A DNA stretch of 64,000 nt. It comes from Candidatus Chisholmbacteria bacterium (GTDB taxonomy: Bacteria > Patescibacteriota > Microgenomatia > UBA1400 > Chisholmbacteraceae). The notes below the pieces were generated by a model. The model worked only from the letters and a program-made list of their open reading frames with translations, made no database searches and was not told the DNA's origin. The position numbers and the translations under genes are program-made. Location: contig CAVPHZ010000002.1 of the NCBI GenBank assembly GCA_963704905.1, positions 634-64,633 of the forward strand, read 5' to 3'. Numbering within the stretch: the stretch's first letter is position 1; each line of letters opens with the position of its first letter. This document shows positions 1 through 64,000 of the stretch, piece after piece.

Positions 1-2
1 TC

Positions 3-509
3 CCAAAAGATGTTAAAGAACTTTCAGCACTTGCAAAAAGCGTCGGTGAGGGAGATGGTCTTTTTGAAAAAATTGATCAGCTGAATGAGAATCGTATTCC
101 CAGACTTGTCAATGAATATAATGCCATTTCAGATATGAAAAATAAAACTGTCGCCGTCCTCGGTCTTTCATTTAAACCAAATACAGACGATATGCGAGAG
201 GCTCCGAGTATGAAATTTATATCGCTACTTATCCATTTGGGAGCCAAGGTGACTGCATATGATCCTAAGGCTATGGAAGAGGCAAAAAAACATTTCAAAG
301 ATACGATTCAGTACGCAAAAGATGCCTACCAAGCGGTCAAGGACGCAGATGTATTAATATTGCTGGTTGAATGGGATGAATTTAAGCAATTAAATTTGAA
401 GAAATTAAAAAACAACATGAAAGGTAATCTATTTATAGACACCCGAAATGTATATGATCCTAAAACAATAGAAAGAGAAGGATTTAAATATATAGGGATA
501 GGAAAATGA
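3..509 (+). CDS. nucleotide-sugar 6-dehydrogenase (UDP-glucose / GDP-mannose dehydrogenase family), C-terminal portion; 5' end lies outside window
   Basis: The frame is open from the window edge with no stop between nt 3 and the first Met of the ORF-track entry. The translation ...NKTVAVLGLSFKPNTDDMREAPS...KVTAYDPKA... matches the C-terminal UDP-binding domain signature (GLxFKpnTDDxREsP) of Ugd/AlgD-type dehydrogenases. The stop overlaps the next start (ATGA at 506-509). Confidence 0.8.
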   Translation, partial: PKDVKELSALAKSVGEGDGLFEKIDQLNENRIPRLVNEYNAISDMKNKTVAVLGLSFKPNTDDMREAPSMKFISLLIHLGAKVTAYDPKAMEEAKKHFKDTIQYAKDAYQAVKDADVLILLVEWDEFKQLNLKKLKNNMKGNLFIDTRNVYDPKTIEREGFKYIGIGK

Positions 510-1411
510 GAATTATCATTACAGGTGCATCAGGTTTTGCTGGAACGCACCTTGTCGAATACTACAGAAAAAATCGAAAAAAAGTTGATCTCATATGCTT
601 GACCTATGGTGGATTTGAGTCAATTACAGACTTGGTTCCGGAAGAAAATATTCTTGAATTAAATCTTTTAGAAAAAAATAAAGTTGATGAACTCATCAAT
701 GAAGTTGAACCAGATGCAGTTATTCATCTGGCAGCGCTGGCCTCAGTCGGTAAAAGTTTTCAAAACCCACAAATTGTATTAGAAAATAACATCCTCTCAA
801 CTGCAAATATTCTCGAATCCGTACGAAATCACGCCAAGAAGGCAAGAGTGTTGCTAATCGGCTCAGCTGACGAGTATGGGGCGATTGATCCTGAATCAGT
901 TCCTCTTAGTGAGGACACACCACTGCGACCGACAAGTCCATACGCAGTCTCAAAGGTCGCTGTTGATTATCTGGGATTGCAATATTTTCTGGCTTATAAC
1001 ATGGACATCATCAGACTACGGCCGTTTAACCACATTGGAGAAAACCAAGCAACAGGGTTCGTTGTATCTGACTTTGCCAAGCAAATCGTGGAAGCGGAGC
1101 TCGGGAAAAAAGAAGTTATTACGGTTGGGAATTTAAGCGCAGTAAGGGATTTTACCGATGTAAAAGACATGGTACGGGCATATGATATCGCTCTAGAAAA
1201 ATGCGCCAGCGGTGAAGTCTATAACGTTGGTTCTGGACATGGAGTTCGAATCCAAGATCTTCTTAATAAAATGATTACTCAAGCCAGAGAAGAAATACGG
1301 GTGGAAGTAGACTCGAAACTGTACAGACCCATTGATACCGAATCAATCATCGCAAATACAGAAAAATTCGAAAAAATACCGGTTGGCGAGCCAGAACTCC
1401 GCTGGATGTGA
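506..1411 (+). CDS. NAD-dependent epimerase/dehydratase (SDR), likely GDP-4-keto-6-deoxy-D-mannose reductase (Rmd-like) partnering Gmd
   Basis: N-terminal Rossmann motif IIITGASGFAGTHL and a catalytic YxxxK (YAVSKVAVDY). It sits immediately upstream of gmd, the classic gmd-rmd arrangement. Rmd versus another GDP-sugar epimerase/reductase cannot be decided from the sequence alone. Confidence 0.7.
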   Translation: MRIIITGASGFAGTHLVEYYRKNRKKVDLICLTYGGFESITDLVPEENILELNLLEKNKVDELINEVEPDAVIHLAALASVGKSFQNPQIVLENNILSTANILESVRNHAKKARVLLIGSADEYGAIDPESVPLSEDTPLRPTSPYAVSKVAVDYLGLQYFLAYNMDIIRLRPFNHIGENQATGFVVSDFAKQIVEAELGKKEVITVGNLSAVRDFTDVKDMVRAYDIALEKCASGEVYNVGSGHGVRIQDLLNKMITQAREEIRVEVDSKLYRPIDTESIIANTEKFEKIPVGEPELRWM

Positions 1412-1473
1412 CCCTCAAGCGCGTGTTACACTACTGGAGAAATAAGATCATTACTTCAAAGGAGCTAGGGTAG

Positions 1474-2448
1474 ATGTCAAAGCAAAAGAAAAAAGCGCTC
1501 ATCACAGGTATAACCGGCCAGGATGGTTCGTACCTCGCAGAATTCTTACTTGATAAAGGGTATGCCGTCTTCGGACTTACTCGTCGTACCAGTACTCCCA
1601 ACTATGACCGGATTAAGAACATTGTGGAAAAAATAACCTTAGTCCAAGGAGATCTTCTCGATCAACATTCACTGACAATGGCCATTAAAGATGTTCAGCC
1701 AGACGAAGTTTATAACCTTGCTGCTCAAAGTTTCGTACCCACCTCATGGAACCAGCCGGTGTTAACAGGAGAGTTTACCGCTCTTGGAGTTACACGCATT
1801 CTTGAAGCGATACGTCTAGCCAAGCCCGATGCAAAATTTTATCAGGCGAGCTCGAGTGAAATGTTTGGAAAAGTCCGTGAGACACCACAAAATGAAAACA
1901 CACCATATTATCCCAGAAGCCCATACGGAGTAGCCAAAGTGTACGGACATTGGATTACGGTGAATTATCGAGAGTCTTATAACCTGTTCGCAGTATCTGG
2001 AATCTTGTTTAATCACGAATCTCCCCGACGAGGTCTTGAGTTTGTAACCAGGAAGATTACTCATGGAGTGGCACGAATCAAATTAGGTAAGCAAAAAAAG
2101 CTAGCACTGGGAAATCTAAGTTCAAAACGTGACTGGGGGTACGCCCCTGAGTATGTTGAAGCAATGTGGATGATGTTGCAGCAAGACAAACCAGAGGATT
2201 TTGTCATTGGAACCGGAGAAACGCATTCTCCAAAAGAGTTTGCTAAAGTTGCTTTCGAGTCAGTTGGTTTACATTGGCAAGACTATGTCGTAACAGATAA
2301 AAAATATATGAGGCCGGCTGAAGTAGATTATCTTGTAGCGGATCCAACGCAAGCAAAGAATAAGCTCGGCTGGAAATATAAGACTGGTTATAAACAACTC
2401 GCAGAGATTATGGTGCAAGCCGACATTGAACTGCTCAAGAGCCAATGA
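1474..2448 (+). CDS. gmd: GDP-mannose 4,6-dehydratase
   Basis: Hallmark Gmd N-terminus KKALITGITGQDGSYLAEFLLDKGY, the ...YNLAAQSFV... stretch and catalytic YxxxK (YGVAKVYGHW); the length (324 aa) is typical. An AGGAG RBS lies about 8 nt upstream. Confidence 0.93.
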   Translation: MSKQKKKALITGITGQDGSYLAEFLLDKGYAVFGLTRRTSTPNYDRIKNIVEKITLVQGDLLDQHSLTMAIKDVQPDEVYNLAAQSFVPTSWNQPVLTGEFTALGVTRILEAIRLAKPDAKFYQASSSEMFGKVRETPQNENTPYYPRSPYGVAKVYGHWITVNYRESYNLFAVSGILFNHESPRRGLEFVTRKITHGVARIKLGKQKKLALGNLSSKRDWGYAPEYVEAMWMMLQQDKPEDFVIGTGETHSPKEFAKVAFESVGLHWQDYVVTDKKYMRPAEVDYLVADPTQAKNKLGWKYKTGYKQLAEIMVQADIELLKSQ

Positions 2449-3555
2449 AAATCGTCATTATCCTTCCCACATACAACGAAGTAGAAAACATAGAACAGAT
2501 AATCGTAACGCTTCAAGAAAGTTCAAAAAAATATTCCCAACACCAAACACATCTTTTAGTAGTGGACGATAATTCACCAGACAAAACTGGCGATAAAGTA
2601 AAAGAACTTCAAGGAAAAGTACGATAATCTCCACTTATTATCTGGTGAAAAGAGAGGATTGGGTCAAGCCTATTTGAGGGGAATGGATTACGCCACCGAA
2701 AAACTCGGGGCTGAAGTGATGTTTGAGATCGACGCTGACTTTCAGCACGATCCACATGCCACACCGGAATTCATCTCAAAAATCGACGAAGGGTTCGATT
2801 TCGTTATTGGAAGTCGATACATCAAAGGTGGTTCAATTCCAAGCAATTGGGGTCTGAAAAGAAAAGTATTCAGTATCATAGGTAACCTAATCGTTCGTGG
2901 CGCATTAACAAATATTTCTGTTCATGACTGGACGTCGGGTTATCGGGCAATAAAAAGTTGGGTGTATAAAAAAGTTCGTGATGATTTAGCGCAATATAAT
3001 GGGTACACGTTTCAAGTAGCTTTCCTGCACAAAGCAATAGAGTCAAAAGCCAAGATTGTTGAAGTGCCAATTCAATTTGGTGAGAGAAAATATGGAAAAT
3101 CAAAAATTGGTGGAGAGTATATAAAAAATCTACTCCTGTATCTTATACACACAAGAATTCGATTCATCAAATTTCTCATCGTTGGAACCATCGGCTTCAT
3201 CGTAAATACCATAGGATTAGAAGGGTTCATCTACTTGGGCTTGAGACCATCATTAGCTGGAGCCGCCGGAGCGGAACTAGCTATCTTTTCTAATTTCACC
3301 TTAAATAATCTCTGGACATTCAAGGAAAATAAAATTACTTCAGTGAAACAGATCCCGGTCAAATTTCTTATCTTTAACGCTGCATCATTTGGCTCCGTTG
3401 TCATACAAGCAATTACGATTGAAATAGGATCTCGATTGTTTGGCGTGGAGCTCTATAGACTCTATTTTATTATCGGAGTTGGTATAGGCCTCATCTGGAA
3501 CTACGTTATGTATAATCGTGTCGTTTGGAAAACCCACAAAACCGATGTCAAATGA
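2445..3555 (+). pseudogene. polyprenyl-phosphate sugar synthase (DPM1/GtrB-like GT2) fused to a C-terminal GtrA-like 4-TM domain; reading frame broken by a +1 frameshift near nt 2616-2621, either an authentic pseudogene or an assembly error
   Basis: ORF 2445..2627 encodes the GT2 N-terminus (IVIILPTYNEVENI...LLVVDDNSPDKTGDKVKELQGK). Shifting +1 in the 'ggaaaagtac' tract continues directly as YDNLHLLSGEKRGLGQAYLRGMDYA...IDADFQHDP...IGSRYIKGG, the canonical DPM-synthase continuation, into ORF 2659..3555. The last ~120 aa (FLIVGTIGFIVNT...LWTFKEN...IWNYVMYNRVVWK) match the GtrA-family signature. Confidence 0.75.
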
Positions 3556-4292
3556 AAAAGGTACTTCCCAAACTTATAACTGTTACCCTTGCCGTACCAG
3601 TCTACAACGAACAACAACAACTTGAGAAAAATATCAAGAAGCTGAATTCCTTCATAACGGAAAACAAATTTTCTAACTTTAGCATTCAAATAGTCATTGT
3701 TGATAATGGCTCAACTGATGACACACCCAACATCGGCAATACGCTTGAGAGAGAAATAGAAAACGTAACATATCTTCGTTTAGAGGAAAAAGGAAGAGGA
3801 CGTGCCTTAAGAGCTATTTGGATGAAAAGTGAAGCAGATATTCTATCGTACATGGACGTCGATCTTTCCGCAGACCTCGAAAGCGTGTACCCACTTCTCA
3901 GTATAGTGGCATCAAAAGATGCAGAGATTGCCATCGGCTCAAGACTTATGAAGGAGTCAGATGTAAAGGGAAGAACTCGTGCTAGAGAGATCATGTCTCG
4001 AAGTTACAATTTCTTAGTTCAGGTGCTGCTGAATGTCAAGATAAAAGATGCACAATGTGGATTTAAGGCTATACAACGAGATGCATTCCGTACAATCGAG
4101 CCTAAGATACAAAATCAGAATTGGTTTTTTGATACAGAATTGCTAGTGATTGCCAGCAAAATGGGATTGAGGATTCATGAGATACCAGTCAAATGGACAG
4201 ATGATCCAGGTTCTACTGTCAAGATTGCCAGAACTGCAATGGAAGACATCCATGGGATAATGCGATTAGTAAAGGAAAAACCATGGCTCTAA
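3552..4292 (+). CDS. GT2 glycosyltransferase, dolichyl/polyprenyl-phosphate beta-glucosyltransferase (Alg5/DPG-synthase)-like
   Basis: VTLAVPVYNEQQQL...IVIVDNGSTDDT...EEKGRGRALRAIW...DVDLSADLE...AIGSR...CGFKAIQRDAF. The start at the internal Met (3552) gives an ATGA overlap with the upstream stop; the ORF-track start at 3525 is also possible. Confidence 0.85.
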   Translation: MKKVLPKLITVTLAVPVYNEQQQLEKNIKKLNSFITENKFSNFSIQIVIVDNGSTDDTPNIGNTLEREIENVTYLRLEEKGRGRALRAIWMKSEADILSYMDVDLSADLESVYPLLSIVASKDAEIAIGSRLMKESDVKGRTRAREIMSRSYNFLVQVLLNVKIKDAQCGFKAIQRDAFRTIEPKIQNQNWFFDTELLVIASKMGLRIHEIPVKWTDDPGSTVKIARTAMEDIHGIMRLVKEKPWL

Positions 4293-5824
4293 AAGTAAAA
4301 CATGTTGTAAAGTACTGTTGCGAAAATAAATTGGAGCTTCTGATCCTCACTTCGATTTTACTCATTGCACTATTTCTCAGAACCTACAAAATAAGAGAAT
4401 TTATCATATTTTTAGGGGACGAGGGTAGAGATGCGCTTGTCGTCAGGAGAATGATTGTCGATTACAAATTTACACTTCTCGGACCTACAGCATCAGTTGG
4501 TGGATTTTACTTAGGACCAATCTACTACTATTTCATGATTCCATTCCTTTGGCTCGCTAATTTTGACCCAGTAGGGCCAGCTGTGATGGTAGCGTTACTT
4601 GGAACAATAACGGTTGCTTTGGTGTACTGGACATCGAGAGAGTGGTTCGATGTTCGTACTGCAATGATCACCTCAATGGTCTATGCGACCGCACCGGGAA
4701 TAATTCTTTCCTCTCGTTCTTCATGGAATCCAAATATTATGCCGTTCTTTGCTCTGTTGGCGGTAGTTTCTCTCTATAAAGCTGCAACAAAAAACAAACT
4801 CATGTGGACATTCATCAGTGGAGCTTCCATTGGCGTGGCAATCCAATCACATTATCTTGGACTGATACTCGGGCCGATCATTGCAGTATCCGCATTAGTG
4901 TCCTTTGAAAAAAGACATTGGGTGAAAAATACGCTTACTGGAATAGTTGGCTTTTTCACTGGAGGATCGATGTACTTTGCTTTTGAGTTTAGACACAATT
5001 TTCCAAACATCAGATCAGTTCTAGAGTTCATCGGTCGTGGAGGCAACACAACCGGCCCGAGAAGCATAAACATTGTTTGGTTATTCATCGATATGGTGAA
5101 AAGAATGTATGAGGCGGCGTTCATAACCCTTGACTTGTCAATACGAAATTGGTTGGTGTACTTGAGTATTACTGGATTACTACTAGTGCTTATCAATCGT
5201 TGGAAGAAAAAAAGGAAACTTTCGCTTGGGTTTAAACTTCTTCTTGTGTGGCTGGTTGTCGGTATTTTTGGAATTGGATCGTATAAAGGTCAACTCTATC
5301 CTCATTATTTTGGGTTTCTTCTTCCTGTTCCGGTTTTGATACTTGGAGTCTTGCTTGGTCAGTTAGTCAAGAAAAATTCGACTAAATATGTTGCATATCT
5401 GCTTGTGGGTCTACTACTGTACTTGAATCTATCAACTCTTCCCATTTGGGGCAGAGGCTCTAACTTAATTGATCAGACTGAACGGGTTGCCGAGGCGATA
5501 GGAGAAATTACAGATGATGAACCATTTAATTTTGCATTGATCTCCTCAGGAAATTCAGATCATGCATACAGATATTTCCTGGAGATTAACGGAAAGAAGC
5601 CAAGAACACTTGAAGAAGAAGTCACACAACAACTCATTGTCATTTGCGAAGAAATCGATAATCCCTGCCTTCCTCTGGGACATCCTCTTTGGGAGGTAGC
5701 TGGATTTGGGCGGGCAGAGGTTGTGCTGGAGAAATCCGTAGATCCAGGGATTAAAATAGTAAAAATGGTCCATCACGAAGATTCTAAACATCTCATCGGA
5801 AGCCCAGCACCAAAAGGAGGATGA
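4283..5824 (+). CDS. GT-C fold polytopic membrane glycosyltransferase, ArnT/PMT-like (GT83/GT39-like) paralog
   Basis: Multi-TM protein with a first-loop acidic motif (FLGDEGRDALVVRRMI) and the YxxGPIYYY stretch. It is clearly paralogous to the 7713 gene and to the pseudogene at 11461. Confidence 0.7.
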   Translation: MALKVKHVVKYCCENKLELLILTSILLIALFLRTYKIREFIIFLGDEGRDALVVRRMIVDYKFTLLGPTASVGGFYLGPIYYYFMIPFLWLANFDPVGPAVMVALLGTITVALVYWTSREWFDVRTAMITSMVYATAPGIILSSRSSWNPNIMPFFALLAVVSLYKAATKNKLMWTFISGASIGVAIQSHYLGLILGPIIAVSALVSFEKRHWVKNTLTGIVGFFTGGSMYFAFEFRHNFPNIRSVLEFIGRGGNTTGPRSINIVWLFIDMVKRMYEAAFITLDLSIRNWLVYLSITGLLLVLINRWKKKRKLSLGFKLLLVWLVVGIFGIGSYKGQLYPHYFGFLLPVPVLILGVLLGQLVKKNSTKYVAYLLVGLLLYLNLSTLPIWGRGSNLIDQTERVAEAIGEITDDEPFNFALISSGNSDHAYRYFLEINGKKPRTLEEEVTQQLIVICEEIDNPCLPLGHPLWEVAGFGRAEVVLEKSVDPGIKIVKMVHHEDSKHLIGSPAPKGG

Positions 5825-5828
5825 GATT

Positions 5829-6590
5829 ATGTTCGACAAAGCCCCCTATTTATCAGTTGTCATACCAGCTTATAACGAAAAAGCAAACTTCAAAAAAGGT
5901 GTGCTCGAGCAGGTCAATACGTATTTAAAGCAAAGAGAATACTCATTCGAAGTAATTGTAGTTGACGACGGATCAACTGACGCAACAGCAGATTTGGTAG
6001 AGAAGTGGATAGTAGGAAAAGGAAATTGGAAGTTAATTCGTAAACCGCACAAAGGCAAGGCTCCCGCAGTTACAGCAGGTATTAAAGAAGCAATAGGAGA
6101 AATAATTGTTTTTACTGATTTTGATCAAGCAACCCCAATTAGTGAAATAGAAAAACTCTTACCCTTTATGAAAAAAGGATACTCCATTGCTATCGGATCA
6201 CGTGAAGTAAAAGGAAGCAGGAGAGAAGAAGAGCCATGGCATCGACACCTCATGGGTAGAGGGTGGAACATCATCGTACAAATAGTTGCGCTTCGAGGCA
6301 TCCACGATACCCAGTGTGGATTTAAGTTATTTAAAGCAGATAGTGCCAAAAAGCTCTTTGATGGGCTTTATGTCTATAAAGATGCAATAGAGAAGGAAGC
6401 CTATACAGGTGCTTTTGATGTAGAATTGTTATACCTCGCTCAAAAAAAGGGACTTCAAATTGCTGAAGTACCAGTCCATTGGAAGCATATTGATACAGAT
6501 CGAGTAAACCCCATTCGTGACTCGGTTCGTATGTTTATTGACCTTTTAAAAATACGACTCGCAGATGTAATGGGAAAGTATGAAAAATAA
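5829..6590 (+). CDS. GT2 glycosyltransferase, polyprenyl-phosphate sugar synthase (Alg5/DPG-synthase-like)
   Basis: LSVVIPAYNEKANF...VIVVDDGSTDATADL...GKAPAVTAGI...FTDFDQATP...AIGSREVKGS...QCGFKLFKADSAKKLF. An AAAGGAGG RBS lies upstream. Confidence 0.88.
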   Translation: MFDKAPYLSVVIPAYNEKANFKKGVLEQVNTYLKQREYSFEVIVVDDGSTDATADLVEKWIVGKGNWKLIRKPHKGKAPAVTAGIKEAIGEIIVFTDFDQATPISEIEKLLPFMKKGYSIAIGSREVKGSRREEEPWHRHLMGRGWNIIVQIVALRGIHDTQCGFKLFKADSAKKLFDGLYVYKDAIEKEAYTGAFDVELLYLAQKKGLQIAEVPVHWKHIDTDRVNPIRDSVRMFIDLLKIRLADVMGKYEK

Positions 6591-7752
6591 GAGATTCTTA
6601 TTGATATTATTAGGGTATATACTAACCCTTTTTGGACTGCTGGTTTATTCATACGCCCACATCGATCTCAACCTCACACTTTCATCAAATTCTTTCTATC
6701 AAAGCTTTCAAAATCAACTCATTCAGCTTGGATACTTTAAACGGGGATTATCCACGCAGCTATTTGTAGTACTTACAACTCTTCTCTTCATACTCCAATC
6801 GATAGTTGTAGATGCCATTAGAAAAAAATATATTCGGACAAGTCACGTTCTTAAGCTAAGTATAATAGCTGCTGGGCTATTACTATTTGCGTATCCTGCT
6901 TTTTCCCATGATATCTTTAACTATATTTTCGATACGAGGTTACTCATTGAGCACAACGTTAATCCTTGGCAGTACACAGCCCTAGATTTTCCGCAGGATC
7001 TATGGACTCGATTCATGCGCTGGACTCACCGGACCTATCCATATGGACCAACATGGCTTCCCTTGACTGTCCCATTTTATCTTGCTGGGTTAGGAAAATT
7101 TACACCCACATTGTTTTGGTTCAAGTTTCTTGGTGTGCTGAGTTACCTAACCAGTGTGTGGTCGGTCAAAAACATACTTAAAATGACTAAGCCCAAGTAT
7201 CAGACGGTCGGACTGGCGCTTTTCGCATTGAATCCATTAATAATCATCGAAAGTTTAGTGACGGCTCATCTCGATGCAGTCATGGCTGCAGTCTTTTTGG
7301 CTGGGTTGGTTTTTTTACTCAATGGTAGAAATGTCTTAAGTTGGATTTTCTTACTGCTTTCAGCTGGGATGAAATATGTCACCGCCTCAGCGGTACCAGT
7401 GTGGTTATGGTGGAAAGGAAAAAAGAATAACTTCAATCAAGCGGTTATGACAATGCTTGTGTTTTCACTCGTAGCTACAGGAGTTGCAATTTATCTTCGA
7501 GAAATTCTTCCCTGGTACTTTATCACGCCGTTGGCATTACTCTCGCTCCTCCCAGAAAGGAAAGAACTCCAAGCAGCAAGTAGTATCATTTCCGCAGGTT
7601 TGCTGTTTCGTTACACACCATTTATTCTGATTGGAGAGTACACACAACAAGTCAATACCATGAGGAATGTTGGCACTGGAGTAGCTTTTCTAATTAGTAT
7701 TGCAGTATTCGTATGGATAAAAAACAAAAGCTTCTCTTCACCTTCATTATAG
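6580..7752 (+). CDS. GT-C-like polytopic membrane protein, DUF2029/GT87-like (putative polyprenyl-P-sugar-dependent glycosyltransferase)
   Basis: At least 9 predicted TM segments, with the motif block SHDIFNYIFDTRLLIEHNVNPWQYTALDFPQDLW...YPYGPTWLP. The same motif block occurs in the 47122 and 48446 genes. The family call is from memory of DUF2029 signatures. Confidence 0.55.
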   Translation: MKNKRFLLILLGYILTLFGLLVYSYAHIDLNLTLSSNSFYQSFQNQLIQLGYFKRGLSTQLFVVLTTLLFILQSIVVDAIRKKYIRTSHVLKLSIIAAGLLLFAYPAFSHDIFNYIFDTRLLIEHNVNPWQYTALDFPQDLWTRFMRWTHRTYPYGPTWLPLTVPFYLAGLGKFTPTLFWFKFLGVLSYLTSVWSVKNILKMTKPKYQTVGLALFALNPLIIIESLVTAHLDAVMAAVFLAGLVFLLNGRNVLSWIFLLLSAGMKYVTASAVPVWLWWKGKKNNFNQAVMTMLVFSLVATGVAIYLREILPWYFITPLALLSLLPERKELQAASSIISAGLLFRYTPFILIGEYTQQVNTMRNVGTGVAFLISIAVFVWIKNKSFSSPSL

Positions 7753-9080
7753 TCGTTGGATTCTTACTCCGGATTTATAAATTGAGAAGCGCAATGGGCT
7801 TTGATTACGATCAAGAGGTTGCTGCATTTGCGGTTCAAAGGATTCTATCTGGGGATTTTACTCTCATCGGTCAGGAAATTAGCATCGGTGGTGTATTTAT
7901 TGGTCCTGGATACTATTATCTGTTATCAATCTTCTATTGGTTGTTTGCTGGAGATCCGCTCGGAGCGGGAGTGATGGTTTCGCTATTCTCAGTAGCAACT
8001 ATGGTATTACTATTCTCCGTCTCTCGTAGTCTCACAAATATAGAAACAGCATTCATCGCGCTCACGCTCTTTGCTACTAGCAGTAAAATCATCTTCTTTG
8101 ACAGAACCACAGCTCCATCAAATCTCTTGATGCTCTCAGCATTACTCGTGCTATTTATTCTTATTCAAATTAAAAAGTATGGATCAAAACTAGTTCCACT
8201 ACTCAGTCTCATCCTCAGTGGGGCAGTTATTCATATTCACCCGACTGCTATTACTCTCGCACCAATAATATTTTTCCTTTGGCGGTTATGGAAATTGGCA
8301 AAACCAAATCCAAGTCAGATTCTCATGACAATGATAGCTGCGCTTCTTCCTCTTTCACCACTTATCATTTTTGACCTAAAGAATAACTTTCTCAACTTAA
8401 GAGGAGTCTTCCATGCGACAGGCATCCATGGCAGCGAAGCTTACTTCTTTCTATTAAAGTTTCTTCTACTGGTACGGATACAGATTGAGAACCTTGCCTC
8501 GCTATTTCCTTTCGGGAATTTAAACCTACTCATTGCAATTTCCTTTGTGTTCATATTCATACGATATTCAAAAAAAGAAAATCGACAACTATTGGTGGGA
8601 TGGGTGCTGATGTCAACCATGACACTCAGCTTCTACACAAGACATGTTCCAGAATATTACCTGCTCCCGTCTTTACCTGCTTTGCTAATTATCGCTGCAG
8701 TAGCGATAAGATTAATAATCAAAACGTTACCTAATAAAGTCATCTTGACCGCATTCCTCTCAATAGTTCTGTGGAACGGCTACCTTTCACTTTTGACTGA
8801 TAATCCGTACAGCCTATTGTACCGTCAGCAAACTGTCGACTATATTAAAACAGCCCAAAAAGAGGATGTGTATGTTTCCTTTGACACAGATTATGGACTA
8901 GAATCAGGATTTCATTATTTACTGAAGGTCAATGATGTTAAAATAGCCGATAAAGATCATATACCCTCTCACACGATTATCATGCCTCCAGATAGAAGAA
9001 TCGCAAAGAATAGGGAAGTTACATTCGGTGGTATAAAAGTGATAGAAAATATAGAGAGAACCTCAATAAATCATGAGTAG
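7713..9080 (+). CDS. GT-C fold membrane glycosyltransferase, ArnT/PMT-like paralog
   Basis: FDYDQEVAAFAVQRILSGDFTLIGQEISIGGVFIGPGYYYLLSIFYWLFAGDPLGAGVMV aligns residue-by-residue with the 4283 protein and with pseudogene 11461. Confidence 0.7.
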   Translation: MDKKQKLLFTFIIVVGFLLRIYKLRSAMGFDYDQEVAAFAVQRILSGDFTLIGQEISIGGVFIGPGYYYLLSIFYWLFAGDPLGAGVMVSLFSVATMVLLFSVSRSLTNIETAFIALTLFATSSKIIFFDRTTAPSNLLMLSALLVLFILIQIKKYGSKLVPLLSLILSGAVIHIHPTAITLAPIIFFLWRLWKLAKPNPSQILMTMIAALLPLSPLIIFDLKNNFLNLRGVFHATGIHGSEAYFFLLKFLLLVRIQIENLASLFPFGNLNLLIAISFVFIFIRYSKKENRQLLVGWVLMSTMTLSFYTRHVPEYYLLPSLPALLIIAAVAIRLIIKTLPNKVILTAFLSIVLWNGYLSLLTDNPYSLLYRQQTVDYIKTAQKEDVYVSFDTDYGLESGFHYLLKVNDVKIADKDHIPSHTIIMPPDRRIAKNREVTFGGIKVIENIERTSINHE

Positions 9081-10596
9081 AATTGCACAGATCTCACTAG
9101 TTTTGTTGATGAGTATAAAACTCTTTATCCTATACTGGGAAGATTCAGCGAAATTTTCACAACAAGTGCATGTGGAGTCTAGTTCCTCACTTACTGATTT
9201 CGAAGTCCTAAGTCAAGTGAACTATTATCAGTTCAAATTCAGGCCTCAATCGACTCAACAGATTACTGTAAACATTCCACCTAGATATGGATTGAATTTG
9301 TATGTTGATGGAGTTAAAACCAATTATCAAGACAAGAAGTCTCAAATAAGTTTTGAGGTCCCAAAAAGGGAATGGGGAAGGTCAAACGTCGTGATAAGGA
9401 ATGAGTCACCGCTTGAAATTTGGATCGACTTGTTGATCGCAATATCAGTAATAGCAATGATATTTTCAGTCTCGAATCAGAAACAAAAAAATGCAGTCGC
9501 AGTACTCCTCCTTTCCTTTTCAGTTGTATATATTAGCGTATATATTTCACTGCATTTTGGAAAAATCTTTGAAAAAACTAACATAAATAAATACGCAGAT
9601 TTATACCAAAGGTCACAGTACGTTATGGGTCAAGGTGCAGATGAGATTGTTGAAGATGAAGTTGTATATACACTTGCCGGGTACCACTACGCAGTTGATG
9701 GAGCTGATCCGACTTCCATTGATTTTGAACATCCACCTTTAGCTAAGTATATGTACGGATATGCAATACGACTGTTTGATCGTGCTCACCTAGCAAGCAT
9801 GGGAACGTACATACTATTAGTCGGTATATTTTTCATAGTTTCTCGACTAGTGTTAAGAGATCAGTTGCTCTACGCTAGCGCAGTTGCTTTGTTTGCCGTA
9901 GAAAAAGAGACTTTATCGTTAATGCGTTCTGCGACCTTAGATCTGCCACTCACATTATTTTTACTATCAACTTATTTGTTTTACTTACTCTTAGAGAAGA
10001 AGAAAAATTTTGCTCTGATACTTCTGATGGGAGTTGGTTTGGGCTTTTCAATGGCAGCAAAAATTTATTTTACAGCTATCATCTTTTTCCTAATTATTGT
10101 ATTAGATATGCTTTTAAATAATAAAAAGATATTAAAGTACTCTATTCCAATAATTCTCGTGGCTGTAGCAATCTATACTCTCACTTATGCAGCCTTTTTA
10201 AAAGACCATTCCTTTTCTGAATTTATAAATTTTCAAAAATGGATGCTCTCATGGTTCAAAGGTAAACCTGATACAAAAGGTATTGGAGCAATCTTCTCAA
10301 CCTTATTCATAGGCAGAATTAAGGCATGGTGGGATTTTGAAACAGGAAATATTATCCGTATAACGAACTGGAGCCCATTCTGGAGTCTATATGGAGCATC
10401 TACTATGATTGGAGCTTTAAAGTTCTTGAGAACAAAAAAGTATCATATAATATACATCTGGCCAGTGGTCTACTTACTATTTTTAAGTCTGGGTGCATCT
10501 GGACCGAATTTACTTGTAGTCTTGTTCCCATTTTTTGTGCTGAACTATGTACTACTAGTATCAATTATCTCAAAACATTTTAGCAATAACCCATGA
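9073..10596 (+). CDS. protein O-mannosyltransferase-like GT-C (PMT family, GT39-like) with extra N-terminal ~130-aa domain
   Basis: First-loop acidic motif GADEIVEDE and the canonical PMT/ArnT HPPLAKY motif, followed by multiple TM helices. The N-terminus carries a signal-anchor and a beta-rich segment not seen in the other paralogs. Confidence 0.72.
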   Translation: MSRIAQISLVLLMSIKLFILYWEDSAKFSQQVHVESSSSLTDFEVLSQVNYYQFKFRPQSTQQITVNIPPRYGLNLYVDGVKTNYQDKKSQISFEVPKREWGRSNVVIRNESPLEIWIDLLIAISVIAMIFSVSNQKQKNAVAVLLLSFSVVYISVYISLHFGKIFEKTNINKYADLYQRSQYVMGQGADEIVEDEVVYTLAGYHYAVDGADPTSIDFEHPPLAKYMYGYAIRLFDRAHLASMGTYILLVGIFFIVSRLVLRDQLLYASAVALFAVEKETLSLMRSATLDLPLTLFLLSTYLFYLLLEKKKNFALILLMGVGLGFSMAAKIYFTAIIFFLIIVLDMLLNNKKILKYSIPIILVAVAIYTLTYAAFLKDHSFSEFINFQKWMLSWFKGKPDTKGIGAIFSTLFIGRIKAWWDFETGNIIRITNWSPFWSLYGASTMIGALKFLRTKKYHIIYIWPVVYLLFLSLGASGPNLLVVLFPFFVLNYVLLVSIISKHFSNNP

Positions 10597-11483
10597 GGAG
10601 TATGAACATATCAACCACTTGTTATGTGTGCAGTCAGAGAAGAGTAAAAAAAGCCTTTGATAAGTTAGGTTGGACCATTTTGAGGTGCAGCGCCTGTGGA
10701 CTCTACAGCTTGAAATTTGAAGGTTCGTACGAAAAGTTCATTAAAGAGTACTACAACAAAAAGTTTTTTACTGGAAGCAACGAAAGAGCAGGGTATTTCG
10801 ACTACGAAGGTGACAAAGAAGCTGAAAGGCGAAATATGAATTCATATCTTGAGGGCATTCGATCATCAGTGAAAAAAGGCACACTTCTTGATGTAGGCTG
10901 TGCAACCGGACTTTTTATGATCGAGGCTGAAAAAGCAGGTTTTGAGGTGTATGGTGTAGATGTTTCAAAATACGCGATCGATATTGCCAAAAAACGTTTC
11001 AAAAACAAAGTCAAACAATCAAGTATCGAACAGGCTCACTTCAAAAAGAATACCTTTGATGTCATCACGCTCTTTGACGTCATTGAGCATGTAAGCAAGC
11101 CAAGAACAGTGCTTAAAAAGCTTCGCTCTCTACTTATGGACAATGGGCTATTAGTGATAAATACTGGTGATACTGGAAGCCTGTTTGCTAAGATGCAAGG
11201 CTCGTATTGGCATTTTTTTATCCCACCACAACATTTTTTCTATTTCAGCAAAAGTACATTAAGCAAACTTCTTTCGCAGGAAGGATTTGAAGTTCTTCGA
11301 GTTGAACACAAGGGGAAATGGGTGAGTCTTCGGTACCTTTTTCATCTCGCCCGACAAATTCAAAATGATATATTTGGAAAAATCGGCTTCTCTTTGGTTG
11401 GAAATAATGCCATTGGTAAGATACCGGTGTACCTTAATTTATTTGATAACATGACGGTATATGCCAAAAAAACTAACACGTAA
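10593..11483 (+). CDS. class I SAM-dependent methyltransferase with N-terminal CxxC...CxxC zinc ribbon
   Basis: CYVCSQ...CSACG zinc ribbon, then SAM motif I LLDVGCATGLF, EVYGVDVS and motif post-II FDVITLFDVIEHV. Start and stop overlap as ATGA. Confidence 0.85.
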   Translation: MRSMNISTTCYVCSQRRVKKAFDKLGWTILRCSACGLYSLKFEGSYEKFIKEYYNKKFFTGSNERAGYFDYEGDKEAERRNMNSYLEGIRSSVKKGTLLDVGCATGLFMIEAEKAGFEVYGVDVSKYAIDIAKKRFKNKVKQSSIEQAHFKKNTFDVITLFDVIEHVSKPRTVLKKLRSLLMDNGLLVINTGDTGSLFAKMQGSYWHFFIPPQHFFYFSKSTLSKLLSQEGFEVLRVEHKGKWVSLRYLFHLARQIQNDIFGKIGFSLVGNNAIGKIPVYLNLFDNMTVYAKKTNT

Positions 11484-12662
11484 GAGGAAAAAAAGCACAG
11501 GGAAATGGAGCAAGTCACATGTCTTATTGCTTATCTTCATCTCGATCATAGGCTTGGCACTCCGTTTAGGACCAGTTTTTCGCGATACTGTTCACTTCAG
11601 CTACGATCAAGGAGTCGATCTCGCGCTGGTTCGCACGCTAATCAATGACCATAAACTCAGCCTTATTGGTCGCTTCACAGGATTACAAGGTGTCTTCATG
11701 GGACCATATTGGACATTTGCATTAGCCATTCCCTATGTCATCAGTGGAGGAAATCCGGCAGCGAGTGTTATCGTTTTTTTCGCTTCTGGGAGTAGTTGCT
11801 ATATGGATTACTTACTCGATTGTCAGGAAATGTTAGATGAAAGGGTTGATCTATCGTGCTTTATATGTTGCTATTTCGAATCCTTTCGTCAGCGCGTGCT
11901 CACGTTGTTCTTTCACCCAGCCCTCTTCTCTACCTTATGATATTTTATATTTGGTTTCTATGGGAATTCGTCAAAATAAAAACCTGAGAGTTCTTCCCCT
12001 CCTTGCGTTGCTCATCAGTTTCTTTTTTCAACTGGAAATCGGTTTTGCCCTCTTTTTCTTACCAGCGACATTCATTGTGATTGTATCCTTTAAGGCTTTT
12101 CGGAAACTTACTTTAAAGCACCTCGGTATTGGTTAGTTGGTTTTTTCCTTCCTTTTCTACCTCAAGTACTTTTTGAACTTCGCCACGACTTTCTGATGAC
12201 AAATTCAGTATTGCGTTTACTCTCCGGAGAAAATACTAGCCTAGGAATTCAAGGCACAGGTCTGCTAGCCCGATTTAGCATACGAGCCGGATACATTATG
12301 GGAAGATTACGTGTCATCAGTGAGTTGGATCGGAAATAATTTACTAGCCACTCTCTTCATCACAGTACCTGCGATCTATGGAATTCAGGCTAAACTTAAA
12401 AATAACAGATGAAAAACTTCATCATCATGCTGTTCTAATCATCCTAACTATGTATGTGGGTTTTGCACTCTATCCCGCACCGGTGTGGGTGTGGTATCGA
12501 GCTGGTGTGCCAATTGTCTTTGTACTTCTTATTGCTATTGGCTGGACCAAGCTTATGGATGAAAACATATATGGAATAAGTTTAACGTCATTTTATTTTA
12601 CTGGACTTGTGCTGGTTAACATTAATCCAGTCATTCTAATATCACAATTTATTCGACATTGA
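11461..12662 (+). pseudogene. decayed ArnT/PMT-like GT-C paralog (multiple frameshifts, truncated)
   Basis: ORF 11461..11940 matches the N-terminus of the 7713/4283 family (FSYDQGVDLALVRTLINDHKLSLIGRFTGLQGVFMGPYWTFALAIPYVISGGNPAASVIVFFASGSS), then degenerates. A second frame (11837..12136) continues the homology (LPLLALLISFFFQLEIGFALFFLPATFIVIVSF versus 7713 VPLLSLILSGAVIHIHPTAITLAPIIFFLWRLW). A third fragment (12378..12662) is hydrophobic. The total remnant is shorter than intact paralogs. Confidence 0.7.
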
Positions 12663-13035
12663 GCAGTGGTGTTTCTTCTTGAAGAGCCAAAAACAGGCAA
12701 TTGACTCATCATGAAGGATGGTGGTGGGGATAAACTACGATCTTTACGTATATACTCCGCCAGTTTACACGTATGTTTGGGATCACATGATCTATTGGTA
12801 TGCAAGAGAACAGTTATGATAATCTACCAAATGATTATGGATATAGAGATCTCCAGAGGCTGAATAATTTTTATTTATTAATCGAACCAGATGACAATAC
12901 AAGACAGAATTGACGGATGGAAAGGTAACTTTACCAGTGAAGGTCAATCTACTCAAACCTGGCATCTCAACAGTGGCATAACCATAGAAAAATGGGAAGC
13001 AAATTCAAAGACAACTGAAGAGATACGCTAATCAC
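12663..13035 (+). promoter_or_regulatory. only sizeable non-coding gap in the window; presumed promoter/5' leader for the downstream YfhO-like operon
   Basis: About 370 nt without a convincing ORF, AT-rich, sitting between a pseudogene and a run of ATGA-coupled genes. No confident -35/-10 pair could be picked out by eye. Confidence 0.3.
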
Positions 13036-15342
13036 ATGAACAGGAAACATATAGTCCTGCTATTGGCATTTTTTATTTTTATTCCATTTATTATTTATTG
13101 GAAAATTCCACTCTTAGGTCTCATTCCATTTCCCGGAGATCTCCTAGTAGGAAGATTTTTTCCATTCAATTCTGTGGAGTGGCTAGGGTATCCAAATGGC
13201 GTGCCGTATAAAGAATTCATCAACGCTGATGTAGTCAGACAGCTCTATCCATGGAGAAATCTAGCCATCACTACGCTTAAAAGCGGTCAACTCCCAGGAT
13301 GGAATCCTTATGCATTTTCAGGAAATCCTCTTCTTGCAAATATTCAATCGGCCGCATTTTATCCCTTAAATATTCTCTATTGGTTGATGAGCCATCAATC
13401 AGCGTGGATCGTTGGAGTTCTTCTCCAACCCATACTAGCAATGATCTTTATGTATATGTTTACCAAAGAGTTAAAGTTCTCGTCACCAGCGTCAATTCTA
13501 TCAAGCCTAGCATTTGCCTTCAGTGGGTATATGGTAGTCTGGTGGGAGTTTAATACTGTTGGTCATGCTGCACTTTGGGCTCCACTTATATTGTGGGCTA
13601 TTGAGCGATTTAAACAATCGAAGCACTCGAAATATCTCATAGTCATATCATTTGCACTTTCAGCATCTTTGCTGGCTGGACATCTCCAGACCTCGATCTA
13701 TGTGACGATCATCTCAATCACTTATGCCGCCTTTCGGTTATCACAAGAAGAAAGACGATCTCTGCTTGCAGTCAAACTAATAATTGCTATGACAACAAGC
13801 ATTCTCATTGCTTTTCCACAGTTGCTACCAGCCTTGAAATTTGCTCCACTCACGCCAAGAGGTACACAACCGGATGCTGAAATCTTCATGCAGTTTAGAA
13901 TACCTCTCGAAAATCTCATAACATTCTTATCTCACGACTACTTTGGAAATCCAGCGGTAAACAACTTCTGGGGAAAAGATTATGGAGAATTCATGGCATA
14001 TTTTGGAGTCATCGCATTTATCATGAGTCTCTTTGCACTGCAAAACAATGATAGAAAAACCAAGTATTTTTTCGTTATAGCTGGTCTTGCGCTCATCTCA
14101 GCTCTAAAAACACCACTTCCTCTTCTACTTCATAAAATGAACATTCCAGTTCTCTCAACAAGTGCACCATCTCGAGCTGTATTTATCGTTCACTTTGCAG
14201 CAAGTGTGCTGGCTGGGTATGGTTTTGATGCTTGGAAAAAATACAATATCAATAATATAAAGAAAACTCTAATTCTGGTGGTGCTGATCTTTGCAGCTGC
14301 GTGGATTGTCGCGTTCATTGGATCTTTAAGTTCAGATCTAGCGCATTCAGCGCAATGGAAAGTCTCGCTGAGAAATCTCATCATCCCAACCGGCATTGCT
14401 ATAGCACTATCCGCACTCACGGTTATAAAAGATCATGACTATGTTAGGTCATTCAAATATATTTGGAAGCCGAGCCTCATTGTGTTGTTTTCTTTAGTCA
14501 TTGGAGAATATGTGTATTTTGCCAACAAATATCAGACTTTTTCCGAACCACAATTTTTCTTTCCCAAATCACCAGTCTACGAATATTTGCGAAACGAAAC
14601 TCGGGAGATACCCTATCGATTTTTCGGGGATTACACCGCTTCTGTCACTAGTAATTCTTGGTTACCTTATAATGTATATGGTGTAGAAGGCTATGATGGG
14701 CTTTACTTAAGACGTTATGGTGAGTTATTGATATCTTCACATGAAGGGAAAATACCGGTATCAGTACCAAGATCAGATGCGAACCTTAAAACAAACAGTG
14801 ACGATGTACGACGTAGACGCTTGCAGGACCTTTTAGGAGTGAAGTTCATTCTTGATAAAAATGATTATCCGCAGAGTGATTGGGATCCAGATCCGGTGCG
14901 CTTTCCGGAGGATCGCTATCAACTCATCTGGCAAAAAGGAAAGTTTAAAGTATATGAGAATCTGCAGGTCTTCCCAAGGGCATATCTAGTATCGAATTAT
15001 CTGGTAGAAAAAGAACCTCAAAATATTATTGATATCATTTTCAATGAGAACATCGATCTAACAAAAACCTTGGTTTTAGAAGAAGATATTAAAAAAACAT
15101 TAGAGGCTTCTGAAGGATTAGTACAATTTCAGACCTATGCTCCCAACATCATTGAGCTAGTTGTGGATACCCCAACGCAGCAATTGTTATTCCTTTCAGA
15201 CTCTTTCCATCCAGATTGGCAGGCTTTTGTCGATCAAGATGAGGTGGAAGTCTATAGAGCAGATTATGCATTTAGAGCTATCCTCATTCCTTCAGGGCAG
15301 CATAAAATTAAATTTACGTACAAACCGACCTTTCTTAGATGA
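13036..15342 (+). CDS. YfhO-family GT-C membrane glycosyltransferase
   Basis: YfhO N-terminal loop signature ...LPGWNPYAFSGNPLLANIQSAAFYPLNILYW, many TM segments, and a C-terminal extracytoplasmic domain with FHPDWQAFVDQDEVEVYRADYAFRAILIPSGQHKIKFTYKP. Confidence 0.85.
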   Translation: MNRKHIVLLLAFFIFIPFIIYWKIPLLGLIPFPGDLLVGRFFPFNSVEWLGYPNGVPYKEFINADVVRQLYPWRNLAITTLKSGQLPGWNPYAFSGNPLLANIQSAAFYPLNILYWLMSHQSAWIVGVLLQPILAMIFMYMFTKELKFSSPASILSSLAFAFSGYMVVWWEFNTVGHAALWAPLILWAIERFKQSKHSKYLIVISFALSASLLAGHLQTSIYVTIISITYAAFRLSQEERRSLLAVKLIIAMTTSILIAFPQLLPALKFAPLTPRGTQPDAEIFMQFRIPLENLITFLSHDYFGNPAVNNFWGKDYGEFMAYFGVIAFIMSLFALQNNDRKTKYFFVIAGLALISALKTPLPLLLHKMNIPVLSTSAPSRAVFIVHFAASVLAGYGFDAWKKYNINNIKKTLILVVLIFAAAWIVAFIGSLSSDLAHSAQWKVSLRNLIIPTGIAIALSALTVIKDHDYVRSFKYIWKPSLIVLFSLVIGEYVYFANKYQTFSEPQFFFPKSPVYEYLRNETREIPYRFFGDYTASVTSNSWLPYNVYGVEGYDGLYLRRYGELLISSHEGKIPVSVPRSDANLKTNSDDVRRRRLQDLLGVKFILDKNDYPQSDWDPDPVRFPEDRYQLIWQKGKFKVYENLQVFPRAYLVSNYLVEKEPQNIIDIIFNENIDLTKTLVLEEDIKKTLEASEGLVQFQTYAPNIIELVVDTPTQQLLFLSDSFHPDWQAFVDQDEVEVYRADYAFRAILIPSGQHKIKFTYKPTFLR

Positions 15343-17702
15343 AGCCAAAGATTAATAAATTATTCCCACTTGGAATTGTGTTCCTTTTTTCTTGCCTGAT
15401 CTTTTGGAAATCAATTGTTTATGGATTAGTGCCTATTCCATTCGATCAACTAGTGACCGGTTTTTTTCCATATAACAATGGTGGATGGACTCAAGTGGGT
15501 GCATTTCCACAACCAAAAGGTGGTTGGTATGCAGTCGATGCCATCCGTCAAATGTACCCTTGGAAAGAATTAGTGATCGATCAACTAAAGAATGGACAGA
15601 TTCCTCTTTGGAATCCATATAATTTTTCCGGATATCCTTTGCTTGCAAATATCCAATCTGCAGTCTTCTACCCGCTCAACTTAGTCTTTCTTATCCCATC
15701 TTTTCCCTGGTCTTGGACTGCGTACATTGCGCTTGCTGTACTGCTACCTGCGTACTTTATGTTTCATTTCCTCAGATCATTGGATCGATCACCATTGGCA
15801 TCAGTAATTAGTGCGATTGCATTTGCAGGAGCTGGGCAAATGATTGACTGGCTCGAGTGGGGGGTGATCACTCACACATTCATTTGGCTTCCGCTGTCAC
15901 TATATTCGATAAACAGATTCACACAGAAAAAAGATAAGAAATACTTATTACTCTTTATCTTTAGCATCATCTCAGCGATCTTTTCAGGATATCCACAAAG
16001 AGCTGCCTACAGTCTTATTGTTATTGTATTGTGGATTTTCATGAAATGGAGATCTCAAAAAAAATCTTCAATGAAACATCTAGTACCGATTTCCATGGCA
16101 TTCCTGCTCGCAATCAGCATGACAGCTGTGCAGTGGATTCCGACCGCTGAGTTTTACTTTCATTCGGCTATGCGGGGAGAAGTATCTGAACAGTTAAGCG
16201 AAAGAGGGGGTCTTCCTTGGCAGCAACTGGCAACTATTTTTGCTCCCGATTACTTTGGAAATCGGGTCACCAATAACTATTGGGCCAAAGACTTTGGAAA
16301 CATCGATTACATGGATGCTGATTTGTACATAGGGGCATCAGTAATTCCACTCATACTCTTAGCAATCTTTAGCCTCAAAAATAATAAACATATAAAATTT
16401 CTCACAATTCTGACCGTCATTGGCTTGCTGCTAGGTATCCGTAGTCCAATCTCAGGTATCGTCTCAGGTCTTGGAATTCCAGTGATCAGCACAGGCGTTG
16501 CCTCAGAGGCACTTATTATCACAGTTTTCTCTCTGGCTGCGCTCGCTGCATTTGGTTTTGATGATTTAAAAAGTGAAATCAGTTTTAAAAGACGATTAAC
16601 CTCAATTACAATAACCGGCGCAATCTATGCTCTTTTAATCTTTATGAGTCTCACATTTGATCAGGATAAAACAAGAACTGCATTACGAAATCTCGTTGTA
16701 CCAGGCACAGCTTTTCTTGGTGGAGCCGGTGCAATGATTGTCTTTATCAAGTTCAAGAAATCAACAATCCCGGCATTGCTGTTTATCGGATTCCTCTCAG
16801 TTGAACTACTGTTCCACTCAAATAAGATGCTTTCATTCTCTTCTCCAAACTTAGCGTATCCAGAACACATCCTCTTCAGTGAATTAAATAGCATTGCTGG
16901 CAATGATCGTGTTGCAGGATTTTGGGAAACTGAGATCTCTCCAAATATTCAAACCGCTGTGAGGATGAATTCAATTGAAGGATACGATCCTCTCTACATT
17001 TTACGTTACGGGGAGTTTATAAGTTCAGCTCAACAAGGAAGGTTAGAAAAGATAATTCCTAGGTCCGACGCAGATCTTGAACAGAAAAATGAGCAGAATC
17101 GCAACCGTGTTCTTGACTTAACCAGCGTAAAATATATACCTGCTAAAGTCACCAAATCTGATGAACTTTGGGAGCAAGAACCATTGAAGTACAATCCGCA
17201 GCGTTTCAAACTCGTCTGGCTGCAGGATCGTTTCAAGATCTATGAAAATCTTCACGCTCTCCCGAGAGTCAAGCTCTATTCAGATTGGGAGGTTATAGAA
17301 AGCGATGAGCAGATCATCGAAAAACTCTACGATCCAACCTTCAATCCTCAATCAACAGTAATTCTTGAACACCAGCCCCTACTTAAAGGTTCCGAACCTT
17401 TAAACGGAAAAGTAAGGATAACCTCATATGAACCGAATCGTGTTGATATTGAATCACAGTCAAATATACCAGCAATTCTTCTCCTCACAGATTCTTATTA
17501 TCCTGGCTGGAAAGCCACGGTTGATGAGAAACCTGTAGATATACTTCGTGCCAATTACACTTTTCGTGCGATTGAAGTTCCAGAAGGGAATCATAATATT
17601 ACTTTCAGTTATCAGCCAATTAGCTTCAAAGTCGGGTCCTTAATAAGTATTGTAAGTACTATTGTTGTAAGCGGACTAATCTACACTAAGAAAATATTAT
17701 GA
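15339..17702 (+). CDS. YfhO-family GT-C membrane glycosyltransferase (tandem paralog)
   Basis: IPLWNPYNFSGYPLLANIQSAVFYPLNLVFL and C-terminal YYPGWKATVDEKPVDILRANYTFRAIEVPEGNHNITFSYQP. ATGA coupling to the upstream paralog. Confidence 0.85.
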   Translation: MKPKINKLFPLGIVFLFSCLIFWKSIVYGLVPIPFDQLVTGFFPYNNGGWTQVGAFPQPKGGWYAVDAIRQMYPWKELVIDQLKNGQIPLWNPYNFSGYPLLANIQSAVFYPLNLVFLIPSFPWSWTAYIALAVLLPAYFMFHFLRSLDRSPLASVISAIAFAGAGQMIDWLEWGVITHTFIWLPLSLYSINRFTQKKDKKYLLLFIFSIISAIFSGYPQRAAYSLIVIVLWIFMKWRSQKKSSMKHLVPISMAFLLAISMTAVQWIPTAEFYFHSAMRGEVSEQLSERGGLPWQQLATIFAPDYFGNRVTNNYWAKDFGNIDYMDADLYIGASVIPLILLAIFSLKNNKHIKFLTILTVIGLLLGIRSPISGIVSGLGIPVISTGVASEALIITVFSLAALAAFGFDDLKSEISFKRRLTSITITGAIYALLIFMSLTFDQDKTRTALRNLVVPGTAFLGGAGAMIVFIKFKKSTIPALLFIGFLSVELLFHSNKMLSFSSPNLAYPEHILFSELNSIAGNDRVAGFWETEISPNIQTAVRMNSIEGYDPLYILRYGEFISSAQQGRLEKIIPRSDADLEQKNEQNRNRVLDLTSVKYIPAKVTKSDELWEQEPLKYNPQRFKLVWLQDRFKIYENLHALPRVKLYSDWEVIESDEQIIEKLYDPTFNPQSTVILEHQPLLKGSEPLNGKVRITSYEPNRVDIESQSNIPAILLLTDSYYPGWKATVDEKPVDILRANYTFRAIEVPEGNHNITFSYQPISFKVGSLISIVSTIVVSGLIYTKKIL

Positions 17703-18337
17703 TGATCACTGATTTGTACAAGAAATATTCCATTCCAACAAATCTCCAACAGCATATGTTTCGTGTCGCTGCATTGGGAAACATTATTTGCGATCATCTA
17801 AGAAATATTCAAGCAGATAAAGATATCATTACTCAAATGCTGTTACTTCATGACATGGGGAATATTCTCAAATTCGATTTTTCGAATCTAGATTTATTTG
17901 ATGAGGAGGACAAAAGCCAGATCGATAAATACAGAAAAGCTCAGCACGAATTTAAAAAGAAATACGGTAATCATCCAGATGAAGCGACGGTAAGTATCAT
18001 TGAGGAAACTGCATCAAATTCGAAAGTGTTAGAACTTTATAAAAATAGCCATTGGGAAAATGCTAAGGATTTTGTGAATTCAGAACATTGGGACAGAAAA
18101 ATTGCCTGCTACAGCGACATGAGAATTGGACCGTTTGGAATATTGAGTCTCAAAGAGAGATTTGACAATCTCATCAGCCGCCGACCGGAAACAAAACAAA
18201 GACTTAACGAGCTCTACTCAGACGGTAAAAAATTAGAGAAACAATTACAAGATACAACCACAAATAATCTTCTTACAATTGATGATGAAATACTCAATAA
18301 GAGATTTCAGTATCTTCAACATTTAAATATTAGCTAA
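17699..18337 (+). CDS. HD-domain metal-dependent phosphohydrolase
   Basis: H...HMFRVAALGNII...LLLHDMGN is the HD-superfamily H...HD motif. The predicted protein is soluble. ATGA-coupled to the preceding YfhO gene. Confidence 0.7.
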   Translation: MMITDLYKKYSIPTNLQQHMFRVAALGNIICDHLRNIQADKDIITQMLLLHDMGNILKFDFSNLDLFDEEDKSQIDKYRKAQHEFKKKYGNHPDEATVSIIEETASNSKVLELYKNSHWENAKDFVNSEHWDRKIACYSDMRIGPFGILSLKERFDNLISRRPETKQRLNELYSDGKKLEKQLQDTTTNNLLTIDDEILNKRFQYLQHLNIS

Positions 18338-18435
18338 GTGCTCTCACGACTCACTATACTAGCCCTTCGAAAAAGAACAGCAAACAACTTCAGAGGAGAA
18401 CAGATGATAGAATTGACCGAGATGAGATATTTTCT

Positions 18436-21153
18436 ATGAAAAAGAAACGAAATTCATCAATGTATAAGTGGATTCTGGTTATTGTTCTGCTTTCACTTTT
18501 CATCATTTGGCCGATGTTCCGGTCCGGATACTGGGAGAGTGATGATGGGGAGTGGATGGTGATTCGCTTTTCAGCCTTTCATGAATCACTAACAGATGGT
18601 CATTTTCCAGTTCGCTGGACGCAGAGGTTAAATCACGAGTTTGGCTATCCGGTCATGAATTTCTTGTATCCACTCCCGTTTTATCTTGCTGAATTGCCAA
18701 AGACACTTGGACTTGGTTTTGTTGATAGTGTCAAAGTCGTATTTGCCTCAAGTGTCGTAATCTCTGGTATTGGTATGTTTCTCTATGCCAAAAAGTGGGG
18801 AAGATTGGAAGGATTGCTTGCTTCAATCTTGTATTTATTCGCTCCATATCGCTTTTTTGTCCTCTACACCAGGGGATCATTAGGGGAGAGTGTAGCACTT
18901 GCCTTTGTACCTTTTCTATTTTATTTATTAGATCGACTTTTCAAGAAACCAAATATGAATAATACTTTGTTAAGCGGCATCATATACGCCACACTCATCA
19001 TGTCGCACAATGTTATCGCACTATTATTCACACCCATCGCCATACTGTACGTCTTCTTCAAACGAACAAGTAAAAAATTTTCACTTACCTATCCCCTTTT
19101 TGCCCTCACTATTGGTCTGTTACTTTCAGCATTTTTCTGGCTACCAGCGATAGCTGAACTGCAATACACCAGAGCAGCGAACCTCGTAATCTCCAACTAC
19201 AGCCAGTATCTTTTAAATGATCCACAGCTCATCTCACGACTTGGGCCAATTCACATGTTTGTTATAGCGGCAGGGTTAATTCTTGGTGCAAAATTCTTTT
19301 CAATCATTGGAATAGTCGTTGCATTTCTGATGCATACAAGCTTCAGTCATATTACGCAGTTTGTACCATTAATTCAAAAAATACAATTTCCATGGAGAAT
19401 GAGCACCGTATTCATGTTTGCTTCAGCCGCAACTGGAGCAAAGGTAATAAGCTCTAAACAAATTAAGAAGCGAGTCAAACCATTTATTGTCATCATCATT
19501 GGTGCGATATTTATTGCATTGTCATTCAATCAAACATACGGCATTAGATACGTTTCAAGAGATGAAGGGTTTTATACAACTAATGATGATACGACGACAG
19601 TGCAAAATGAATTCACGCCAATTTGGGTAATGAATGATCCAAAAAACAAAGTTGACCAGATGTTTGAGATTAAGTCTCATTCGGGAAAGTATGAAATTAC
19701 TGGTGAAGACCATCGAACTGGCTTTCACTTTTTCCAAATCCGCCTTAAAGACGAGGTGATCATTAAGGCTAATATTCATTACTTTCCTGGGTGGGAAATC
19801 TATGTTGATGATAAGAGAATAGAGCTAGATCCATCTCAAACTAATGACCTCTTAGAAGTCTTAGTTACGCCAATAGAATTTAAACTCAGAGATGTTAAAT
19901 TTGTCTTTGAATCAACGCCAATTCGCAAAATTTCAGAGTGGATTTCGATAATTGCTGCGGTTGGAATCACTGCATATTTCATATTCAAATATTTCGGAAA
20001 AAAAGATTGGAAAAAAGCATTGGGGATAACCACTGGAACCATTGCTATCCTAACGATAACGTTCTTTCTGCTGTCAAATCTTCATACATTTAGTGACACC
20101 TTTGACCCGAGAATTTCAGAACAAAAATATCTCAACTCTCAATGGATTGAAGGCGATGCAGGAAAAAATGTTCCCATAGGAGATAGTGGATTATATGCTT
20201 GGGCAGGATGGGAATATGTTCACGGAATAAATCCAATTCTCATTAATCCAGAAATGCCACCGATGGGAAAATACATCATTGGATTGGGGTTGTTGACACT
20301 TCACAGACCTGCAGTCATTGGCCTTATTTTTAACGGCTTTGCACTTCTCTCTCACTTTTTCTTAGCTAAAGAAGTAGTGAAGAATAAATGGCTAGCTATT
20401 ACATCAACCGCCCTTTTATCAACCGAGCCCATCATGAGAAACTTGCTCAACCTAACCATGCTTGATGGTCTACAATTGGGTTTTCTTAACCTAAGTTTCT
20501 TATTTTTCATAAAAGGCTTAAAAAATAAACCCTGGTTTATTCTCTCCTCGCTCATGCTTGGTGCGATGGCGTCTACCAAATTTTATGCTTCATCAGCTTC
20601 TGTTATTGGAAGCCTACTTTTATATCTAATAATTTCTCGAAAGTGGAGAGAATTGTGGTACTTCACATTCACCTTGCCAATAGTTGCCCTCGTACATACA
20701 TTTCAGTACATTGTTTACTTTCTAGACGGGAACTCACTGAGAGGATATCTCGGTGTACAAAAATGGATCTATACATTTTACAAACAAGGGAATGTCGGAA
20801 CGATTCCTGCCGGTTCATACTGGTTACTTGTGCTATTTAATCGCTGGAGAGTCTGGTTTACCGATGAGTGGGGCGTCTATAAAACGATTACCAGTGATTT
20901 GTGGAGATTTTCTTGGCCATTGAATTTATTTGCTGTATGTTCCTCAGTTTACCTATCCCTCAAAAAGCAGTTTCAGGAAGGTCAAAATGTTCTCATTATC
21001 TGGTTGCTTGTTTACAGCGGGTTCCTGACCTTCGTCATTGGCTGGCCACATTACATGCTACTCTATTTGCCTTTCAGTTATATCTTGCTTGTCTCCCTTA
21101 TTGATAAACTCGCACCTATTACCTTGAAAAGACTGGAAAAATGGAAAAAGTAA
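18436..21153 (+). CDS. large GT-C-like polytopic membrane protein, divergent YfhO-related family (C-terminal PGW domain); paralog of 21141 and 53800 genes
   Basis: N-terminal signature SGYWESDDGEWMVIRFSAFHESLTDGHFPVRWTQ...GYPVMNFLYPLPFYL, at least 12 TM segments, and C-terminal HYFPGWEIYVDDKRIELD as in the YfhO C-terminal domain. 905 aa. Confidence 0.6.
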   Translation: MKKKRNSSMYKWILVIVLLSLFIIWPMFRSGYWESDDGEWMVIRFSAFHESLTDGHFPVRWTQRLNHEFGYPVMNFLYPLPFYLAELPKTLGLGFVDSVKVVFASSVVISGIGMFLYAKKWGRLEGLLASILYLFAPYRFFVLYTRGSLGESVALAFVPFLFYLLDRLFKKPNMNNTLLSGIIYATLIMSHNVIALLFTPIAILYVFFKRTSKKFSLTYPLFALTIGLLLSAFFWLPAIAELQYTRAANLVISNYSQYLLNDPQLISRLGPIHMFVIAAGLILGAKFFSIIGIVVAFLMHTSFSHITQFVPLIQKIQFPWRMSTVFMFASAATGAKVISSKQIKKRVKPFIVIIIGAIFIALSFNQTYGIRYVSRDEGFYTTNDDTTTVQNEFTPIWVMNDPKNKVDQMFEIKSHSGKYEITGEDHRTGFHFFQIRLKDEVIIKANIHYFPGWEIYVDDKRIELDPSQTNDLLEVLVTPIEFKLRDVKFVFESTPIRKISEWISIIAAVGITAYFIFKYFGKKDWKKALGITTGTIAILTITFFLLSNLHTFSDTFDPRISEQKYLNSQWIEGDAGKNVPIGDSGLYAWAGWEYVHGINPILINPEMPPMGKYIIGLGLLTLHRPAVIGLIFNGFALLSHFFLAKEVVKNKWLAITSTALLSTEPIMRNLLNLTMLDGLQLGFLNLSFLFFIKGLKNKPWFILSSLMLGAMASTKFYASSASVIGSLLLYLIISRKWRELWYFTFTLPIVALVHTFQYIVYFLDGNSLRGYLGVQKWIYTFYKQGNVGTIPAGSYWLLVLFNRWRVWFTDEWGVYKTITSDLWRFSWPLNLFAVCSSVYLSLKKQFQEGQNVLIIWLLVYSGFLTFVIGWPHYMLLYLPFSYILLVSLIDKLAPITLKRLEKWKK

Positions 21154-22895
21154 ATTCTTTACTCAAGCGTCATTGGGCATTCATCGTCATTGTCTTTCTG
21201 ACAATTCCAGCCATGCTTCCATTATTCAAATCTGGATTCTTTCCCATACATGATGATCAACAGGTGGTTCGATTATTTGAACTGGATCGATCGCTTGCCG
21301 CTGGCCAATTTCCTGCCCGGTGGGTTAAGAATCTTGGCTTTGGATTTGGTTATCCATTATTTATTTTTTATCCACCTTTCATCTACTACCTTGGGGAAAT
21401 ATTTCACCTTGGTTTGGGAACAGGATTTATCGATTCAATAAAATTGGTCTTCGCAGCCGCATTTATTGGGGCAGCATATTCTATGTATCTTTGGGTAAAA
21501 GAGCATTTCGGTAAAGTACCGGCAATTGTTGCCGCAGCATTGTATACCTACGCGCCATATCATGCAGTTGATGCATATGTAAGAGGTGCGCTTGCTGAGC
21601 TCATGTCGTTTGTCTGGCTACCTGTAATTTTACTCGCTACAGATCGGTTAATCACAAAAAAACAAAAGCACTATTGGCTGTGGCTGGGAGTTTTTCTCGC
21701 ACTTCTGATGATCACGCATAATCTTATCTTTCTACCATTTTTCCCACTCTTTCTGATTTACGCTGGCTTTCTCCTTCTAAAAACAACTAATAAAACACCC
21801 CATATACTACATACTATTTACGCTATACTCTTAGCCCTTGGACTCAGTGCCTTCTTCTGGATTCCAGCACTTATTGAAAAGCAATACACGTTGGTAGATT
21901 CAATCTTGCTTTCAGAACTGGCCAGTTACAAACTACATTTTGTTGAGTTACAACAACTATGGAACTCTCTTTGGGGATTCGGCGGCTCAACCGCCGGTCT
22001 CTTAGACGGTCTATCGTTTAAAATTGGTAAACTCCATGTAGTTCTTTCAATATTCTCGGTAGCTGTTTTGGGAGTTTACTACAAGCAGACGCGAGAAAAA
22101 CCAATAACATATTCTGTATTTATTGTCTCAATTCTTACTCTCCTAAGTGTATTCCTCACAACTGTGTTTTCTCAAGTCATCTGGGAAATAGCTAGTCCAC
22201 TGCAATTCCTCCAATTTCCCTGGAGATTCCTGACATTTATCGTTCTTGGTTCTGCATTCCTCTCAGCCGGTTTTATTTATGCCTTCGAGATCATACTCAA
22301 AAACTCACTCGCAACACTTGTCCTAGTGATTACGGTTCTTATTCTTTTATTCATTCCAAACCTCAAACTCTTTGCACCCCAGTCATATCTTGATGTAACT
22401 GATAGCTATTACACATCAGATGATTTCATTAAATGGAGAATCAGCAAAACCAGTTTTGAATTTGTACCAAAAGGAGTTAAAACAACTACGGAATATCAAC
22501 AACTTGAAAATAAAGAGATCACTCAGGTTGCAATAAGCGAAAATGAAATTCGAAAAACAGCATATGAAGTTCTCAGCGGAAATGTTGAAGTAAGTATTGT
22601 CCAAGATAATCCCGGAAATATCATACTAGAAACAAAATCAAGCCAAGAAAGCCAAGTTCAGCTCAATACATTTGATTTCCCTGGCTGGTCGGTACGATTG
22701 GATAGGGAAAATATTCAGCACAGTTCTCAAAATGATTTACATTTGATACGGGTAAATATTCCTGACGGTGAACACACGATTGAAGCAAGATTCTCAGAAA
22801 CCCCAGTAAGAAAGCTTTCAGACCTCATAACTCTCTCATCTCTTGGTATTTTCTTCTACTTTTTATTTAATGAGTACTTACTTAATAAGAAGTGA
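21141..22895 (+). CDS. GT-C-like polytopic membrane protein, divergent YfhO-related family (paralog of 18436/53800)
   Basis: SGFFPIHDDQQVVRLFELDRSLAAGQFPARWVKNLGFGFGYPLFIFYPPFIYYL...YTYAPYHAVDAYVRGALAE, with C-terminal FDFPGWSVRLDRENI. Confidence 0.6.
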   Translation: MEKVNSLLKRHWAFIVIVFLTIPAMLPLFKSGFFPIHDDQQVVRLFELDRSLAAGQFPARWVKNLGFGFGYPLFIFYPPFIYYLGEIFHLGLGTGFIDSIKLVFAAAFIGAAYSMYLWVKEHFGKVPAIVAAALYTYAPYHAVDAYVRGALAELMSFVWLPVILLATDRLITKKQKHYWLWLGVFLALLMITHNLIFLPFFPLFLIYAGFLLLKTTNKTPHILHTIYAILLALGLSAFFWIPALIEKQYTLVDSILLSELASYKLHFVELQQLWNSLWGFGGSTAGLLDGLSFKIGKLHVVLSIFSVAVLGVYYKQTREKPITYSVFIVSILTLLSVFLTTVFSQVIWEIASPLQFLQFPWRFLTFIVLGSAFLSAGFIYAFEIILKNSLATLVLVITVLILLFIPNLKLFAPQSYLDVTDSYYTSDDFIKWRISKTSFEFVPKGVKTTTEYQQLENKEITQVAISENEIRKTAYEVLSGNVEVSIVQDNPGNIILETKSSQESQVQLNTFDFPGWSVRLDRENIQHSSQNDLHLIRVNIPDGEHTIEARFSETPVRKLSDLITLSSLGIFFYFLFNEYLLNKK

Positions 22896-24427
22896 AAAAG
22901 TCTCGAAATGCAAAGCTACTCCCTCAAGAGCAGAAGCTCAAAAAGATCATTATAGTAAGTTGTGGTTTACTTCTAGTAGTCACCTTCTATCTTCATGCTC
23001 GACTGATAGTAATCAATGCTCCAATTGAACTCAGAGAAAGTGCAACTGTTCTTACCACCAGTGCATTACTCAAAGGCATCAACCCATTTTCGCTGGAACA
23101 CACACCGGAATTTATTAATGTACACGGAATTCTATACAACCTTGTTGTCTACCCGTTTGCTGCATTCTTCGGATCTACTTTTTTACTCCATCGTAACGTT
23201 TCTGCTTTTTTTATCTTCGCCTCAACTGTTTTGATTTATTTGGCGATATTGAAGGAGAGTCATTCTTCTTGGCTAGCATTTACAGCATCAGTTTTCATAT
23301 ATTCCCAGATCGTAATTGGCACACCGATTGGGATGTCAGGAGGTTTTGATGTGGTTTCACGACCGGATTCACTTGGAATGTTTTTGTTTTTAGCCAGCCT
23401 GCTCATACCATATTGGTTAAAGTTCAGTAATAGAGGATTAATAGTAGGTTTAACACTTGGAATATTGGCGTTTTTTGCAAAGCCGTACTTTATTCTCGGA
23501 CTTGTCTTTCTAGGCATTTACCTGTTTCTCTTCAATGCAAAGAAGACAGGTCTGATATTTTCACTAGGCGGAGTAGCGCTATTCATATTCGTTGCATGTA
23601 TCGTACAGTATTATTTTGAAACCTATTTTTTTAATGTTGTCCTCATCCATCATGGTATTCGTAGCTGGAGCTTTCCACATCTCATCAGCCAGATTAAGAC
23701 GATAGTTGTGTGGAATGGAGCACCATTAGCCGTGCTCATTTTGTGGCTAACGCAAAAGAAAGCAGCAAGAGTAAAAATTGACTATTTTTCATCAGCGCTG
23801 GTTTTTTTTACGATTATAACTGTTACGCTTTTCGGACCGCACATGGGAAATGCGATGAGCTACTTCACTCACCTCATCACACCTTTTCTGCTTATCTGGG
23901 TTTTTTCCAACATCCAAAATCCTCTATTCAACAAAGATCGCTTGTTTTTATATTTCCTGATAATCGTAAACGTAGGCATAGTGGGATTTGCAGCTACCTC
24001 ATACTATCCAAAAACTCAGATAAATAAGGCAGAGTGGAAGTGGTGGGAACAGCGGTTGAAAAAAAGTGAGAAAATATTTAACTCTTCAGCAACAGCTCAC
24101 ATAGTATTTGAGCAGAATAAGCAGCTCTATGATAATGGCCATTCTGAGTATCTAAAATATGGTCTTGAGACAAACGACAAACTTATGCTTGTACCAAGCG
24201 CAAGAGCTAAGCTGGAAGCGTATACAACTGATATACAGGGTAAAATTCACAGTCAGTTTTTCGACCTCGTTATCATCGGCGAAAATAGTTTTCCGGTCTT
24301 TTCCCGCCAAGAACTTGCCAAGACATATCAACTCGAAGACACGCGCCGAATCACCATGTACAAACAATCTTGGCTAGAAGAACTGTGGATTCCAAGAATC
24401 GATACAGAGGAGGTTAGTGAGAAATGA
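22892..24427 (+). CDS. polytopic membrane protein, uncharacterised (possibly another GT-C-like protein); GTG start
   Basis: 511 aa with about 12 hydrophobic segments and a roughly 150-aa hydrophilic C-terminal domain. No family signature recognised. GTGA overlap with the upstream stop. Confidence 0.5.
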   Translation: MKKSRNAKLLPQEQKLKKIIIVSCGLLLVVTFYLHARLIVINAPIELRESATVLTTSALLKGINPFSLEHTPEFINVHGILYNLVVYPFAAFFGSTFLLHRNVSAFFIFASTVLIYLAILKESHSSWLAFTASVFIYSQIVIGTPIGMSGGFDVVSRPDSLGMFLFLASLLIPYWLKFSNRGLIVGLTLGILAFFAKPYFILGLVFLGIYLFLFNAKKTGLIFSLGGVALFIFVACIVQYYFETYFFNVVLIHHGIRSWSFPHLISQIKTIVVWNGAPLAVLILWLTQKKAARVKIDYFSSALVFFTIITVTLFGPHMGNAMSYFTHLITPFLLIWVFSNIQNPLFNKDRLFLYFLIIVNVGIVGFAATSYYPKTQINKAEWKWWEQRLKKSEKIFNSSATAHIVFEQNKQLYDNGHSEYLKYGLETNDKLMLVPSARAKLEAYTTDIQGKIHSQFFDLVIIGENSFPVFSRQELAKTYQLEDTRRITMYKQSWLEELWIPRIDTEEVSEK

Positions 24428-25449
24428 GTAAGCTTTCAATCTGGGCAAATCTATGTCCAAGAAAGTTATTTTGGGAACTTCGTCAACTTGATGACACACC
24501 CGCTTCAATCAAGCCATGGTGGAAACAAACACAGATCCTCTATAAATGTCTTAAGCTGTTAAAAAACATTGGTATTGATGGTTTGCGTCTCAATATATTT
24601 AATCTGGAACTAACATCAGATGGAAAGCGAATACACTGGAATCGGTTAGAGAAGATCTTAGAAATGACCAGTAAACTAGGGTTGAAGATCGACTATTGTC
24701 TCGGGCCATTTCAATATCCTCAATGGCCAGGCATTCGTCTCCCGGAAAAGATACTTTCTTACTGTGATGGAAGATTAACTCTTGATGAGGTAGATGTCAT
24801 TAAAGAATTTGGTCTGAAATTTCTTGCATTGCAACTGAATCGTCTTGGAAATGATAAGAGAATTTCAAGTTTTTACTTGGGGAACGAATGGCCAAATCGT
24901 CAAGAGATAGAAGGAACTAAAGGCAAGTATATCTCAATCTCCAAAGACTTCATGTTGAAATCAGCAGAACTTTATAAAAACGTAACGAATAAACCAATAA
25001 TCATGAATACCAATATTGACGCAGGTGAAACAAAAAAACTCATAGAAGTTTTTTCTCCTTTTATAGATCTTCTGAGATCACAATTATGGATAGGTCTAGA
25101 TATTTACCCTTCCAGAGAGAACCTTCTGCATCATCCAAAGATATGGTGGCACCGAAAAAGAGGGAACTATATGAGCTCGATAGGAAGGCTCAAAGATGAA
25201 CTCACAAAGAACTTACTCTTTTCTGAAGTTGAAGCCCAACCATGGGGAAAAGGAGAATCATGGGTTGAATATTTCAAGTTAAAGATGGAAACCTACACCA
25301 AGAAAGATTTTAAGAATACAATGAATAACATTATTATCCCCTCGGGATTGGAAAAAACCACACTCTGGGGTGCAGAATTCTGGCTCCTCAGTCATTTTCT
25401 AGGCTTCAACTGGCCACTGAGGATAATTAATGAACTGACATCAACTTAA
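24424..25449 (+). CDS. soluble hypothetical protein, possibly TIM-barrel clan GH-A-like glycoside hydrolase
   Basis: No TM segments or signal peptide. Contains LGNEWPN (reminiscent of the GH-A acid/base 'NEP' motif) and a later EVEAQPWG. This is a weak, motif-only inference. ATGA coupled. Confidence 0.4.
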   Translation: MSKLSIWANLCPRKLFWELRQLDDTPASIKPWWKQTQILYKCLKLLKNIGIDGLRLNIFNLELTSDGKRIHWNRLEKILEMTSKLGLKIDYCLGPFQYPQWPGIRLPEKILSYCDGRLTLDEVDVIKEFGLKFLALQLNRLGNDKRISSFYLGNEWPNRQEIEGTKGKYISISKDFMLKSAELYKNVTNKPIIMNTNIDAGETKKLIEVFSPFIDLLRSQLWIGLDIYPSRENLLHHPKIWWHRKRGNYMSSIGRLKDELTKNLLFSEVEAQPWGKGESWVEYFKLKMETYTKKDFKNTMNNIIIPSGLEKTTLWGAEFWLLSHFLGFNWPLRIINELTST

Positions 25450-25461
25450 ATTCAACACTTT

Positions 25462-26970
25462 TTGAAATGCTACAATAGTTTCATGCAGGAACACACCCCT
25501 GAAGATCGCCTTCTGGAAGAAATCGATATTGAGGAAGTGAAGCATAGGTCTGTAAAAGGCGTCGTTGCCTTAGCTGGTCGAACTGGTTTTCTTCAGACAC
25601 TGACACTTGTAGCAACCTTCATGCTCACAGTATTTCTTTCCCCTCAGGAGTACGGTATATTTTTTGTGGTCTCAGCAGTAGTTAATTTTCTCATCTATTT
25701 TTCCGACATTGGTCTTGCAGCAGCGCTCATTCAAAAGAAAGAAAGTATTGAAGAGGATGATCTCGCTACAACCTTCACTATCCAACAGATGATGGTAGTA
25801 ACCCTTGTTGTAATTTCTCTTTGGGGCTCAGCACACATAGCAGGTTTCTATCAGTTGAGTCCTGGTGGTTTATCGCTCCTCCGTGCTTTGATCGTTGCAT
25901 TTTTCTTATCATCACTCAAAACAATTCCATCAATTATTCTTGAACGTAAACTTCAATTTAATAAACTAATAATTCCTCAAATTGTTGAAAATATTGTTTT
26001 TTATTCGGTAGCCGTCTACTTTGCCTGGCAAGGAAAGGGAGTTGAAAGTTTTACTGTAGCAGTTCTGCTCAGAGGATTATCGGGGTTGTTTGTTATGTAT
26101 CTCCTCCAACCATGGAGGCCAGCCTTCGCTTTCAAGAGAAAATCTGCCAAACAACTCCTGTCTTTTGGTGTTCCCTTTCAGGCCAATAGCTTGCTTGCAC
26201 TGGTAAAAGATGATTTACTCACAGCCTATTTAGGCAGAGTACTGACACTTGCTGAGGTAGGTTTTATCGGATGGGCACAGCGCTGGGCGCTAACTCCATT
26301 ACGGTTTTTCAGCGATAGCATCATCAAAGTCACCTTCCCAGCCTACTCACGGTTACAACACGAAAAGGAAGCACTAAAAAAGGCAGTAGAAAAATCCATA
26401 TTTGCAGTTGCTACAGTTGTCTTCCCATCCGTAGTTGGGTTAATAACCATTGCACCGGCAATGATTCAAATTATTCCCCGATATGAAAAGTGGCAACCTG
26501 CACTTCTATCACTAACTCTTTTTGGAGTGAATGCACTCTGGTCTTCAATTTCTACCACCCTTACCAATACGCTCAATGCAACCGGGCACATCAAAAAAAG
26601 CCTGATGCTCATGGTAATGTGGACGACGTTGACATGGGTGTTAACACCCGTACTTATAGCAGTAGTCGGATTCAATGGTGTTGCGTTGGCCTCAGCATTA
26701 ACAGCCACGTCCTCAATCGTTGCCATTTATCTCGTCAGAAAGATTGTCCAAATTGAGATCATGCCCAACATTACCGCACCGATCATTTCTACCGCAATGA
26801 TGGGCGCTCTCGTATATGCGCTTACGCCAGTACTAGCCTCTTCATTAGCTAGAATCGGTCTATTGATACTGACTGCTGTTATACTGTATGCGTTTTTAAT
26901 GATGTTGTTTGCGGGCAAAAAAGTGCTTCAAGAATTTGCTTTGGTTAGGAATTATTTAAAGACTAAATGA
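25462..26970 (+). CDS. Wzx-like polysaccharide/oligosaccharide flippase (MOP superfamily, Polysacc_synt family)
   Basis: 502 aa with about 12-14 TM segments; the N-terminal region VKHRSVKGVVALAGRTGFLQTLTLVATFMLTVFLSPQEYGIFFVVSAVVNFLIYFSDIGLAAALIQ is typical of Wzx/RfbX-type exporters. Confidence 0.75.
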   Translation: MKCYNSFMQEHTPEDRLLEEIDIEEVKHRSVKGVVALAGRTGFLQTLTLVATFMLTVFLSPQEYGIFFVVSAVVNFLIYFSDIGLAAALIQKKESIEEDDLATTFTIQQMMVVTLVVISLWGSAHIAGFYQLSPGGLSLLRALIVAFFLSSLKTIPSIILERKLQFNKLIIPQIVENIVFYSVAVYFAWQGKGVESFTVAVLLRGLSGLFVMYLLQPWRPAFAFKRKSAKQLLSFGVPFQANSLLALVKDDLLTAYLGRVLTLAEVGFIGWAQRWALTPLRFFSDSIIKVTFPAYSRLQHEKEALKKAVEKSIFAVATVVFPSVVGLITIAPAMIQIIPRYEKWQPALLSLTLFGVNALWSSISTTLTNTLNATGHIKKSLMLMVMWTTLTWVLTPVLIAVVGFNGVALASALTATSSIVAIYLVRKIVQIEIMPNITAPIISTAMMGALVYALTPVLASSLARIGLLILTAVILYAFLMMLFAGKKVLQEFALVRNYLKTK

Positions 26971-27875
26971 AAATATCGGTAGTAATCACCGCTCATAACG
27001 AGGAAAAGATGATTGAGGATTGCCTCAAGTCTGTAAACTGGGCAAATGAGATTATTCTCGTAGATAACGAATCAAGTGACAATACTGGCACAATTGCGAA
27101 AAAATTTACAGATAAAATATTCACTCATAAAAACGATCCAATAAATTTGAATGACAGCAAAAACTTTGGATTTACTAAGGCTTCCGGAGATTGGATCTTA
27201 AGTATAGATGCGGACGAACGAATTAGTCCTGAACTTCACAAAGAGATAATCCAAAGACTCATGGGCGCTCCTGACTATGTCGATGGCTATCTTATACCAA
27301 GAAAAAATATCATCTTTGGAAAATGGATTAAGCATGGTCTGTGGTATCCAGACCACCAACTGAGACTATTTAGAAAAGGTAAAGGAAAATTCCCAAGCAA
27401 ACACAACCACGAACTTCTTGAAGTTAAGGGTCAGACATTAGAACTTAAACAACACATCGTCCACCTCAACTACACCTCAGTAGATCAATATCTTAACAAA
27501 ATCGCTTATTACTACTCTGACAATGAAGCTGAACAATACCTCAATTCTGGGAAAAAGCTCCAGTGGTATGATGCTATTCGAATGCCAGCTTCAGATTTTC
27601 TCCTTAATTTCTTCGCCAGAAGTGGGTACAAAGACGGTTTACATGGGTTAGCATTGAGTTTACTGCAGTCGTTTTACATGTTCATTGTGTTTGCTAAAGT
27701 TTGGGAAAAACAAGGATTTTGGGAATACAATAGTAAAGAATTTCTTGAGGATACAAAAAAAGAATTCATTTCAAAAGGAAAAGAATTGCGGTACTGGATC
27801 AGTCGAACAAGGGAAGAAAATAGCGGCGATATTGAACGACTACTGTTGAAAGTCAAACGGAAACTACTTCCATGA
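26967..27875 (+). CDS. GT2 glycosyltransferase, WaaE/KdtX-like subfamily
   Basis: ISVVITAHNEEKMIEDCLKSVNWANEIILVDNESSDNTGTIAKKF...WILSIDADERISPEL. Paralogous to the 36140 and 55548 genes. Confidence 0.8.
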   Translation: MKISVVITAHNEEKMIEDCLKSVNWANEIILVDNESSDNTGTIAKKFTDKIFTHKNDPINLNDSKNFGFTKASGDWILSIDADERISPELHKEIIQRLMGAPDYVDGYLIPRKNIIFGKWIKHGLWYPDHQLRLFRKGKGKFPSKHNHELLEVKGQTLELKQHIVHLNYTSVDQYLNKIAYYYSDNEAEQYLNSGKKLQWYDAIRMPASDFLLNFFARSGYKDGLHGLALSLLQSFYMFIVFAKVWEKQGFWEYNSKEFLEDTKKEFISKGKELRYWISRTREENSGDIERLLLKVKRKLLP

Positions 27876-29014
27876 GTAGCCGAAGGGCATACGGAGTACT
27901 TCTCTTAATCATTACTCTTTTCTTTCTTTCATACCTTGTACAAGGACTTGGATTTTTATATGGAGATAACTTGGGTCAGAGAATTCCAGGCATATATTTT
28001 TGGAAAAATGAAGTAACCAGCGGACGATTACCACTTTGGAATCCATATATTCTTGGGGGATTACCTTTTCTCGCAGATCTTTCTCATAACGCGCTTTCAC
28101 CGACCAATATTGTCTATCTAGTAATGTCAGTTCCCTATGCTATTACCGCGTTAACAATAATCTACATCGCCATCGCAGCTTGTGCAACCTACGCGTATGT
28201 ACATAGCGTAACCAACAAAACGCTGCCGAGCATGTTTTCTGCGATTACATTTGCCCTATCAGGTACTGTAATCGCATCAGTAAATGACATCAACTCTTTG
28301 CAGGGTATTACACTTGTTCCGCTTGTGTTGTATGGAGCTCATCGTTTCACAGAAAAAGCAAACAATACCAGAGCATTAATACTTATCTTTGCATTAGTAT
28401 TTCAATTTTTATCCTCACATCCACAGTACAGTTACTACTCATGGATTCTGGTCGCAAGTTACATTGTTGTGTTTGGAACAGGGAAACTGAAAGTAAGAGT
28501 AGCAAAAACATTTGCTGTATTTCTCTTTACTCTCGGACTAATCGCCGTGCAGCTCTTACCTTTTTTAGAGCTTGCTCGAGAGTCATATCGTCCGCAAACA
28601 AGTGAGTTCGCAGCCCAAAATCAACTCAAAATCATTGAACTGCCATCATTTATACTCGCTGATCTATTCGGATCGTGGAGAAGTGGTTCATCTTGGGGTC
28701 CAGGAGCACAGTTAGAAACAGGTCTGGCAAATTCTGAGGGGTATCTTGGCATCCTACCGCTTTTGTTTGCGGTTATCGCAGTCTTAAAGAGGAAATCGAA
28801 ACGGACAAAGTATTGGGTTGTAGCAGGACTCATTGCACTTCTGCTGAGCCTAGGAAATCAAACACCGTTGTATGAATTAGTAAGGCGAGCCTTACCACTT
28901 TTTTCAAATTTCCGATCACCAATACGGATGTTATCTATCTACAGCTTCTCGGTATCAGTATTAGCTGGAGTAGGCCTTTCAGCAATTAAAGTGGAAAGGA
29001 AAAGGAAGAAATGA
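27872..29014 (+). CDS. YfhO-like GT-C membrane protein, N-terminal half (split gene)
   Basis: GRLPLWNPYILGGLPFLADLSHNALSPTNIVYLVMS is the YfhO loop signature. The protein ends after SFSVSVLAGVGLSAIK, the position where full-length paralogs continue (compare FAASVLAGYGFDAW in the 13036 protein). Confidence 0.7.
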   Translation: MSSRRAYGVLLLIITLFFLSYLVQGLGFLYGDNLGQRIPGIYFWKNEVTSGRLPLWNPYILGGLPFLADLSHNALSPTNIVYLVMSVPYAITALTIIYIAIAACATYAYVHSVTNKTLPSMFSAITFALSGTVIASVNDINSLQGITLVPLVLYGAHRFTEKANNTRALILIFALVFQFLSSHPQYSYYSWILVASYIVVFGTGKLKVRVAKTFAVFLFTLGLIAVQLLPFLELARESYRPQTSEFAAQNQLKIIELPSFILADLFGSWRSGSSWGPGAQLETGLANSEGYLGILPLLFAVIAVLKRKSKRTKYWVVAGLIALLLSLGNQTPLYELVRRALPLFSNFRSPIRMLSIYSFSVSVLAGVGLSAIKVERKRKK

Positions 29015-30153
29015 GGCAGATTCTCTATTCAATTGTAGGCACAACTTTCCAAGCTGTGAAACGCCGGCCAATGACAGAAAGTGCAGCTTTTTCTCAAGAT
29101 AAAGTAAATATTATTCTCGATACGAATATCCAAAATATTTTCATCGTACTCGCTATCATAATCATTGCATTGTATGTGGTTAAGAAAAAACGACACCTGT
29201 TGTACCAAGTGATAGTGATCTTAACAATCATAGATCTCTTTACTTTTTCCAAAGGTAATCTCATCACGTTCCCAATATCAATTACCAGTCTAGAAAGCAG
29301 CGCTTCTAAATGGCTTAAACAAAATCTTGGTAATTATCGATTTGTATCAACAAGCGGGAACTTTCCCTATACAGGCTTGGGTGTGTACTGGACACATTTA
29401 AGAGCCAGGGAGCCGTTTTCTCCAAATAACCTTACAGGTGAAGAGTTAAAGCAATTCACAAGACTAAAAAAAGAACTGACGGTCATTCCGGAGAATCAGG
29501 GTCTCAGGAGTAACATCGCTGATGCATCTGGCTACGCTGCAGCAATACCATCAAATTATCTCCATTTTTGGAATGAAGAGCCAAAAAGCCCCAACACAAC
29601 ATCCATTCAAGACTTAAACAGCAACAAACTTAACTTGGCTGGAGTTAAGTACGTTATTACTGGCTATCCCGATGATTATCTAGCTTCACTCGACTCAGTT
29701 CAATTTGAAAGAGTATTTGGTGAAGACCATGTTCAAATTTACGAAAATCAGGATGTAATTCCTCGAGTATTTTTACTCGATAACAACCAAGATCAATATC
29801 CCGCTCAAATTATTGACTACTCTCCAAATCGAGTACTAATTGAAACCGAACTAGATAGGATTTCTGAACTTGTTTTGACTGACACTTTTTACCCTGGCTG
29901 GACTGCGTATGTTGACGGAGAACCTTCGTCTGTAGAATCTTATGAAGGTGCATTTCGAAAGGTAGCTCTTCCGTTCGGGAAGCACATTGTTGAATTTCGC
30001 TATGAACCCGATTCTCTCAGGTTGGGTGCTATAATTTCAGCAAGCACTGTAGTTTTACTTTTCTCAAGCTTAATATGGCAAAAACAAAAGTCGCAATTAT
30101 CATCCTCAATTTCAAAGGCAAACAAGACACGATCGAATGCCTTCAGTCGCTAA
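29011..30153 (+). CDS. YfhO-like GT-C membrane protein, C-terminal half (split gene)
   Basis: Begins with TM helices and ends with the YfhO-type C-terminal domain DTFYPGWTAYVDGEPSSVESYEGAFRKVALPFGKHIVEFRYEPD. It is in a different frame from the N-terminal half, with an ATGA junction. Confidence 0.7.
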   Translation: MRQILYSIVGTTFQAVKRRPMTESAAFSQDKVNIILDTNIQNIFIVLAIIIIALYVVKKKRHLLYQVIVILTIIDLFTFSKGNLITFPISITSLESSASKWLKQNLGNYRFVSTSGNFPYTGLGVYWTHLRAREPFSPNNLTGEELKQFTRLKKELTVIPENQGLRSNIADASGYAAAIPSNYLHFWNEEPKSPNTTSIQDLNSNKLNLAGVKYVITGYPDDYLASLDSVQFERVFGEDHVQIYENQDVIPRVFLLDNNQDQYPAQIIDYSPNRVLIETELDRISELVLTDTFYPGWTAYVDGEPSSVESYEGAFRKVALPFGKHIVEFRYEPDSLRLGAIISASTVVLLFSSLIWQKQKSQLSSSISKANKTRSNAFSR

Positions 30154-31007
30154 AGAATATCAAAACTGATTCAGTAATTGTCAGCACCATTGTTGTTGAC
30201 AACGCTTCAAGCGACTCGTCAGCTACTGAAATACATAAGCAGTTTCCAAACATTGATCTTATCGAAAACAATACTAATCTGGGTTTTAGCGAGGGAAACA
30301 ATATTGGCATTCGCAAGGCACTTGTTGATGGTGCTGACTTTATCTTGCTTCTCAACAACGATACGACAGTTCATTCAGATCTATTAGAAGAACTTGTATC
30401 AGCATCGAACCAGGAGAATGCCGATGTCATCTCCCCAAAAATCTACTTTACGCCTGGAAAAGAATTTCATCAGGACAGATATAAACCACATGAGCGGGGA
30501 AAAGTAATTTGGTATGCCGGGGGACTCATCGATTGGAATAATGTCCTTACATCACATCGAGGAGTTGATGAGGTGGACGAAGGACAATTCGATGAGTTTT
30601 CCAGGACAGAATTTGTAACTGGCTGTGCAATGTTTGTGAAATATAAGGTATTTGAAGATATTGGCTTGCTTGATCCAATGCTATTTGCCTACTTTGAAGA
30701 TGCAGATTTTTCCATGAGGGCCAAGAATGCCGGCTACAAAGTTGCCTATGCACCAAAAGCCGTACTATGGCACAAGAACGCTGCCAGTTTCCAAGGTTCA
30801 GGATCAGAATTTCAAGATTACTTTGTCACTAAAAACCGACTGCACTTCGGTTTGCGCTACGCTCCACTGCGTGCCAAAATTGCTCTACTTCGTGAAGGAT
30901 TACGATATATTTTCGAAGGACCACAGAGAAAACGAGAAGCTATCATCGATGCGCTGTTGAGAAAATCGCCAGACCAGAATAAAGTAACATCGCTTTTGAA
31001 AACCTAG
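30075..31007 (+). CDS. GT2 glycosyltransferase (RfbF/WbbL-like rhamnosyltransferase-type subfamily)
   Basis: VAIIILNFKGKQDTIECLQSL...IVVDNASSDSS...NLGFSEGNNIGI...LLLNNDT. The start overlaps the upstream gene by about 79 nt if the first Met is used. Confidence 0.78.
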   Translation: MAKTKVAIIILNFKGKQDTIECLQSLKNIKTDSVIVSTIVVDNASSDSSATEIHKQFPNIDLIENNTNLGFSEGNNIGIRKALVDGADFILLLNNDTTVHSDLLEELVSASNQENADVISPKIYFTPGKEFHQDRYKPHERGKVIWYAGGLIDWNNVLTSHRGVDEVDEGQFDEFSRTEFVTGCAMFVKYKVFEDIGLLDPMLFAYFEDADFSMRAKNAGYKVAYAPKAVLWHKNAASFQGSGSEFQDYFVTKNRLHFGLRYAPLRAKIALLREGLRYIFEGPQRKREAIIDALLRKSPDQNKVTSLLKT

Positions 31008-31041
31008 ATTTAGCCGGCTCACTTCGCTACAATAGCGACCG

Positions 31042-31770
31042 ATGGCTAAACAACCTTTCCTCTCACTTATAATCCCTGTATATAACGAAGAAAAGCGGAT
31101 TAAATATGGTCTGACACAGATTTTCTCCTTTCTTAAAAATAAGAAGTTCAGCTGGGAATTAATCATCGTGGATGACGGATCCATTGATAACACAGTTGCA
31201 CTAGCTAAAAAACTCACACTCACAATAAAGACTGTAAAGATACTCAACAGCAACCATCAAGGAAAAGGTGGGGCGCTCAAAAAAGGGGTAAAGAGTGCAC
31301 AAGGAGAGTGGCTCATCTTTTTTGATATCGATATCGCAACCCCAATGGATGAATACAATAATTTCGAAAAATGGATGGGTAGGTTCGATGTCATCATTGG
31401 ATCACGAAAAATGAAAGGGGCGCATATAGAAGTACATCAACCATTTTTTCGAGAATTTGGCGGGAAAGTATTTACCCTACTTACAAACACGCTGGTAACG
31501 AGAAATATTTCGGATGTTACTTGTGGCTTTAAACTCTTTAAAACCAAAATCGCCAAAGATCTGTTCCAGCGCTCAAGGCTCGCAGATTGGAGTTTTGACG
31601 CCGAGATTCTTTACTTAGCGCAAAAAAAAGGTGTGAAAATCAAAGAAGTTCCTGTTCGTTGGAAGGATGACCCTCAAACAAAAGTCAATCTTATGAAAGA
31701 TACCATCGATGCGTTTTATGGGCTTCTTAAAATCCGCTTCAATGACTTCCAAGGTTTGTACGATCGTTAA
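31042..31770 (+). CDS. GT2 glycosyltransferase, polyprenyl-phosphate sugar synthase (Alg5/DPG-synthase-like)
   Basis: LSLIIPVYNEEKRI...LIIVDDGSIDNT...GKGGALKKGV...FFDIDIATP...IGSRKMKGA...CGFKLFKTKIAKDLF. Confidence 0.88.
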   Translation: MAKQPFLSLIIPVYNEEKRIKYGLTQIFSFLKNKKFSWELIIVDDGSIDNTVALAKKLTLTIKTVKILNSNHQGKGGALKKGVKSAQGEWLIFFDIDIATPMDEYNNFEKWMGRFDVIIGSRKMKGAHIEVHQPFFREFGGKVFTLLTNTLVTRNISDVTCGFKLFKTKIAKDLFQRSRLADWSFDAEILYLAQKKGVKIKEVPVRWKDDPQTKVNLMKDTIDAFYGLLKIRFNDFQGLYDR

Positions 31771-32503
31771 GTTTTCTGCTAAGACAAACAATAGATAATC
31801 CAAACGGCATACGAATGTGCTGGAGAACCGACGCCTCAACGGTGGTGATTTGAACGAGCAACCAATTAATTGATTTTGGGACCTCAATAAAATCTGAACG
31901 CTGCTTCATAGATTTTCCGAAAATTGACTTAGCAACTCGAACAATAATTGCGACAGGAACCAAATACCAATAAAAATATGAGCTCATCTCAACCTCAAAT
32001 CCAGTCTCCTTCAACTTTGCAACAAGAGCACGACGACGATATCGCCGTTTATGTCCCAGTACTTCATCCCAATAAGTCCATAGCCATGGGTAAGCAGGTA
32101 CAGTGAGTACAAATCTGCCTCCCGGTTTTAAAACTCTCTGAATCTCAGAAAGAATGAGCCTATCGTTATCCAAATGCTCAAGTACGTCGAGCATTGTGAC
32201 AGCGTCGAATAGTTCATTTTGGAACGGAAGCGGCTTAGTGAGATCAGTGGCTGCGACATTTGAAAATCCACGTTTTTTACAATACGATATCGCCTTTGTC
32301 GAGCCGTCAACCCCAAATACCTCTCCAAACCTGGAAAAATCTTTCATCATCATGCCTGTTCCACATCCAATATCTAGAAATCTTGGATCTTGTAGTGAAT
32401 TGAGATATGAGTCAAGCATACGAAGAATAAGACGGCGCTTCGCCACATGCCACCAATAGGTGGACTCAAGCCGGTACATTTCATCAAAAAGATCGCTACG
32501 CAT
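31739..32503 (-). CDS. class I SAM-dependent methyltransferase
   Basis: This is the only substantial minus-strand gene. It carries SAM motif I FLDIGCGTGMMM, VFGVDGS, FDAVTMLDVLEHL and LKPGGRFVLTVP. Its 3' end overlaps the 3' end of the + strand GT2 at 31042..31770 by 32 nt (convergent overlap). Confidence 0.85.
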   Translation of the reverse strand: MRSDLFDEMYRLESTYWWHVAKRRLILRMLDSYLNSLQDPRFLDIGCGTGMMMKDFSRFGEVFGVDGSTKAISYCKKRGFSNVAATDLTKPLPFQNELFDAVTMLDVLEHLDNDRLILSEIQRVLKPGGRFVLTVPAYPWLWTYWDEVLGHKRRYRRRALVAKLKETGFEVEMSSYFYWYLVPVAIIVRVAKSIFGKSMKQRSDFIEVPKSINWLLVQITTVEASVLQHIRMPFGLSIVCLSRKLNDRTNLGSH

Positions 32504-32554
32504 AATTTTCTCAACAGGTTTGTCTATAATAGCAGGAGAGAACCTATTCTAGCT

Positions 32555-34480
32555 ATGCAAAACCTGTTGATAAACATACTGCTTTTTATGTCTGTCTTTT
32601 GCGTTTTGTGGTGGTTACCAGGACTCTATTTGTTGCCTAAGGACAAAAACCTCAAGACTTTAGATAAAAGTTTTCTTGCCGTAACACTCGGTGTTAGCAT
32701 TTATTCTTTAGTTATATATATCGTTCGTCTTGTTGGATTGCCATTTTGGATTGGATATTTTCCATTTTTATTCTTGACATTTCGGTTCTTCCGGACAAGA
32801 ACCATTTCACTTTCAAGATTAAAAATGAAATCCGTGACTGCGACCTTTATCATGATCATGCTCATTTCAGCAGCTATCCAAGCCCTGGTGCTCACTAGAA
32901 GTGCCAATCTGACATCAGAAGGAATGAGCTTTATTGAATTGTCCGCCCATGACTCTCTGCAACATGTGTATCTGATCAATGAACTAAAGGATCATTTTCC
33001 TCCTAGGCATCCCGGATACTCACCGATAGAGGTTAAAAATTATCACTTTCTTATCGATGTCACGCTCGCTTCAATCTCAAAATATCTTCCATTTTCAACC
33101 TTTCATCTGTATTACAGAATTCTTCCCCTAGCCGTATCAGCTCTGTTTAGTATCGGTGTATTTACATTTATACGTCATCTGACGAAATCTCCATGGCTTG
33201 CCAACGCAGCCGTAGTACTTACAATATTTTCTGGAAACGCTGCATGGGTTATGAAGTTTTTCCGAGGTGATGAATTCACGGTTAGCGCAAATTCCTTCAT
33301 GCTCGATCCGGTGATAGATCTTCTGCAAAATCCCATGGCAGTGTTGGTCTTTCCTCTCATGATTGCCGGAAGTTGGACGCTGCTGAACCTGGAAAAAAAG
33401 CCAAACCTCAAATGGAACTTCATTGGTGCAATCCTCTTGGGCGTAATGATTGGATTTAAAGCCTGGGGTGGCACGCTAATGTTAATTGGTCTTGGAGTAC
33501 GTGCTATCTACCTAAGTGTATGGAGAAAGAGAATGGATGGTTGGGTCACGACTTTCTTGACATTGGGTGTTGCGCTAACCATCATGCTTCCTGTCTATGA
33601 TCGGCAAACTGCAGCCAACCCGATTTTCACACCGGGCTGGCTCCTGAAACGAATGGTAGAGGATCATGATAGGTACAATACGTTAAACGATTATTTTCTC
33701 GAACAGCATTACAGAGAAAAAGGAAATCTTCCGCGTTTGATTCAGCTCAACGTAAAACAGCTCGCAATCTATACTTTTGGAAATCTGTGGATAAAGTTCC
33801 TGGGACTGGTGTATTTTGCAAAACTTATAAAAAAACCATCTGGGTTTGGAGTATTTCTTCTCACTGTTACAGTCTTTTCACTTTTTCTGCCAGTGCTGTT
33901 TAACCAGGGCAGAATGTCATATGACATCATCCAATTCGGACCATATGCGTTGGTGTTGATGTCACTATTTACAATAGTATCTCTGCCTTTGATATTAAAG
34001 CGATTTTCATCAATAACTTCCGGCATCATTGTTGGTATACTCTTGCTCCTTTCGTTTCCCTCAAACATCAAAAGTATTCAAGATAGATATAGAGCTGACA
34101 GCTTCCTAGTGACAAATCAAGAGCTCGAGGCATTTGAATATATAAAACAACATACAGATTTAAGCAGTACTCTCATGGTATATCCATCTCATAGAAATGA
34201 TTCAAGTCTGCTCGTGGCTGCATTCACTGGTCGTCCCACCTATTTTTCAGGCAAATCATTTGCGCGAATCACCGGTGAAGATTATGAAGGAAGGGCAATT
34301 CGCTGGAAGGAGTTTTTCAACCAGGCGAACCCTGGAGAACGACAACAAACTCTTAAAGATGGCTCTATTGGCTATCTCTTACTTACTTCTGAAGAAGAAC
34401 ATACGTTCAACAAAACCGGACTAAATCTTAAAACAGTATATTCAAATGAAGAAACGATCATCTACCAAATCCAAAATTGA
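32555..34480 (+). CDS. polytopic membrane protein, GT-C-like, unrecognised family (paralog of 34446)
   Basis: About 640 aa with at least 12 TM segments. N-terminal loop signature ELSAHDSLQHVYLINELKDHFPPRHPGYSPIEVKNYHFLIDV is shared with the downstream paralog. The start was chosen at internal Met 32555, because the ORF-track start at 32447 would overlap the divergent minus-strand methyltransferase. Confidence 0.6.
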   Translation: MQNLLINILLFMSVFCVLWWLPGLYLLPKDKNLKTLDKSFLAVTLGVSIYSLVIYIVRLVGLPFWIGYFPFLFLTFRFFRTRTISLSRLKMKSVTATFIMIMLISAAIQALVLTRSANLTSEGMSFIELSAHDSLQHVYLINELKDHFPPRHPGYSPIEVKNYHFLIDVTLASISKYLPFSTFHLYYRILPLAVSALFSIGVFTFIRHLTKSPWLANAAVVLTIFSGNAAWVMKFFRGDEFTVSANSFMLDPVIDLLQNPMAVLVFPLMIAGSWTLLNLEKKPNLKWNFIGAILLGVMIGFKAWGGTLMLIGLGVRAIYLSVWRKRMDGWVTTFLTLGVALTIMLPVYDRQTAANPIFTPGWLLKRMVEDHDRYNTLNDYFLEQHYREKGNLPRLIQLNVKQLAIYTFGNLWIKFLGLVYFAKLIKKPSGFGVFLLTVTVFSLFLPVLFNQGRMSYDIIQFGPYALVLMSLFTIVSLPLILKRFSSITSGIIVGILLLLSFPSNIKSIQDRYRADSFLVTNQELEAFEYIKQHTDLSSTLMVYPSHRNDSSLLVAAFTGRPTYFSGKSFARITGEDYEGRAIRWKEFFNQANPGERQQTLKDGSIGYLLLTSEEEHTFNKTGLNLKTVYSNEETIIYQIQN

Positions 34481-36143
34481 TATAGAGGTAAAAGCACTTA
34501 CACCGGCCGAAAAATTAGTTCTCGGATTTGTGTTAGTGGTAGCGAGCGTAACTCAAAGCTGGCATTTTTTCACAGCTTGGAAAATGAAAGCAGAAACCAT
34601 TGAGTTCAGCCAGTTTCATGATGCACTATGGCACATAGCGCTTATTAAAGAACTCTCCCGATCGTTCCCACCTCAGCATCCGGGGTTAGCAGGAGAAATA
34701 TTGAGTAATTATCATTACCTTACGGATCTTCTCCTTGCGATAGTTCATAAGTTCACAACCATTCCTGTCGAAACGCTGTATATTCACGTCGCTCCGCCAC
34801 TCGTGTCTGCTTTTTTTGCCTTTGCAGCATTTAAACTCGCTCAGCTGTTAAGCAGGTCAAATGAAACTGCAATCATAGCAACAATATTTACCGTGTTTAC
34901 TGGAAGCGCAGCATACTTCATTCCCGTGTTTTTAGGCAAAGGGGTAGCTTGGACAGCCAACTCATTCATGCTTGACCAGCCCTTTGATCAACTCACCAAT
35001 GTGCATACTGTCCTTGGCTTTGCGATGTTTTTGACTGGAACGTTTTTTCTGGTGCGTTTCAACAAATTCAGCAAATTATCAGACGGAATCCTTGCCGGCA
35101 TGATAATTGGTCTTGCAACAGGCATAAAAGCCTATGCAGGAGCAGTAGGAGTCGCAGCTTTGATGATCACGTTAGGTCTGGAACTAACCATATTGAAAAA
35201 GCGAAAAATGATATTGCCATCAGCAATTGCAGCAAGTATATTTTTACTCCTGACCGTATTTACTTCCTCATCAAATCAATCTCCACTCCAATTCGCCCCT
35301 GGATGGATCCTCACCAAGATGGTCGAAGATTCTAACCGCTTCTATTACGAAAAGTGGTCACAGCTGGAAGCTCATTATCGTGAAGCTGGAAATATCATTC
35401 GCGTAGCACAAATCAAAACCCAGGAGCTGGTCCTGTATATTATTGGCAACCTCGGTGTCCGTTTGATTGGCTTTATCTGGATCATAAAAAAATTGAAAAA
35501 ACTCAAACACATAAAAGCTCACGAAATATTCCTGATCGTAACCATCATCATTTCTCTGACCATTCCACTTATCTTTGTCCAACCGGTGTCGGTCTACAAT
35601 ACCATTCAATTTAGTCCATACGCGCTCATGATACTCAGTATCGTAGTTGTTCTAGAGACGGTAACTTGGAGAAAGAATATTCTCATGTTAACTCTTCTCT
35701 TCCTGCTGTCGCTACCCACAACCCTTCAGACATTTCTGATTCGATTAAAACCTGAGTACATCATGAGTAAAAATGAATACACAGCCCTAAAAGCTATCGA
35801 AAATACACCCGAAGATGCAGTATTTCTCACACCTCCAACAGGAGAACACTTCGTATTTATGAAAGTTCCGGGGATAGGTGGAAGAAGAACCTACTTTTCA
35901 GGAGAAACGTTCGCCATACTCACGGATACTGATTACCAGCTTCGTAAATCCATAAACGAGGAATTTTTTAGAGAACTGACTGATGACCAGAGGCGTAATC
36001 AAATACTCGAAGATGCTAAAATTACACATATCTATACTGATGAGAGTACATATACCGAGTTTCTTGAAGAATTAGAGGAAGGAAGATTTCCGATCAAAGC
36101 AATCTATACGCAGGATAAATTTGCTATTTTTAAGCGCATATGA
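34446..36143 (+). CDS. polytopic membrane protein, GT-C-like, unrecognised family (paralog of 32555)
   Basis: FHDALWHIALIKELSRSFPPQHPGLAGEILSNYHYLTDLLLAIV aligns with the 32555 protein; multi-TM core plus a hydrophilic C-terminal domain. Confidence 0.6.
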   Translation: MKKRSSTKSKIDIEVKALTPAEKLVLGFVLVVASVTQSWHFFTAWKMKAETIEFSQFHDALWHIALIKELSRSFPPQHPGLAGEILSNYHYLTDLLLAIVHKFTTIPVETLYIHVAPPLVSAFFAFAAFKLAQLLSRSNETAIIATIFTVFTGSAAYFIPVFLGKGVAWTANSFMLDQPFDQLTNVHTVLGFAMFLTGTFFLVRFNKFSKLSDGILAGMIIGLATGIKAYAGAVGVAALMITLGLELTILKKRKMILPSAIAASIFLLLTVFTSSSNQSPLQFAPGWILTKMVEDSNRFYYEKWSQLEAHYREAGNIIRVAQIKTQELVLYIIGNLGVRLIGFIWIIKKLKKLKHIKAHEIFLIVTIIISLTIPLIFVQPVSVYNTIQFSPYALMILSIVVVLETVTWRKNILMLTLLFLLSLPTTLQTFLIRLKPEYIMSKNEYTALKAIENTPEDAVFLTPPTGEHFVFMKVPGIGGRRTYFSGETFAILTDTDYQLRKSINEEFFRELTDDQRRNQILEDAKITHIYTDESTYTEFLEELEEGRFPIKAIYTQDKFAIFKRI

Positions 36144-36937
36144 ATAAGATCTCATGCATCGTCCTTACATATAATGAACAGGAATACCTTCCAGGATGTC
36201 TGCAGTCACTCGGCTGGGTTGATGAAATTGTCATTATTGATGCTGGATCGGCTGACGATACGCTGAAGATAGCCGAGAAGGCCGGTGCGAAGATAGTTAA
36301 AAATTCATGGCACGGGTTTCCAAATCAACGAACTATTGGCGCCAAACATGCCAGCGGTGAGTGGATTCTGTACATCGATGCTGACGAGCGAGTCTCTTCA
36401 AAACTAAAAGAAGAAATTCAAGTACTTTTGAGAAATAATCCAGCATTTCATTCGTATAAAATACCTCATAAAAATTACATTCTGGGGAAATGGTTGAAAT
36501 ACGGAGGTTGGTATCCTGAATATCAACACCGACTCATGAAAAGAAGTGAATTACATAGATGGAACGGAGAACTCCATGAACATCCGATCATAGATGGAGA
36601 AGTAGGCATTCTCGAAGGAGAAATCATTCATCTGACCCATCGAGGAATGGAATGGATGCTGAATAAAACAATTCGCTACACCAAAATGGAAGCCGATTTA
36701 CGTTTTCAAGCCAATCACCCAAAAATCAAGGCTCATCATTTCTTCTCATCAACACTTCGGGAATTTTGGTATCGAGCAATAACCAAGAACGGTTGGAAAG
36801 ATGGAATTATCGGCTGGATTGAAATATTTTATCAGTCTTTTAATCACTTTCTGATTATGGCATGGCTATGGGAGATGCAGAGAAAAGAAGATATTCACAC
36901 CACATACAAAAAACTAGATGAGGAGTTATCAGAGTGA
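36140..36937 (+). CDS. GT2 glycosyltransferase, WaaE/KdtX-like subfamily
   Basis: ISCIVLTYNEQEYLPGCLQSLGWVDEIVIIDAGSADDTLKIAEKAGAKIV...WILYIDADERVS. ATGA coupled. Confidence 0.82.
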   Translation: MNKISCIVLTYNEQEYLPGCLQSLGWVDEIVIIDAGSADDTLKIAEKAGAKIVKNSWHGFPNQRTIGAKHASGEWILYIDADERVSSKLKEEIQVLLRNNPAFHSYKIPHKNYILGKWLKYGGWYPEYQHRLMKRSELHRWNGELHEHPIIDGEVGILEGEIIHLTHRGMEWMLNKTIRYTKMEADLRFQANHPKIKAHHFFSSTLREFWYRAITKNGWKDGIIGWIEIFYQSFNHFLIMAWLWEMQRKEDIHTTYKKLDEELSE

Positions 36938-37755
36938 GCTATAAACAATTTGTACCCGACGTAGGTGAAGAGTGGGATGAGTATTGGAAAAAAACTTCAA
37001 TCAGCAAAGAACTCAAGCTAATTGACACCGACGGTCTTCGCCCTATTTTTTCAAAATTTCTTCCAAAAAAAGGAAAAATTCTCGAAGCTGGCTGTGGTAT
37101 GGGTAAATGGGTTGTTGACCTTTCAAAGAAAGGCTATGACATCATTGGTGTTGACAATAATAAATATGCACTCAAGAAACTGAATGAGTTCGATCCAAAA
37201 ACCAAAGTCAGGTTAGCGGATGTTACCAAACTTCCATATGCTGATGAGACATACGATGCGTATCTATCCCTGGGCGTTATTGAGCACTTTGAAGAGGGAC
37301 CGCAGAAAGCGCTCAGCGAAGCGTACCGCATACTAAAGCGGGGTGGATTGGCGATTGTCGAAGTTCCATTCGATTCATTGCTTCGAAAAATAACCAGACT
37401 TTTCACAATGTTACTTATCTCAATTAAAACGCCTGCGAGGATTACACTCCAACGTATCGGACTAAGAAAGCCGCGCGAACGATTTAAAATGATGTTCTAT
37501 GAATACCGCTACACAGTTCAGGAGCTAACGGACTTCATGAAAGAAGCGGGATTTGAAGATATGAAAATTATATCTAAAGACGACCTAAAAGAGACGAGAA
37601 GTATTGGTTTGTGGTTGGACTATCAATTTCTCCACCATCCAAATGGAGAGCTATTTGAATTAAATGATCTTGGAAAAATAGTAAAAGCTGTTCTCAACTT
37701 TGTTTCACCATTTACGTATTCAGCGCTTATCGTCGCAGTTGCAAAAAAGAAATGA
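36934..37755 (+). CDS. class I SAM-dependent methyltransferase (GTG start)
   Basis: GKILEAGCGMGKW (motif I), DIIGVDNN, YDAYLSLGVIEHF and LKRGGLAIVEVP. GTGA overlap with the upstream stop. Confidence 0.82.
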   Translation: MSYKQFVPDVGEEWDEYWKKTSISKELKLIDTDGLRPIFSKFLPKKGKILEAGCGMGKWVVDLSKKGYDIIGVDNNKYALKKLNEFDPKTKVRLADVTKLPYADETYDAYLSLGVIEHFEEGPQKALSEAYRILKRGGLAIVEVPFDSLLRKITRLFTMLLISIKTPARITLQRIGLRKPRERFKMMFYEYRYTVQELTDFMKEAGFEDMKIISKDDLKETRSIGLWLDYQFLHHPNGELFELNDLGKIVKAVLNFVSPFTYSALIVAVAKKK

Positions 37756-38837
37756 AAGCTGCACTTTATCATCCAGCACTCGATACTCTCGGCGGCGGCG
37801 GCGTGTATATCGCTACAGTTGCACAGTGTCTACTCCAACAAGGATATCAAGTCGACTTTTTTTGGGGAGATGGGCGCATTTTGAAACGTATCGATAAATA
37901 TCTCGGAATAGACCTAGACAAAGTCAAAGTAAATGTCTATGGTCATTTCCTCTTTTCAAAAAAAGGTGAAGTGATCAAAAAACGATCATTGCTCAAACAA
38001 TATGATGTATCCTTCTTCGTCAGCGATGGGAGTATTCCTTGGTTATTTGCAGATAAAAATATTCTTCATTTCCAGATTCCTTTTAAACACGGAAGTGGGA
38101 GGACCCTCTCAAACTGGCTGAAGCTAAAAAACATACATTCAACTGTTTGTAATTCTCAGTTTACAAAACGATTCATCGATAAAACATATGGCGTGTACTC
38201 ATCGGTCATCTACCCACCAATAAATATTGCCGTTCAAGAGAAAAAAAAGACCAATACAATCCTCGCAGTTGGAAGATTTACCACTGCGCTTCACAATAAA
38301 CGTCAAGACATTTTGGTAAAGGCGTTTAAATCAATGGTAGACAATGGTTTGACTGATTGGGTACTTCGCATCATCGGAGATGCCACTGAAACGGAGGGCA
38401 AGCAACTACTCAACACAATCAGAACAGAGGCAATTGGATATCCAATTGATATTGTTACCAACATATCTCATGCGAGACTCGAAAAAGAATATGCAAAAGC
38501 AAAAATATTTTGGCATGCCGCTGGATTTGATATTGACGAGGAAAAGTTTCCGGAGCAAGTAGAGCATTTTGGTATAGCTACAGTGGAAGCAATGGCAGCT
38601 GGTTGTGTTCCAGTGGTTTTAAATAAAGGCGGTCAACCAGAAATTGTGCGTGATGAAAAAAACGGAATACTCTGGAACAGTATCGGTCAACTCCAGGAAA
38701 AAACGTTCAAACTAATCAAAGATGAAAAGCAACAAGTAATATTTCGGTTAGTTGCAAAAAAAGCCCTCAGAAAATATTCAAAAGCCCGTTTTTGTAAAGA
38801 ACTAAAAGATACCATATATTCAATGAATAAAAATTAA
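37752..38837 (+). CDS. GT4 (GT-B fold) glycosyltransferase
   Basis: The C-terminal segment ...FGIATVEAMAAGCVPVVLNKGGQPEIV...NGILW is the GT4 E-x7-E region; the N-terminus has a glycine-rich DTLGGGGVY. Confidence 0.8.
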   Translation: MKAALYHPALDTLGGGGVYIATVAQCLLQQGYQVDFFWGDGRILKRIDKYLGIDLDKVKVNVYGHFLFSKKGEVIKKRSLLKQYDVSFFVSDGSIPWLFADKNILHFQIPFKHGSGRTLSNWLKLKNIHSTVCNSQFTKRFIDKTYGVYSSVIYPPINIAVQEKKKTNTILAVGRFTTALHNKRQDILVKAFKSMVDNGLTDWVLRIIGDATETEGKQLLNTIRTEAIGYPIDIVTNISHARLEKEYAKAKIFWHAAGFDIDEEKFPEQVEHFGIATVEAMAAGCVPVVLNKGGQPEIVRDEKNGILWNSIGQLQEKTFKLIKDEKQQVIFRLVAKKALRKYSKARFCKELKDTIYSMNKN

Positions 38838-38843
38838 CGAGTT

Positions 38844-41093
38844 ATGAAAAATAAGCTAGCTCTATTCTGTCTTTTACTTCCAATTGTCATTTTCTTTAAC
38901 CCAGTTATATTGAGGGGAAAAATGCCAATCCCTGCCGACACAATTGTCGGACTCTACCATCCATATAGAGATGTTGTCTGGAACGGGCTTACAGCAGGAG
39001 TACCATTTAAAAATTTTCTTATTACTGATGCTGTTCGACAACAATATCCATGGAGGAAACTTGCATTTGATGTTTTAAAAAAGGGTCAATATCCTGGATG
39101 GAATCCGTATACTCATGCTGGAACACCGTTGGCTGCCAACATCCAAACAGCTCTCTTCAACCCACTAAATATTTTGTATTTACTTTTTCCCTTCAATCTG
39201 GCTTGGACGTTTCAAGTAATGAGTCAACCGATCTTACTTTCATTGTTTATGTATTTATATCTTCGAAAAATCGGAAGATCAAAAGAGGCAAGTCTGTTAG
39301 CAAGCCTTGTATTAAGTTTTTGTGGATTTTCAATAGCTTGGCTTGAGTGGAATACAACACTTCATACACTTGTTTGGTTACCTGCTAGCCTTCTAGCCAT
39401 CGAGAACATCTTGGAAAAATCTTCCCAAACAAGATGGTATTTGCTCCTTGTGTTCGCGCTCTCTAGTATTCTCTTTGCTGGTTTTCTACAGACGGCATTT
39501 TATATCTACACTCTCATCGCTGTATATATACTGTTCCGAATACAGTCATCAGAGAATCGAGAAAGACGAAGTAAGCTTCTCTCTCAGTTTTTCGTACTTG
39601 GTGTTTTAGTATTAGCGATTACCTCAATCCAATGGCTGCCGACAATAAGGTTTATCCAAAATTCAGCCAGAAGTTTTGATCAAGGAAATGTACTCGGTCG
39701 AGAAGATTGGTTTATTCCGTGGCAACATCTTGTTCAATTTATCGCACCGGACTTTTTTGGTAACCCAGCAACCTTGAATTATTGGGGTGTATTTAATTAC
39801 GTAGAATACATCGGATATATCGGCGTTGTACCTTTAATATTCGTTCTTCTTGGACTGCGTACTAAAGAAGATAAGCACCTTCATCAAAAGCGATTCTTTA
39901 TTTTTTCACTGCTCACCGCGTTGTTATTCGCGACAAACAATTTCATTGCAAGAATACCTTTCCATCTACATATTCCTCTGATTTCCACTGCTCAGCCGTC
40001 AAGACTCATGGTCATTATCGATTTTTCATTAGCGGTGTTAGCAGCATTCGGTGTTGATTGGTTCTTGAGTAATTTAATAAATAATGAGATGAGGATTCTA
40101 CTGGAACGAACAGGAAAGGTTGTCGGGTTACTTTTATTCATTCTCTTTGGTCTCTGGACAATCACTTTTGTATCAGGAGGGACGTTTGAAAATATTTCTC
40201 CAGAAAATCTCCATGTGGCCCAACGAAATCTTATCCTTCCATCCGGGTTTGTTCTTCTCAGTAGTATCATCTTATTTGGGGGATTACTAAGTAGTCATCA
40301 AGTAAAAAAACGCAAAAATGTCATTCAATCGTTAATATTCACAATACTGTTTCTCATTACCGTTGCTGATCTCTTTCGCTTTGCCTGGAAATTTACACCA
40401 TTTTCTAATGCAGACTACCTCTATCCCAAGACCGAAGTAATCAAATTTTTAGAAAAGGATCAGTCAGTTTGGAGATATATGACTACAGACAGAAGAATCA
40501 TTGCCCCAAATTTTTCCATTTCTCACAAATTTCAGACAATTGAGGGGTATGACCCAATTTATCTCAAACGATATGGTCAGCTTATTGCAACAGCCCAACG
40601 TGGCCAACCAACATTGGATGAGGTTGAATTCCACCGCATTATCCGTCCGGACAATTTCGAGTCACCTATTTATGATCTGCTTAATGTGAAATATATTCTT
40701 GCACTGCGTGACATCGACCATTCAAAGCTTCAGAAAGTATTTCAAGAAGGGGAAACAAGAGTGTATGAAAATATGAACGTTCTGCCTCGAGCATTTATAC
40801 TCCCAGATTATCAGGATGTCTCAGAAATGAACCAGTTAAGCATGGCTTTTGAGGTTACGAATCAAAATATCCGCCATACTGCTCAAATTACCTCCTACGA
40901 GGAAAATGAAGTTGAGCTAACCGTTGAGGACGATCAAGGTGGCATGCTGGTGCTTGCAGACGTGTACTACCCTGGTTGGAGCGTCACTATTGATGGGTCT
41001 CCAGCAGAGTTAAAACCTATGTTTCACGCCCTGCGTGGTACAATTATCCCATCTGGGCGACATGAAGTTATCTATCGTTATTCCCAACTATAA
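38844..41093 (+). CDS. YfhO-family GT-C membrane glycosyltransferase
   Basis: YPGWNPYTHAGTPLAANIQTALFNPLNILYLLFP and C-terminal VYYPGWSVTIDGSPAELKPMFHALRGTIIPSGRHEVIYRY. Confidence 0.85.
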   Translation: MKNKLALFCLLLPIVIFFNPVILRGKMPIPADTIVGLYHPYRDVVWNGLTAGVPFKNFLITDAVRQQYPWRKLAFDVLKKGQYPGWNPYTHAGTPLAANIQTALFNPLNILYLLFPFNLAWTFQVMSQPILLSLFMYLYLRKIGRSKEASLLASLVLSFCGFSIAWLEWNTTLHTLVWLPASLLAIENILEKSSQTRWYLLLVFALSSILFAGFLQTAFYIYTLIAVYILFRIQSSENRERRSKLLSQFFVLGVLVLAITSIQWLPTIRFIQNSARSFDQGNVLGREDWFIPWQHLVQFIAPDFFGNPATLNYWGVFNYVEYIGYIGVVPLIFVLLGLRTKEDKHLHQKRFFIFSLLTALLFATNNFIARIPFHLHIPLISTAQPSRLMVIIDFSLAVLAAFGVDWFLSNLINNEMRILLERTGKVVGLLLFILFGLWTITFVSGGTFENISPENLHVAQRNLILPSGFVLLSSIILFGGLLSSHQVKKRKNVIQSLIFTILFLITVADLFRFAWKFTPFSNADYLYPKTEVIKFLEKDQSVWRYMTTDRRIIAPNFSISHKFQTIEGYDPIYLKRYGQLIATAQRGQPTLDEVEFHRIIRPDNFESPIYDLLNVKYILALRDIDHSKLQKVFQEGETRVYENMNVLPRAFILPDYQDVSEMNQLSMAFEVTNQNIRHTAQITSYEENEVELTVEDDQGGMLVLADVYYPGWSVTIDGSPAELKPMFHALRGTIIPSGRHEVIYRYSQL

Positions 41094-41964
41094 TGGAGCG
41101 AAGCTCCTAAGAAAAAATCTCCCAAAAATAATCGAAGCAGCTAAGAATGCGGAAATTATTGTTGTCGATGATGCATCAAGCGACAACAGCAGATCCATAG
41201 TACGAGAATTTTCTGACAAGATTATTCTTATTAAGAAAGACGTTAATCAAGGTTTTGCTCGAGCCTGCAACGACGGCGTGAAAAGAGCTACAGGAGAGAT
41301 CGTTGTCCTTCTCAATAATGATGTAACTCCTGAAAAAAACTTTCTCTCGTTCTTGAAAACACACTTTAAAGACCCTCTGGTATTCTCAGTTGGGAGTGCA
41401 GAAATAACTGGAGAAACAACTAGGGGAAAAGCAGTCGGAGAGTTCAAGAGAGGTTTTCTTGTACATTCAGAAGCCAAGAATAGTAAGCCAGGATTCACGC
41501 TTTGGTCATTTGGAGCAAGTGCAGCCTACGATAAGAAAAAGTGGAACCAGCTGGGAGGCATGGATTCAATGTTCCGCCCCGCCTATTGGGAAGATATAGA
41601 CATCTGCTGGAGAGCCTGGAAAAAAGGCTGGAAAGTAATGTTTGAGCCAATGAGTCGTGTGCATCATGATCCGGAAAGTACCAACCTGAACGTCTTTGGA
41701 AGAGCGCGCATGAAAACCATGTCATACAAAAATCAAATCTTATTTGTATGGAAAAATATTGAGGATCTAAAATTACTGCTCGCCCATCTGGTATGGCTTC
41801 CAATCCACATCATTTCCTCGCTTTTTACAGGGGATGGCGCTTTCCTGCATGGTTTATTCAACGCCGTAGTTCAATTGCCTGAAGCACTACATAAAAGAAA
41901 TCTTCATACAAGCAAGACGAAGAATACAGACAGCCAAATACTGGAAATGTTTAAAAAGATATGA
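41062..41964 (+). CDS. GT2 glycosyltransferase (RfbF/WbbL-like subfamily)
   Basis: LSIVIPNYNGAKLL...IIVVDDASSDNS...NQGFARACNDGV...VLLNNDV. The start was taken at the Met of MKLSIVIP; the ORF-track start 41035 is the alternative. Confidence 0.8.
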   Translation: MKLSIVIPNYNGAKLLRKNLPKIIEAAKNAEIIVVDDASSDNSRSIVREFSDKIILIKKDVNQGFARACNDGVKRATGEIVVLLNNDVTPEKNFLSFLKTHFKDPLVFSVGSAEITGETTRGKAVGEFKRGFLVHSEAKNSKPGFTLWSFGASAAYDKKKWNQLGGMDSMFRPAYWEDIDICWRAWKKGWKVMFEPMSRVHHDPESTNLNVFGRARMKTMSYKNQILFVWKNIEDLKLLLAHLVWLPIHIISSLFTGDGAFLHGLFNAVVQLPEALHKRNLHTSKTKNTDSQILEMFKKI

Positions 41965-43613
41965 GAAAAAGAGTTTTCATACTGGTTTCAATAGTTCTAC
42001 TTGCTGCTGTCCTTCGATTTTATGAGATAGGAAAAAATCCTCCCAGTCTCAATCTGGATGAGGTTGCAATTGGCTACAACGCCTACTCAATTTTACGAAC
42101 AGGAAGAGACGAATATGGAGAATCATTCCCACTCTCATTTAGATCGCACGATGACTATAAACCACCTCTGTACATTTATCTGACTGTTCCATCAGTAGCA
42201 GCCTTTGGTCTAAGTGAAATTGCCGTGCGATTTCCTTCGGCATTTTTTGGTACAGTATCAGTTCTAATGATCTATTTTCTGGCGAAAGCGCTTATCGACG
42301 CGCATGTCGATCGGATTGGTCAGGAAAAAATTGCACTCCTCTGCTCATTTTTGCTAGCAGTTAATCCGTGGCATCTTCAATTTTCTCGCGCCGGATTTGA
42401 AACAAACGTCGCCTTATTTTTCTTCATGACCGGTATCTGGGCGTTTTTAAGAGGGATGAAGAAGAACGGATATTGGTGGGTACTTACCGCTGTTATGTTT
42501 GGCTTGTCAATGTATACCTATCAAGCAGCGAGAGTATTTATCCCGCTGATGTCTCTCAGCATGTTGATCCTATATTGGAAACAAAGAATGACACACGTAA
42601 AACAGGTGATCCTTGCAGGCATTGTATTTGTTCTGATAGTTCTTCCACTTATACCGATTGCGACCTCTACAGCCGGTGTTATGCGCTTTAAGGGAACGAA
42701 TGTATTCACCCAACCTGGTTTAGTTGAGGATGAAGTGGAGAGATCCTTCGTTGATGCAGACAGGCAGGATGCATTCTCAATGAAAGTTCTCCATAACCAG
42801 AAAATAGCTGCCACGCTAACCATAGCTGAAGGTTATTTAAAACACTTTCGTCCGGATGTATTGTTTCTGGGGAGAAACGGTCCACCATATAATTACACGC
42901 CGAACGTTGGTTTGTTCTACATCATTGAATTGCCATTGATGCTTTGGGGATTTGCCAAATTGTCTTCAAGAAGTAACAAAGCAATACAGCTCTCTTTCTT
43001 CTGGCTCCTGCTTGCACCAGTTGCAGCCGCCCTCACATGGGATGTTCCGAGCTCTACAAGAACCATGCTCATGTTGCCGCCGCTGCTTATATTCACGAGT
43101 GTTGGAGCATATGAGTTTTTTATTAAAAGGGATATAACTCATAGGTTCGGTGCTACCATACTAGGTTCAGCAGTCCTGCTTACATTGGTAGGAAATATTT
43201 CGTACTATCTACACCAATACTACATTCATGCACCACTTGAATTTGCAGATGCTTGGCAATATGGATACAAACAAGCAGTGGAGTATGCGGAAAGCCAAAA
43301 AGGCAAGTACGATAAAGTTGTTGTATCCACCTACCTCAAGCAGCCTCAGAACTTCTTCGCTTTTTATTCAAAGTATGATCCTAAAACGTATATTGAAAAA
43401 GATGGTGGAACAGTATCAGGTGGATTTCTCGAGTCGAGAAATAAATTTGATAAATACGAATTTCGTCATATTGAATACGCTGATAACGAATGGCAAGGAA
43501 AGATTATGTTCATCGATCTGGAGATTAAACTCACGGAAGAAATTCGCAGCAAAGCAATAAAAACTATCAATCTTCCAAATGGGGAACCATACATAGTCAT
43601 ATCTGAGTTATGA
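41961..43613 (+). CDS. ArnT-like GT-C membrane glycosyltransferase (GT83-like), first of tandem triplet
   Basis: LNLDEVAIGYNAYSILRTGRDEYGESFPLSFRSHDDYKPPLYIYL is the ArnT/PMT_2 loop-1 signature with the DE and KPPL motifs. The conserved NPWHLQFSRAGFE block is shared with the 43610, 45490 and 51465 genes. Confidence 0.85.
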   Translation: MRKRVFILVSIVLLAAVLRFYEIGKNPPSLNLDEVAIGYNAYSILRTGRDEYGESFPLSFRSHDDYKPPLYIYLTVPSVAAFGLSEIAVRFPSAFFGTVSVLMIYFLAKALIDAHVDRIGQEKIALLCSFLLAVNPWHLQFSRAGFETNVALFFFMTGIWAFLRGMKKNGYWWVLTAVMFGLSMYTYQAARVFIPLMSLSMLILYWKQRMTHVKQVILAGIVFVLIVLPLIPIATSTAGVMRFKGTNVFTQPGLVEDEVERSFVDADRQDAFSMKVLHNQKIAATLTIAEGYLKHFRPDVLFLGRNGPPYNYTPNVGLFYIIELPLMLWGFAKLSSRSNKAIQLSFFWLLLAPVAAALTWDVPSSTRTMLMLPPLLIFTSVGAYEFFIKRDITHRFGATILGSAVLLTLVGNISYYLHQYYIHAPLEFADAWQYGYKQAVEYAESQKGKYDKVVVSTYLKQPQNFFAFYSKYDPKTYIEKDGGTVSGGFLESRNKFDKYEFRHIEYADNEWQGKIMFIDLEIKLTEEIRSKAIKTINLPNGEPYIVISEL

Positions 43614-45139
43614 GTAAAAAGAGATATATATTGTTTTTTTGTGCAATAGTTTTACTGGCGGCAGCTCTCCGTTTTTATCGCCTCTCCTCTACACCACCGG
43701 GCTTGTACTGGGATGAGGTCTCTATAGGATACAATGCATATTCGATTCTTCTCACTGGAAAAGATGAATTTGGGGAAAGCTACCCTTTAATATTTAAAGC
43801 CTTTGGAGAATTCAAACTCCCGATATACATTTACACAACTGCTGCGAGTATTGCTCTATTTGGAATAACAGATTTTGCTATCCGCTTTCCCTCGGCATTG
43901 GCCGGATCTCTTTCAGTCGCAATGATAATTATATTGGTTGCTGAAATGTATCCAAGGAAGCGCAGGTCAATACTACCACTCCTGGCAGGATTCTTTCTGG
44001 CAATAAGTCCCTGGCATATTCAATTCTCACATGCTGGATTTGAAGCAAATCTCGCATTATTATTTGTAATATCAGCTCTAGTTGCTTTTCTTCAAGGTTT
44101 ACGGGGGAGGCGCTATGGACTGGTAATTTCAGTGATAGTATTTCTTCTTGCGTTCAATACTTACAACAGCGCAAGAGTATTTGTTCCACTACTGATAGGT
44201 GCTATTACTCTGATTTATCGAAAACAGCTTAAAGGAAGAGGCAAAGAAATTACTCTCGCTCTAATTATTGGCACGCTTGGGTTACTTCCAGTTCTCCCAC
44301 AATTTATTTCAGGTGAGGCTCTCATTCGGGCTCGGTCAGAAAGCATTTTTAACAGAGAAAATGCGATGTCGGAGATGATGAAGAATTATCTTAGTAACTT
44401 TGACACAACCTTTCTTTTCTTCCGCGGTGATCAAAATGGGCGTCATAGCGTGAGAAAATTGGGGATGCTTTATGTATTTGAATTACCACTGATAGTAATC
44501 GGATTGGGTCAGGTATTAAAAAACAGTAAGGATAACAAACAAGGAAAACGTTTACTTATAAGCTGGCTGTTACTTGCACCCATGCCCACCTCACTCACAA
44601 CCATTAACCCGCATGCGATTCGGTCACTAAACATCATGCCAGCTTGGCACATACTCACCGCAATTGGATTAGTAAAAATCATTGAACAATTAAAGAAATA
44701 TAAGATCCATTTGCGTTATATGTTCGCTGTAATAACTTCACTGCTGATCATGTACAACATAACCTTGTACCTGCATCAGTACTATGTGCATTACCCAACG
44801 GTTACTGCACTCGATTGGCAAGACGGTCTCAAAGAAACTGTTCAGATTATCTCATCCCGATTTGATGAGTTCGATGACATCTATATCTCAGATACGTTGC
44901 CGCCAATCTATATTGGCTACTATCTTCCTGTGAAACCGTGGTTGTATCAGCAAATGAACACCGATGAGAGCATCGGAAAACTTCATTATTTTAAACATGC
45001 CTGGGAAGTCGAGAAATCAGAATCAAGCAAGGTATTGTTTATCGCACCACACTGGCAGAAGCCAACAGAAGGAACACCTTTCCAGGAAGTAAAAATGATC
45101 AACGGTGACACAGTGTTTACTATATGGCAGGAGGACTAA
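43610..45139 (+). CDS. ArnT-like GT-C membrane glycosyltransferase (tandem paralog)
   Basis: GLYWDEVSIGYNAYSILLTGKDEFGESYPLIFKAFGEFKLPIYIY and SPWHIQFSHAGFEANLALLF. ATGA coupled. Confidence 0.85.
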   Translation: MSKKRYILFFCAIVLLAAALRFYRLSSTPPGLYWDEVSIGYNAYSILLTGKDEFGESYPLIFKAFGEFKLPIYIYTTAASIALFGITDFAIRFPSALAGSLSVAMIIILVAEMYPRKRRSILPLLAGFFLAISPWHIQFSHAGFEANLALLFVISALVAFLQGLRGRRYGLVISVIVFLLAFNTYNSARVFVPLLIGAITLIYRKQLKGRGKEITLALIIGTLGLLPVLPQFISGEALIRARSESIFNRENAMSEMMKNYLSNFDTTFLFFRGDQNGRHSVRKLGMLYVFELPLIVIGLGQVLKNSKDNKQGKRLLISWLLLAPMPTSLTTINPHAIRSLNIMPAWHILTAIGLVKIIEQLKKYKIHLRYMFAVITSLLIMYNITLYLHQYYVHYPTVTALDWQDGLKETVQIISSRFDEFDDIYISDTLPPIYIGYYLPVKPWLYQQMNTDESIGKLHYFKHAWEVEKSESSKVLFIAPHWQKPTEGTPFQEVKMINGDTVFTIWQED

Positions 45140-45481
45140 TTGGAAGGATTTAGTTGCACACACAATGGCATCCTAAACGATGTGCCACACCAACTCTGGG
45201 AAGCGATTTCCAGTGACGGTGGTGGTACCCCTTTGCTGGTAACAAGGGTTTTGCATAATAAGCCGCTTTTCTTTGCAGTAAACTATCTCCGTTGCTATTT
45301 TCACTATCTGTCCCCTCATTTTTTCGCGCAGCAATTTGGACCAGGGGTTGCTCTTATAATTGTTGCGCTGATCTTCATACTTTGGAGGCAGGGAGGACAA
45401 AATTGGAAAGTTGCCAAGATCATTATTCTGCTCTATCCCATTCTATTGGTATTTGAGCTGCAAACGAAGCTATTTCGATAA
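45140..45481 (+). CDS. hypothetical small protein (113 aa) with two hydrophobic segments; possibly a gene remnant
   Basis: An ORF fills the gap between two ArnT-like paralogs exactly; no recognisable motif; an antisense ORF of similar size exists. Coding status is uncertain. Confidence 0.3.
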   Translation: MEGFSCTHNGILNDVPHQLWEAISSDGGGTPLLVTRVLHNKPLFFAVNYLRCYFHYLSPHFFAQQFGPGVALIIVALIFILWRQGGQNWKVAKIIILLYPILLVFELQTKLFR

Positions 45482-45489
45482 ATCGCCTA

Positions 45490-47121
45490 ATGAAAAATAA
45501 TACAGCCATGATTGTAATCATTGTGTTAGCCGCCTTTTTAAGATTTTGGAATCTTGGTCAAAACCCACCTGCATTGTACTGGGATGAAGCCTCCCTTGGA
45601 TATAATGCCTATTCAATCTTAACCGCCGGGAAAGACGAACATGGTGAGTATCTTCCAGTTACCCGATTTATTGCCTTTGGCGACTACAAACCGCCAGGAT
45701 ACATCTACGCTACAGTTCCATTTATAGCATTATTAGGATTAACCGAATTTTCCATTCGCTCTGCCTCTGCATTAGCAGGAACACTGACTGTACTTGTTAC
45801 ATATTTGTTAGCAAAATTAATATTTAAGAAGAACCATTGGTCATTACATATTGGTCAATGGTCAGTATCACTGGCTGTCATTGCAGCGTTTCTGTTGGCT
45901 GTGAGTCCATGGCATTTACAATTTTCTCGCGGCGCTTTTGAAGCAAATGTTGCAACACTATTTTCAACAGCAGGAATCTATTTCTTCCTTCGGGGTATAA
46001 AAAATGGAAAATATTTGCTACCAAGCGCTATCCTTTTTGTTCTTTCAATGTACACGTTTAACACACACCGGGTGTTTGTTCCTCTGTTAGTTCTTGGACT
46101 AAGTCTACTGTACAGAAAATATTTATCAGCACATTTACGGTGGATAATTGCTTCAGCTATCGTGGGCTTAATCATTCTTTCTCCCCTGATTCCATTTATG
46201 GTATCTAGAGAAGGAAAATTACGCTTCGAAGAAGTCACCATCTTTAATAATCTAGAACCAATTGAAGTCGCAAATAACAGAATTGAGCAGGAAGGAAATT
46301 CCTTTCTTGCCAGACTTCAGCATAATCGCCGTCTGCAGTTTGCCAGAGATTTTGCGCTCCATTATGTAGATCATTTCAAGGGTAGTTTTTTATTTATCTC
46401 AGGAGACGTAAATCCACGGCTTGGAACACGTGAGAATGGTGTGCTCTACCCAATTGAATTACCACTACTTATAATCGGAATCTATGTTTTACTGAGAAGA
46501 AAGCGAGAAACTGCCTTATTACTATTTCTCTGGATCCTAATCGGATTGATACCAGCCGGAACAGCCAGAGAAACTCCACACGCGCTGCGAACCCTAAATA
46601 TATTACCGGCTCCACAGATACTGGTCGCTATAGGAATTGTTTCCGGATGTTCATGGATAAAACAAAAACGCCTCTATCTATCGGTGCTTATTATTTCTTA
46701 CTCACTGCTCATTACGTCCTACCTTCACACCTATCATTCCCACTACCCAAGACAATGGGCAGCATCATGGCAATATGGGTATAAGCAGTTAGTTCAGGAA
46801 GTGACAAAGATTGAAGATGACTATGACAAAATATTCATCACTCGAACCTATGGTAGGCCATATATCTATTTCCTTCTGTACCAGCAATATGATCCTGAAG
46901 CGTATTGGACACAAAGGAATGCAGAGCGGGATTGGTTTGGATTTTGGACAGTCAACGGTTTTGGGAAGTACATCTTTGGCAACCATCCAAGCCTAGAAGA
47001 ACGGGGAGAAGAAAGATGGCTTATCGTGAGTGGTCCAGACGGATTACCAGCAGAAGGCAGGAAACTATCTGAAATTACCTTTCCCAATGGAGAATTATCG
47101 TTCGAAATAGGAGAACTCTAG
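45490..47121 (+). CDS. ArnT-like GT-C membrane glycosyltransferase (tandem paralog)
   Basis: ALYWDEASLGYNAYSILTAGKDEHGEYLPVTRFIAFGDYKPPGYIY and SPWHLQFSRGAFEANVATLF. Confidence 0.85.
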   Translation: MKNNTAMIVIIVLAAFLRFWNLGQNPPALYWDEASLGYNAYSILTAGKDEHGEYLPVTRFIAFGDYKPPGYIYATVPFIALLGLTEFSIRSASALAGTLTVLVTYLLAKLIFKKNHWSLHIGQWSVSLAVIAAFLLAVSPWHLQFSRGAFEANVATLFSTAGIYFFLRGIKNGKYLLPSAILFVLSMYTFNTHRVFVPLLVLGLSLLYRKYLSAHLRWIIASAIVGLIILSPLIPFMVSREGKLRFEEVTIFNNLEPIEVANNRIEQEGNSFLARLQHNRRLQFARDFALHYVDHFKGSFLFISGDVNPRLGTRENGVLYPIELPLLIIGIYVLLRRKRETALLLFLWILIGLIPAGTARETPHALRTLNILPAPQILVAIGIVSGCSWIKQKRLYLSVLIISYSLLITSYLHTYHSHYPRQWAASWQYGYKQLVQEVTKIEDDYDKIFITRTYGRPYIYFLLYQQYDPEAYWTQRNAERDWFGFWTVNGFGKYIFGNHPSLEERGEERWLIVSGPDGLPAEGRKLSEITFPNGELSFEIGEL

Positions 47122-48480
47122 GTGAAGAACTACCTTCTCTTACTCTTGATGTTGCTTGCCTATAGTGCTCTTAGTTTCATCCTCATGCTGCGGGACGATT
47201 GGGCAATAAAAACGATTGGTGACTTATACCCACAACTAGAGACCACACTTCAATCGGCTCGCCAATATGGATTATCCCATCATCTCAATACAACACCAAC
47301 CTTGATGTATGTTCTCATTATTGCTTTCGCTTTCTGGTTTTATTTCAAAGTAGTAAATGGAAAATGGATAAAAAGCCAGTCTGCTAGAAGGATTGTACTC
47401 TGGTCATTGGTATTACATTCAGTTGTAATCATTTCCTACCCAGCTTTATCAACCGACGTATTTGATTACATTCTTCAAAATCGTGTGAAATTTGTTTACC
47501 AAGAAAATCTATGGGTGATGCCAATCATCTCCTACCCAAACGACCAGATGATCAATCTTGGTAGCTGGCAAAGAGTCGCGAGTGTCTATGGCCCCACCCA
47601 CCACTTTTTCGCCGCCGGCGCCCAAATTATTGGAGGAAGTGATCTATTTGGTAATATCTTGATGTTCAAGGAAATTGCTGTGATCTTCTCACTCATCACA
47701 ACAATGATGTTAAGCCACCTGATTCAAGAAGACAAAATGCGTAAACTCGCACTGTTTGCCATGAATCCATTGCTTATCATCGAAACAGCGGGGAACGCGC
47801 ACAACGATATCATCATGGTCGCATTCATGATCGCTGCGCTTATCGCTTTCAAAAGGAAACGATTCGTCATAGTTGGCGCGTTGTTGTCTCTCAGTACCCA
47901 GGTAAAACTGTATGGAGTTGTACTCACACCATTTTTGTTAATTCTACTCATGAGGAAAAAAGAGTATGGACATGCAGCACTAACATTGATTGGCTTGTTA
48001 GTAACAACAATGATTGGAGTGGCAGTCATGGGACCGCAAGCAGTAGCAAATTATCAACATCTCATGAAGTGGGTGTTTACCTTAAAACTTAATTCTCTTC
48101 CTAACCTCTTACACGTTCTTCCAAATTGGATGTTCGTATTCCCATTTATGATCATTGCCATACTTGGAGTAAGAAAAATAAAGTCACTCAGCAACGTCAT
48201 ACAGACATATATTGGTCTCACACTGTTGTACCTCATGTTTGTTATACCATTGTATTGGGCTTGGTATGTAATTTGGTACTTACCATTTTTATCACTTATA
48301 AAAAAAGCAAGTCTCATCAAAGTAGGAATAACATTAAGTCTGACATCTTCTTTGCAGTACGCCATACTCTTTCTATCACATCGTTTTAATTATGAACACA
48401 TCATCTGGACAATTATCATATACATCTTTTTAGTCGTTCCTCCAATTGGAGTGTATGCATTTACCAGACATGAAAAGTAA
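47122..48480 (+). CDS. GT-C-like polytopic membrane protein, DUF2029/GT87-like (GTG start)
   Basis: STDVFDYILQNRVKFVYQENLWVMPIISYPNDQ...VYGPTHH...NPLLIIETAGNAHNDIIM; paralog of the 6580 and 48446 genes. Confidence 0.6.
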   Translation: MKNYLLLLLMLLAYSALSFILMLRDDWAIKTIGDLYPQLETTLQSARQYGLSHHLNTTPTLMYVLIIAFAFWFYFKVVNGKWIKSQSARRIVLWSLVLHSVVIISYPALSTDVFDYILQNRVKFVYQENLWVMPIISYPNDQMINLGSWQRVASVYGPTHHFFAAGAQIIGGSDLFGNILMFKEIAVIFSLITTMMLSHLIQEDKMRKLALFAMNPLLIIETAGNAHNDIIMVAFMIAALIAFKRKRFVIVGALLSLSTQVKLYGVVLTPFLLILLMRKKEYGHAALTLIGLLVTTMIGVAVMGPQAVANYQHLMKWVFTLKLNSLPNLLHVLPNWMFVFPFMIIAILGVRKIKSLSNVIQTYIGLTLLYLMFVIPLYWAWYVIWYLPFLSLIKKASLIKVGITLSLTSSLQYAILFLSHRFNYEHIIWTIIIYIFLVVPPIGVYAFTRHEK

Positions 48481-49933
48481 TAACATTAAAACACTTGGTA
48501 TGAAGTTAAGCTTCTTCTACCTTTTCTATGCACTGTTAAGTTACTTGATTCTGCTTCGCGACGAGTTTCTTTTGGAAAGGATCTCAGTTCTTACGAACAC
48601 CCCGTTGATATTGGAGAAAGGCAGGATATTGGCAAAAGTATTGCGTGTCAATAGTATTCCAACACTTTTTCTCTTCATCATAATTTTCGTTTTGTTTTAC
48701 TTCTATGCCAAAACACTCAGACGGTTGACGCATGAAACTGATGCTAGAGAGACTAAGCGAGTTATCGTCACCTTTTCCTTGATATTCATGGCGATCTCAA
48801 TATTTTCCTTTCCCTCACTTTCAACTGATGTATTTGACTACGTTGCAAGTAATAGAGTGTTGTTCGTTCACAACTCAAATCCTTGGCTTCATGCTCCTGT
48901 GGAATTTCCAACTGATGAATTTATTTATCTCGGTTCCTGGAAGTTTCGTGCGTCGGTATACGGACCTGTGCAGTTCGTTTTTTCATCGTTAGTCCACACA
49001 ATCGCTCAAGACAATCTCATTGGTAATATCATCGGATTCAAGATTATGAACGCTGCATTTTTTCTCGCATCAATAACAATCATAAAAAAGTGGCTAGAAA
49101 AATATTCATCCGACTCTGTCGTATTTGGATTAGCCATCTTTGCTTGGAATCCGCTGGTACATATTGAGATTCTTGGAAATGCTCACAATGACATCATCAT
49201 GGGGTTTTTCTCGCTCTTATGCATGTATTTTCTCTTCGAAAAAAAAGTAATAAAAGGTGCAATAGCGCTATCACTTGCAATATTGGCTAAAGTTACAGCG
49301 GTGATATTTATCCCAGTCATCGCTATCTGGATGTTTCAAAAGCAAAAGAACTCCAGTCTCATGAGCTTTTTGTCAGCCACTGTATCAACCACACTCATAG
49401 GTTTCTTAAGTCTTGGAGATGGACTTGGAGGATTTATTGACAACCTAGGTGTACAACTTGGCTTATATCTGCGTTCACTGCCAACCATCATTCGTTTTAC
49501 ATTTCTCTCACTTGGTTCAAGTATGAACCAGGCCCAATGGGCGGAAAAGCTCTTCACCATACCACCATATCTATATCTGTACGCTTTCCTTGTTAGAAAA
49601 GTAAGAAACATAGGAATACTAGAAGTACTCGTTTCAGCCATGCTGATCTACTTGCTCCTTGTCTCACCAATGCTTCAGCCGTGGTATCTAGTTTGGATTC
49701 TGCCGCTTGTTGCTCTCCTCAGGCAGAGTAGAGTGCAAATAGCTGCAGTAACGATGAGCTTCAGTAGTTTACTCCACTATGTGGTGCTCTTTACTTCATA
49801 TTATTTCTCTCCTTTAAATTTTATTTGGCAAATTATTATGTTTCTCACCATTGCAATACCGCCACTCATTGTCTGGTTTATTCCTAAATCTTGGTATACT
49901 CAACTAGTCAGGAGGATAAATCCATACCTATGA
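48446..49933 (+). CDS. GT-C-like polytopic membrane protein, DUF2029/GT87-like (tandem paralog)
   Basis: STDVFDYVASNRVLFVHNSNPWLHAPVEFPTDE...VYGPVQF...NPLVHIEILGNAHNDIIM. The start is ambiguous (Met at 48446, 48470 or 48500). Confidence 0.6.
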   Translation: MECMHLPDMKSNNIKTLGMKLSFFYLFYALLSYLILLRDEFLLERISVLTNTPLILEKGRILAKVLRVNSIPTLFLFIIIFVLFYFYAKTLRRLTHETDARETKRVIVTFSLIFMAISIFSFPSLSTDVFDYVASNRVLFVHNSNPWLHAPVEFPTDEFIYLGSWKFRASVYGPVQFVFSSLVHTIAQDNLIGNIIGFKIMNAAFFLASITIIKKWLEKYSSDSVVFGLAIFAWNPLVHIEILGNAHNDIIMGFFSLLCMYFLFEKKVIKGAIALSLAILAKVTAVIFIPVIAIWMFQKQKNSSLMSFLSATVSTTLIGFLSLGDGLGGFIDNLGVQLGLYLRSLPTIIRFTFLSLGSSMNQAQWAEKLFTIPPYLYLYAFLVRKVRNIGILEVLVSAMLIYLLLVSPMLQPWYLVWILPLVALLRQSRVQIAAVTMSFSSLLHYVVLFTSYYFSPLNFIWQIIMFLTIAIPPLIVWFIPKSWYTQLVRRINPYL

Positions 49934-51468
49934 AAGATAAATTCAGTGTATTGAAACTCACCTCTCAGGATATTTGGCTAAGTCTAAGTTTAGCGATAGG
50001 ATATTTTCTAACAAGATTAACCAATCTTAGACTCTGGCCAATCTTTACAGACGAGGCAATCTACACGCGCTGGAGTCAAATTGCGCTTCATGATGCTTCA
50101 CTTCGCTTTATTCCGCTCACCGATGGAAAACAACCTCTTTGGCATTGGATCACTATGGCTTCCATGAAAGTCATATCAGATCCGTTAGTGGCCGGAAGAG
50201 TTGTTTCAACAATTTCAGGATTTATAGCCTTGGTTGGTATATGGTTTCTCGCACTCGAAGTCTTCAATAAAAAAAATATTGCCTTCATTGCTTCATGGCT
50301 GTATCTCATCGCACCTTTTACATTATTATATGACCGCATGGCTTTGGTCGATTCGATGCTTTCCATGTGGGGAATCTGGGCAGTATATTTTGGGATAAAA
50401 ACTGCCAAAATGTTGAGACTTGATCTTGCGATGATCACCGGATTTGTGATTGGAGCGGGACTACTCACAAAATCACCATCAATTTTCTTTGAATATCTCT
50501 ATCCACTTAATCTTCTTTTTATTACAAATAAAAAAAGTGTAGGACGATGGATAACTCTACTCATTCCGACCTTCATCATTGCTGAAGCCATGCGAAACAT
50601 CATGCGCCTTTCTCCCTGGATGCATATGATTGCACGAAAAAATCTTGAGTTTGTTATGAGTTTCCCGGAATTTTTCCACACCCCGTTTAAATGGTTTTGG
50701 GGAAACCTTCCTTCCCTTTGGAGATGGTGGACTGGTTCACTTACCTGGCCAATAATGCTAACTGCGATCGTTGGACTCATACTGGTACTTCTTCCGCAAA
50801 AACACATACTTTCACTGAGAAAGAAGTGGAGAACTATAAGCTATCTAGCTGTTTTCGCAATGGTTCCTTTTCTTACGGCAGCAGCTTTTGGAAAGGTGAT
50901 ATTTGCCCGCTACTTATTGTTTGTGACACCAGCGTTATTCCTAATTGCTGCTGCAGCCACAGACACCGTACTGAACCTTGTTAAAAACGTAAGCGCAAAA
51001 ATAGTCTTCATGATCTTTATATCAATTTCTGCCCTGTACGTGGATTACAAAATTATTACAGATCCAATTACTGCGCCAATAATTAGCGCTGATCGCGATC
51101 AATATGTAGATGGATTTCCGGCCGGTTGGGGTATCGATGAAGTAATCGAGTTTTTGAAACTAGAAGCGCAGTCTCAGCAAATATTTCTAGGCACACAAGG
51201 GACGTTTGGTCTCATGCCAGCCAGCTTTGAACTTTATTTATGGGACAATCCAAACATCGAGATAAAAGGATATTGGCCGGTTTCCAAAGTTCCTGAAGCT
51301 GTGACAATGAAAGCAATTTCCAAACCTACATACTTCATATACTACGAGTCAAACGAGGATCAGATTCCTCAGCAAGAGAACCTTGAGCTCATCAAAAAGT
51401 TTAAGAAAGGATCCAGCGATAGATACATGTACTTCTATAGAGTCTATCCAATGGAAATTGCAGTGTGA
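49930..51468 (+). CDS. ArnT/PMT-like GT-C membrane glycosyltransferase (divergent)
   Basis: PIFTDEAIYTRWSQIAL...PLTDGKQPLWHWI resembles the ArnT loop-1 (DE ... PL..W) signature; multi-TM. Start taken at the internal Met giving an ATGA overlap. Confidence 0.6.
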   Translation: MKDKFSVLKLTSQDIWLSLSLAIGYFLTRLTNLRLWPIFTDEAIYTRWSQIALHDASLRFIPLTDGKQPLWHWITMASMKVISDPLVAGRVVSTISGFIALVGIWFLALEVFNKKNIAFIASWLYLIAPFTLLYDRMALVDSMLSMWGIWAVYFGIKTAKMLRLDLAMITGFVIGAGLLTKSPSIFFEYLYPLNLLFITNKKSVGRWITLLIPTFIIAEAMRNIMRLSPWMHMIARKNLEFVMSFPEFFHTPFKWFWGNLPSLWRWWTGSLTWPIMLTAIVGLILVLLPQKHILSLRKKWRTISYLAVFAMVPFLTAAAFGKVIFARYLLFVTPALFLIAAAATDTVLNLVKNVSAKIVFMIFISISALYVDYKIITDPITAPIISADRDQYVDGFPAGWGIDEVIEFLKLEAQSQQIFLGTQGTFGLMPASFELYLWDNPNIEIKGYWPVSKVPEAVTMKAISKPTYFIYYESNEDQIPQQENLELIKKFKKGSSDRYMYFYRVYPMEIAV

Positions 51469-53063
51469 AGTGGAAAAACAAAGTAATCATCGCAATCATT
51501 CTCTTTGCCGCAATCTTACGATTCTATCAACTTGGCAATAATCCGCCGAGTATAGATTGGGATGAAGCATCATTAGGGTATAACGCGTATTCACTTCTCA
51601 AAACCGGCAGAGATGAATATGGTAATAGTTGGCCCATCTCAATTCGATCATTTAATGATTACAAACCGCCACTCTATGTTTACCTCTCAGTACCTTCAAT
51701 TGCAGTATTTGGATTAACTGAGTTCGCAATACGCTTCCCTTCCGCACTACTCGGAACGGTTGCTATAGGGGTATTGTTTCTTCTGGCGAGAGAATTGATC
51801 CAGGGCAAGCAGAAAAATCACTTTCCTGAGATTGCTGCTTTCCTTCTTGCAATAAGCCCGTGGCATCTGCAGTTTTCTCGAGTCGCCTTCGAAGCCAACA
51901 TTGCACTAACTTTCTTCATGATCGGGGTGTACTTTTTGATGAAGGCATTAAATAAAGCGTCAAGCGGGTATTTCGTCGCATCATCTGCGTTATTTATAGC
52001 AGCGATGTACTCGTATCATTCAGCGCGATTAGTTGTCCCAGTCTTTCTTAGTATTTATCTACTTGTGCACAGAAAGAATTTCTTCGCACAAATTAAACAA
52101 GCATTTCCGGCAATAGCTATCGGTCTTGTACTTCTGATTCCATTAGGGATAACAATTATGAAAGGATCAGCACAGTCGAGATTTTCCACCGTAAGCATAT
52201 TTACCAATCCGGGTATTTTCACCAATGAACAAGAAAAAATAGACAGACAAAGGGTTTACTGGAATGAAGACGAAGAACAAAAGAGTTTATTTTCTATTTT
52301 TCACCATCGATGGATCGTACTCTCAACCATCATAACCGAAGGTTATCTTGATCATTTTAACCTTGATTTCCTATTTCTAAAATCCGATGGCATTGGCAGG
52401 CATAGTGCAGTCGGGATGGGGCTGCTGTACTACTGGGAATTACCGGCAATTCTTATCGGACTCTACTTAGTAGCATCCCAAGATAAAGAGAAATTAAAGC
52501 TTATTGTACCTTGGTTATTATCTGCTCCTCTGGCTGCTGCGCTTACCACTCAGACACCTCATGCTGTCAGAAGCCTTATCATGCTTCCTCCTCTGGTTCT
52601 GATCATTGCATATGCAGTTGATTCTATACAAAAAAGCTGGCTTAAAATTGGTCTATCACTGATTATCGCATTAAATACGCTACACTACCTTAATCTCTAC
52701 TATATTCACACTCCTGTAGAGCGTTCTCATGATTGGCAGTATGGGTATAAACAAGCGTATCAATTTGCTTACCAATATGAGAACGATGTCGAGGAAATTA
52801 TTATGACAACCGAGTACGATCAGCCGTATATCTTTATGTTGTTTTTCAATCAAATTGACCCTGCAGGCTACCAGCCAGATTCTGAGCAAGGAGCTCAGAG
52901 AATTGGGAAATACTCATTTAGAAAAATTAACTTCCAAGAAGACAGTAAACTCTCAGACAGATTACTAATTGGCAGCCCAAATGAAATTCCAGATACTGCA
53001 CAAATAATAGATACCGTTTACTTTCTCAATGGAGAATCAGCATTTTATATCGTAAAAACATGA
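51465..53063 (+). CDS. ArnT-like GT-C membrane glycosyltransferase (GTG start)
   Basis: SIDWDEASLGYNAYSLLKTGRDEYGNSWPISIRSFNDYKPPLYVYL and SPWHLQFSRVAFEANIALTFF. GTGA overlap with the upstream stop. Confidence 0.85.
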   Translation: MKWKNKVIIAIILFAAILRFYQLGNNPPSIDWDEASLGYNAYSLLKTGRDEYGNSWPISIRSFNDYKPPLYVYLSVPSIAVFGLTEFAIRFPSALLGTVAIGVLFLLARELIQGKQKNHFPEIAAFLLAISPWHLQFSRVAFEANIALTFFMIGVYFLMKALNKASSGYFVASSALFIAAMYSYHSARLVVPVFLSIYLLVHRKNFFAQIKQAFPAIAIGLVLLIPLGITIMKGSAQSRFSTVSIFTNPGIFTNEQEKIDRQRVYWNEDEEQKSLFSIFHHRWIVLSTIITEGYLDHFNLDFLFLKSDGIGRHSAVGMGLLYYWELPAILIGLYLVASQDKEKLKLIVPWLLSAPLAAALTTQTPHAVRSLIMLPPLVLIIAYAVDSIQKSWLKIGLSLIIALNTLHYLNLYYIHTPVERSHDWQYGYKQAYQFAYQYENDVEEIIMTTEYDQPYIFMLFFNQIDPAGYQPDSEQGAQRIGKYSFRKINFQEDSKLSDRLLIGSPNEIPDTAQIIDTVYFLNGESAFYIVKT

Positions 53064-53803
53064 AGAAAAAGCCAAACATCATTATCGTCATGCCTGCGTA
53101 TAATGCGGAAAAAACAATTGAAAAAACCGTTAGTGATATTCCGAATGAATTTGCCAGTGAGATCATTCTCGTCGATGATGGTTCGACGGATAAAACAGTC
53201 GAGATTGCTAATAATTTAAAGCTCACTACCTTTACACATCCAAATAATTTAGGATACGGAGGAAACCAAAAAACCTGTTACTGGGAAGCCCTCAAAAAAA
53301 ATCCAGAAGTTGTAGTCATGATTCACCCCGACTATCAATACGATGCCACGCTCACAGAAGAGCTGGTTCGCCCTATTCTTCAGGGACGATACGATTTTAT
53401 GTTTGGCTCTAGGATTCGTTCAAGGCTCGAGGCACTAAAAGGGGGTATGCCTCAGCATAAATATTTCTTTAACCGATTCTACACGTTGCTAGCTAATATG
53501 GTTCTTGGAGTCAACTTCACAGAACACATGAGCGGAATGCGTGCCTACAGTAAAAAGGCTCTCAAGACCATACCTTTTCAACGGTTTTCAAACGATTTTA
53601 TTTTTGACCAGCAAATGACCATTTCAGCGATTTCATATGGTCTACGGATCGGCGAAATTCCGATTCCGGTCCGCTATTACTCAGAATCATCTTCAATTCA
53701 ATTATTACCAGGAATTAAATTTGGAATTGAGAGTTTACTCATTCTTGTACAATATGTCTTTCATCAATTGAAACTCACCCAAAGTAAATTATTCAAAACA
53801 TGA
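53060..53803 (+). CDS. GT2 glycosyltransferase, polyprenyl-phosphate sugar synthase (DPM1/GtrB-like)
   Basis: IIIVMPAYNAEKTI...IILVDDGSTDKTVEIA...GYGGNQKT...IHPDYQYD...FGSRI. Confidence 0.85.
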   Translation: MKKKPNIIIVMPAYNAEKTIEKTVSDIPNEFASEIILVDDGSTDKTVEIANNLKLTTFTHPNNLGYGGNQKTCYWEALKKNPEVVVMIHPDYQYDATLTEELVRPILQGRYDFMFGSRIRSRLEALKGGMPQHKYFFNRFYTLLANMVLGVNFTEHMSGMRAYSKKALKTIPFQRFSNDFIFDQQMTISAISYGLRIGEIPIPVRYYSESSSIQLLPGIKFGIESLLILVQYVFHQLKLTQSKLFKT

Positions 53804-55551
53804 CGATCAGTAAAAATAATTCAACAAAAACCATCTTCATTCTGTTGCTTCTCCTGGTAGCAATAATTCCGGTTATCAAAGCATTATTCATTCCAGGATT
53901 TTATACTAGCCATGATGGAATTACGCACACCGCTCGTCTAGCTAATTTTTACTACGCCCTAAAGGAAGGGCAATTCCCTCCACAACTTGCTCCAAAATTG
54001 TTTGGAAACCTTGGTTTTCCTATATTTATTTTTATCTACCCACTTCCGTACCTTCTAGGAGCAATAGCTCATACTGTTGGGCTAACGTTTACGCAGTCAT
54101 TTGAGCTTGTCATCGGATCAAGTATAGTGCTCTCAGCAGTAACGATGTATCTGTTTGCAAGAGAGCACTTTGGTAAGATAGGCGGATTGTTAACTGCACT
54201 TTTCTATACATGGGCACCATATCGTTTATCTCAAGTGTATGTTCGTGGAGCGCTAGCTGAAAGCTTTGCCTATATATTCATTCCACTTGTTCTGCTATCG
54301 CTGCTAACGCTCACTAAAGAAAAAAAGCATATAAGACGCTGGATTGGAATCGGAAGCCTGTCAGTAGCAGGATTGCTTTTATCTCATCAATTAGTATCCA
54401 TCATGTTTCTTCCAGTTATTGCACTATATGGCGGGTATCTCTTAATACAGGTAAAAGAAAAAAGATTGTTGATAAGAAACAGTATTCTCATGGCAGTTCT
54501 GGGATTTTCAATAAGCGCGTATATCTACCTTCCTTCATTATTTGAGAGAAAATATCTTCACTTTGATGAACTCATCAGTTATTATCAGGAGCACTTCATT
54601 ACTGTTCCTCAACTCATCCACTCACCTTGGAGTTACGGCTTTTCAATGAAAGGGACAGAGCTTGATGATATGTCATTCCAAGTGGGTCTAACGCATTTGT
54701 TGGTAGTTGGAATCTCAACACTTACATTAGGGTTTTTAATCCTTAAACATAAAAAGAAAGTTATTCATAACCCAAACATCCTCTTAGCCCTTATCAGTCT
54801 TTTCCTATTTACCGCAGCAACAAGTCTTACACTAGAGCATCCGTTTGTTCTCTGGTTGTGGAAAAATGTTCCAGGCATTTCGATTGTAGACTTCCCGTGG
54901 AGGTGGATTGGTGTTTCAACATTTTCCGCTAGCCTGCTAGCAGGTTGGCTTACAAATAAATTAGATAATCGATTACTTTTAATTCCACTTATATTTTTAT
55001 TGTTTGTTGCAAATCGAAATCATCTTCGCATTAATCAAACTCTAATCAGGGATGATGAATTTTTCAAATATTATCTTGATACTGCCACTTGGCAAAATGA
55101 GTTCTTACCAAAATGGAGAAAGACGAATAAGTGGCAAAACATTGAAAACGACTTTCATATAGAAGAAGGGGATGCAAACGTAGAAATCATCTCGTCTAAA
55201 ACACAGGAATTAGCACTAAAAATTACCACAAACGACGAGTCAACAATTGTTATACACCGTTTATACTTTCCAGGCTGGACGGTTAAGAATGATGGTATTT
55301 TACTTAAACAAGGCGAAGACGTAAGAGTCACGGAGGAAATTCAAATTGAAACACAAAACACACCATACATCGATCTCTCTGGTCTTATCAAAGTAAATAT
55401 CTCACCCGGTACCCATCGTCTCGAAACAAAATTCGAATCAACTAACCTAAGAAAGTTGGGTATGTTATTGTCTGTCGTTGGAGTGATAACAGCTGTCTCT
55501 TTGATCCTAAACAATCGCCCTCCTGCATTAACGAAACATAAAAAACTATGA
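53800..55551 (+). CDS. GT-C-like polytopic membrane protein, divergent YfhO-related family (paralog of 18436/21141)
   Basis: PGFYTSHDGITHTARLANFYYALKEGQFPPQLAPKLFGNLGFPIFIFIYPLPYLL...YTWAPYRLSQVYVRGALAE, with C-terminal LYFPGWTVKNDGILL. Confidence 0.6.
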   Translation: MTISKNNSTKTIFILLLLLVAIIPVIKALFIPGFYTSHDGITHTARLANFYYALKEGQFPPQLAPKLFGNLGFPIFIFIYPLPYLLGAIAHTVGLTFTQSFELVIGSSIVLSAVTMYLFAREHFGKIGGLLTALFYTWAPYRLSQVYVRGALAESFAYIFIPLVLLSLLTLTKEKKHIRRWIGIGSLSVAGLLLSHQLVSIMFLPVIALYGGYLLIQVKEKRLLIRNSILMAVLGFSISAYIYLPSLFERKYLHFDELISYYQEHFITVPQLIHSPWSYGFSMKGTELDDMSFQVGLTHLLVVGISTLTLGFLILKHKKKVIHNPNILLALISLFLFTAATSLTLEHPFVLWLWKNVPGISIVDFPWRWIGVSTFSASLLAGWLTNKLDNRLLLIPLIFLLFVANRNHLRINQTLIRDDEFFKYYLDTATWQNEFLPKWRKTNKWQNIENDFHIEEGDANVEIISSKTQELALKITTNDESTIVIHRLYFPGWTVKNDGILLKQGEDVRVTEEIQIETQNTPYIDLSGLIKVNISPGTHRLETKFESTNLRKLGMLLSVVGVITAVSLILNNRPPALTKHKKL

Positions 55552-56339
55552 TACATAAGAAGCGCCTTTCGGTTGTCCTGGCGACCTATAATGAGAAAGA
55601 TAATATTAAAAATTGCTTGGATTCAGTAAAAGGTCTCGCGGAAGAAATAATAGTTGTAGATGGTTCATCAGAGGACGACACTCGAAATATTGCCAGAAAT
55701 CTAGGGGCCAGAGTGATTAAAACATCCAATAAACCAATGTTTCACACCAATAAACAAATGGCAATTGATAAAGCGAAAGGTGACTGGATTCTTCAACTTG
55801 ATGCTGATGAAGTAGTTGATAAAGAGTTATATTCTGAGATGGCCAATCTTCTAAATCAGGATAACAAGTATGCTGCATTTTCAATTTCACGAAAAAATTT
55901 CTTTCTCGGCAAATGGCTTAAAAAAGGCGGGCTGTATCCTGACCGAGTCATTAGATTATTTAAAAAAGGTAAAGCCTATCTTCCACAGAAAAGCGTTCAT
56001 GAACAGTTAGAGGTAGAAGGCAATGTTGGCGAACTTCATGGCCACTTGAATCATCACACAGCACCAACGTTTAGTCGATATATTACAAATGCAAATCGCT
56101 ACACATCACTAACTGCTGCTGAGCTGACAAAATCAGGGACAGAGACAAGCATGCAACAAACGATATACTATATTGTGTTTAAACCGCTGTCGATATTCTT
56201 CTCATTATTTGTTCGCCATAAAGGAATGTATGATGGGTACAACGGATTTATTTTTGCGTTATTCTCAGCGCTCCATTGGCCGATAGCCTATATGAAACAT
56301 TGGGAAAATATTCACGTCAAAAAGATAAACATCTCATGA
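55548..56339 (+). CDS. GT2 glycosyltransferase, WaaE/KdtX-like subfamily
   Basis: LSVVLATYNEKDNIKNCLDSVKGLAEEIIVVDGSSEDDTRNIARNLGARVI...WILQLDADEVV. Confidence 0.82.
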   Translation: MIHKKRLSVVLATYNEKDNIKNCLDSVKGLAEEIIVVDGSSEDDTRNIARNLGARVIKTSNKPMFHTNKQMAIDKAKGDWILQLDADEVVDKELYSEMANLLNQDNKYAAFSISRKNFFLGKWLKKGGLYPDRVIRLFKKGKAYLPQKSVHEQLEVEGNVGELHGHLNHHTAPTFSRYITNANRYTSLTAAELTKSGTETSMQQTIYYIVFKPLSIFFSLFVRHKGMYDGYNGFIFALFSALHWPIAYMKHWENIHVKKINIS

Positions 56340-57406
56340 AAGTTATCATCGATATCTCGCCACTAAAAAGCGGCCACAAAACCAGAGGAATTGGAATCTA
56401 TACTCGTCGTCTCGTAGAAGCCTTGCACGAGTTAGATAAGAAGAATAAATATATTCTTACAACTAAATCCCAACATATTGAAAAAGCTGATCTCATTCAC
56501 TATCCGTATTTTGATCTTTTTTTTCATTCACTTCCGATAAGAAAAAAAACCAAGTCAGTTGTGACGATACACGATGTTATTCCCCTGATATTTCCTCAAG
56601 AATTTCCTCCTGGAATTAGGGGTAAGTTTCGTCATCTCCTCCAAAAAAAAGCGCTTGAAAGTGTTGATGCGATCATCACCGATTCAGAAAACTCAAAGCT
56701 AGATATCATTTCAAAACTCAACATTAACGAGAGTAAAATATCCGTCATCTACTTAGCTGCTCCGCAAAAATTCCGTCCCCAATCACAAAGTAATATCAAG
56801 AGTACTAGAGAAAAATATAAAATTCCGGAAAACTATGTGCTCTATGTAGGTGACGTAAATCCAAATAAAAATGTATTACGTTTAATCGAATCATTTGAAA
56901 GAATTCACAATAGAGATAAGAGTCTTCACCTCGTTCTGGTTGGGAGAGCTTTTGGACAAACAAGTAACGAAGCCAAAGCCATCAAAAAACGCATTATCGA
57001 TCTCAACCTTCAAGACCGAGTGTCAATGAAACCAAATGTTCCACTCGATCCATCAGATGACATCATTTCAATATATAGCGGAGCCAAAGCCTACATTCAT
57101 CCATCACTCTATGAAGGATTTGGGCTTCCCATCCTCGAAGCATTTTCTGTAGGAGTACCTGTTGTAGCTGGCAACAGCTCGAGTGTTCCTGAAATAGCGT
57201 CTGATGCAGCCATTCTCGTGAATCCAGAATCAGTAAAAGATATTGCAAATGGACTAATGAAAATTCTTACGATGAATGAGGTGCAGAGAGAAAAAATGAT
57301 TACTAAAGGACTAAACCAAGCAAAAAAATTCTCATGGGAAAAAACTGCAAAACAAACAATCCAAGTCTATGAAAAAGTACTAGCTGAAGGTCAGGAAATG
57401 ACATGA
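56336..57406 (+). CDS. GT4 (GT-B fold) glycosyltransferase
   Basis: YVGDVNPNKNV...EGFGLPILEAFSVGVPVVAGNSSSVPEI; start at the internal Met giving an ATGA overlap. Confidence 0.8.
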   Translation: MKVIIDISPLKSGHKTRGIGIYTRRLVEALHELDKKNKYILTTKSQHIEKADLIHYPYFDLFFHSLPIRKKTKSVVTIHDVIPLIFPQEFPPGIRGKFRHLLQKKALESVDAIITDSENSKLDIISKLNINESKISVIYLAAPQKFRPQSQSNIKSTREKYKIPENYVLYVGDVNPNKNVLRLIESFERIHNRDKSLHLVLVGRAFGQTSNEAKAIKKRIIDLNLQDRVSMKPNVPLDPSDDIISIYSGAKAYIHPSLYEGFGLPILEAFSVGVPVVAGNSSSVPEIASDAAILVNPESVKDIANGLMKILTMNEVQREKMITKGLNQAKKFSWEKTAKQTIQVYEKVLAEGQEMT

Positions 57407-58548
57407 AAGAAAAATCAACAATATCGTGGATACTAAAAGTACTAATTGGCTGGAGATTGGTACTACTGGTTGTTGCCATGTATGCAATTGCAGCCATCCC
57501 ATTCAAAGAGAGTTTTCCCTACTGGGAAACATTACTTGCTCCAAATGGACATCCGCTGTTTTGGAGTTGGGGAAACTTTGACGGTGTTCATTACATCACA
57601 ATAGCTAAACAAGGATATTCGGCACAATTTACTCAAGCCTTTTTTCCGTTGTATCCACTTCTTATGCGCTTCGTTGCGCGATTAACCGGGGAGTACATCT
57701 CTGCTGGTTTACTCATCTCTCACATCTCAGCAGTCGTCGCGTTTATTTTATTCTATAAACTTGTTCGTCTGGATAAAGGTGAAGGTACCGCAAAAAAAAC
57801 CCTTATCCACCTTCTCTTATTCCCAACTGCCTTTTATTTCGGGGCGCTGTACTCGGAGAGTCTCTTTCTTGCGTTTGTCTTGGGATCATTTTATGCTGCT
57901 AGAAAAAAGCATTGGTGGATCGCCGGATTATTGGGTGCAGCTGCATCAGCCACGCGAATATTCGGAATATTTTTACTCCCATCTCTTCTTCTCGAATGGT
58001 ACTACGGGAGAGGGAAGAAAACAGCGTTCTCACGCAGAGAGCTTTTCCAAGCGGTGTTACCAATTCTTTTATCAGCGACAGGCCTTTTACTCTACATGTA
58101 TTACCTCAACCGCGCTTTTTCAGATCCTATTCTATTTCTCAATTCCCAACCTGCATTTGGGGCTCAGCGAAGTAGTGATAAATTAATTCTTCTCTATCAA
58201 GTTTTTTGGCGTTATACCAAGATGTTAGCTACAGTCGATATCAATTCTCTACTGTATTTCACGGTTTCCCAAGAAATGCTCAGCGGGTTTCTTTTTCTGG
58301 GACTAACAGTGCTTGCTTTCAAATACACACGCCTTTCCTATGCGATTTTTGGCTTATTTTCCTATCTAGCCCCAACACTTACCGGGACCTTCTCAAGCAT
58401 GCCCAGATATGTGCTGATATTGTTCCCTTCATTTATGATATTAGGCATGGTAAAAAATCCCCGATTTCATAAGCTCTGGTGGTTCGTCAGTGTTATACTA
58501 CTAGGGATAAATACGGCATTATTTGTAAGAGGATATTGGGTTGCATGA
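57403..58548 (+). CDS. GT-C-like membrane protein, PIG-V/DUF2029-like mannosyltransferase-type
   Basis: NFDGVHYITIAKQGYSAQFTQAFFPLYPLL is the typical PIG-V (GT76)-like loop signature (DG.HY..IA..GY......AFFP.YP); multi-TM. Confidence 0.55.
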   Translation: MKEKSTISWILKVLIGWRLVLLVVAMYAIAAIPFKESFPYWETLLAPNGHPLFWSWGNFDGVHYITIAKQGYSAQFTQAFFPLYPLLMRFVARLTGEYISAGLLISHISAVVAFILFYKLVRLDKGEGTAKKTLIHLLLFPTAFYFGALYSESLFLAFVLGSFYAARKKHWWIAGLLGAAASATRIFGIFLLPSLLLEWYYGRGKKTAFSRRELFQAVLPILLSATGLLLYMYYLNRAFSDPILFLNSQPAFGAQRSSDKLILLYQVFWRYTKMLATVDINSLLYFTVSQEMLSGFLFLGLTVLAFKYTRLSYAIFGLFSYLAPTLTGTFSSMPRYVLILFPSFMILGMVKNPRFHKLWWFVSVILLGINTALFVRGYWVA

Positions 58549-59465
58549 AAATACTAGTTACAGGTGGAGCGGGTTTCATCGCTTCCCACATTGTTGATAA
58601 GTACATTGAGCTCGGACACGAAGTTGCTATTCTTGATGATCTTTCAACTGGGGTTAGTCAGAACATCAACAGCAAGTCACACTTTATAAAAGTTGATATT
58701 CGTAGTCAAGAGGCTGCCGAGCTTCTCAGTGATTTTAAGCCAGAAATCGTAAATCATCACGCTGCCCAGATAGATCTGCGAAAATCTGTGGAAAATCCTG
58801 CACATGATGCAGACATTAATATTTTGGGTTTACTCAATCTCATGCAGGCAATCATTTTAATTGAATCTGTAAAAAAAGTTATTTTCGCTTCAACTGGGGG
58901 AGCCATCTATGGTGATACAGAAACACTTCCCACTCCCGAAGACTATCCCACGAGTCCAGCATCACCATATGGAATTGCAAAGCTTGCAAGTGAATACTAC
59001 CTTAGCTATTATCAGAAAATACATAACATACCGTTTGTGAGCCTCCGCTATGGCAATGTGTATGGACCACGACAAAATCCTCACGGTGAAGCAGGCGTGG
59101 TCGCAATTTTTTCAAAAATGCTTCTTAAAGGCTTGCATCCTTTGATCAATGGAAACGGATTACAGACAAGGGACTTTGTATTCGTTTCTGATGTTGTGGA
59201 AGCAAACGTCAAGGCGCTTGAGGAGAGCACCAACGGAATTTACAATATTGCCACCGGGAAAGAAACCAACATCAACACAATATTTGAGAGTCTAGCACAG
59301 GAAGTTTCTCCCGAGCTAAGAGCAAAGCATGGTCCTGCAAAACCCGGAGAGCAAAAACGGAGTTCGCTCGATTGCTCCAAGGCCAAACAAGAACTCGGTT
59401 GGGAAGCCAAAACTGATCTTCAATCTGGAATTAAGCAAACGCTTTCCTACTTCAAAACAGCATGA
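58545..59465 (+). CDS. NAD-dependent epimerase/dehydratase (UDP-hexose 4-epimerase-like SDR)
   Basis: MKILVTGGAGFIASHIVDKY Rossmann motif and catalytic YGIAKLASEYY. Confidence 0.8.
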   Translation: MKILVTGGAGFIASHIVDKYIELGHEVAILDDLSTGVSQNINSKSHFIKVDIRSQEAAELLSDFKPEIVNHHAAQIDLRKSVENPAHDADINILGLLNLMQAIILIESVKKVIFASTGGAIYGDTETLPTPEDYPTSPASPYGIAKLASEYYLSYYQKIHNIPFVSLRYGNVYGPRQNPHGEAGVVAIFSKMLLKGLHPLINGNGLQTRDFVFVSDVVEANVKALEESTNGIYNIATGKETNINTIFESLAQEVSPELRAKHGPAKPGEQKRSSLDCSKAKQELGWEAKTDLQSGIKQTLSYFKTA

Positions 59466-60145
59466 AACTGACGCTTATCATTCCTGCCTTCAACGAGGAA
59501 AGAGTCATAACCCAAGTCCTTCGTAATGCCAAAAAGGAGCTATCCGGTATACCTAACCTTGAGATTGTCGTGGTCGATGATGGTTCATCTGATGCAACAT
59601 CATCAAGAGCGCAAGAGCAAAATGTGACTGTCCTGCGACATCCAATTAACCGTGGTCTTGGAGGAGCACTTGGGACAGGCTTAGAATATGCAAAACGACA
59701 TAACACAGATATTGCAGTGACATTCGATGCTGACGGTCAGCATGATGCAAAGGATATCAGGAGAGTAATTGAACCTATTGTAAAAAACAAAGCCGACGTA
59801 GTGATCGGATCAAGAACTCTCGAAGGCTTTAATAAAATTCCATTTGATAGAAAAGTAATAATACTCTTAAGCAATGTCGTAACCAGGTTACTCTATGGCC
59901 TGAAAACAACTGATTCTCAGTCGGGTTTTCGGGCTTTTTCAAGAACAGCGTTGCAGCTATTGAATATTAAAACCCAAGGAATGGAAGTCTCTACTGAGTT
60001 TTTTTCAGAGATCAAAACAAAAAAATTAGAGTGTACAGAAATACCAATTTCAGTGATATATTCTGAGTACTCCCGAAGTAAGGGCCAGTCAAATTTGAAT
60101 GCGTTTTCAGTTTTAGCTAGACTACTGCTGCGGATAGCGAGGTAA
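59462..60145 (+). CDS. GT2 glycosyltransferase, polyprenyl-phosphate sugar synthase (DPM1/GtrB-like)
   Basis: LTLIIPAFNEERVI...IVVVDDGSSDAT...NRGLGGALGTG...TFDADGQHD...IGSRTLEG...SQSGFRAFSRTAL. Confidence 0.88.
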   Translation: MKLTLIIPAFNEERVITQVLRNAKKELSGIPNLEIVVVDDGSSDATSSRAQEQNVTVLRHPINRGLGGALGTGLEYAKRHNTDIAVTFDADGQHDAKDIRRVIEPIVKNKADVVIGSRTLEGFNKIPFDRKVIILLSNVVTRLLYGLKTTDSQSGFRAFSRTALQLLNIKTQGMEVSTEFFSEIKTKKLECTEIPISVIYSEYSRSKGQSNLNAFSVLARLLLRIAR

Positions 60146-60156
60146 CAGTAATCAAT

Positions 60157-60531
60157 ATGTCATTCTTATATCTTCCCATACAGTTTCTCATGCTGATGTT
60201 TCTCCTCTTTGCTTTCACAAGGGTTTTTCTTCGATTAAGAGAGGGAACGATAAGCCCCGGAATGTTTTTGTTTTGGTCTGGAATTTGGATTCTCGCCTCC
60301 GTTGGAGTCATAGAGCCTGGGTTCACTACCTGGGTAGCAAATCGTATAGGAATTGGCAGAGGAGTGGACGCAATAATTTACATCTCCCTATTACTGTTGT
60401 TTTATCTGATGTATAGAACCAATGTATTTATTGAGAATTTGAGACATGAAATAACTGAACTGACAAGAAAAATTGCTCTAGAGCAAAAAAATGAATTAAA
60501 ACAGGCAAAAAAAAATCGTAGAAAGAACTAG
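60157..60531 (+). CDS. DUF2304-family small membrane protein (commonly co-encoded with GT2)
   Basis: 124 aa with three or four TM segments and a charged C-terminal tail (KIALEQKNELKQAKKNRRKN); it lies immediately downstream of a DPM1-like GT2, as is typical for DUF2304. Confidence 0.6.
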   Translation: MSFLYLPIQFLMLMFLLFAFTRVFLRLREGTISPGMFLFWSGIWILASVGVIEPGFTTWVANRIGIGRGVDAIIYISLLLLFYLMYRTNVFIENLRHEITELTRKIALEQKNELKQAKKNRRKN

Positions 60532-60571
60532 GTATGACCCATAACAATATTTCTCAGCCTGAAGCAGCACA

Positions 60572-61666
60572 GTGAAAATCCTTCTTGTTACTGAATATTT
60601 TCCCAAGAATGAAAATAAAAAGATGCTTGGCGGTGTACAAGTACGAACGTATTATGTTTCAAAGTACCTCCAAAAGCGGCACACTATCAGTGTCACAAGT
60701 CTAGATCAAGGTAGTATAGAAGCAACGACTGCTTCGATTCTTCGTCGCCTTCAATTTTCCCTAAAAACCGCACTGTCAACCCCTCAGCCAAAACCAGATA
60801 TCATCGAGGCTTCAAACGTAACTGCGTATATTCCCGCGTACCTACTTGGAAAAAGGCTACATATTCCAGTAGTCGTCTGGATTCCAGATGTCATCGGCTT
60901 TGCTCAATGGAGACGCTATTTTAGTCTCCCGGTTGCGCTGGTGGGTAGTCTGATTGAAGAGATTAGTCTTAGGCTCCCATTCTCAGGGATGATTGCAATG
61001 AGCCAGAGCACGAAAGAGAAAATACGAAAACGAGGAGTAATGTCTGAACAAATTAGCGTGGTATATGGAGGAGTTGAAGTAGAGAAGGTGAATAAAATGA
61101 AGGTTGAGAAAAATAAGAGACCTACAATTTGCGCAATTGCCCGGCTTGTATCATATAAAAGACTTGAGGACCTTCTCAATGCACTTCCGCAGATAAAAAC
61201 CGAAATTGAGGACATTCAGTGTGTCATTATTGGTGATGGTCCGGAAAGAAATAATCTCCAGAATCAAATAAACAGACTACGGCTAACTCAACATGTCACC
61301 TTACTCGGGAGTTTAAGTCACGAAGAGACCCTGAGGAGGTTAAAACAGTCTCATGTATTCTGCCTCCCCTCACTGGTTGAGGGATTTGGCATTGTAACCG
61401 TTGAAGCCATGGCTGCCGGAATTCCCTATGTTAGCAGCCGCATAAAACCTACTGTCGAAATAACGCATGGTGGAAGAGGCGGTTTGCTTTTCAGTCCAAA
61501 AGATTCATCAGATCTAGCAAAAAATGTTATCAGGCTCTTAAAGGATGAAGTGCTATATGAAAATAAGAAACAGCAGGGATTGAAGTTAGCCCGAAGTTTC
61601 GATTGGAGCATCATAGCGCAACAGACACTAAAAGCGTATCAACAGGCTGTTACTTTATCAAATTAA
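60572..61666 (+). CDS. GT4 (GT-B fold) glycosyltransferase (GTG start)
   Basis: EGFGIVTVEAMAAGIPYVSSRIKPTVEITHGGRGGLLF is the GT4 E-x7-E region. Confidence 0.8.
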   Translation: MKILLVTEYFPKNENKKMLGGVQVRTYYVSKYLQKRHTISVTSLDQGSIEATTASILRRLQFSLKTALSTPQPKPDIIEASNVTAYIPAYLLGKRLHIPVVVWIPDVIGFAQWRRYFSLPVALVGSLIEEISLRLPFSGMIAMSQSTKEKIRKRGVMSEQISVVYGGVEVEKVNKMKVEKNKRPTICAIARLVSYKRLEDLLNALPQIKTEIEDIQCVIIGDGPERNNLQNQINRLRLTQHVTLLGSLSHEETLRRLKQSHVFCLPSLVEGFGIVTVEAMAAGIPYVSSRIKPTVEITHGGRGGLLFSPKDSSDLAKNVIRLLKDEVLYENKKQQGLKLARSFDWSIIAQQTLKAYQQAVTLSN

Positions 61667-61709
61667 ACTAAATCATTATCCATATGTTAGAATAACATTC
61701 CAAAATTGT

Positions 61710-62723
61710 ATGAAAAACAAAAGAGTTCTCATTACTGGAGGAGCAGGTTTCATCGGAGCAAATATCGCGAGACACTATCTCGAAAAGGGGTATGAAGTCA
61801 CAATTTACGATAATTTATTTCGGAAGAATGTTGAGACCAATGTCAGATGGCTCAAGCGACAGTTTAGAAAGAATCTTCTGGTTACGATAGCTGATGTAAG
61901 GAACTTCACGAAACTGAAAAACGCCGTAAAAGGGAAAGATGTTATCTTCCATTGCGCAGGTCAAACGGCGGTAACCACGTCAATCGAAGATCCAAGACAA
62001 GATTACGAGATGAACGCTCAAGGTACTTTTAATGTTCTAGAGTCAATGCGTCAACTTCATTATAAGGGGATGATGTTTTATTGCTCGACAAATAAAGTAT
62101 ATGGAGAGATGAGCAGAGTCCGGACAACTTCCCGGGGAAAGCGGTACGTATCTATCGAATCACCCAGCATCGATGAGTCTGAACGTATCTCATTCTACTC
62201 GCCGTATGGTTGTTCAAAGGGCAGCGGAGATCAGTACACTTTAGATTACGCCAGAATATACGGATTAAAAACAGTAGTATTTCGTCAGTCATGTATATAC
62301 GGTGCACACCAGTTTGGAGTTGAAGATCAAGGCTGGGTGGCACACTTTGCAGCATCAGCAATTCTTGACAAAACCTTAAAAATATACGGAGACGGGAAAC
62401 AGGTTCGAGATATTTTATACATCGATGATCTGGTTCGGGCTTTCGACAAAGCCTATCGGAATTCTTCGACTACGGCAGGACAGGTATATAACATAGGAGG
62501 AGGAATTGACAACACAGTTTCATTAATTGAACTGACGGAGATATTGGAGAAGATCACAGGCAGGAAAATGAAAATGAAGTTCGCTAAGGAACGTAAAGGC
62601 GATCAAAAGTATTACGTCTCAAATATTGACAAAGCCTATAGAGACTTCCACTGGAAGCCAAAAATATCAGTGGAAAGAGGAATTCACATGCTCTACGAAT
62701 GGCTTGAGGAATCCTTGACATAG
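61710..62723 (+). CDS. NAD-dependent epimerase/dehydratase, CDP-paratose 2-epimerase-like
   Basis: RVLITGGAGFIGANIARHYLEKGYEVTIYDNLFRKNVETNVRWL resembles the RfbE/CDP-tyvelose epimerase N-terminus (DNLSRkG...NL.WL); catalytic YGCSKGSGDQY. Confidence 0.65.
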   Translation: MKNKRVLITGGAGFIGANIARHYLEKGYEVTIYDNLFRKNVETNVRWLKRQFRKNLLVTIADVRNFTKLKNAVKGKDVIFHCAGQTAVTTSIEDPRQDYEMNAQGTFNVLESMRQLHYKGMMFYCSTNKVYGEMSRVRTTSRGKRYVSIESPSIDESERISFYSPYGCSKGSGDQYTLDYARIYGLKTVVFRQSCIYGAHQFGVEDQGWVAHFAASAILDKTLKIYGDGKQVRDILYIDDLVRAFDKAYRNSSTTAGQVYNIGGGIDNTVSLIELTEILEKITGRKMKMKFAKERKGDQKYYVSNIDKAYRDFHWKPKISVERGIHMLYEWLEESLT

Positions 62724-62765
62724 ACTGTTAATTTACTATTTCTTCAGATATTCCTAGAAAATGAC

Positions 62766-63779
62766 ATGGGAAAAATCCGGATTGCAACTCTCATTGACGC
62801 ATGGTTTCCATTTGTCGGCGGTGGTCAGGTGCATGTGCAAGAGTTGACTAAAGCTCTATCACCAAAGTGTGACTTTACAATCTTTCACTCCGATTCTGCA
62901 AGCTCAGCATCAAGAGCAGCGTGGTCGATCAGCGTGATCCCAAAAGTCATCAAAGAAAATAAGAAAAAAAAGTTTGATCTCATCCACGCACATGCTTTTA
63001 TCAGCGGTTTCCCGGCTAAAATTCTTTCAAAAATATTACATATTCCTGTTGTATTCACAGTGCACGGCAGTCACACGTTAGATCTTTGGAATTACTCCAA
63101 GGAATCAGTGAATGATGATATCCATGTATCTTGGGGAAAATATCTTCTGGAAAAGTGGTTGCTGACGCAGATTAAATATGATCGTCTAATTTCTGTAAGT
63201 AGCAGCTTCTTATCATACAAAAACCTGAATACCAATATGTCAGTGATCCCGAATGGAGTAGATACCACAAAGTTTGACAGAGTCCATGTAAGAAAGAAAA
63301 ACAATTTTACACTTATCTTTGTCGGTAGAGACGACCCCGTGAAAGGTATGAAGTATTTAGAAAAAGCAATGCAAATGATCAAACAATCAAACAGGCAGGT
63401 AAAGTTATTGAGAATATCAGATGGAAGACGTAAAGGAAAAAAACTTATTGAAGCATATAAATCAGCTCATCTTTTTGTGCTTCCGTCACTTGCGGAAGGA
63501 CAGCCGATCTCTCTTCTCGAAGCCTGGTCGGCCAAGCTCCCTGTCATTGTCACAGATGTGGGGGATAATAGACGATTAGTTAAGAATGGAGTCAATGGCT
63601 ATCTAGTACCTCCTGCAGATGCTGCTGTACTCGCAAATACGATTCTGAAAGCAATGAAAAACCCTAACCTTGCCAAGCTTGGCTTGTCAGGATACAATCT
63701 GGTCAAGAAAAGCTATTCTTGGGATAACATGGCAAATAAAACACTCAAAGTCTATAAGGAGGTTCTAGATGGCAATTAA
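62766..63779 (+). CDS. GT4 (GT-B fold) glycosyltransferase
   Basis: N-terminal FPFVGGGQVHV glycine loop and C-terminal LPSLAEGQPISLLEAWSAKLPVIVTDVGDNRRLV. Confidence 0.8.
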   Translation: MGKIRIATLIDAWFPFVGGGQVHVQELTKALSPKCDFTIFHSDSASSASRAAWSISVIPKVIKENKKKKFDLIHAHAFISGFPAKILSKILHIPVVFTVHGSHTLDLWNYSKESVNDDIHVSWGKYLLEKWLLTQIKYDRLISVSSSFLSYKNLNTNMSVIPNGVDTTKFDRVHVRKKNNFTLIFVGRDDPVKGMKYLEKAMQMIKQSNRQVKLLRISDGRRKGKKLIEAYKSAHLFVLPSLAEGQPISLLEAWSAKLPVIVTDVGDNRRLVKNGVNGYLVPPADAAVLANTILKAMKNPNLAKLGLSGYNLVKKSYSWDNMANKTLKVYKEVLDGN

Positions 63780-63942
63780 AAAAGATCTCATTGATATCCT
63801 TGCATGTCCGGACTGCAGAGGAGATATTAAGTATTCTAAGAGAGGAAAAAAAGAATCTTTAAAGTGCGTTAAATGCAAGCGAGTCTTTGAGGTAAAAGAC
63901 GGTATCCCCATTATGCTGCCAAAGGACTTCAAAATCGAATAA
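63769..63942 (+). CDS. Trm112/YcaR-like zinc-ribbon protein (DUF343)
   Basis: 57 aa, so absent from the 60-aa ORF track. LIDILACPDCRGDIKY...LKCVKCKRVFEVKDGIPIMLP is the classic Trm112p-like CPxC...CxxC + DGIP signature. It overlaps the upstream stop by 11 nt. Confidence 0.6.
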   Translation: MAIKKDLIDILACPDCRGDIKYSKRGKKESLKCVKCKRVFEVKDGIPIMLPKDFKIE

Positions 63943-64000
63943 CAGCTACTCCACAACCTATGAGAATTGTTGTTATCGCCGCAGACCTCATGCCAGACAA

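Follow-up and report, generated by a model that had tools for sequence, protein, structure and literature searches.

A one-base frame break in a polyprenyl-phosphate glycosyltransferase gene of a Candidatus Chisholmbacteria contig: a probable sequencing or assembly error

In a 64,000-nucleotide stretch of a Candidatus Chisholmbacteria contig (the window), a gene related to DPM synthases is divided between two reading frames. This raises the question of whether the organism has lost the enzyme, decodes the gene in an unusual manner, or possesses an intact gene that was deposited with one base too many. We therefore asked whether the two frames belong to a single gene, what that gene would encode once repaired, and which explanation of the extra base agrees best with the rest of the window.

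Two frames of one gene

The 5' piece reads MKIVIILPTYNE...KELQGKVR up to its stop codon and is annotated publicly as a 60-aa protein, P0121. The +1 frame is open from position 2602, reads ...KYDNLHLLSGEKRGLGQAYLRGM... and terminates at 3553-3555; the public gene call on this 3' piece (P0001, 290 aa) starts at the ATG at 2683. Frames 0 and +1 overlap over 2602..2627. The 5' piece matched positions 2-49 of the Pfam GT2 profile (E 2e-8) and the 3' piece positions 67-155, with the latter also matching GtrA_DPMS_TM (E 5.6e-16). An HMM generated from 22 orthologues was covered by the two pieces at positions 1-58 and 53-371. An earlier note on this DNA had claimed that the ORF at 2445..2627 continues in the +1 frame, and our analysis confirmed that the pieces are two halves of one gene. 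The split of this gene into two frames is not a chance match.

Alignment with four orthologous DNA sequences using MAFFT gave the window copy a single additional base, and frameshift-aware alignment with two independent guide proteins detected a single +1 event at the gene. Conservation of LQ (2607-2612, frame 0) on one side and of Y (2620-2622, frame +1) on the other confines the extra base to the GGAAAAG sequence (2613-2619). Deletion of one A from 2615-2618 results in GGA AAG TAC, encoding G K Y, and the final two codons of the 5' piece (V and R) are out-of-frame read-through. The junction peptide ELQGKYDNLHLLSGEK would be expected from recoding or from an intact allele, and ELQGKVR from termination.

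We also considered a functional enzyme assembled from two polypeptides, and rejected it. The 3' ORF lacks a plausible start having a spaced SD sequence, with GAGGGG sitting 1 nt ahead of the ATG at 2683, and the 60-aa piece holds part of the same Rossmann-like fold.

Table 1. Positions in the window of the divided gene, its predicted domains and the other frame breaks
Feature	Position	Strand	Description
Whole gene after one-base removal	2445..3555	+	Encodes a predicted 369-aa polyprenyl-phosphate glycosyltransferase of PfDPMS-like architecture
5' piece, frame 0	2445..2627	+	60 codons and TAA; GT-A N-terminus (PTYNE, VVDDNSPD)
3' piece, frame +1	2602..3555	+	Remaining GT-A domain and 4-TM domain
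Extra-base site, GGAAAAG	2613..2619	+	A4 run at 2615-2618
GT2 (GT-A) catalytic domain	2457..2937	+	Residues 5-164 of the repaired protein; spans the frame break
GtrA_DPMS_TM four-helix membrane domain	3169..3528	+	Residues 242-361 of the repaired protein
Epimerase frame break	1371..1376	+	Gene 506..1411 as read; one A missing from an A6 run
GT-C frame-break cluster	11773..12896	+	9-13 one-base breaks in a full-length PMT_2-type gene, 11461..13035
YfhO frame-switch zone (AGTGGAAAGGAAAAGGAAGAAATGA)	28990..29014	+	Splits a YfhO-family gene into 27872..29014 and 29011..30153

The repaired protein and its operon

The earlier note had described a DPM-synthase GT2 with a GtrA-like 4-TM tail, and both Pfam domains were indeed found above threshold on one chain of the repaired protein. 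PF00535 scored 84.7 bits across residues 5-164 (cut-off 23.3 bits), and each fragment alone was also above the gathering score (34.8 and 30.4 bits). PF04138 scored 58.5 bits (cut-off 26.1 bits), covering positions 1-117 of its 117-position profile. A phmmer search against the PDB aligned residues 1-363 of the repaired protein with residues 23-374 of 5mlz_A (E 1.5e-45), indicating end-to-end colinearity with the solved DPM synthase of P. furiosus (PfDPMS). In this type-III DPMS (PDB 5MLZ/5MM0/5MM1; PMC5526996, PMC12992685), too, a GT-A domain precedes a GtrA-like four-helix TM domain on one chain. Its PTYNE, DDxSPD and DAD motifs and the Asn of TMH1 align with the repaired protein, in which the DAD motif (2731-2739, residues 96-98) falls on the DAD of PfDPMS. 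The term 'fusion', used in the earlier note, is correct in that two domains share one chain, but no special fusion is involved, this being the native single-chain architecture of the P. furiosus-type DPM synthase (PMC12992685).

The alignment with PfDPMS is nevertheless distant, and the repaired protein is, judging by its named homologues, from a Microgenomates/Patescibacteria-type bacterium, where the lipid carrier would be bacterial polyprenyl phosphate; the window copy also differs in being frame-broken as deposited. Under a strict definition that requires the full set of active-site, substrate-binding and TM-domain motifs, type-III DPMS is reported to be confined to archaea (PMC12992685). 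Among the named bacterial equivalogs tested on the repaired protein (PgfS, AglJ, ArnC and PpgS), NCBIfam cut-offs were not reached, with PgfS scoring best (68.5 vs 500 bits) and ArnC and PpgS reaching 55.6 vs 529 and 55.4 vs 370 bits, respectively. The protein resembles GtrB/ArnC/PgfS-type enzymes in its GT2 catalytic family and in a probable role in feeding lipid-linked monosaccharides to GT-C enzymes. However, GtrB and ArnC have two-helix TM hairpins of their own and a separate GtrA, whereas here a GtrA-type domain is fused. Judged by family membership, the gene would encode a normal, functional polyprenyl-phosphate sugar synthase with a cytoplasmic GT2 domain and a GtrA-like four-helix membrane domain, which may load the sugar of a nucleotide-sugar onto the lipid carrier used by many downstream GT-C enzymes.

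The repaired protein aligned without gaps to 22 homologues, also through the junction, and retained all 85 of the invariant positions and 40 of the 42 near-invariant ones. A search of the 1.1 kb of the gene for stops, loss of invariant residues and larger indels revealed no second lesion. All listed homologues, which are at most 73% identical and 367-405 aa in length, are single ORFs, and at seven orthologous DNA loci the gene is intact and the operon order is the same. Comparison with orthologues had been proposed as a check, and the interruption was absent from every relative (22 homologues and seven DNA loci). Independent sequence from the same species was not found in the protein database, genome contigs or metagenome contigs. 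The best relative in a scan of genome contigs with the repaired protein was 47% identical, a 30-base pattern accepting either AAA or AAAA had no match in metagenome contigs, and a protein search of JGI and Logan data gave nothing closer than 73% identity.

According to the earlier note, the gene opens the first GT2 + GT-C cassette. A second GT2 gene (3552..4292) and then the first GT-C gene (4283..5824) do follow it, but the gene is the fourth in a tightly coupled operon, preceded by genes for UDP-glucose dehydrogenase, an epimerase and a GDP-mannose-dehydratase-like protein (1474-2445). Its ATG at 2445 overlaps the stop codon of the upstream gene (ATGA), and at the 3' end the ATG of the next GT2 gene (3552) overlaps the stop codon of this gene (3553-3555). 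The presence of the GDP-mannose-dehydratase-like and epimerase genes upstream suggests a GDP-sugar pathway nearby. Five other GT2 paralogues that resemble polyprenyl-phosphate synthases are encoded in the window, and GT2 genes adjoin PMT_2, YfhO and MptA_B GT-C genes in operon context. The region is 95% coding, and scans of the window for tRNAs and Rfam elements found nothing.

One-base frame breaks in other genes of the window

Three more genes in the window are interrupted in a similar manner (Table 1). The A-run of the epimerase gene is one A short relative to four orthologous DNAs. The conserved C-terminus, NTGWRARTPLDVTLKRVLHYWRNKII..., is encoded in a different frame, which ends in a TAG at 1471-1473 that abuts the next gene's ATG (1474). 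The zone that splits the YfhO-family gene is A-rich and 25 nt long, and every YfhO homologue consists of one ORF with a length of 709-779 aa or more.

The largest number of breaks was seen in the PMT_2-type GT-C gene at 11461-13035. Paralogue-guided mapping of this gene recovered the N-terminus only, and a stitched-query homologue search was used instead. The corrections were mostly insertions (7-9, vs 2-4 deletions), and residue spacing was preserved. The frame-corrected protein was colinear with its orthologues and kept 117 of the 130 residues that are invariant in nine orthologues, which is inside the range observed when intact orthologues were left out singly (80-99%). Some guide proteins gave 9-11 frameshifts along with 1-3 in-frame stops. 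A count of zero in-frame stops had been considered as a clean argument against decay of this cluster, and the stops seen with these other guides weaken it.

Nine other synteny-checked genes were without frame breaks and the rest of the window looked intact in a Pfam scan, indicating that the error rate is low outside the 1.1-kb patch in the GT-C gene, with 3 breaks in about 63 kb. Apparent frame events at 6596 and 15385 were alignment-edge artefacts at gene starts that could not be reproduced with another guide or with tblastn. Apparent coding gaps at 30359-30726, 55552-56275 and 58549-59461 are filled by ORFs 30075..31007, 55548..56339 and 58479..59465, respectively.

Origin of the extra base

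The +1 shift is probably a sequencing or assembly artefact and not a mutation in the organism, because the window holds other one-base breaks in otherwise perfectly conserved genes. These breaks favour an assembly or homopolymer error, which was the first candidate of the earlier note. Reading AAA as AAAA at 2615-2618 would be the simplest spurious extra base, arising either from sequencing or from consensus calling. The event is a one-base change in homopolymer length in an otherwise intact conserved gene, and the breaks in the epimerase, GT-C and YfhO genes likewise consist of indels only. In natural decay, deletions predominate, the events vary in size and substitutions occur alongside them; the indel pattern of the GT-C gene looks like read or consensus error rather than such decay. 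We infer that the indels in the window are most plausibly technical, left uncorrected in an assembly from long reads or from another indel-prone source, with a single 1.1-kb patch that was poorly polished. Fragmentation of gene calls by homopolymer indels is documented for long-read MAG consensus sequences (PMC9262707), and gene-fragmenting indels in indel-prone assemblies have also been described (PMC12007338). The window resembles such assemblies in that one conserved gene is called as two owing to a one-base length error in an A-run, and in having several events on one contig, including a locally unpolished patch. It differs in the low density of events outside this patch.

As an artefact, the break mainly matters as a quality flag for the window. 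Taken at face value, it would lead to the only GT2::GtrA synthase of a 64-kb glycosylation island being scored as a pseudogene, together with the epimerase, the PMT_2-type GT-C and the YfhO protein, and gene loss would be wrongly inferred in reconstructions of the metabolism or glycosylation of this small-genome bacterium. The window is best treated as carrying consensus indel errors, and frameshifts reported from it need read support.

It is unlikely, though by no means far-fetched, that the extra A is a real and recent frameshift in the population, in which case the break would be an ordinary loss-of-function mutation. The synthase would be cut after 58 native residues and be inactive, the 3' ORF, without the first beta-alpha-beta of the GT-A fold, would yield nothing useful, and the mutation could belong to a loss of glycosylation genes still under way in a redundant island. 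The break is present in the deposited sequence, with its pieces called publicly as separate proteins, and loss of the synthase could be buffered by the five GT2 paralogues. The breaks in the epimerase and YfhO genes could be further real lesions in the island, and the frameshifts and 1-3 in-frame stops in the GT-C gene would be consistent with a true pseudogene and with real decay of the island. Homopolymer context does not discriminate at a single site, since real frameshift mutations also arise preferentially in homopolymers. However, all 85 invariant residues are retained and no second lesion is present in 1.1 kb, and therefore the mutation, if real, must be very recent; the additional lesions of a naturally decaying pseudogene are not seen in this gene, which has a single one-base event. 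In addition, the gene is intact in every related locus, is part of a translationally coupled operon and is the only GT2 gene in the window with a GtrA domain. Three to four independent inactivating indels, unaccompanied by clear nonsense or missense damage, would be an unusual spectrum for a streamlined, 95%-coding region, and the GT-C cluster is purely one-base and insertion-biased, with normal residue conservation.

A real shift could also be decoded by programmed +1 ribosomal frameshifting, with tRNA-Lys slipping from AAA to AAG at GGA-AAA-G, possibly aided by the upstream SD-like AAGGA, to give full-length enzyme at a regulated level. This is very improbable, and we give as little credence to the proposal that the extra A is real and fixed and that low-level +1 slippage of tRNA-Lys throttles the first lipid-carrier loading step of this very large glycosylation island; the break would be of wider interest only if this unlikely scenario were true. 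The site shares with prfB-type frameshifting that the full protein depends on a +1 shift and that a slippery codon is preceded by a purine-rich SD-like motif. AAA-G lets tRNA-Lys re-pair in the +1 frame, and AAGGA abuts the slip codon with a 0-frame stop two codons on, but none of these features is specific to recoding sites, and AAA-G and GGA-AAA-G occur in frame 234 and 11 times, respectively, in the intact genes of the window. Unlike in prfB, where the SD-like spacing is roughly 3 nt, AAGGA (2611-2615) is at zero spacing from the AAA codon, and the A-site holds neither a stop nor a rare codon. The stop is two codons downstream of the slip site, and the 0-frame A-site codon GUA is common, accounting for 361 of the 1194 Val codons (30%). 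The window also yielded no Rfam element. To our knowledge, recoding sites are conserved, but this shift is absent from 22 of 22 aligned homologues and seven of seven orthologous DNA loci. The earlier note had ranked recoding as less likely, in agreement with the lack of clear recoding signals and of conservation.

Least credible of all is on-off switching of the gene by the A-run as a phase-variable (contingency) or transcriptional-slippage tract, even though the break does fall within a homopolymer and sits at the start of a surface-glycosylation operon. No extended tract is present in orthologues at the same position. Contingency tracts and tracts prone to slippage are usually 7-9 bases or longer, and the four-A run is too short for phase variation; the earlier note had likewise found it shorter than typical phase-variation tracts. 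Runs of this length are commonplace in the window, which contains 356 A4 and 293 T4 runs.

A glycosyltransferase gene read in two frames

The sequence of the gene at 2445..3555 reads exactly as the earlier note described it, with an ORF at 2445..2627 that continues in the +1 frame (Table). A conserved Leu-Gln pair (2607-2612) is encoded in frame 0 and a conserved Tyr (2620-2622) in frame +1, which places the surplus base within GGAAAAG (2613-2619), containing the A4 run 2615-2618. A MAFFT alignment with four orthologous DNA sequences required only one gap column, at the break site, and frameshift-aware protein-to-DNA alignment returned a single +1 event with each of two independent guide proteins. 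The 60-aa piece matches positions 2-49 of the Pfam GT2 profile and the 3' piece resumes at positions 67-155, and also carries a complete GtrA_DPMS_TM domain. On an orthologue HMM built from 22 sequences, the 5' and 3' pieces cover positions 1-58 and 53-371, respectively. Judged from these alignments, the fit of the two pieces to one gene is far from chance, in agreement with the earlier proposal of one gene of the GT2 + GtrA type.

Features discussed in the text (window coordinates)
Feature	Position	Strand	Description
5' ORF	2445..2627	+	frame 0; encodes MKIVIILPTYNEVENIEQ...VVDDNSPDKTGDKVKELQGK, then V, R, TAA
3' ORF	open from 2602 to TGA 3553-3555	+	frame +1; reads K-YDNLHLLSGEKRGLGQAYLRGM...
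Epimerase break	1371-1376	+	A6 run one A short vs four orthologous DNAs; gene 506..1411 as deposited
PMT_2-type GT-C gene	11461..13035	+	9-13 one-base frame switches
YfhO-family gene	27872..29014 + 29011..30153	+	split into two 380-aa ORFs, ATGA overlap
GT-C gene	9073-10596	+	507 aa
Two-match ORF	18436-21153	+	905 aa

Database entries identical at 100% were the two fragments only (P0001, 290 aa, and P0121, 60 aa, for the 3' and 5' fragments), each with one member and from the same contig. The next relatives of the repaired protein, obtained by removing one base from GGAAAAG, have 372-378 aa and share 73-68% identity with it; among the matches listed, every homologue is a single ORF, and the junction is free of gaps in the alignment with 22 homologues (22/22). 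The interruption is therefore not conserved in relatives; its conservation is what the earlier note would have taken as a sign of functional significance. Searches of the protein collection, of genome_contigs, and of metagenome_contigs by a pattern accepting both alleles, found no sequence from the same species. Compared with the 22 homologues, the repaired protein keeps 85/85 invariant and 40/42 near-invariant positions. By this measure of sequence conservation the gene is not decaying, and retention of every invariant residue implies that the lesion arose extremely recently, if it is real at all.

Frame breaks elsewhere in the window

The epimerase gene has its conserved C-terminus (NTGWRARTPLDVTLKRVLHYWRNKII...) encoded in a different frame, which stops at TAG 1471-1473, abutting ATG 1474 of the GDP-mannose-dehydratase-like gene; as deposited, the protein ends in 13 wrong residues and falls ~20 aa short. 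The PMT_2-type GT-C gene, readable only when 9-13 one-base frame switches are allowed, has its full length and is colinear with the orthologues P0122-P0130; the orthologous genes are intact in three related loci (L085-L087). Its switches comprise 7-9 insertions and 2-4 deletions, with 0-2 in-frame stops for most guide proteins and up to 3 with P0129. Residue spacing is kept across the switches (for example WYAREQ|YDNLPNDYGY and FYLLIEPDD|IQDRIDGWKGNF), and the corrected protein keeps 117/130 residues invariant among nine orthologues, compared with 80-99% of invariant residues kept by intact orthologues when each was left out in turn. From its sequence, 11461-13035 looks like an unpolished consensus patch, not an old pseudogene.

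The frame switch in the YfhO-family gene is restricted to an A-rich zone (28990-29014), and on the Pfam profile the halves fall at positions 61-357 and 754-835. Every homologue is one uninterrupted ORF (709-779 aa or longer), at an identity of only 28-30%, and a natural split of 27872-30153 retains a small residual probability. No frame events were seen in nine other genes of the synteny-checked region 1474-17702, and Pfam scans of the remaining ORFs found no further split domains.

Origin of the frame break

Natural decay of bacterial pseudogenes shows a deletion bias and a range of indel sizes, and also brings substitutions that lead to stops and to erosion of conserved residues. The frame events in the window are all single-base, with insertions in the majority and conserved residues intact, and the isolated ones are located in A-runs within genes that are highly conserved and translationally coupled; this combination is characteristic of consensus indel error. 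Gene calls in long-read MAGs are known to be fragmented by homopolymer indels, with errors also in low-coverage or unpolished regions (PMC9262707; PMC12007338), and the 9-13 events within 1.1 kb fit a locally unpolished or bridged patch. On the basis of this signature and the clustering, we consider the extra A at 2615-2618 a likely artefact; the assembly or homopolymer error listed among the earlier candidates is favoured by the one-base breaks in the epimerase, GT-C and YfhO genes. The frameshift is probably no real feature of the organism, and its biological significance is therefore most likely nil. Two caveats apply to the artefact reading: homopolymers are favoured by real frameshifts too, and a model of the gene at 11461..13035 that includes a few stop codons is also tenable. 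A genuinely decaying island, with a real and recent inactivation of the 2445..3555 gene, is less likely but keeps some probability; the repaired protein bears no sign of a second lesion. Were the break real, translation would end after 58 native and two out-of-frame residues, and the 3' ORF would lack the first beta-alpha-beta unit with its PTYNE and DDxSPD nucleotide-binding motifs. Nor does this ORF have a ribosome-binding site at a suitable distance (GAGGGG stands 1 nt ahead of ATG 2683). The enzyme would then be inactive, its coupling with the GT2 and GT-C genes downstream might suffer, and back-up by paralogues without GtrA would be only partial.

Programmed recoding and phase variation, taken jointly, are highly improbable. 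No orthologue has the shift, the codon in the 0-frame A site, GUA, is a common one (361/1,194 Val codons), and no Rfam element was found in the window, in line with the earlier view of programmed frameshifting as the lesser candidate. Moreover, the stop lies two codons past the slip site and not at it, and intact window genes carry in-frame AAA-G 234 times and GGA-AAA-G 11 times. The A4 tract, one of 356 such runs in the window, falls far below the length needed for phase variation or transcriptional slippage; the earlier note had called it shorter than typical phase-variation tracts.

The repaired enzyme and its genomic setting

In the repaired protein (369 aa), Pfam detects GT2 at residues 5-164 (84.7 bits) and GtrA_DPMS_TM at residues 242-361 (58.5 bits). 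Residues 1-363 align at E 1.5e-45 with the sequence of the crystallized dolichyl-phosphate mannose synthase from Pyrococcus furiosus (PfDPMS; PDB 5MLZ), with the PTYNE, DDxSPD and DAD motifs within the alignment; the GT2::GtrA "fusion" is the native architecture of this enzyme type. The protein comes near none of the bacterial NCBIfam equivalog cut-offs. At E <= 1e-20 it has over 6,000 matches in the database, those named being from Chisholm-, Beckwith- and Gottesmanbacteria (Microgenomates/Patescibacteria), and within this known and very large family the gene is unexceptional. The single-chain architecture of PfDPMS occurs in thousands of bacterial proteins, mostly from Patescibacteria, which align end to end with 5MLZ; under a strict motif definition, type-III DPMS is reported to be confined to archaea (PMC12992685). 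In the linker from the interface helices to TM helix 1 (~3150-3170; residues 236-241), ~6 residues are missing (HTRI------RFIKF) relative to nearly all homologues, and only the homologue P0074 has a comparable gap.

The window (39.9% G+C, ~95% coding, nearly all genes on the + strand) is almost entirely one large glycosylation island of co-oriented genes. Roughly twenty of these encode GT-C-type membrane glycosyltransferases (PMT_2, YfhO, MptA_B/GT87, PTPS_related and PIG-V-like), and among them lie several GT2 polyprenyl-phosphate synthase-like and GT4 genes, methyltransferases and a Polysacc_synt flippase-type gene, an unusually heavy investment for an organism of the Patescibacteria type with a small genome. 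The left end runs UDP-glucose dehydrogenase, epimerase, GDP-mannose-dehydratase-like, GT2::GtrA, GT2, PMT_2, GT2, MptA_B, PMT_2, methyltransferase, PMT_2, YfhO, YfhO, an order kept in seven related loci (L081-L087), and genes are coupled via ATGA or TAGATG junctions. Within the window, only the 2445..3555 gene combines GT2 with a GtrA domain; five further GT2 paralogues of the same subfamily all lack it.

The 507-aa GT-C gene is missing from the otherwise syntenic L085-L087, and its PMT_2 match begins at residue 220, compared with ~70 in the paralogues. This copy has been inserted or rearranged and is extended at its N-terminus. The 905-aa ORF matches PTPS_related at residues 78-368 and has a second match, to PMT_2, at residues 608-748; it may carry two GT-C modules on one chain, an arrangement that is probably natural since L087 has a 903-aa counterpart.

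What the first reader, a model, noticed from the sequence alone, without database searches (positions are those of the whole stretch)
11461..13035. Decayed ArnT/PMT-like paralog followed by the only long non-coding gap: evidence of gene birth-and-death in the island
Three successive ORF fragments in different frames (11461..11940, 11837..12136, 12378..12662) are collinear with the intact 7713 and 4283 proteins but are truncated overall, and they are followed by about 370 nt of non-coding DNA. Elsewhere the genes are packed with overlaps, so this locus stands out as a relaxed or decaying segment. It may also hold the promoter for the downstream YfhO operon. Together with the frameshifted GT2 and the split YfhO, it points to rapid turnover of paralogs.
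Basis: seen in the sequence. Interest (0 to 1): 0.5.

Follow-up and report, generated by a model that had tools for sequence, protein, structure and literature searches.

The report
Frameshift-riddled membrane glycosyltransferase gene, no gap
The three ORF fragments and the supposed 370-nt non-coding gap are one full-length copy of a conserved membrane glycosyltransferase gene, broken by about a dozen single-base frame shifts: an ordinary pseudogene, or possibly an assembly artefact.

Summary
Window 11461..13031 is a single 523-codon gene for a GT-C-fold (Pfam PMT_2, ArnT-like) membrane glycosyltransferase. It sits where Candidatus Chisholmbacteria and related genomes carry an intact 509-536 aa gene, between a SAM methyltransferase and a YfhO gene. 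Alignment that allows frame shifts follows intact homologues end to end at about 52% identity. It needs at least 9, and more likely 11-15, frame changes of one base.

The "370 nt of non-coding DNA" (12663..13031) encodes the C-terminal soluble domain in several frame pieces, with up to 64% identity to homologues. The gene ends 4 nt before the YfhO start codon, so there is no gap. There is also no promoter or terminator excess and no Rfam match.

The damage is almost all indels. There is at most one in-frame stop on the best path. The repaired protein keeps 108 of 114 family-invariant residues, which is within the range of intact homologues. Its length is 1571 nt against 1572 nt in the orthologue.

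This fits a very young pseudogene (about 55%) or a local consensus error or strain mixture (about 35-40%). Reads are needed to decide. Interest is low.

The parts
11461..13031 (+). Whole disrupted gene: 523 codons plus TAA after frame repair. It is a GT-C / PMT_2-type membrane glycosyltransferase and the positional orthologue of P0001 (523 aa, Cand. Chisholmbacteria).
   Evidence: homologues cover 96-99% of the reconstruction (best E=3.5e-142), with about 52% identity after frame repair. One search shows the synteny.
11461..11772 (+). Frame piece 1 (coordinate mod 3 = 1), native N-terminus, residues 1-104. It includes the invariant first-loop motif Y-D-Q-G-V-D at 11602..11619. The start overlaps the methyltransferase gene by 23 nt.
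   Evidence: 62.5% identity to P0001 over 88 aa.
11773..11773 (+). Frame change 1 (+1), at the edge of a T7 run (11774-11780). This is the only junction beside a long homopolymer.
11774..11896 (+). Frame piece in mod 3 = 2. It contains a 12-nt excursion into mod 3 = 1 (ATG TTA GAT GAA = MLDE, 11830..11841) that matches the family's MLSE. This implies a -1/+1 indel pair around 11828-11842. Read straight through, the frame hits TAG at 11834.
   Evidence: plus direct reading of the sequence.
11898..11972 (+). Frame piece in mod 3 = 0 (AHVVLSPSPLLYLMIFYIWFLWEFV), flanked by frame changes at about 11897 and about 11966-11972.
   Evidence: This piece also matches the 7713 protein at residues 163-197.
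11972..12106 (+). Frame piece in mod 3 = 2, containing the invariant FFQxEIGFA. The frame change to mod 3 = 1 lies somewhere in 12103-12148. TAG at 12134 is avoided if the change is placed early.
12106..12291 (+). Frame piece in mod 3 = 1 (LPQVLFELRHDFLMT...). Frame change at 12292.
   Evidence: (56-60% identity over 50 aa).
12293..12406 (+). Frame piece in mod 3 = 2 (TLWEDY...). The frame change lies in 12388-12407, near an A5 run.
12408..12656 (+). Frame piece in mod 3 = 0 (…PVWVWYRAGVPIVF…). The frame change lies in 12644-12656.
12663..13031 (+). The supposed non-coding gap. It is the C-terminal soluble alpha/beta domain of the same protein, in pieces 12655-12705 (mod 3 = 1), 12705-12734 (mod 3 = 0, or TGA at 12712 if read straight through), 12736-12813 (mod 3 = 1, YDLYVYTPPVYTYVWDHM), 12815-12895 (mod 3 = 2, FYLLIEPDD) and 12897-13031 (mod 3 = 0, RIDGWKGNF…EKW…*).
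   Evidence: Domain architecture comes from the AlphaFold model of P0001 (residues 411-518).
10593..11483 (+). Intact upstream SAM-dependent methyltransferase, the first member of the conserved three-gene order.
   Evidence: 64.5% identity to the Chisholmbacteria orthologue. Synteny.
13036..15342 (+). Intact downstream YfhO-family GT-C gene. It starts 4 nt after the stop of the disrupted gene.
   Evidence: 54% identity to the 769-aa Chisholmbacteria YfhO.

Best explanation
Window 11461..13031 is one full-length gene, not three fragments plus a spacer. It is the positional orthologue of a conserved 509-536 aa integral-membrane glycosyltransferase of the GT-C fold (Pfam PMT_2, ArnT-like architecture). 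The protein has about 11-12 transmembrane helices, an invariant acidic YDQGxD motif in the first outside loop, and a C-terminal soluble domain. By analogy with ArnT, PMT and YfhO systems, such an enzyme would transfer a sugar from a polyprenyl-phosphate-sugar donor, made by the island's GT2/GtrA enzymes, to a cell-envelope acceptor.

In this genome the reading frame is broken by at least 9, and most likely 11-15, insertions or deletions of one base, with at most one nonsense codon. Translation from the native ATG gives only 104 native residues plus a 55-residue out-of-frame tail, so the gene as written is dead.

The inactivation is therefore evolutionarily very recent: a young unitary pseudogene decaying mainly through small indels. 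The locus has no separate regulatory role. The YfhO genes downstream are most likely still transcribed from upstream, as in relatives where the two genes overlap.

Shown: gene identity, orthology, the frame map, absence of a gap, and absence of excess substitutions. Inferred: the biochemical activity, that the indels are biological, and the transcription pattern.
For: - Intact homologues cover 96-99% of the repaired protein. Best E=3.5e-142, and all 22 hits are 464-536 aa.
- Alignment allowing frame shifts gives 13-15 frame changes at penalty 14 and a stable 9 at penalties 20-32. Nine intact neighbouring genes gave none, apart from one 3'-end case in the epimerase gene.
- Gene order matches Chisholmbacteria genomes, where the orthologue lies between the methyltransferase and a YfhO gene and overlaps that YfhO gene by 4 nt.
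- All 7 GTDB loci carry contiguous intact matches.
- The repaired protein keeps 108/114 columns that are invariant in 11 intact homologues. Intact homologues tested the same way keep 88-99%.
- Identity to the orthologue is 52%, against 47-68% for the flanking genes.
- Only 1-3 of 13 junctions lie beside a homopolymer of 5 or more bases, so this is not the classic homopolymer sequencing error.
- All frame changes fall inside the gene, and both neighbours are intact.
- An independent k-mer assembly (Logan) of run ERR12037370 calls the split YfhO paralogue as 380 + 380 aa genes at positions that map to the same window coordinates. At least one frame shift in this island is therefore present in the reads.
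- The AlphaFold model of the orthologue (pLDDT 86.4) matches ArnT (TM 0.58), ALG12, AglB/STT3/PglB, AftA and Pmt4.
Against: - The damage is unusually rich in indels. With at most 6 lost invariant columns and at most 1 stop, simulation limits substitutions since inactivation to about 60 or fewer. That implies an indel:substitution ratio of at least 0.15-0.4, several times the roughly 0.1 I recall from bacterial mutation-accumulation studies (the comparison figure is from my own knowledge).
- No multi-base deletions are seen and the length is conserved to within 1 nt, which is unlike the deletion bias typical of bacterial pseudogenes.
- No independent contig covering 10769..12907 could be recovered. 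Logan contigs end at about 10769 and restart at about 12907, roughly 10 nt after the last frame junction.
- Four frame-shifted genes in the first 30 kb, none with a clear nonsense mutation, would be many for a streamlined genome of the candidate phyla radiation.
- The sequencing technology of the source assembly is unknown.
Confidence: 0.55

Rival explanations
1. The gene is intact in the organism, and the frame shifts are local consensus errors. For example, this could be a stretch of low or strain-mixed coverage in a long-read or hybrid metagenome assembly that polishing did not fix. There would then be no biological pseudogene.
For: - The signature is indels only: every family-invariant residue class is retained at the level of intact homologues, there are 0-1 stops, and the length is 1571 against 1572 nt.
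- Frame changes cluster in 11773..12896, while about 62 kb around them carries only three single frame shifts.
- The independent Logan assembly of the same run has no contig with the 159-aa or 94-aa fragment products. Its contigs break at about 10769 and about 12907.
- The gene is intact and conserved in all relatives.
- The source contig is 508,777 bp, while the k-mer assembly of the run gives 2-11 kb contigs. That would fit a long-read assembly (inference).
Against: - The cluster lies entirely inside one gene and spares both neighbours. An error patch has no reason to respect gene borders.
- Most junctions are not in homopolymers.
- The YfhO frame shift at about 29012 is reproduced by the independent assembly, so frame shifts in this genome are not generally artefacts.
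- Logan contigs also break inside intact genes (7652, 8616, 10769), so the breaks near the locus are not specific to it.
Confidence: 0.37
2. One reading: an old, decaying, truncated redundant paralogue of the 7713/4283 genes, followed by a true intergenic spacer that carries the promoter of the YfhO operon, as part of birth-and-death turnover of paralogues.
For: - The gene does belong to the same superfamily as the 7713 protein (hhalign probability 99.4%).
- The island carries an extra PMT_2-like gene (9073..10596) that is absent from the Chisholmbacteria gene order.
- Other frame-shifted genes are present in the island.
Against: - The gene is full length and orthologous, not paralogous, to a conserved gene in conserved gene order.
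- The 'spacer' is coding sequence of the same gene.
- No excess substitutions are detectable.
- Promoter- and terminator-like sites are at chance level and there is no Rfam family match.
- The extra gene 9073..10596 is only remotely related (hhalign probability 8%), so it is not an obvious replacement copy.
Confidence: 0.04
3. The frame shifts are biological but were produced together, or are tolerated. One possibility is a single burst of +/-1 indels from an error-prone repair tract. Another is that the gene is still expressed through some recoding or editing mechanism.
For: Only the oddity of the pattern itself: many +/-1 indels within 1.1 kb, no detectable substitution decay, and exact length conservation.
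Against: - No known bacterial recoding system handles about a dozen shifts in both directions at unrelated sequence contexts (my own knowledge).
- No shared motif is evident at the junctions.
- No structured RNA was detected.
- This is speculation without any direct support.
Confidence: 0.03

Closest known systems
Uncharacterised PMT_2 (PF13231) GT-C glycosyltransferase of Candidatus Chisholmbacteria (P0001, 523 aa; GCA_001816955.1 contig MHCM01000003.1, between a methyltransferase and YfhO)
   Same: Same position in the gene cluster and same length (1572 against 1571 nt). About 52% amino-acid identity after frame repair. The same invariant motifs are present (YDQGxD, FFQxEIGFA, PQxLFExRHDF, WYRAG, YVYTPPxYTYVWD, LIEPD, RIxGWKGNF).
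   Different: The window copy carries 9-15 frame changes and cannot make the protein. The function of the family itself is untested.
ArnT (GT83; PDB 5F15/5EZM), the undecaprenyl-phosphate-L-Ara4N:lipid A transferase
   Same: GT-C fold. Foldseek gives TM 0.58/0.56 over nearly the whole model, with a similar size (about 540 aa) and a periplasmic C-terminal domain.
   Different: Only 11-12% identity in the structural alignment. A profile search of all PDB sequences found nothing at E<=1. Donor and acceptor are unknown. It is not an ArnT orthologue.
Protein O-mannosyltransferases (GT39, Pmt1/2/4), the source of the Pfam PMT/PMT_2 models
   Same: The intact orthologues have a PMT_2 domain hit (34.5-39.9 bits against a cut-off of 26.1), and the fold matches Pmt4.
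   Different: No other Pfam domain, MIR included, was reported for these proteins. The proteins are shorter, and the structural match to Pmt1/2/4 covers only the N-terminal module (TM 0.31-0.45). The repaired window protein scores 24.7 bits, just below the cut-off.
Young bacterial pseudogenes inactivated by small indels, as described in recently host-restricted bacteria (my own knowledge, not tested here)
   Same: Full-length homology, retained gene order, multiple frame-shifting indels, and little sequence divergence.
   Different: Here about a dozen single-base indels are seen with no clear nonsense mutation and no larger deletion. Most are outside homopolymers, and the organism is known only from a metagenome assembly, so an artefact cannot be excluded.

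Membership tests
GT-C glycosyltransferase superfamily / Pfam PMT_2 (PF13231) | Significant match to the PMT_2 profile above the gathering score | tested here: inconclusive
   The repaired window protein scores 24.7 bits against a cut-off of 26.1 (E=3.1e-5). The intact orthologues P0001 and P0003 score 39.9 and 34.5 bits, which pass. The uncorrected 159-aa ORF has no hit.
GT-C glycosyltransferase superfamily / Pfam PMT_2 (PF13231) | GT-C fold: a multi-helix membrane core that superposes on solved GT-C enzymes | tested here: met
   AlphaFold model of orthologue P0001, pLDDT 86.4 and pTM 0.85. Foldseek gives 26 PDB hits at E<=1e-3, all GT-C: ALG12, ArnT (TM 0.58), AglB/STT3/PglB, AftA, Pmt4 and Emb. 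This was tested on the orthologue and is inferred for the window copy at about 52% identity.
GT-C glycosyltransferase superfamily / Pfam PMT_2 (PF13231) | Conserved acidic motif in the first extracytoplasmic loop | tested here: met
   Y48-D49-Q50-G51-V52-D53 (11602..11619). D49, Q50, G51 and D53 are invariant in all 13 aligned sequences. In the model the motif lies directly after the first transmembrane helix (H18-40). A catalytic role is inferred by analogy.
ArnT (GT83) orthologue | Sequence-level homology to ArnT | tested here: not met
   A profile of 13 family members found no PDB chain at E<=1, ArnT included. The similarity is structural only.
Protein O-mannosyltransferase (GT39) | PMT core plus luminal MIR domain | tested here: not met
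   Only PMT_2 is reported by Pfam at E<=0.1 and no MIR domain appears. The structural match to Pmt1/2/4 is limited to about 265-277 aligned columns for most entries.
Unitary pseudogene | Full-length homology to an intact gene in conserved gene order | tested here: met
Unitary pseudogene | Reading frame disrupted so that no functional product can be made | tested here: met
   At least 9 frame changes at all penalties tried. The longest ORF is 159 aa, of which 104 aa are native.
Unitary pseudogene | Signs of relaxed constraint (excess substitutions, loss of conserved residues, nonsense codons) | tested here: not met
   108/114 invariant columns are kept, within the intact range of 88-99%. There are 0-1 stops on the best path. 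Identity is in line with the neighbouring genes.
Unitary pseudogene | Disruptions verified in the underlying reads or an independent assembly | not testable with these tools
   No Logan contig was recovered for window 10769..12907.

The most novel reading that the evidence does not exclude
The roughly one dozen +/-1 frame changes are real and arose without accompanying substitutions. That would point to an indel-specific mutational burst confined to about 1.1 kb, such as one error-prone repair tract, or to a mutation spectrum in this candidate-phyla-radiation lineage that is dominated by non-homopolymer single-base indels. At the extreme, it would point to a gene still decoded despite the shifts.
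Probability: 0.04. Interest if true: 0.6.

Novelty: new member of a known kind. Interest (0 to 1): 0.15.

Why it matters
The finding matters mainly as a correction. It shows that this island has no long non-coding spacer, and that what looked like three gene remnants plus a gap is one orthologous gene with many small indels.

If the indels are real, this lineage has just lost one member of a conserved methyltransferase / GT-C / YfhO envelope-glycosylation trio. Its decay pattern would then say something about the mutation spectrum of Patescibacteria.

If the indels are errors, the locus is a useful flag for local consensus quality in the source assembly and for over-calling of pseudogenes in metagenome-assembled genomes.

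Tried and rejected
- **Paralogues inside the window as templates.** They match only the first ~100 residues. External homologues were needed.
- **Promoter and terminator scan, and Rfam, on 11300..13300.** Both at chance level or with no family match.
- **The extra gene 9073..10596 as a replacement copy.** hhalign probability is only 8%, so this was rejected.
- **Co-loss of the adjacent 844-aa YfhO seen in Chisholmbacteria as proof of real decay.** More distant relatives (L010-L013) also lack that type and go straight to a 769-type YfhO. Its absence here may be ancestral, so this was not used.
- **Exact look-ups of the fragment products in independent assemblies.** The 159-aa and 94-aa fragments, the methyltransferase, the epimerase, the 60-aa GT2 fragment, the 380-aa YfhO fragment and the GDP-mannose dehydratase are not on record.
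- **Cluster look-ups.** They show only the source contig (508,777 bp) and do not index the Logan copies.
- **Literature search for the run accession** to learn the sequencing technology. Nothing useful was found.
- **PDB sequence search with the family profile.** No hit.
- **Homopolymer explanation of the shifts.** Only 1-3 of 13 junctions fit it.
- **JGI metagenome contig scan.** Not run. The protein search had already shown no relative above about 50% identity in any collection.
Full report
**The observation.** A tiling of long ORFs shows that the whole 64-kb window is packed with + strand genes. 11.9-13.0 kb is the only stretch without a long ORF. The N-terminal fragment resembles the 7713 and 4283 proteins (E=1.6e-8 and 3.5e-7). 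Beyond about 100 residues the in-window paralogues give no useful signal.

**What the locus is.** Reading the three frames by eye showed coding-like peptides continuing through the supposed gap. A rough concatenation of these pieces, searched against the 5.8-billion-protein collection, returned 22 intact proteins of 464-536 aa. They cover 96-99% of the query, with a best E of 3.5e-142. The top hit comes from a Candidatus Chisholmbacteria genome, and most hits carry Pfam PMT_2.

I wrote a protein-to-DNA alignment that allows frame shifts (BLOSUM62, affine gaps, explicit frame-shift penalty).
- Against P0001, P0003 and P0004 it runs from about 11455 to about 13010.
- It shows 264-277 identities in 504-519 aligned residues, about 52%.
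- It needs 13-15 frame changes and 0-1 stops.
- When the frame-shift penalty is raised from 14 to 20, 26 or 32, the count settles at 9 frame changes plus 2-3 stops.
- The same procedure on nine intact neighbouring genes against their Chisholmbacteria orthologues gave no frame changes. The one exception is a 3'-end case in the epimerase gene near 1372.

One of the 'stops' (TAG 11834) is clearly a -1/+1 pair. The intervening 12 nt read ATG TTA GAT GAA = MLDE, against the family's MLSE. The firm minimum is therefore about 11 small indels.

Joining the 14 frame pieces gives a 523-residue protein with no internal stop, ending in TAA at 13029..13031. This is 4 nt before the YfhO ATG at 13036.

**The 'gap'.** Positions 12663..13031 encode the last ~120 residues.
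- tblastn alone finds 12679..12813 at 58-60% identity to P0001/P0003 (E about 1e-17 to 1e-18).
- It finds 12815..12895 at 57-64% identity.
- It finds the frame-0 tail running to 13010.
- These pieces hold the family's most conserved C-terminal motifs: YVYTPPVYTYVWDHM, FYLLIEPDD and RIDGWKGNF.

No non-coding spacer exists. Promoter-like and terminator-like matches in 11300..13300 are at shuffle level (6 against 5.7 +/- 2.7, and 2 against 1.5 +/- 1.2). Rfam gives only sub-threshold chance hits.

**Orthology and context.**
- In two Chisholmbacteria assemblies the gene order is: UDP-glucose dehydrogenase, epimerase, GDP-mannose dehydratase, GT2/GtrA, GT2, PMT_2, GT2, GT87, PMT_2, methyltransferase, PMT_2 (523 aa), then YfhO genes. 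This matches the window gene for gene, and the 523-aa gene sits exactly where the disrupted locus lies. Flanking orthologues are 47-68% identical.
- In relatives the gene's stop overlaps the YfhO start by 4 nt.
- A scan of GTDB species representatives found seven loci. All have contiguous intact matches of 1.46-1.59 kb, and all are preceded by the methyltransferase and followed by a YfhO gene.
- The locus is therefore a positional orthologue of a conserved gene, not a spare paralogue. It is a paralogue of the 7713 protein at superfamily level (hhalign probability 99.4%).
- The extra gene 9073..10596, which is absent from the Chisholmbacteria order, is only remotely related (probability 8%).

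**Family.**
- Pfam PMT_2 is above threshold for the intact orthologues (34.5-39.9 bits). It is just below threshold for the repaired window protein (24.7 against 26.1).
- No PDB chain matches the family profile by sequence.
- An AlphaFold model of P0001 (pLDDT 86.4) shows a multi-helix membrane core and a C-terminal alpha/beta domain.
- Foldseek matches only GT-C enzymes at E<=1e-3: ALG12, ArnT (TM 0.58), AglB/STT3/PglB, AftA, Pmt4 and Emb.
- 'ArnT/PMT-like' is correct for the fold and superfamily, but the gene is not an ArnT or PMT orthologue.
- The whole window is a glycosylation island with many GT-C, GT2 and GT4 genes. The presumed chemistry, transfer from a polyprenyl-phosphate sugar, rests on established knowledge of GT-C enzymes and was not tested here.

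**Nature of the damage.**
- The repaired protein keeps 108 of 114 columns that are invariant among 11 intact homologues (94.7%). Intact homologues tested leave-one-out keep 88-99%.
- Its identity to the orthologue is in the range of its intact neighbours.
- Its length is 1571 nt against 1572 nt.
- Simulated neutral substitutions show that at most 6 lost invariant columns together with at most 1 stop become unlikely beyond about 60 substitutions, or 4%. That implies an indel:substitution ratio of at least 0.15-0.4.
- Only one junction is beside a homopolymer of 7 bases, and one or two are beside runs of 5.

The gene was therefore under selection until very recently, or it is still intact in the organism.

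**Real or artefact?**

For real:
- All frame changes lie inside the gene and both neighbours are intact.
- Most junctions are not homopolymeric.
- An independent k-mer assembly (Logan) of run ERR12037370 calls the split YfhO paralogue as 380 + 380 aa genes at positions that map to the same window coordinates. That frame shift is therefore in the reads.

For artefact:
- The spectrum is almost all indels and the length is preserved.
- The shifts cluster within 1.1 kb.
- Three further single frame shifts occur in the first 30 kb, with no clear nonsense mutation anywhere.
- No independent contig covers window 10769..12907. Logan contigs map to 4142-7652, 8616-10769, 12907-23574 and 23666-31677. 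However, those contigs also break inside intact genes.

The platform of the source assembly (contig of 508,777 bp) could not be established. I put about 55% on a genuine young pseudogene and about 37% on a consensus or strain-mixture artefact.

**Verdict.** This is an ordinary kind of feature, a new member of a known kind, and of low interest. The only mild oddity is the indel-only pattern, which read mapping would resolve.

Noticed in passing
window 2445..3555 (junction about 2609-2611): The GT2/GtrA fusion gene (376 aa in Chisholmbacteria, 68% identical, the best conserved gene of the island) is split by a single frame change after codon 55. This leaves a 60-aa ORF and a 298-aa ORF. The junction is not in a homopolymer.
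   Followed up: partly
window 27872..30153 (junction about 29011-29014): A YfhO paralogue is split into two 380-aa ORFs by one frame change. The independent Logan assembly of run ERR12037370 + 380 aa genes at the matching positions, so this frame shift is present in the reads.
   Followed up: partly
window 506..1449 (junction about 1372): The C-terminal ~29 residues of the epimerase orthologue continue in another frame (1363..1449, 59% identity, E=1.2e-6). The 301-aa ORF appears to carry a frame shift near its 3' end.
   Followed up: partly
window 9073..10596: An extra 507-aa PMT_2-like membrane protein lies between the 455-aa PMT_2 gene and the methyltransferase. The Chisholmbacteria loci have no counterpart there (only a 97-nt spacer). 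Its PMT_2 region sits unusually far from the N-terminus (residues 220-368).
   Followed up: partly
window 13036..17702 compared with L002 11569..18957: Chisholmbacteria and L007/L008 have three YfhO genes after the GT-C gene, the first being 844 aa. The window has only the orthologues of the second and third. More distant relatives (L010-L013) also lack the 844-aa type, so whether this is a gain or a loss is unclear.
   Followed up: partly
window 1..64000: The entire window is essentially one + strand glycosylation super-island. It holds about 20 GT-C-type membrane glycosyltransferases (PMT_2, YfhO, GT87, PTPS_related, PIG-V-like), many GT2 and GT4 genes, sugar-nucleotide enzymes and methyltransferases, with genes mostly overlapping.
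   Followed up: partly
window 31742..32548 (- strand): This is the only sizeable minus-strand ORF in the tiling. It matches the island's methyltransferase family (32392..32099, 33% identity to the Chisholmbacteria methyltransferase) and overlaps the stop-to-stop extents of its + strand neighbours.
   Followed up: no
window 22889..25446, 32411..36140, 48434..49930: Five large ORFs (342-689 aa) in the island have no Pfam match at E<=1e-3.
   Followed up: no
L010, L012, L013 (GTDB contigs CAYMQI010000008.1, CAYHYP010000009.1, CAYJLJ010000017.1): Genomes labelled 'uncultured Pseudomonadales/Gammaproteobacteria' carry the same methyltransferase / GT-C / YfhO order, with 34-37% identical homologues. 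This may reflect mislabelled or contaminated bins, or a wider distribution of the trio.
   Followed up: no
L009 compared with L002: The contigs from 'RIFCSPHIGHO2_01_FULL_52_32' (L009) and GCA_001816955.1 (L002) encode 100% identical proteins across this locus. They represent the same population assembled twice.
   Followed up: no

Follow-up and report, generated by a model that had tools for sequence, protein, structure and literature searches.

In CsbB/GtcA/YfhO-type pathways, YfhO-type GT-C enzymes work with C55-P-sugars and set C55-P free. No phosphohydrolase is known among the components of the three-component extracytoplasmic CsbB/GtrB, GtcA/GtrA and YfhO glycosylation systems of Firmicutes, and the statement in the first-pass annotation that HD hydrolases do not belong to the standard components of GtrB/GtrA/YfhO systems is upheld here. 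Stand-alone, all-alpha HD proteins of about 200 aa are described in the YfbR/HDDC2/YGK1 5'-(deoxy)nucleotidases (HD_3, PF13023; YfbR-like, PF12917), which carry a four-ligand H...HD...D single-metal motif. YfbR is a Co2+/Mn2+-dependent nucleotidase specific for dNMPs (PMC8475336). Below we describe a gene that combines these two settings, namely an HD-domain protein gene lying within a block of GT-C glycosyltransferase genes of a Candidatus Chisholmbacteria bacterium.

The stretch of DNA analysed, here called the window, is 64 kb long and forms one glycosylation island over its entire length, so that any gene residing in it is flanked by glycosyltransferase genes. Like the Firmicutes systems, the window encodes GT2, GtrA-domain and YfhO proteins, and the genes surrounding the HD gene therefore plausibly work in the manner of a CsbB/GtcA/YfhO-type system. 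Two YfhO-family GT-C glycosyltransferases, 32% identical to each other, are encoded on the forward strand, as are all features given below: YfhO1 (13036..15342, 768 aa; Pfam YfhO PF09586, E 1e-35) and, directly upstream of the HD gene, YfhO2 (15339..17702, 787 aa; PF09586, E 3e-22). The HD gene itself (17699..18337, 212 aa, ATG start) is followed by a GT-C glycosyltransferase of 905 aa with Pfam matches to PTPS_related/PMT_2 (18436..21153) and by a further one of 584 aa, also assigned by Pfam matches (21141..22895), which is the fourth gene of a conserved block. This block of two YfhO and two further GT-C genes is a conserved unit in Patescibacteria.

The first-pass annotation described the HD gene as joined to the YfhO tandem by an ATGA overlap, and the sequence bears this out. 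The TGA of YfhO2 occupies 17700-17702 within the ATGA at 17699-17702 that is common to the two co-directional genes, and a second in-frame ATG of the HD gene lies at 17702. Overlaps of exactly 4 nt, counted from ORF coordinates, occur at 20 same-strand junctions in the window and are thus its default junction, indicating that the ATGA reflects a compact operon and no special coupling. A scan of positions 11800-18600 for promoters and terminators returned counts no higher than the shuffled expectation. We also considered base composition as a sign of recent horizontal insertion; the GC content of the HD gene is low (0.344, compared with 0.397±0.020 for the genes of the window), but its GC3 lies within 1 SD, and composition was rejected as not diagnostic.

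The HD gene is a real, intact gene for an HD-type metal-dependent hydrolase. The 212-aa product scores above the cutoffs of both Pfam HD (PF01966; 29.3 bits, gathering cutoff 22) and HD_3 (29.6 bits, cutoff 22.5), and its AF2 model is all-alpha and compact with a mean pLDDT of 96.7; metal ligands, profile score and all-alpha HD fold all place it in the HD superfamily, as first proposed. The ligands are His19 (codon 17753..17755), the His51-Asp52 dyad (17849..17854), which lies in the motif LHDMGNILKFD, and Asp140 (18116..18118) in the motif YxDMRxGP. The four are invariant in an alignment of 44 sequences and, together with R161, 100% conserved across 180 representatives, which disposes of the possibility, raised in the first-pass annotation, that the HD motif residues are not conserved. 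N55, K58, Y138, R142, R154 and E180 are each at least 98% conserved in the larger alignment (N55 and K58, 98%; Y138 and R142, 99%). The four-ligand H/HD/D set points to a YfbR/HDDC2-like site with a single metal, and the conserved Arg and Lys residues hint that the substrate would be a small molecule bearing phosphate, most probably a nucleotide. We accordingly picture a soluble, metal-dependent small-molecule phosphohydrolase that is predicted to be catalytically competent and would probably act on nucleotides.

Relatives of this protein form a large subfamily, comprising at least 750 clusters at 50% identity (E<=1e-30), nearly all of them single-domain proteins of 205-230 aa. Relatives were found in 427 species genomes, mostly of Patescibacteria, with Nano- and Pacearchaeota in addition, and the subfamily is almost confined to ultra-small symbiotic lineages. 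Metagenomes contributed another 425 hits, which brings the detected loci to roughly 850. Its signature reads H-x31-HDxGNxxK ... YxDxR ... R ... R ... E, and the window protein shows no departure from it when compared with the 180 representatives. Among 44 members, 43 match Pfam HD, 35 HD_3 and 15 YfbR-like. No NCBIfam equivalog or subfamily model matches the window protein, which yields HDIG-level matches only, and a literature search returned nothing on this HD family in Patescibacteria or on a YfhO-HD linkage. The subfamily is large and uncharacterised, belongs chiefly to Patescibacteria (CPR) and DPANN-type archaea, and has the YfbR/HDDC2-type nucleotidases as its nearest relatives.

The YfbR/HDDC2 proteins are the best sequence matches of the window protein in the PDB and in Pfam (PDB profile search: HDDC2, 2e-5; 1xx7, 7e-5; YfbR, 4e-3), and they share its four-ligand motif. 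Full-length similarity to this family in both sequence and structure was, however, not found, and the catalytic Glu at position HD+3 of the nucleotidases (E72 of YfbR; HDMAE in HDDC2) is replaced by Asn55 in the window protein and is Asn in 98% of the family. This substitution, at a position where a catalytic residue is usual, raises the possibility that the protein performs another chemistry, for example like that of cyanamide hydratase, or is a ligand-binding HD fold. We regard this as quite improbable, given the strict conservation of all four metal ligands and of several basic residues, a pattern typical of phosphate-ester hydrolases, and given that non-hydrolase HD proteins match no better than hydrolases do. 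The family may define a new catalytic variant with an HDxGN motif, an Arg-rich pocket and a residue at HD+3 that is neither acidic nor His. The oxetanocin-like HD phosphohydrolases OxsA and Pyrococcus 1xx7 are likewise short and single-domain, and 1xx7 ranks second in both the profile search and Foldseek. They differ, however, in that the Foldseek E value is 0.5 with a TM of about 0.33-0.40, there is no common substrate-binding motif and the window offers no biosynthetic cluster context.

A regulatory role had also been envisaged for the HD protein, as a (p)ppGpp- or cyclic-nucleotide-type input into glycosylation. Such a signalling enzyme, with (p)ppGpp, a cyclic di-nucleotide or Ap4A as its substrate, is highly improbable, since the matches to these enzymes are at the level of the generic HD fold only (10-18% identity) and the link to glycosylation genes is not conserved. 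Unlike the RelA/SpoT/Mesh1 (p)ppGpp hydrolases, the window protein reads HDMGNI and lacks HDxxED. Compared with HD-GYP phosphodiesterases (DvhD, 9rc0/9rbz; V-cGAP3, 5z7c), to which it is 12-13% identical, it has no GYP motif and no receiver, PAS or other sensor domain. It also lacks the additional His ligands of a bi- or tri-nuclear site, and no conserved His beyond H19 and H51 is found in the 180-sequence alignment. Checking the Pfam assignment, as the first-pass annotation advised, thus gave HD and HD_3, with HD-GYP features absent.

We next weighed a role in recycling the lipid carrier, the dephosphorylation of polyprenyl pyrophosphate also having been suggested at the outset. A C55-PP phosphatase would have in its favour just its genomic position among lipid-carrier-dependent GT-C genes, and we consider it extremely improbable. 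The AF2 fold is that of a compact, all-alpha, soluble protein, and a Kyte-Doolittle scan of the HD homologues encoded in related loci detected no transmembrane segment. Moreover, since C55-P is what YfhO-type GT-C enzymes set free, they have no need of a pyrophosphatase, and the HD gene is missing from the orthologous blocks.

These blocks bear on how the HD gene relates to its neighbours. The order YfhO1-YfhO2-GT-C905 is kept in five orthologous or homologous loci (L171-L175); identities span 40-56%, and in four of the loci 49-56%. In all five the HD gene is absent and YfhO2 is directly adjacent to GT-C905, with a spacing of 13-34 bp or an overlap. YfhO1 orthologues are 46-55% identical in L084 and L171-L173, and YfhO2 orthologues 49-54% identical in L084 and L171-L174 and 42% in L175. 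The GT-C905 orthologues that directly follow YfhO2 are 52-56% identical in L171-L174 and 40% in L175, and counterparts of the 584-aa protein are present in L171 (71%) and L175 (48%). A comparable arrangement, with a phosphatase gene placed after YfhO, is seen in L175, where the gene of a HAD hydrolase overlaps a different YfhO gene at its 3' end. An HD gene following YfhO2 was found only in the window and in one relative (L084/L085). Since related genomes keep the glycosyltransferase operon without it, the HD gene most likely came to lie here by insertion in this lineage, as a widespread gene of housekeeping type, and it would be co-transcribed with the glycosyltransferases without being a conserved or required part of their machinery.

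The neighbourhoods of the HD family lead to the same view. Dereplication left about 135 loci that encode the family, and just one of these (L084/L085) has YfhO within 10 kb; close HD relatives (47-52% identity) sit in unrelated contexts (P0003, P0005, P0008, L001 and L091-L093). The tight, co-directional upstream neighbours (n=71) include IleRS (6-8), His_Phos_1 (7), a cytidylate-kinase-like protein (6), NDK (3), ArgRS (3), Gmd (3) and YfhO (1), and those downstream include RecO (6), HAD (3) and NUDIX (2). The commonest tight neighbours are housekeeping genes, encoding IleRS, ArgRS, the cytidylate-kinase-like protein, NDK, histidine phosphatase, RecO, NUDIX and HAD proteins. In an NJ tree of the subclade, which carries no support values, the window protein and P0002 fall into the same small group, not as sisters, a topology as compatible with one acquisition as with several. 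Across the family, the HD gene seems to behave as a mobile housekeeping gene that is usually found beside genes for aminoacyl-tRNA synthetases, nucleotide metabolism and DNA repair, and that in this lineage lies between YfhO2 and the next gene of the four-gene GT-C block. On the comparative evidence, the YfhO genes are context only, and a functional tie between them and the HD gene, as first proposed from co-operonic placement, is not supported. We therefore favour, with a probability of roughly two in three (0.68), the reading that the HD gene encodes a stand-alone phosphohydrolase of a housekeeping-type family, inserted in the GT-C block and not part of the glycosylation machinery.

The main competing explanation is that the HD enzyme was recruited as an accessory of the glycosylation operon in the lineages of the window and L084. 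The loading of sugars onto polyprenyl phosphate by GT2 enzymes sets NDP or NMP free, and such an enzyme could relieve product inhibition by hydrolysing these, or else a side product in the form of a sugar phosphate or NDP-sugar. That the HD gene overlaps YfhO2 by ATGA and has the same orientation is consistent with this, as is the HAD hydrolase of L175. The order YfhO1-YfhO2-HD is also kept in L084/L085 despite about 50% protein divergence (HD, 50% identical), which allows for retention by selection in that lineage. In a separate clade (L021, L034, L039, L133 and L135), the HD gene follows a GDP-mannose 4,6-dehydratase gene by 1-2 bp beside GT-C genes, and this independent adjacency is a second glycan-related placement of the family. 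Taken literally, then, the prospect that the gene never co-occurs with GT-C genes in relatives does not hold, although the co-occurrence is not conserved. Glycosylation-like genes make up 3.9% of tight HD-family neighbours against a background of 1.7%, but this enrichment depends on about three independent events. Together with the five GT-C blocks that lack the HD gene, the relatives of similar identity in unrelated contexts and the unaltered family signature of the window protein, this leaves recruitment unlikely.

Were the linkage true, a cytoplasmic phosphohydrolase step would be added to YfhO-type extracytoplasmic glycosylation. With the comparative evidence against it, the finding becomes largely an ordinary one, in which a very large glycosylation island happens to house the gene of a generic HD hydrolase. 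Its modest remaining value lies in a large, sharply conserved subfamily whose active-site motif is atypical and none of whose members has been characterised, and in the conservation of the YfhO1-YfhO2-GT-C-GT-C block as a unit in Patescibacteria. It is distinctly unlikely that the GT-C operon of this lineage captured a member of this otherwise housekeeping HD family as a hydrolase of nucleotide or sugar-phosphate by-products, with the Gmd-HD pairing as a second such capture; an enzyme of this kind would resemble the Golgi NDPases, which sustain lipid-linked glycosylation, and would represent their bacterial counterpart.

The open reading frame at 17699..18337 (+) encodes a 212-aa HD-domain protein whose ATG initiation codon (17699-17701) lies on the TGA stop codon (17700-17702) of the second of two consecutive YfhO-family GT-C genes, forming an ATGA junction. 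The products of these genes, YfhO1 (13036..15342, +; Pfam PF09586, E 1e-35) and YfhO2 (15339..17702, +; PF09586, E 3e-22), share 32% identity. The HD protein scored above the curated Pfam cutoffs for both HD_3 (29.6 bits, cutoff 22.5) and HD (29.3 bits, cutoff 22), and its AlphaFold2 model was a compact all-alpha domain (mean pLDDT 96.7, pTM 0.92). ORF coordinates, Pfam and AlphaFold2 therefore bear out the first-pass annotation of an HD-superfamily ORF joined by ATGA to a YfhO pair. Counted from the ORF coordinates, 4-nt overlaps are the commonest junction type in the window (20 junctions), indicating that the ATGA at the HD gene reflects a compact co-transcribed array rather than special coupling.

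The whole 64-kb window is one almost unidirectional glycosylation island, its sole clear minus-strand gene encoding a methyltransferase (31739..32503, -). The island carries at least 20 genes for GT-C-type membrane glycosyltransferases (PMT_2, YfhO, PTPS_related, GT87 and PIG-V-like), many GT2 and GT4 enzymes, a GtrA-domain protein, a Wzx-like flippase, methyltransferases, and several NDP-sugar dehydratases and epimerases, among them a GDP-mannose 4,6-dehydratase. It occupies at least 12% of its 508,777-bp contig, and any resident gene will be flanked by glycosyltransferase genes.

Several further features of the island were observed. An apparently split YfhO gene at 27872-30153 consists of two 380-aa ORFs with a 4-nt overlap, 27872..29014 covering YfhO profile positions 61-357 and 29011..30153 positions 754-835, reflecting either a true gene split or a frameshift. 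A tandem array at 41961-53063 comprises about seven paralogous GT-C genes of about 450-550 aa, mostly PMT_2, four of which (41961, 43610, 45490 and 51465) match one same protein of retrieved locus L024 (11364-13007). ORF 2659..3555, with a TTG start and a 210-bp gap ahead of it (region 2449-3555), combines a GtrA domain with a GT2 domain covering only profile positions 67-155, possibly a GT2-GtrA fusion that has lost its 5' part or been frameshifted.

We placed the closest YfhO2 homologues on their contigs (loci L171, L172, L173, L174 and L175). L171-L174 contain orthologues of YfhO1 (53-55% identity), YfhO2 (49-53%) and the 905-aa GT-C protein encoded downstream of the HD gene (GT-C905, 18436..21153; 52-56%); L171 also has an orthologue of the following 584-aa GT-C protein (GT-C584, 21141..22895; 71%), and in L175 the homologues of these block genes are more distant (37-48%). 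The GT-C gene came directly after YfhO2 in all five loci, at a distance of 28, 25, 13 or 34 bp in four of them and overlapping it by 10 bp in the other, and tblastn gave no hit to the HD gene in these loci. This gene order without the HD gene identifies YfhO1-YfhO2-GT-C905-GT-C584 as the conserved unit. The block (13036-22895), its order kept across several Patescibacteria contigs at 40-71% identity, appears to form an independent, conserved functional unit. As a facultative insert, the HD gene interrupts this block in the window and accompanies a shortened form of it in L084/L085. Separately, in L175 (2072-5282, -) the gene for a 212-aa HAD-family hydrolase shares 11 nt with the 3' end of another YfhO gene, an analogous placement of a small phosphatase after YfhO but with a different fold.

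From the HD-family side, we retrieved 80 genome loci, 80 metagenome loci and 10 loci of the closest homologues, with up to 10 kb of flank per side, and searched all their ORFs using each protein of the window as a phmmer query (E<=1e-3). YfhO homologues occurred only in L084/L085, the locus of homologue P0002 (HD 50% identical), in the order YfhO (46% to YfhO1), YfhO (54% to YfhO2), 12-bp spacer, HD, and a cupin gene on the opposite strand. Other close homologues adjoin a HAD hydrolase and a polysaccharide deacetylase (P0003, 48% identical), are set among unknown genes (P0005, 47%) or redox genes (P0008, 47%), or follow a PBP gene of the dcw cluster (P0012, 40%) or a 390-aa HD protein (P0011, 39%). 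Given these occurrences and the absence of HD from L171-L175, the functional HD-YfhO module proposed from the sequence is unsupported. At the P0011 locus (L088 8832-10645), the 390-aa HD protein is of a different type and overlaps the family member's start by 4 nt, so that the two make an HD-HD gene pair, with an M48 peptidase next; divergently upstream of P0005 lies a gene for a protein of 504 aa, predicted to have 7 TM segments (L086 3532-5046, -), homologous to the unannotated island membrane protein of ORF 22892..24427 (E 7e-8).

In a dereplicated set of 135 loci, co-directional neighbours within 80 bp were scanned against Pfam. Upstream (n=71) these included IleRS (tRNA-synt_1 6, DUF5915 8), His_Phos_1 (7), Cytidylate_kin2 (6), NDK, ArgRS and Gmd (3 each), and PolA, RecO and NUDIX (2 each), with YfhO in the L084 case only; downstream (n=56) they included RecO (6), HAD and metallo-beta-lactamase (3 each) and NUDIX (2). 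IleRS often lay directly upstream (P0025, P0184, P0219, P0203; L040, L049, L065, L066, L073); in P0025 (292 aa), a single ORF joins HD to the C-terminal DUF5915 domain of IleRS, and in P0184 (439 aa) and P0219 (442 aa) two HD domains are fused in tandem. Glycosylation-like ORFs made up 3.9% (5/127) of tight neighbours versus 1.7% of all ORFs in the loci; three of the five were one clade's Gmd gene, leaving only about three independent events, and the enrichment is not convincing. In that clade (L021 9004-10681; L034 8155-9880, labelled Woesebacteria; L039 3773-5480; L133; L135), the HD-family gene lies 1-2 bp past a GDP-mannose 4,6-dehydratase gene matching window 1474..2448 (E about 1e-118), with GT-C genes a few kb upstream. 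This independent Gmd-HD adjacency, together with the YfhO-YfhO-HD arrangement kept in L084/L085, supports a rival reading that we regard as unlikely, in which the HD protein was recruited to the operon in this lineage to hydrolyse NDP, NMP or a sugar phosphate.

Homologues of the HD protein are stand-alone proteins of 205-230 aa from Roizmanbacteria, Woesebacteria, Nomurabacteria, Paceibacterota, Saccharibacteria, Dojkabacteria and other Patescibacteria, and from the archaeal Nanoarchaeota and Pacearchaeota; a full HMMER scan recovered 750 clusters at 50% identity with E<=1e-30, and 1324 when the cutoff was relaxed to E<=1e-10. Recurrent neighbours encode cytidylate-kinase-like, NDK, NUDIX, HAD and histidine phosphatase proteins, as well as Tmk and Dut, both named by eye from their sequences. 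These neighbours and the restriction to salvage-dependent reduced genomes point to a role in nucleotide housekeeping and, with similarity to YfbR, HDDC2 and OxsA, suggest a nucleotide phosphohydrolase. We favour, with a probability of about 0.68, the combined reading that the protein is an HD phosphohydrolase of housekeeping type and that its gene's position is incidental or specific to the lineage; our confidence in any specific substrate class is much lower.

Across 180 representatives, H19, H51, D52, D140 and R161 were 100% conserved and N55, K58, Y138, R142, R154 and E180 at least 98% conserved. The H...HD...D set is the classical four-ligand site, and the alignment contained no further conserved His, which implies one metal ion, as in YfbR, rather than a bi- or tri-nuclear centre. 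HD-GYP, PDE and YqeK enzymes have such bi- or tri-nuclear centres. A single divalent metal on H19, H51, D52 and D140 would activate water for phosphoester attack, while the invariant basic residues R22, K58, R142, R154 and R161 would bind phosphate groups. Asn55 would stand in place of the usual general acid/base, so that metal-bound hydroxide and E180 may drive catalysis instead. The protein is small, has no partner domains, and combines a confident HD fold with an intact, strictly conserved metal site. A non-hydrolytic HD protein is very improbable. Hydrolysis of a signalling nucleotide is likewise very improbable, as the sequence lacks the motifs required. Still further from credible is a C55-PP phosphatase, since the HD protein is predicted to be soluble and YfhO chemistry is not known to yield C55-PP; a Kyte-Doolittle scan of its homologues in related loci found no TM segments.

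By sequence profile, the characterised proteins nearest to the HD protein were HDDC2 (2e-5), Pyrococcus 1xx7 (7e-5), YfbR (4e-3), yeast YGL101W and OxsA, all aligning over the N-terminal half only. The gene belongs to the HD superfamily; its subfamily is uncharacterised, and members are already recorded in databases under 'HD domain-containing/hypothetical protein'. YfbR is a Co2+/Mn2+-dependent, dNMP-specific 5'-nucleotidase (PMC8475336). HDDC2 has a Glu three residues past the HD dyad (HDMAE), where the HD protein has the near-invariant Asn55. This substitution and the N-terminal-half-only alignments place the protein, by sequence comparison, closest to the YfbR/HDDC2 nucleotidase family but outside it.

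Follow-up and report, generated by a model that had tools for sequence, protein, structure and literature searches.

Three paralogous membrane proteins from a Chisholmbacteria gene cluster as probable PF10131-family GT-C glycosyltransferases related to YfhO

Three open reading frames on the forward strand of the 64,000-nucleotide stretch of DNA analysed here (the window) encode related membrane proteins, which we call A (18436-21153, 905 aa), B (21141-22895, 584 aa) and C (53800-55551, 583 aa); coordinates and sizes agree with the initial annotation. A comprises two GT-C modules, B is a single-module PF10131/YfhO-like GT-C protein with 12 transmembrane (TM) helices and both termini inside, and C is a third paralog with the architecture of B. 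Pairwise BLASTP showed true paralogy, with identities of 28-31% across about 570 aa and E values from 1e-56 to 3e-72: B and C were 30% identical over 574 columns (E = 3e-72), and residues 14-520 of A were 28% identical to B (E = 1e-56). Module 1 of A, B and C are anciently diverged paralogs within one large uncharacterised GT-C family. A and B share 13 nt where B begins, the end of B overlaps the next gene by 4 nt, and C has a 4-nt overlap with a GT2 gene on either side. All three genes sit within a very large gene cluster for sugar coating, carried by an ultra-small bacterium that is uncultured.

The shared motifs reported at first were present in all three proteins. The first-loop motif reads SDDG...R...DGHFPVRW...GYP...LYPLPFY in A, HDD...R...AGQFPARW...GYP...FYPPFIY in B and HDG...R...EGQFPPQL...GFP...IYPLPY in C. 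In B, the first extracytoplasmic loop (residues 30-95; 21228-21425, + strand), placed by conservation, the positive-inside rule and alignment to YfhO, contains H37-D38, R44, G55-Q56-F57-P58, R60-W61, G70-Y71-P72 and P79, with D38 as the putative catalytic Asp. A second block, APY(R/H)...Y(V/T)RG(A/S)L(A/G)E, occupies residues 136-151 of A, 138-153 of B and 139-154 of C. Its fuller form in B, YxYAPY(H/R)...YVRGALAE (residues 133-153; 21537-21599, + strand), lies where TM3 and TM4 end on the outer side and is a candidate phosphate- or sugar-binding site. The extracytoplasmic beta-sandwich of B (residues 411-554; 22371-22802, + strand) bears E440 and FPGW at 513-516, is homologous to the YfhO C-terminal domain, and is followed directly by the closing TM helix (residues 555-583; 22803-22889, + strand). 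Module 1 of A (residues 1-525; 18436-20010, + strand) is PF10131/YfhO-like and has a K/R-rich cytoplasmic N-terminus, an outside loop 1 with D36-D37 and R44, APYR...YTRGSLGE as its second block, FPWR at 318, a beta-sandwich with FPGW at 450-453 and a closing TM helix at 499-521. The corresponding landmarks in C are H38-D39, APYR at 139, YVRGALAE at 147, FPWR at 365 and FPGW at 490-493. Conservation was scored over 463 full-length modules of the family, which are 24-100% identical to B: D38 and R362 were 100% conserved, R44 and R148 99%, H37 and W361 98%, E153 96% and the FPGW residues 84-98% (B numbering). Conservation of these motifs in the family is far beyond chance or composition.

GT-C superfamily enzymes have 8-13 TM helices, and their first extracytoplasmic loop carries a conserved acidic residue (a modified DxD). 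The AF2 model of B (pLDDT 90.5, pTM 0.92) has 12 helices, the last two of which (11 and 12) flank a small beta-sandwich, the 'PGW' domain (strands within 448-551, closing helix 555-583). The density of K+R was 0.297 in loops predicted to lie inside and 0.055 in those predicted outside, which fits an N-in/C-in topology, and by the same positive-inside rule all invariant polar residues are predicted on the outside, as the initial annotation had wished to see checked for those of the first loop. Foldseek with this model, another check it had proposed, returned GT-C enzymes only as significant matches, oligosaccharyltransferases at the top, with TM-scores to solved structures of just 0.4-0.48. Helix count, the loop-1 acidic residue (D38) and the structural likeness between this membrane core and those of solved GT-C enzymes all accord with GT-C membership. 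The solved comparators (Pmt4/Pmt1-Pmt2, AglB/STT3/PglB, AftA/AftD, ArnT and ALG9/ALG12) share 9-14% sequence identity, and there was no sequence-level match among PDB chains. Unlike the solved enzymes, the family lacks WWDYG, MIR or CBM domains and has a small outside beta-sandwich before the final TM helix. Durairaj et al. (Nature 2023; PMC10584680) described a further large bacterial family of YfhO-like glycosyltransferases, 'Component 27', whose members carry the annotation 'YfhO family' or none that is characterised. Structure and sequence networks set it apart as a family of its own, functionally 'dark', and its structural position is intermediate between YfhO and STT3/PglB. Compared by description only, its median length is 665 aa, whereas the proteins here are about 530-590 aa and match PF10131.

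A link to the 'PTPS-related' membrane proteins, offered initially as a guess, was borne out. PF10131 matched A at 43.1 bits and B at 37.8 bits, both exceeding the gathering threshold of 26.4 bits, and C at 25.9 bits, 0.5 below it. It also matched 29 of 35 relatives (E ≤ 1e-3). One relative is called '6-pyruvoyl-tetrahydropterin synthase-related protein' by NCBI, and both NCBI and JGI annotate relatives as PTPS-related. The matches of A, B and C were not full-length, covering only profile positions ~2-319 of 621, and the C-terminal half of the three proteins matches the YfhO C-terminal domain, not the C-terminal half of PF10131. PF09586 (YfhO; threshold 28.5 bits) matched none of A, B and C at E ≤ 1, nor any of the 35 relatives, and no NCBIfam model matched A, B or C directly. 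C also has a weak Pfam STT3 match (E = 0.0019). A confident match to a family of known function, which the initial annotation had named as counting against its proposal, was thus obtained in part: the superfamily is known, as is YfhO, the nearest family, but PF10131, a member of GT-C clan CL0111, is of unknown function (PMC7801869). It has no characterised member, and membership therefore confers no function.

The relation to YfhO was examined with a canonical paralog whose gene belongs to the run that contains A and B (15339-17702, + strand, 787 aa, PF09586 79 bits) and two further YfhO genes in the window (13036-15342 and 38844-41093). By hhalign, the N-terminal 244 residues of the family, comprising TM1 and the GQFP.RW...GYP...FYP loop, aligned with the YfhO N-terminus (A2 positions 6-244 against YfhO 1-268) at 98.8% (E = 1.3e-16). 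The score was 137 against YfhO and 68 against the window's PMT_2 family, whose alignment omits the loop motif; other local GT-C families in the window gave nothing on profile comparison with the N-terminus. The C-terminal PGW domain aligned with that of the window YfhO at 97.8% (E = 1.1e-12), so the YfhO-like C-terminus first noticed reflects true homology. Composition as its source was excluded by column shuffling (score 75.4 v at most 17.7 in 30 shuffles; shuffled probability at most 1.5%). N-terminally as well as C-terminally the proteins thus run collinear with YfhO, and on these alignments module 1 of A, B and C form a compact sister lineage of YfhO, not a chimera.

The YfhO family, whose named members include B. 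subtilis YfhO, L. monocytogenes Lmo1079 and streptococcal PgtC2, PgfM1 and PgfM2, shares with A, B and C a GT-C membrane core, a homologous loop 1 (D...GQ.P.W....G.P....FYP) and an outside domain between the last two helices, which ends in a beta-sandwich bearing (Y/F)PGW..(V).D and is succeeded by a closing helix. YfhO genes adjoin GT-A/GT2 polyprenyl-phosphate-sugar synthase genes, an arrangement resembled here at C, and four YfhO genes lie within the cluster of A, B and C. In contrast, the family is about 200 aa shorter than YfhO, and its loop 1 lacks an insert of ~30 aa. Its outside domain, in the same position, measures ~140 aa; in YfhO the domain reaches ~265 aa (the window's protein) or 389 aa (B. 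subtilis; PMC5836110), so that the large (~260-390 aa) YfhO-type extracytoplasmic domain is absent. The initial view that the loop and TM3/TM4 motifs are foreign to YfhO held for one of them: the loop is homologous, whereas YVRGALAE is family-specific and stands where YfhO has its conserved W.EW....HT block. The family has so far been found mainly in CPR/Microgenomates metagenomes.

A candidate YfhO-type GT2 operon partner (of the CsbB, GtrB or PgfS type) is present at C but absent beside A and B, which have no directly adjacent GT2 of the polyprenyl-phosphate-sugar-synthase type, the nearest GT2 lying ~4 kb downstream. The gene upstream of C (53060-53803, + strand, 247 aa, ATGA overlap with the C start) has polyprenyl-phosphate-sugar synthases as its best full-length matches (AglJ, PpgS, Dol-P-hexose transferase and PgfS), matches the DPMS 5mlz weakly, and is kept in the orthologous loci L003 and L004; it is the probable maker of a lipid-linked donor. 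A second GT2 gene downstream (55548-56339, + strand, 263 aa, 4-nt overlap) is also kept beside C orthologs. Elsewhere in the cluster, a GT2 fused to a GtrA/DPMS-type TM domain (2659-3555, + strand) is a DPMS-like polyprenyl-phosphate-sugar synthase or flippase-type component. This gene and the GT2 genes flanking C lend indirect support to a polyprenyl-phosphate-linked donor. A Wzx-type flippase gene (25462-26970, + strand; Polysacc_synt_3, 179 bits) belongs to the run of overlapping genes that includes A and B, 2.5 kb downstream of B. Synteny of A and B with YfhO, Wzx and GT2 genes is conserved in Chisholmbacteria, where the Wzx-type gene comes straight after the B ortholog.

A, B and C are probably uncharacterised representatives of an established class, the outside-facing, lipid-sugar-dependent glycosyltransferases. 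In our analysis they would be PF10131-family GT-C enzymes, sister to YfhO, that move a sugar outside the cell from a polyprenyl-phosphate-sugar (probability about 0.72), and their most likely function would be extracytoplasmic sugar transfer from such a donor to a surface glycan or protein. Paralogy, the fold and its topology, the PF10131 assignment, kinship with YfhO at either end, and the conservation of residues and of gene neighbourhoods are shown here; we infer catalysis, donor type and acceptor, with YfhO, PgfM1, PgtC2, ArnT and PMT as mechanistic analogues. A cytoplasmic GT2, such as that at 53060-53803, would place a sugar on polyprenyl phosphate, and the lipid-sugar would flip across the membrane. 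Arg, Glu and His are predicted to cluster at the outer membrane face and the invariant His-Asp to sit on the first outside loop; the conserved Arg/His could hold the phosphate of the lipid-sugar while the loop-1 Asp activates an acceptor hydroxyl near the beta-sandwich, moving one sugar outside the cell. Candidate acceptors would be a cell-surface glycan or a surface, S-layer or pilus protein, and A, B and C presumably differ in sugar, linkage or acceptor. Genetics of the YfhO family points to Und-P-sugar from a GT-A partner, with teichoic acids (PMC5836110) or Ser/Thr-rich protein regions (PMC12041528) as acceptors.

It is unlikely, though likelier than the two further alternatives below, that the three proteins resemble oligosaccharyltransferases or ligases and move a Wzx-flipped oligosaccharide en bloc from undecaprenyl-pyrophosphate to protein or glycan. 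The donors of oligosaccharyltransferases are pyrophosphate-linked oligosaccharides. The best Foldseek matches belong to this class, C matches STT3 weakly, the flippase gene shares the gene run of A and B, and neither Wzy nor WaaL was recognised among the window's genes. However, a WWDYG-type motif is absent from all three proteins by a regular-expression search (WWD or W[WFY]D[YFW]G); the outside domain in the model is a 140-aa beta-sandwich, not a mixed alpha/beta domain as in oligosaccharyltransferases; C lies between GT2 genes of the polyprenyl-phosphate-sugar-synthase type; and the homology at both ends is to YfhO, which uses Und-P-monosaccharides (PMC5836110, PMC12041528).

The initial annotation had seen a domain-shuffled protein, with a novel non-YfhO N-terminal TM module grafted onto a YfhO-type PGW domain. 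The N-terminal half does match PF10131 and PMT_2 but not PF09586, the C-terminal half resembles YfhO alone, and YVRGALAE has no sequence counterpart in YfhO. Yet the N-terminus itself, loop motif included, is homologous to YfhO and aligns with it better than with every other GT-C family in the window, and the order of elements (TM core, beta-sandwich between the last two helices, closing helix) is that of YfhO. Some more distant relatives of ~530-560 aa have precomputed matches to both PF10131 and PF09586, as expected for a continuum and not for a junction. Grafting, largely refuted by homology at both ends and collinear order, is thus very improbable, while the PTPS-related kinship and the YfhO C-terminus of the initial interpretation stand. 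A loop-1 Asp is characteristic of active GT-C enzymes, and we consider it highly unlikely that A, B and C are non-catalytic scaffolds, flippases or pseudo-enzymes on the GT-C fold, like PIG-U/GAB1 in GPI transamidase, given an outside-facing polar set that includes this Asp and is near-perfectly conserved in the 463 modules down to 24% identity, and genes tightly coupled by translation to GT2 genes.

Returning to the glycosyltransferase reading, the extra 320 aa of A, overlooked initially, form a second complete GT-C module of ArnT/PMT_2 type (residues 526-905; 20011-21153, + strand), whose own first loop has an invariant D583 (IGDSGLY), E606 and K612 (PPMGKY). The fusion of the two modules is conserved, and the linker between them is short, K-rich and cytoplasmic, so both first loops face outside. 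With this second ArnT/PMT-like module in the same chain, A probably performs two successive or coupled transfers. Relatives contain two to at least four GT-C modules per polypeptide (P0138, P0246, P0265 with 1,670 aa and P0254 with 3,329 aa). We suggest, tentatively and as a possibility on the unlikely side, that A and these relatives are multi-active-site 'assembly-line' GT-C enzymes, passing a growing glycan between outside-facing sites. If so, the product of the cluster, with its at least 20 GT-C modules, would be an extracytoplasmic coat of glycan or glycoprotein that is unusually complex, and this coat would have a central part in the episymbiotic life of CPR bacteria.

Three open reading frames on the forward strand, ORF A (18436-21153, 905 aa), ORF B (21141-22895, 584 aa) and ORF C (53800-55551, 583 aa), were found exactly where the initial annotation had placed a set of paralogous membrane proteins, and all of the motifs it quoted are visible in their three-way alignment. 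B and C are 30% identical over their full length (BLASTP, E 3e-72), and residues 14-520 of A are 28% identical to B (E 1e-56). The first-loop motif reads (H/D)D...R...G(Q/H)FP.(R)W...G(Y/F)P...(F)YP(P/L), a second common block reads APY(R/H)...Y(V/T)RG.L.E, and FPGW...D lies close to the C-terminus; beyond these, the three proteins share an additional FPWR motif. The Pfam family PF10131 (PTPS_related) scored 43.1 bits in A, 37.8 in B and 25.9 in C, the last just under the gathering threshold of 26.4, with the match covering only profile positions about 2-319 of 621 and with weaker PMT_2 or STT3 matches beside it. No NCBIfam model matched A, B or C, and a sequence search of all PDB chains with B and with a 35-sequence family profile matched nothing meaningful. 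Within the GT-C clan CL0111, PF10131 carries the entry 'function unknown' (PMC7801869). Relatives carry the public labels 'hypothetical protein', 'uncharacterized membrane protein', 'YfhO family protein' and '6-pyruvoyl-tetrahydropterin synthase-related protein', so that, with the PF10131 matches, the earlier guess at a PTPS-related link was correct.

It had also been suggested that these proteins carry a novel N-terminus grafted onto a YfhO-type C-terminal PGW domain, an extracytoplasmic beta-sandwich bearing the FPGW motif. The C-terminal half of this proposal held: the last 145 residues of the family matched the YfhO C-terminus with 97.8% probability (hhalign, E 1.1e-12, score 75.4), whereas 30 column-shuffled controls scored at most 17.7 with a probability of at most 1.5%, which rules out a composition-driven similarity and indicates true homology. 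The graft itself was not supported, because the N-terminus is also YfhO-like. In hhalign, the 35-sequence family alignment and one built from the three full-length YfhO proteins of the window matched over family positions 6-244 and YfhO 1-268, with 98.8% probability (E 1.3e-16). The HDDQ of the family falls on (P)xDQ of YfhO, GQFPvRW..GYP pairs with GQ.P.WNPY..G.P, and FYPP pairs with FYPL. The family profile scored 137 against YfhO v 68 against the window's seven PMT_2 proteins, the PMT_2 match beginning downstream of the loop motif, and gave no hhalign signal against the window's GT87, PIG-V-like or Pfam-less membrane ORFs. Thus, with both ends YfhO-like and collinear, the family to which B, C and the first module of A (residues 1-525) belong is, on these profile comparisons, a compact sister lineage of YfhO and not a graft. 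It differs from YfhO in that its first loop is ~30 residues shorter, its outside domain has about 140 aa where YfhO has 265-389 aa, and a YVRGALAE block takes the position of W.EW....HT.

We modelled B from the family alignment with AlphaFold2 (pLDDT 90.5, pTM 0.92). The model has twelve long helices, an outside region that contains short helices and a flexible segment (277-283), and an all-beta domain (448-551) followed by the last helix (555-583). At E ≤ 1e-3, Foldseek matches in the PDB were exclusively GT-C enzymes (AglB, STT3, AftD, AftA and Emb), with TM-scores of 0.38-0.48. Topology was taken from the AlphaFold2 helix boundaries and positive-inside statistics, as crude Kyte-Doolittle transmembrane prediction was too noisy. 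Using these boundaries in 35 sequences, the density of K+R was 0.297 in the loops placed in the cytoplasm v 0.055 in those placed outside. All invariant polar residues are predicted to lie outside or at an outer helix end. Among 463 full-length modules with 24-100% identity to B (median 32%), and in B numbering, D38 and R362 were each 100% conserved, R44 and R148 each 99%, H37 and W361 each 98%, R60 97%, E153 96%, E440 94% and H193 90%; the FPGW residues were 84-98% conserved. This combination of conservation and predicted topology is that expected of an active GT-C with an outside-facing site. By comparison with established GT-C structures, the acidic residue of the first loop would serve as the base or bind the acceptor, and the conserved basic residues would hold the lipid phosphate.

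When 1.84 billion cluster representatives were searched exhaustively with a profile, 23,612 proteins matched at E ≤ 1e-3, 14,639 at E ≤ 1e-10 and 6,875 at E ≤ 1e-30, the family size of >23,000 being counted in cluster representatives at 50% identity. Named relatives came from Candidatus Chisholmbacteria, Curtissbacteria, Levybacteria, Gottesmanbacteria and the 'Patescibacteria/Parcubacteria group'. In one Chisholmbacteria genome A, B and C each have their own ortholog (A2900_03115, A2900_03120 and A2900_03250; 53-60% identity), so the triplication is old.

The larger size of A noted in the initial annotation was borne out, but A is not simply a larger single unit, as its residues 526-905 form a second GT-C module. 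This region matches PMT_2 in Pfam (33.5 bits), and its first loop contains D583, E606 and K612 (A numbering), invariant residues within IGDSGLY...NPEMPPMGKY, a PMT/ArnT-type motif. After the closing helix of module 1 (499-521) come a K-rich linker and a new helix, so the first loops of both modules are predicted to lie outside. Sixteen relatives with 37-57% identity span 96-100% of A, and the Chisholmbacteria ortholog is 903 aa long, so the fusion is conserved and is not an assembly or gene-calling artefact. The family profile gave no hhalign signal against module 2, so module 2 is not an internal duplicate of module 1. Metagenomic relatives include predicted polypeptides (as gene calls) with two to at least four family or YfhO-like GT-C modules: P0138 (1,116 aa) and P0246 (1,093 aa) have two complete family modules in tandem, and P0265 (1,670 aa) and P0254 (3,329 aa) have more than two. 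We found nothing specific in the literature on GT-C expansions in CPR bacteria or on tandem GT-C fusions.

Genetic studies have shown that YfhO-family enzymes complete three-component systems, in which a GT-A makes an Und-P-sugar, a flippase moves it and the GT-C transfers the sugar outside the cell (PMC5836110, PMC12041528). The sugar is known to be accepted by lipoteichoic or wall teichoic acid (PMC5836110) and by Ser/Thr-rich, disordered segments of surface proteins (PMC12041528). By analogy, A module 1, B and C most likely (with a probability of about 0.7) perform YfhO-type chemistry and differ in sugar, linkage or acceptor; A would add a second, ArnT/PMT-like step through module 2. CPR bacteria are not known to make teichoic acids. 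The main rival, en-bloc transfer from an Und-PP-oligosaccharide, would fit the presence of AglB and STT3 among the structural matches and of Wzx in the neighbourhood. However, A, B and C lack the WWDYG motif, the outside domain is all-beta and the homology is specifically to YfhO, and on these grounds the oligosaccharyltransferase reading was down-weighted to unlikely.

The window (GC 39.9%) is a nearly unbroken run of mostly overlapping + strand genes, and in the cluster almost all genes share one strand and overlap by 4 nt. Pfam and NCBIfam scans identified at least 20 GT-C modules in the 64 kb: three PF10131-type, four YfhO (one split across two genes), nine PMT_2-type (A module 2 included), two GT87, one PIG-V-like and one ORF with a positional ortholog labelled MptA_B. 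These span five or six Pfam families (YfhO, PTPS_related, PMT_2, GT87, PIG-V-like and MptA_B-like). The cluster also contains about a dozen GT2, four GT4, two methyltransferases, one Wzx flippase, a GT2 fused to a GtrA/DPMS transmembrane domain, and a GDP-mannose 4,6-dehydratase with several sugar-nucleotide epimerases. C is flanked by GT2 genes with a 4-nt overlap on each side. The upstream GT2 (53060-53803) has AglJ, PpgS (full length), Dol-P-hexose transferase and PgfS as its best matches, all under equivalog cut-offs, which places it in the polyprenyl-phosphate-sugar-synthase type. The order PMT - PMT - GT2 - C - GT2 - GT4 - PIG-V-like is kept at two orthologous loci of C (L003 and L004) and partly at a third (L006), and the order YfhO x3 - A - B - Wzx - GT2 - split YfhO - GT2 - GT2 is kept in Chisholmbacteria.

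The split YfhO consists of overlapping genes at 27872-29014 and 29011-30153 (380 aa each), whose products are the N-terminal and C-terminal halves and match YfhO profile positions 61-357 and 754-835, respectively. The same split is present at the syntenic Chisholmbacteria locus L001 (14328-15494 and 15491-16618; 388 and 375 aa), so it looks like a true two-subunit YfhO and not a pseudogene. Three polytopic membrane ORFs in the cluster, 22892-24427 (511 aa), 32447-34480 (677 aa) and 34446-36143 (565 aa), had no significant Pfam match and gave no hhalign signal when compared with the PF10131-like family; the latter two have Pfam-less positional counterparts at L001 (648 and 567 aa). All three may belong to further GT-C, polymerase or ligase families that are as yet unrecognised. 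Membrane ORF 48446-49933 (495 aa) had no Pfam match in our local scan, and its positional ortholog in L003 and L004 is labelled PF26314 (MptA_B_family), a mannosyltransferase-type GT-C. ORF 24424-25449 (341 aa), between the GT-C genes and Wzx, had no Pfam match; by eye, its NEW(P) and E..PWG motifs recall a TIM-barrel glycoside hydrolase, and it is missing at the syntenic Chisholmbacteria locus.

Within the GT-C run, an HD-domain gene (17699-18337, 212 aa) shares 4 nt with the YfhO gene before it and ends 98 nt short of A. Because few intergenic gaps occur in this region of the cluster, this one may hold an internal promoter. Two listed starts are doubtful. The GT2-GtrA/DPMS-type fusion (2659-3555) matches the GT2 profile only from position 67, so its true start is probably upstream of the listed TTG, and the listed TTG of the GT4 gene 56276-57406 overlaps the upstream GT2 by 64 nt, where other nearby junctions are all 4 nt, so that this gene probably starts further downstream.

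Pfam (PF10131) already covers the family, annotation pipelines widely label it 'YfhO family' or 'PTPS-related', and it lies inside the well-known GT-C superfamily. As originally described, the finding thus adds little: the chimera idea, the source of the apparent unusualness, is unsupported, and the proteins are new, uncharacterised representatives of a known kind. Earlier work highlighted 'component 27' (Durairaj et al. 2023, PMC10584680), a 'dark YfhO-like' family comparable to this one. The value of the finding is as a pointer to a very large family without any characterised member, in which a sharp outside-facing residue set (H-D, R44, R60, R148, E153, H193, W-R362 and E440) and high-confidence models offer an easy target for mutagenesis. 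Here its genes belong to a cluster of roughly 60 kb that encodes at least 20 GT-C modules; the organism is a CPR bacterium with a small genome, and such bacteria are thought to depend on surface contacts with hosts. The features that most merit follow-up are the very dense packing of GT-C genes, the relatives with several modules and the conserved two-module fusion of A, an uncommon architecture of two different GT-C modules that could reveal how successive extracytoplasmic glycosylation steps are coupled.
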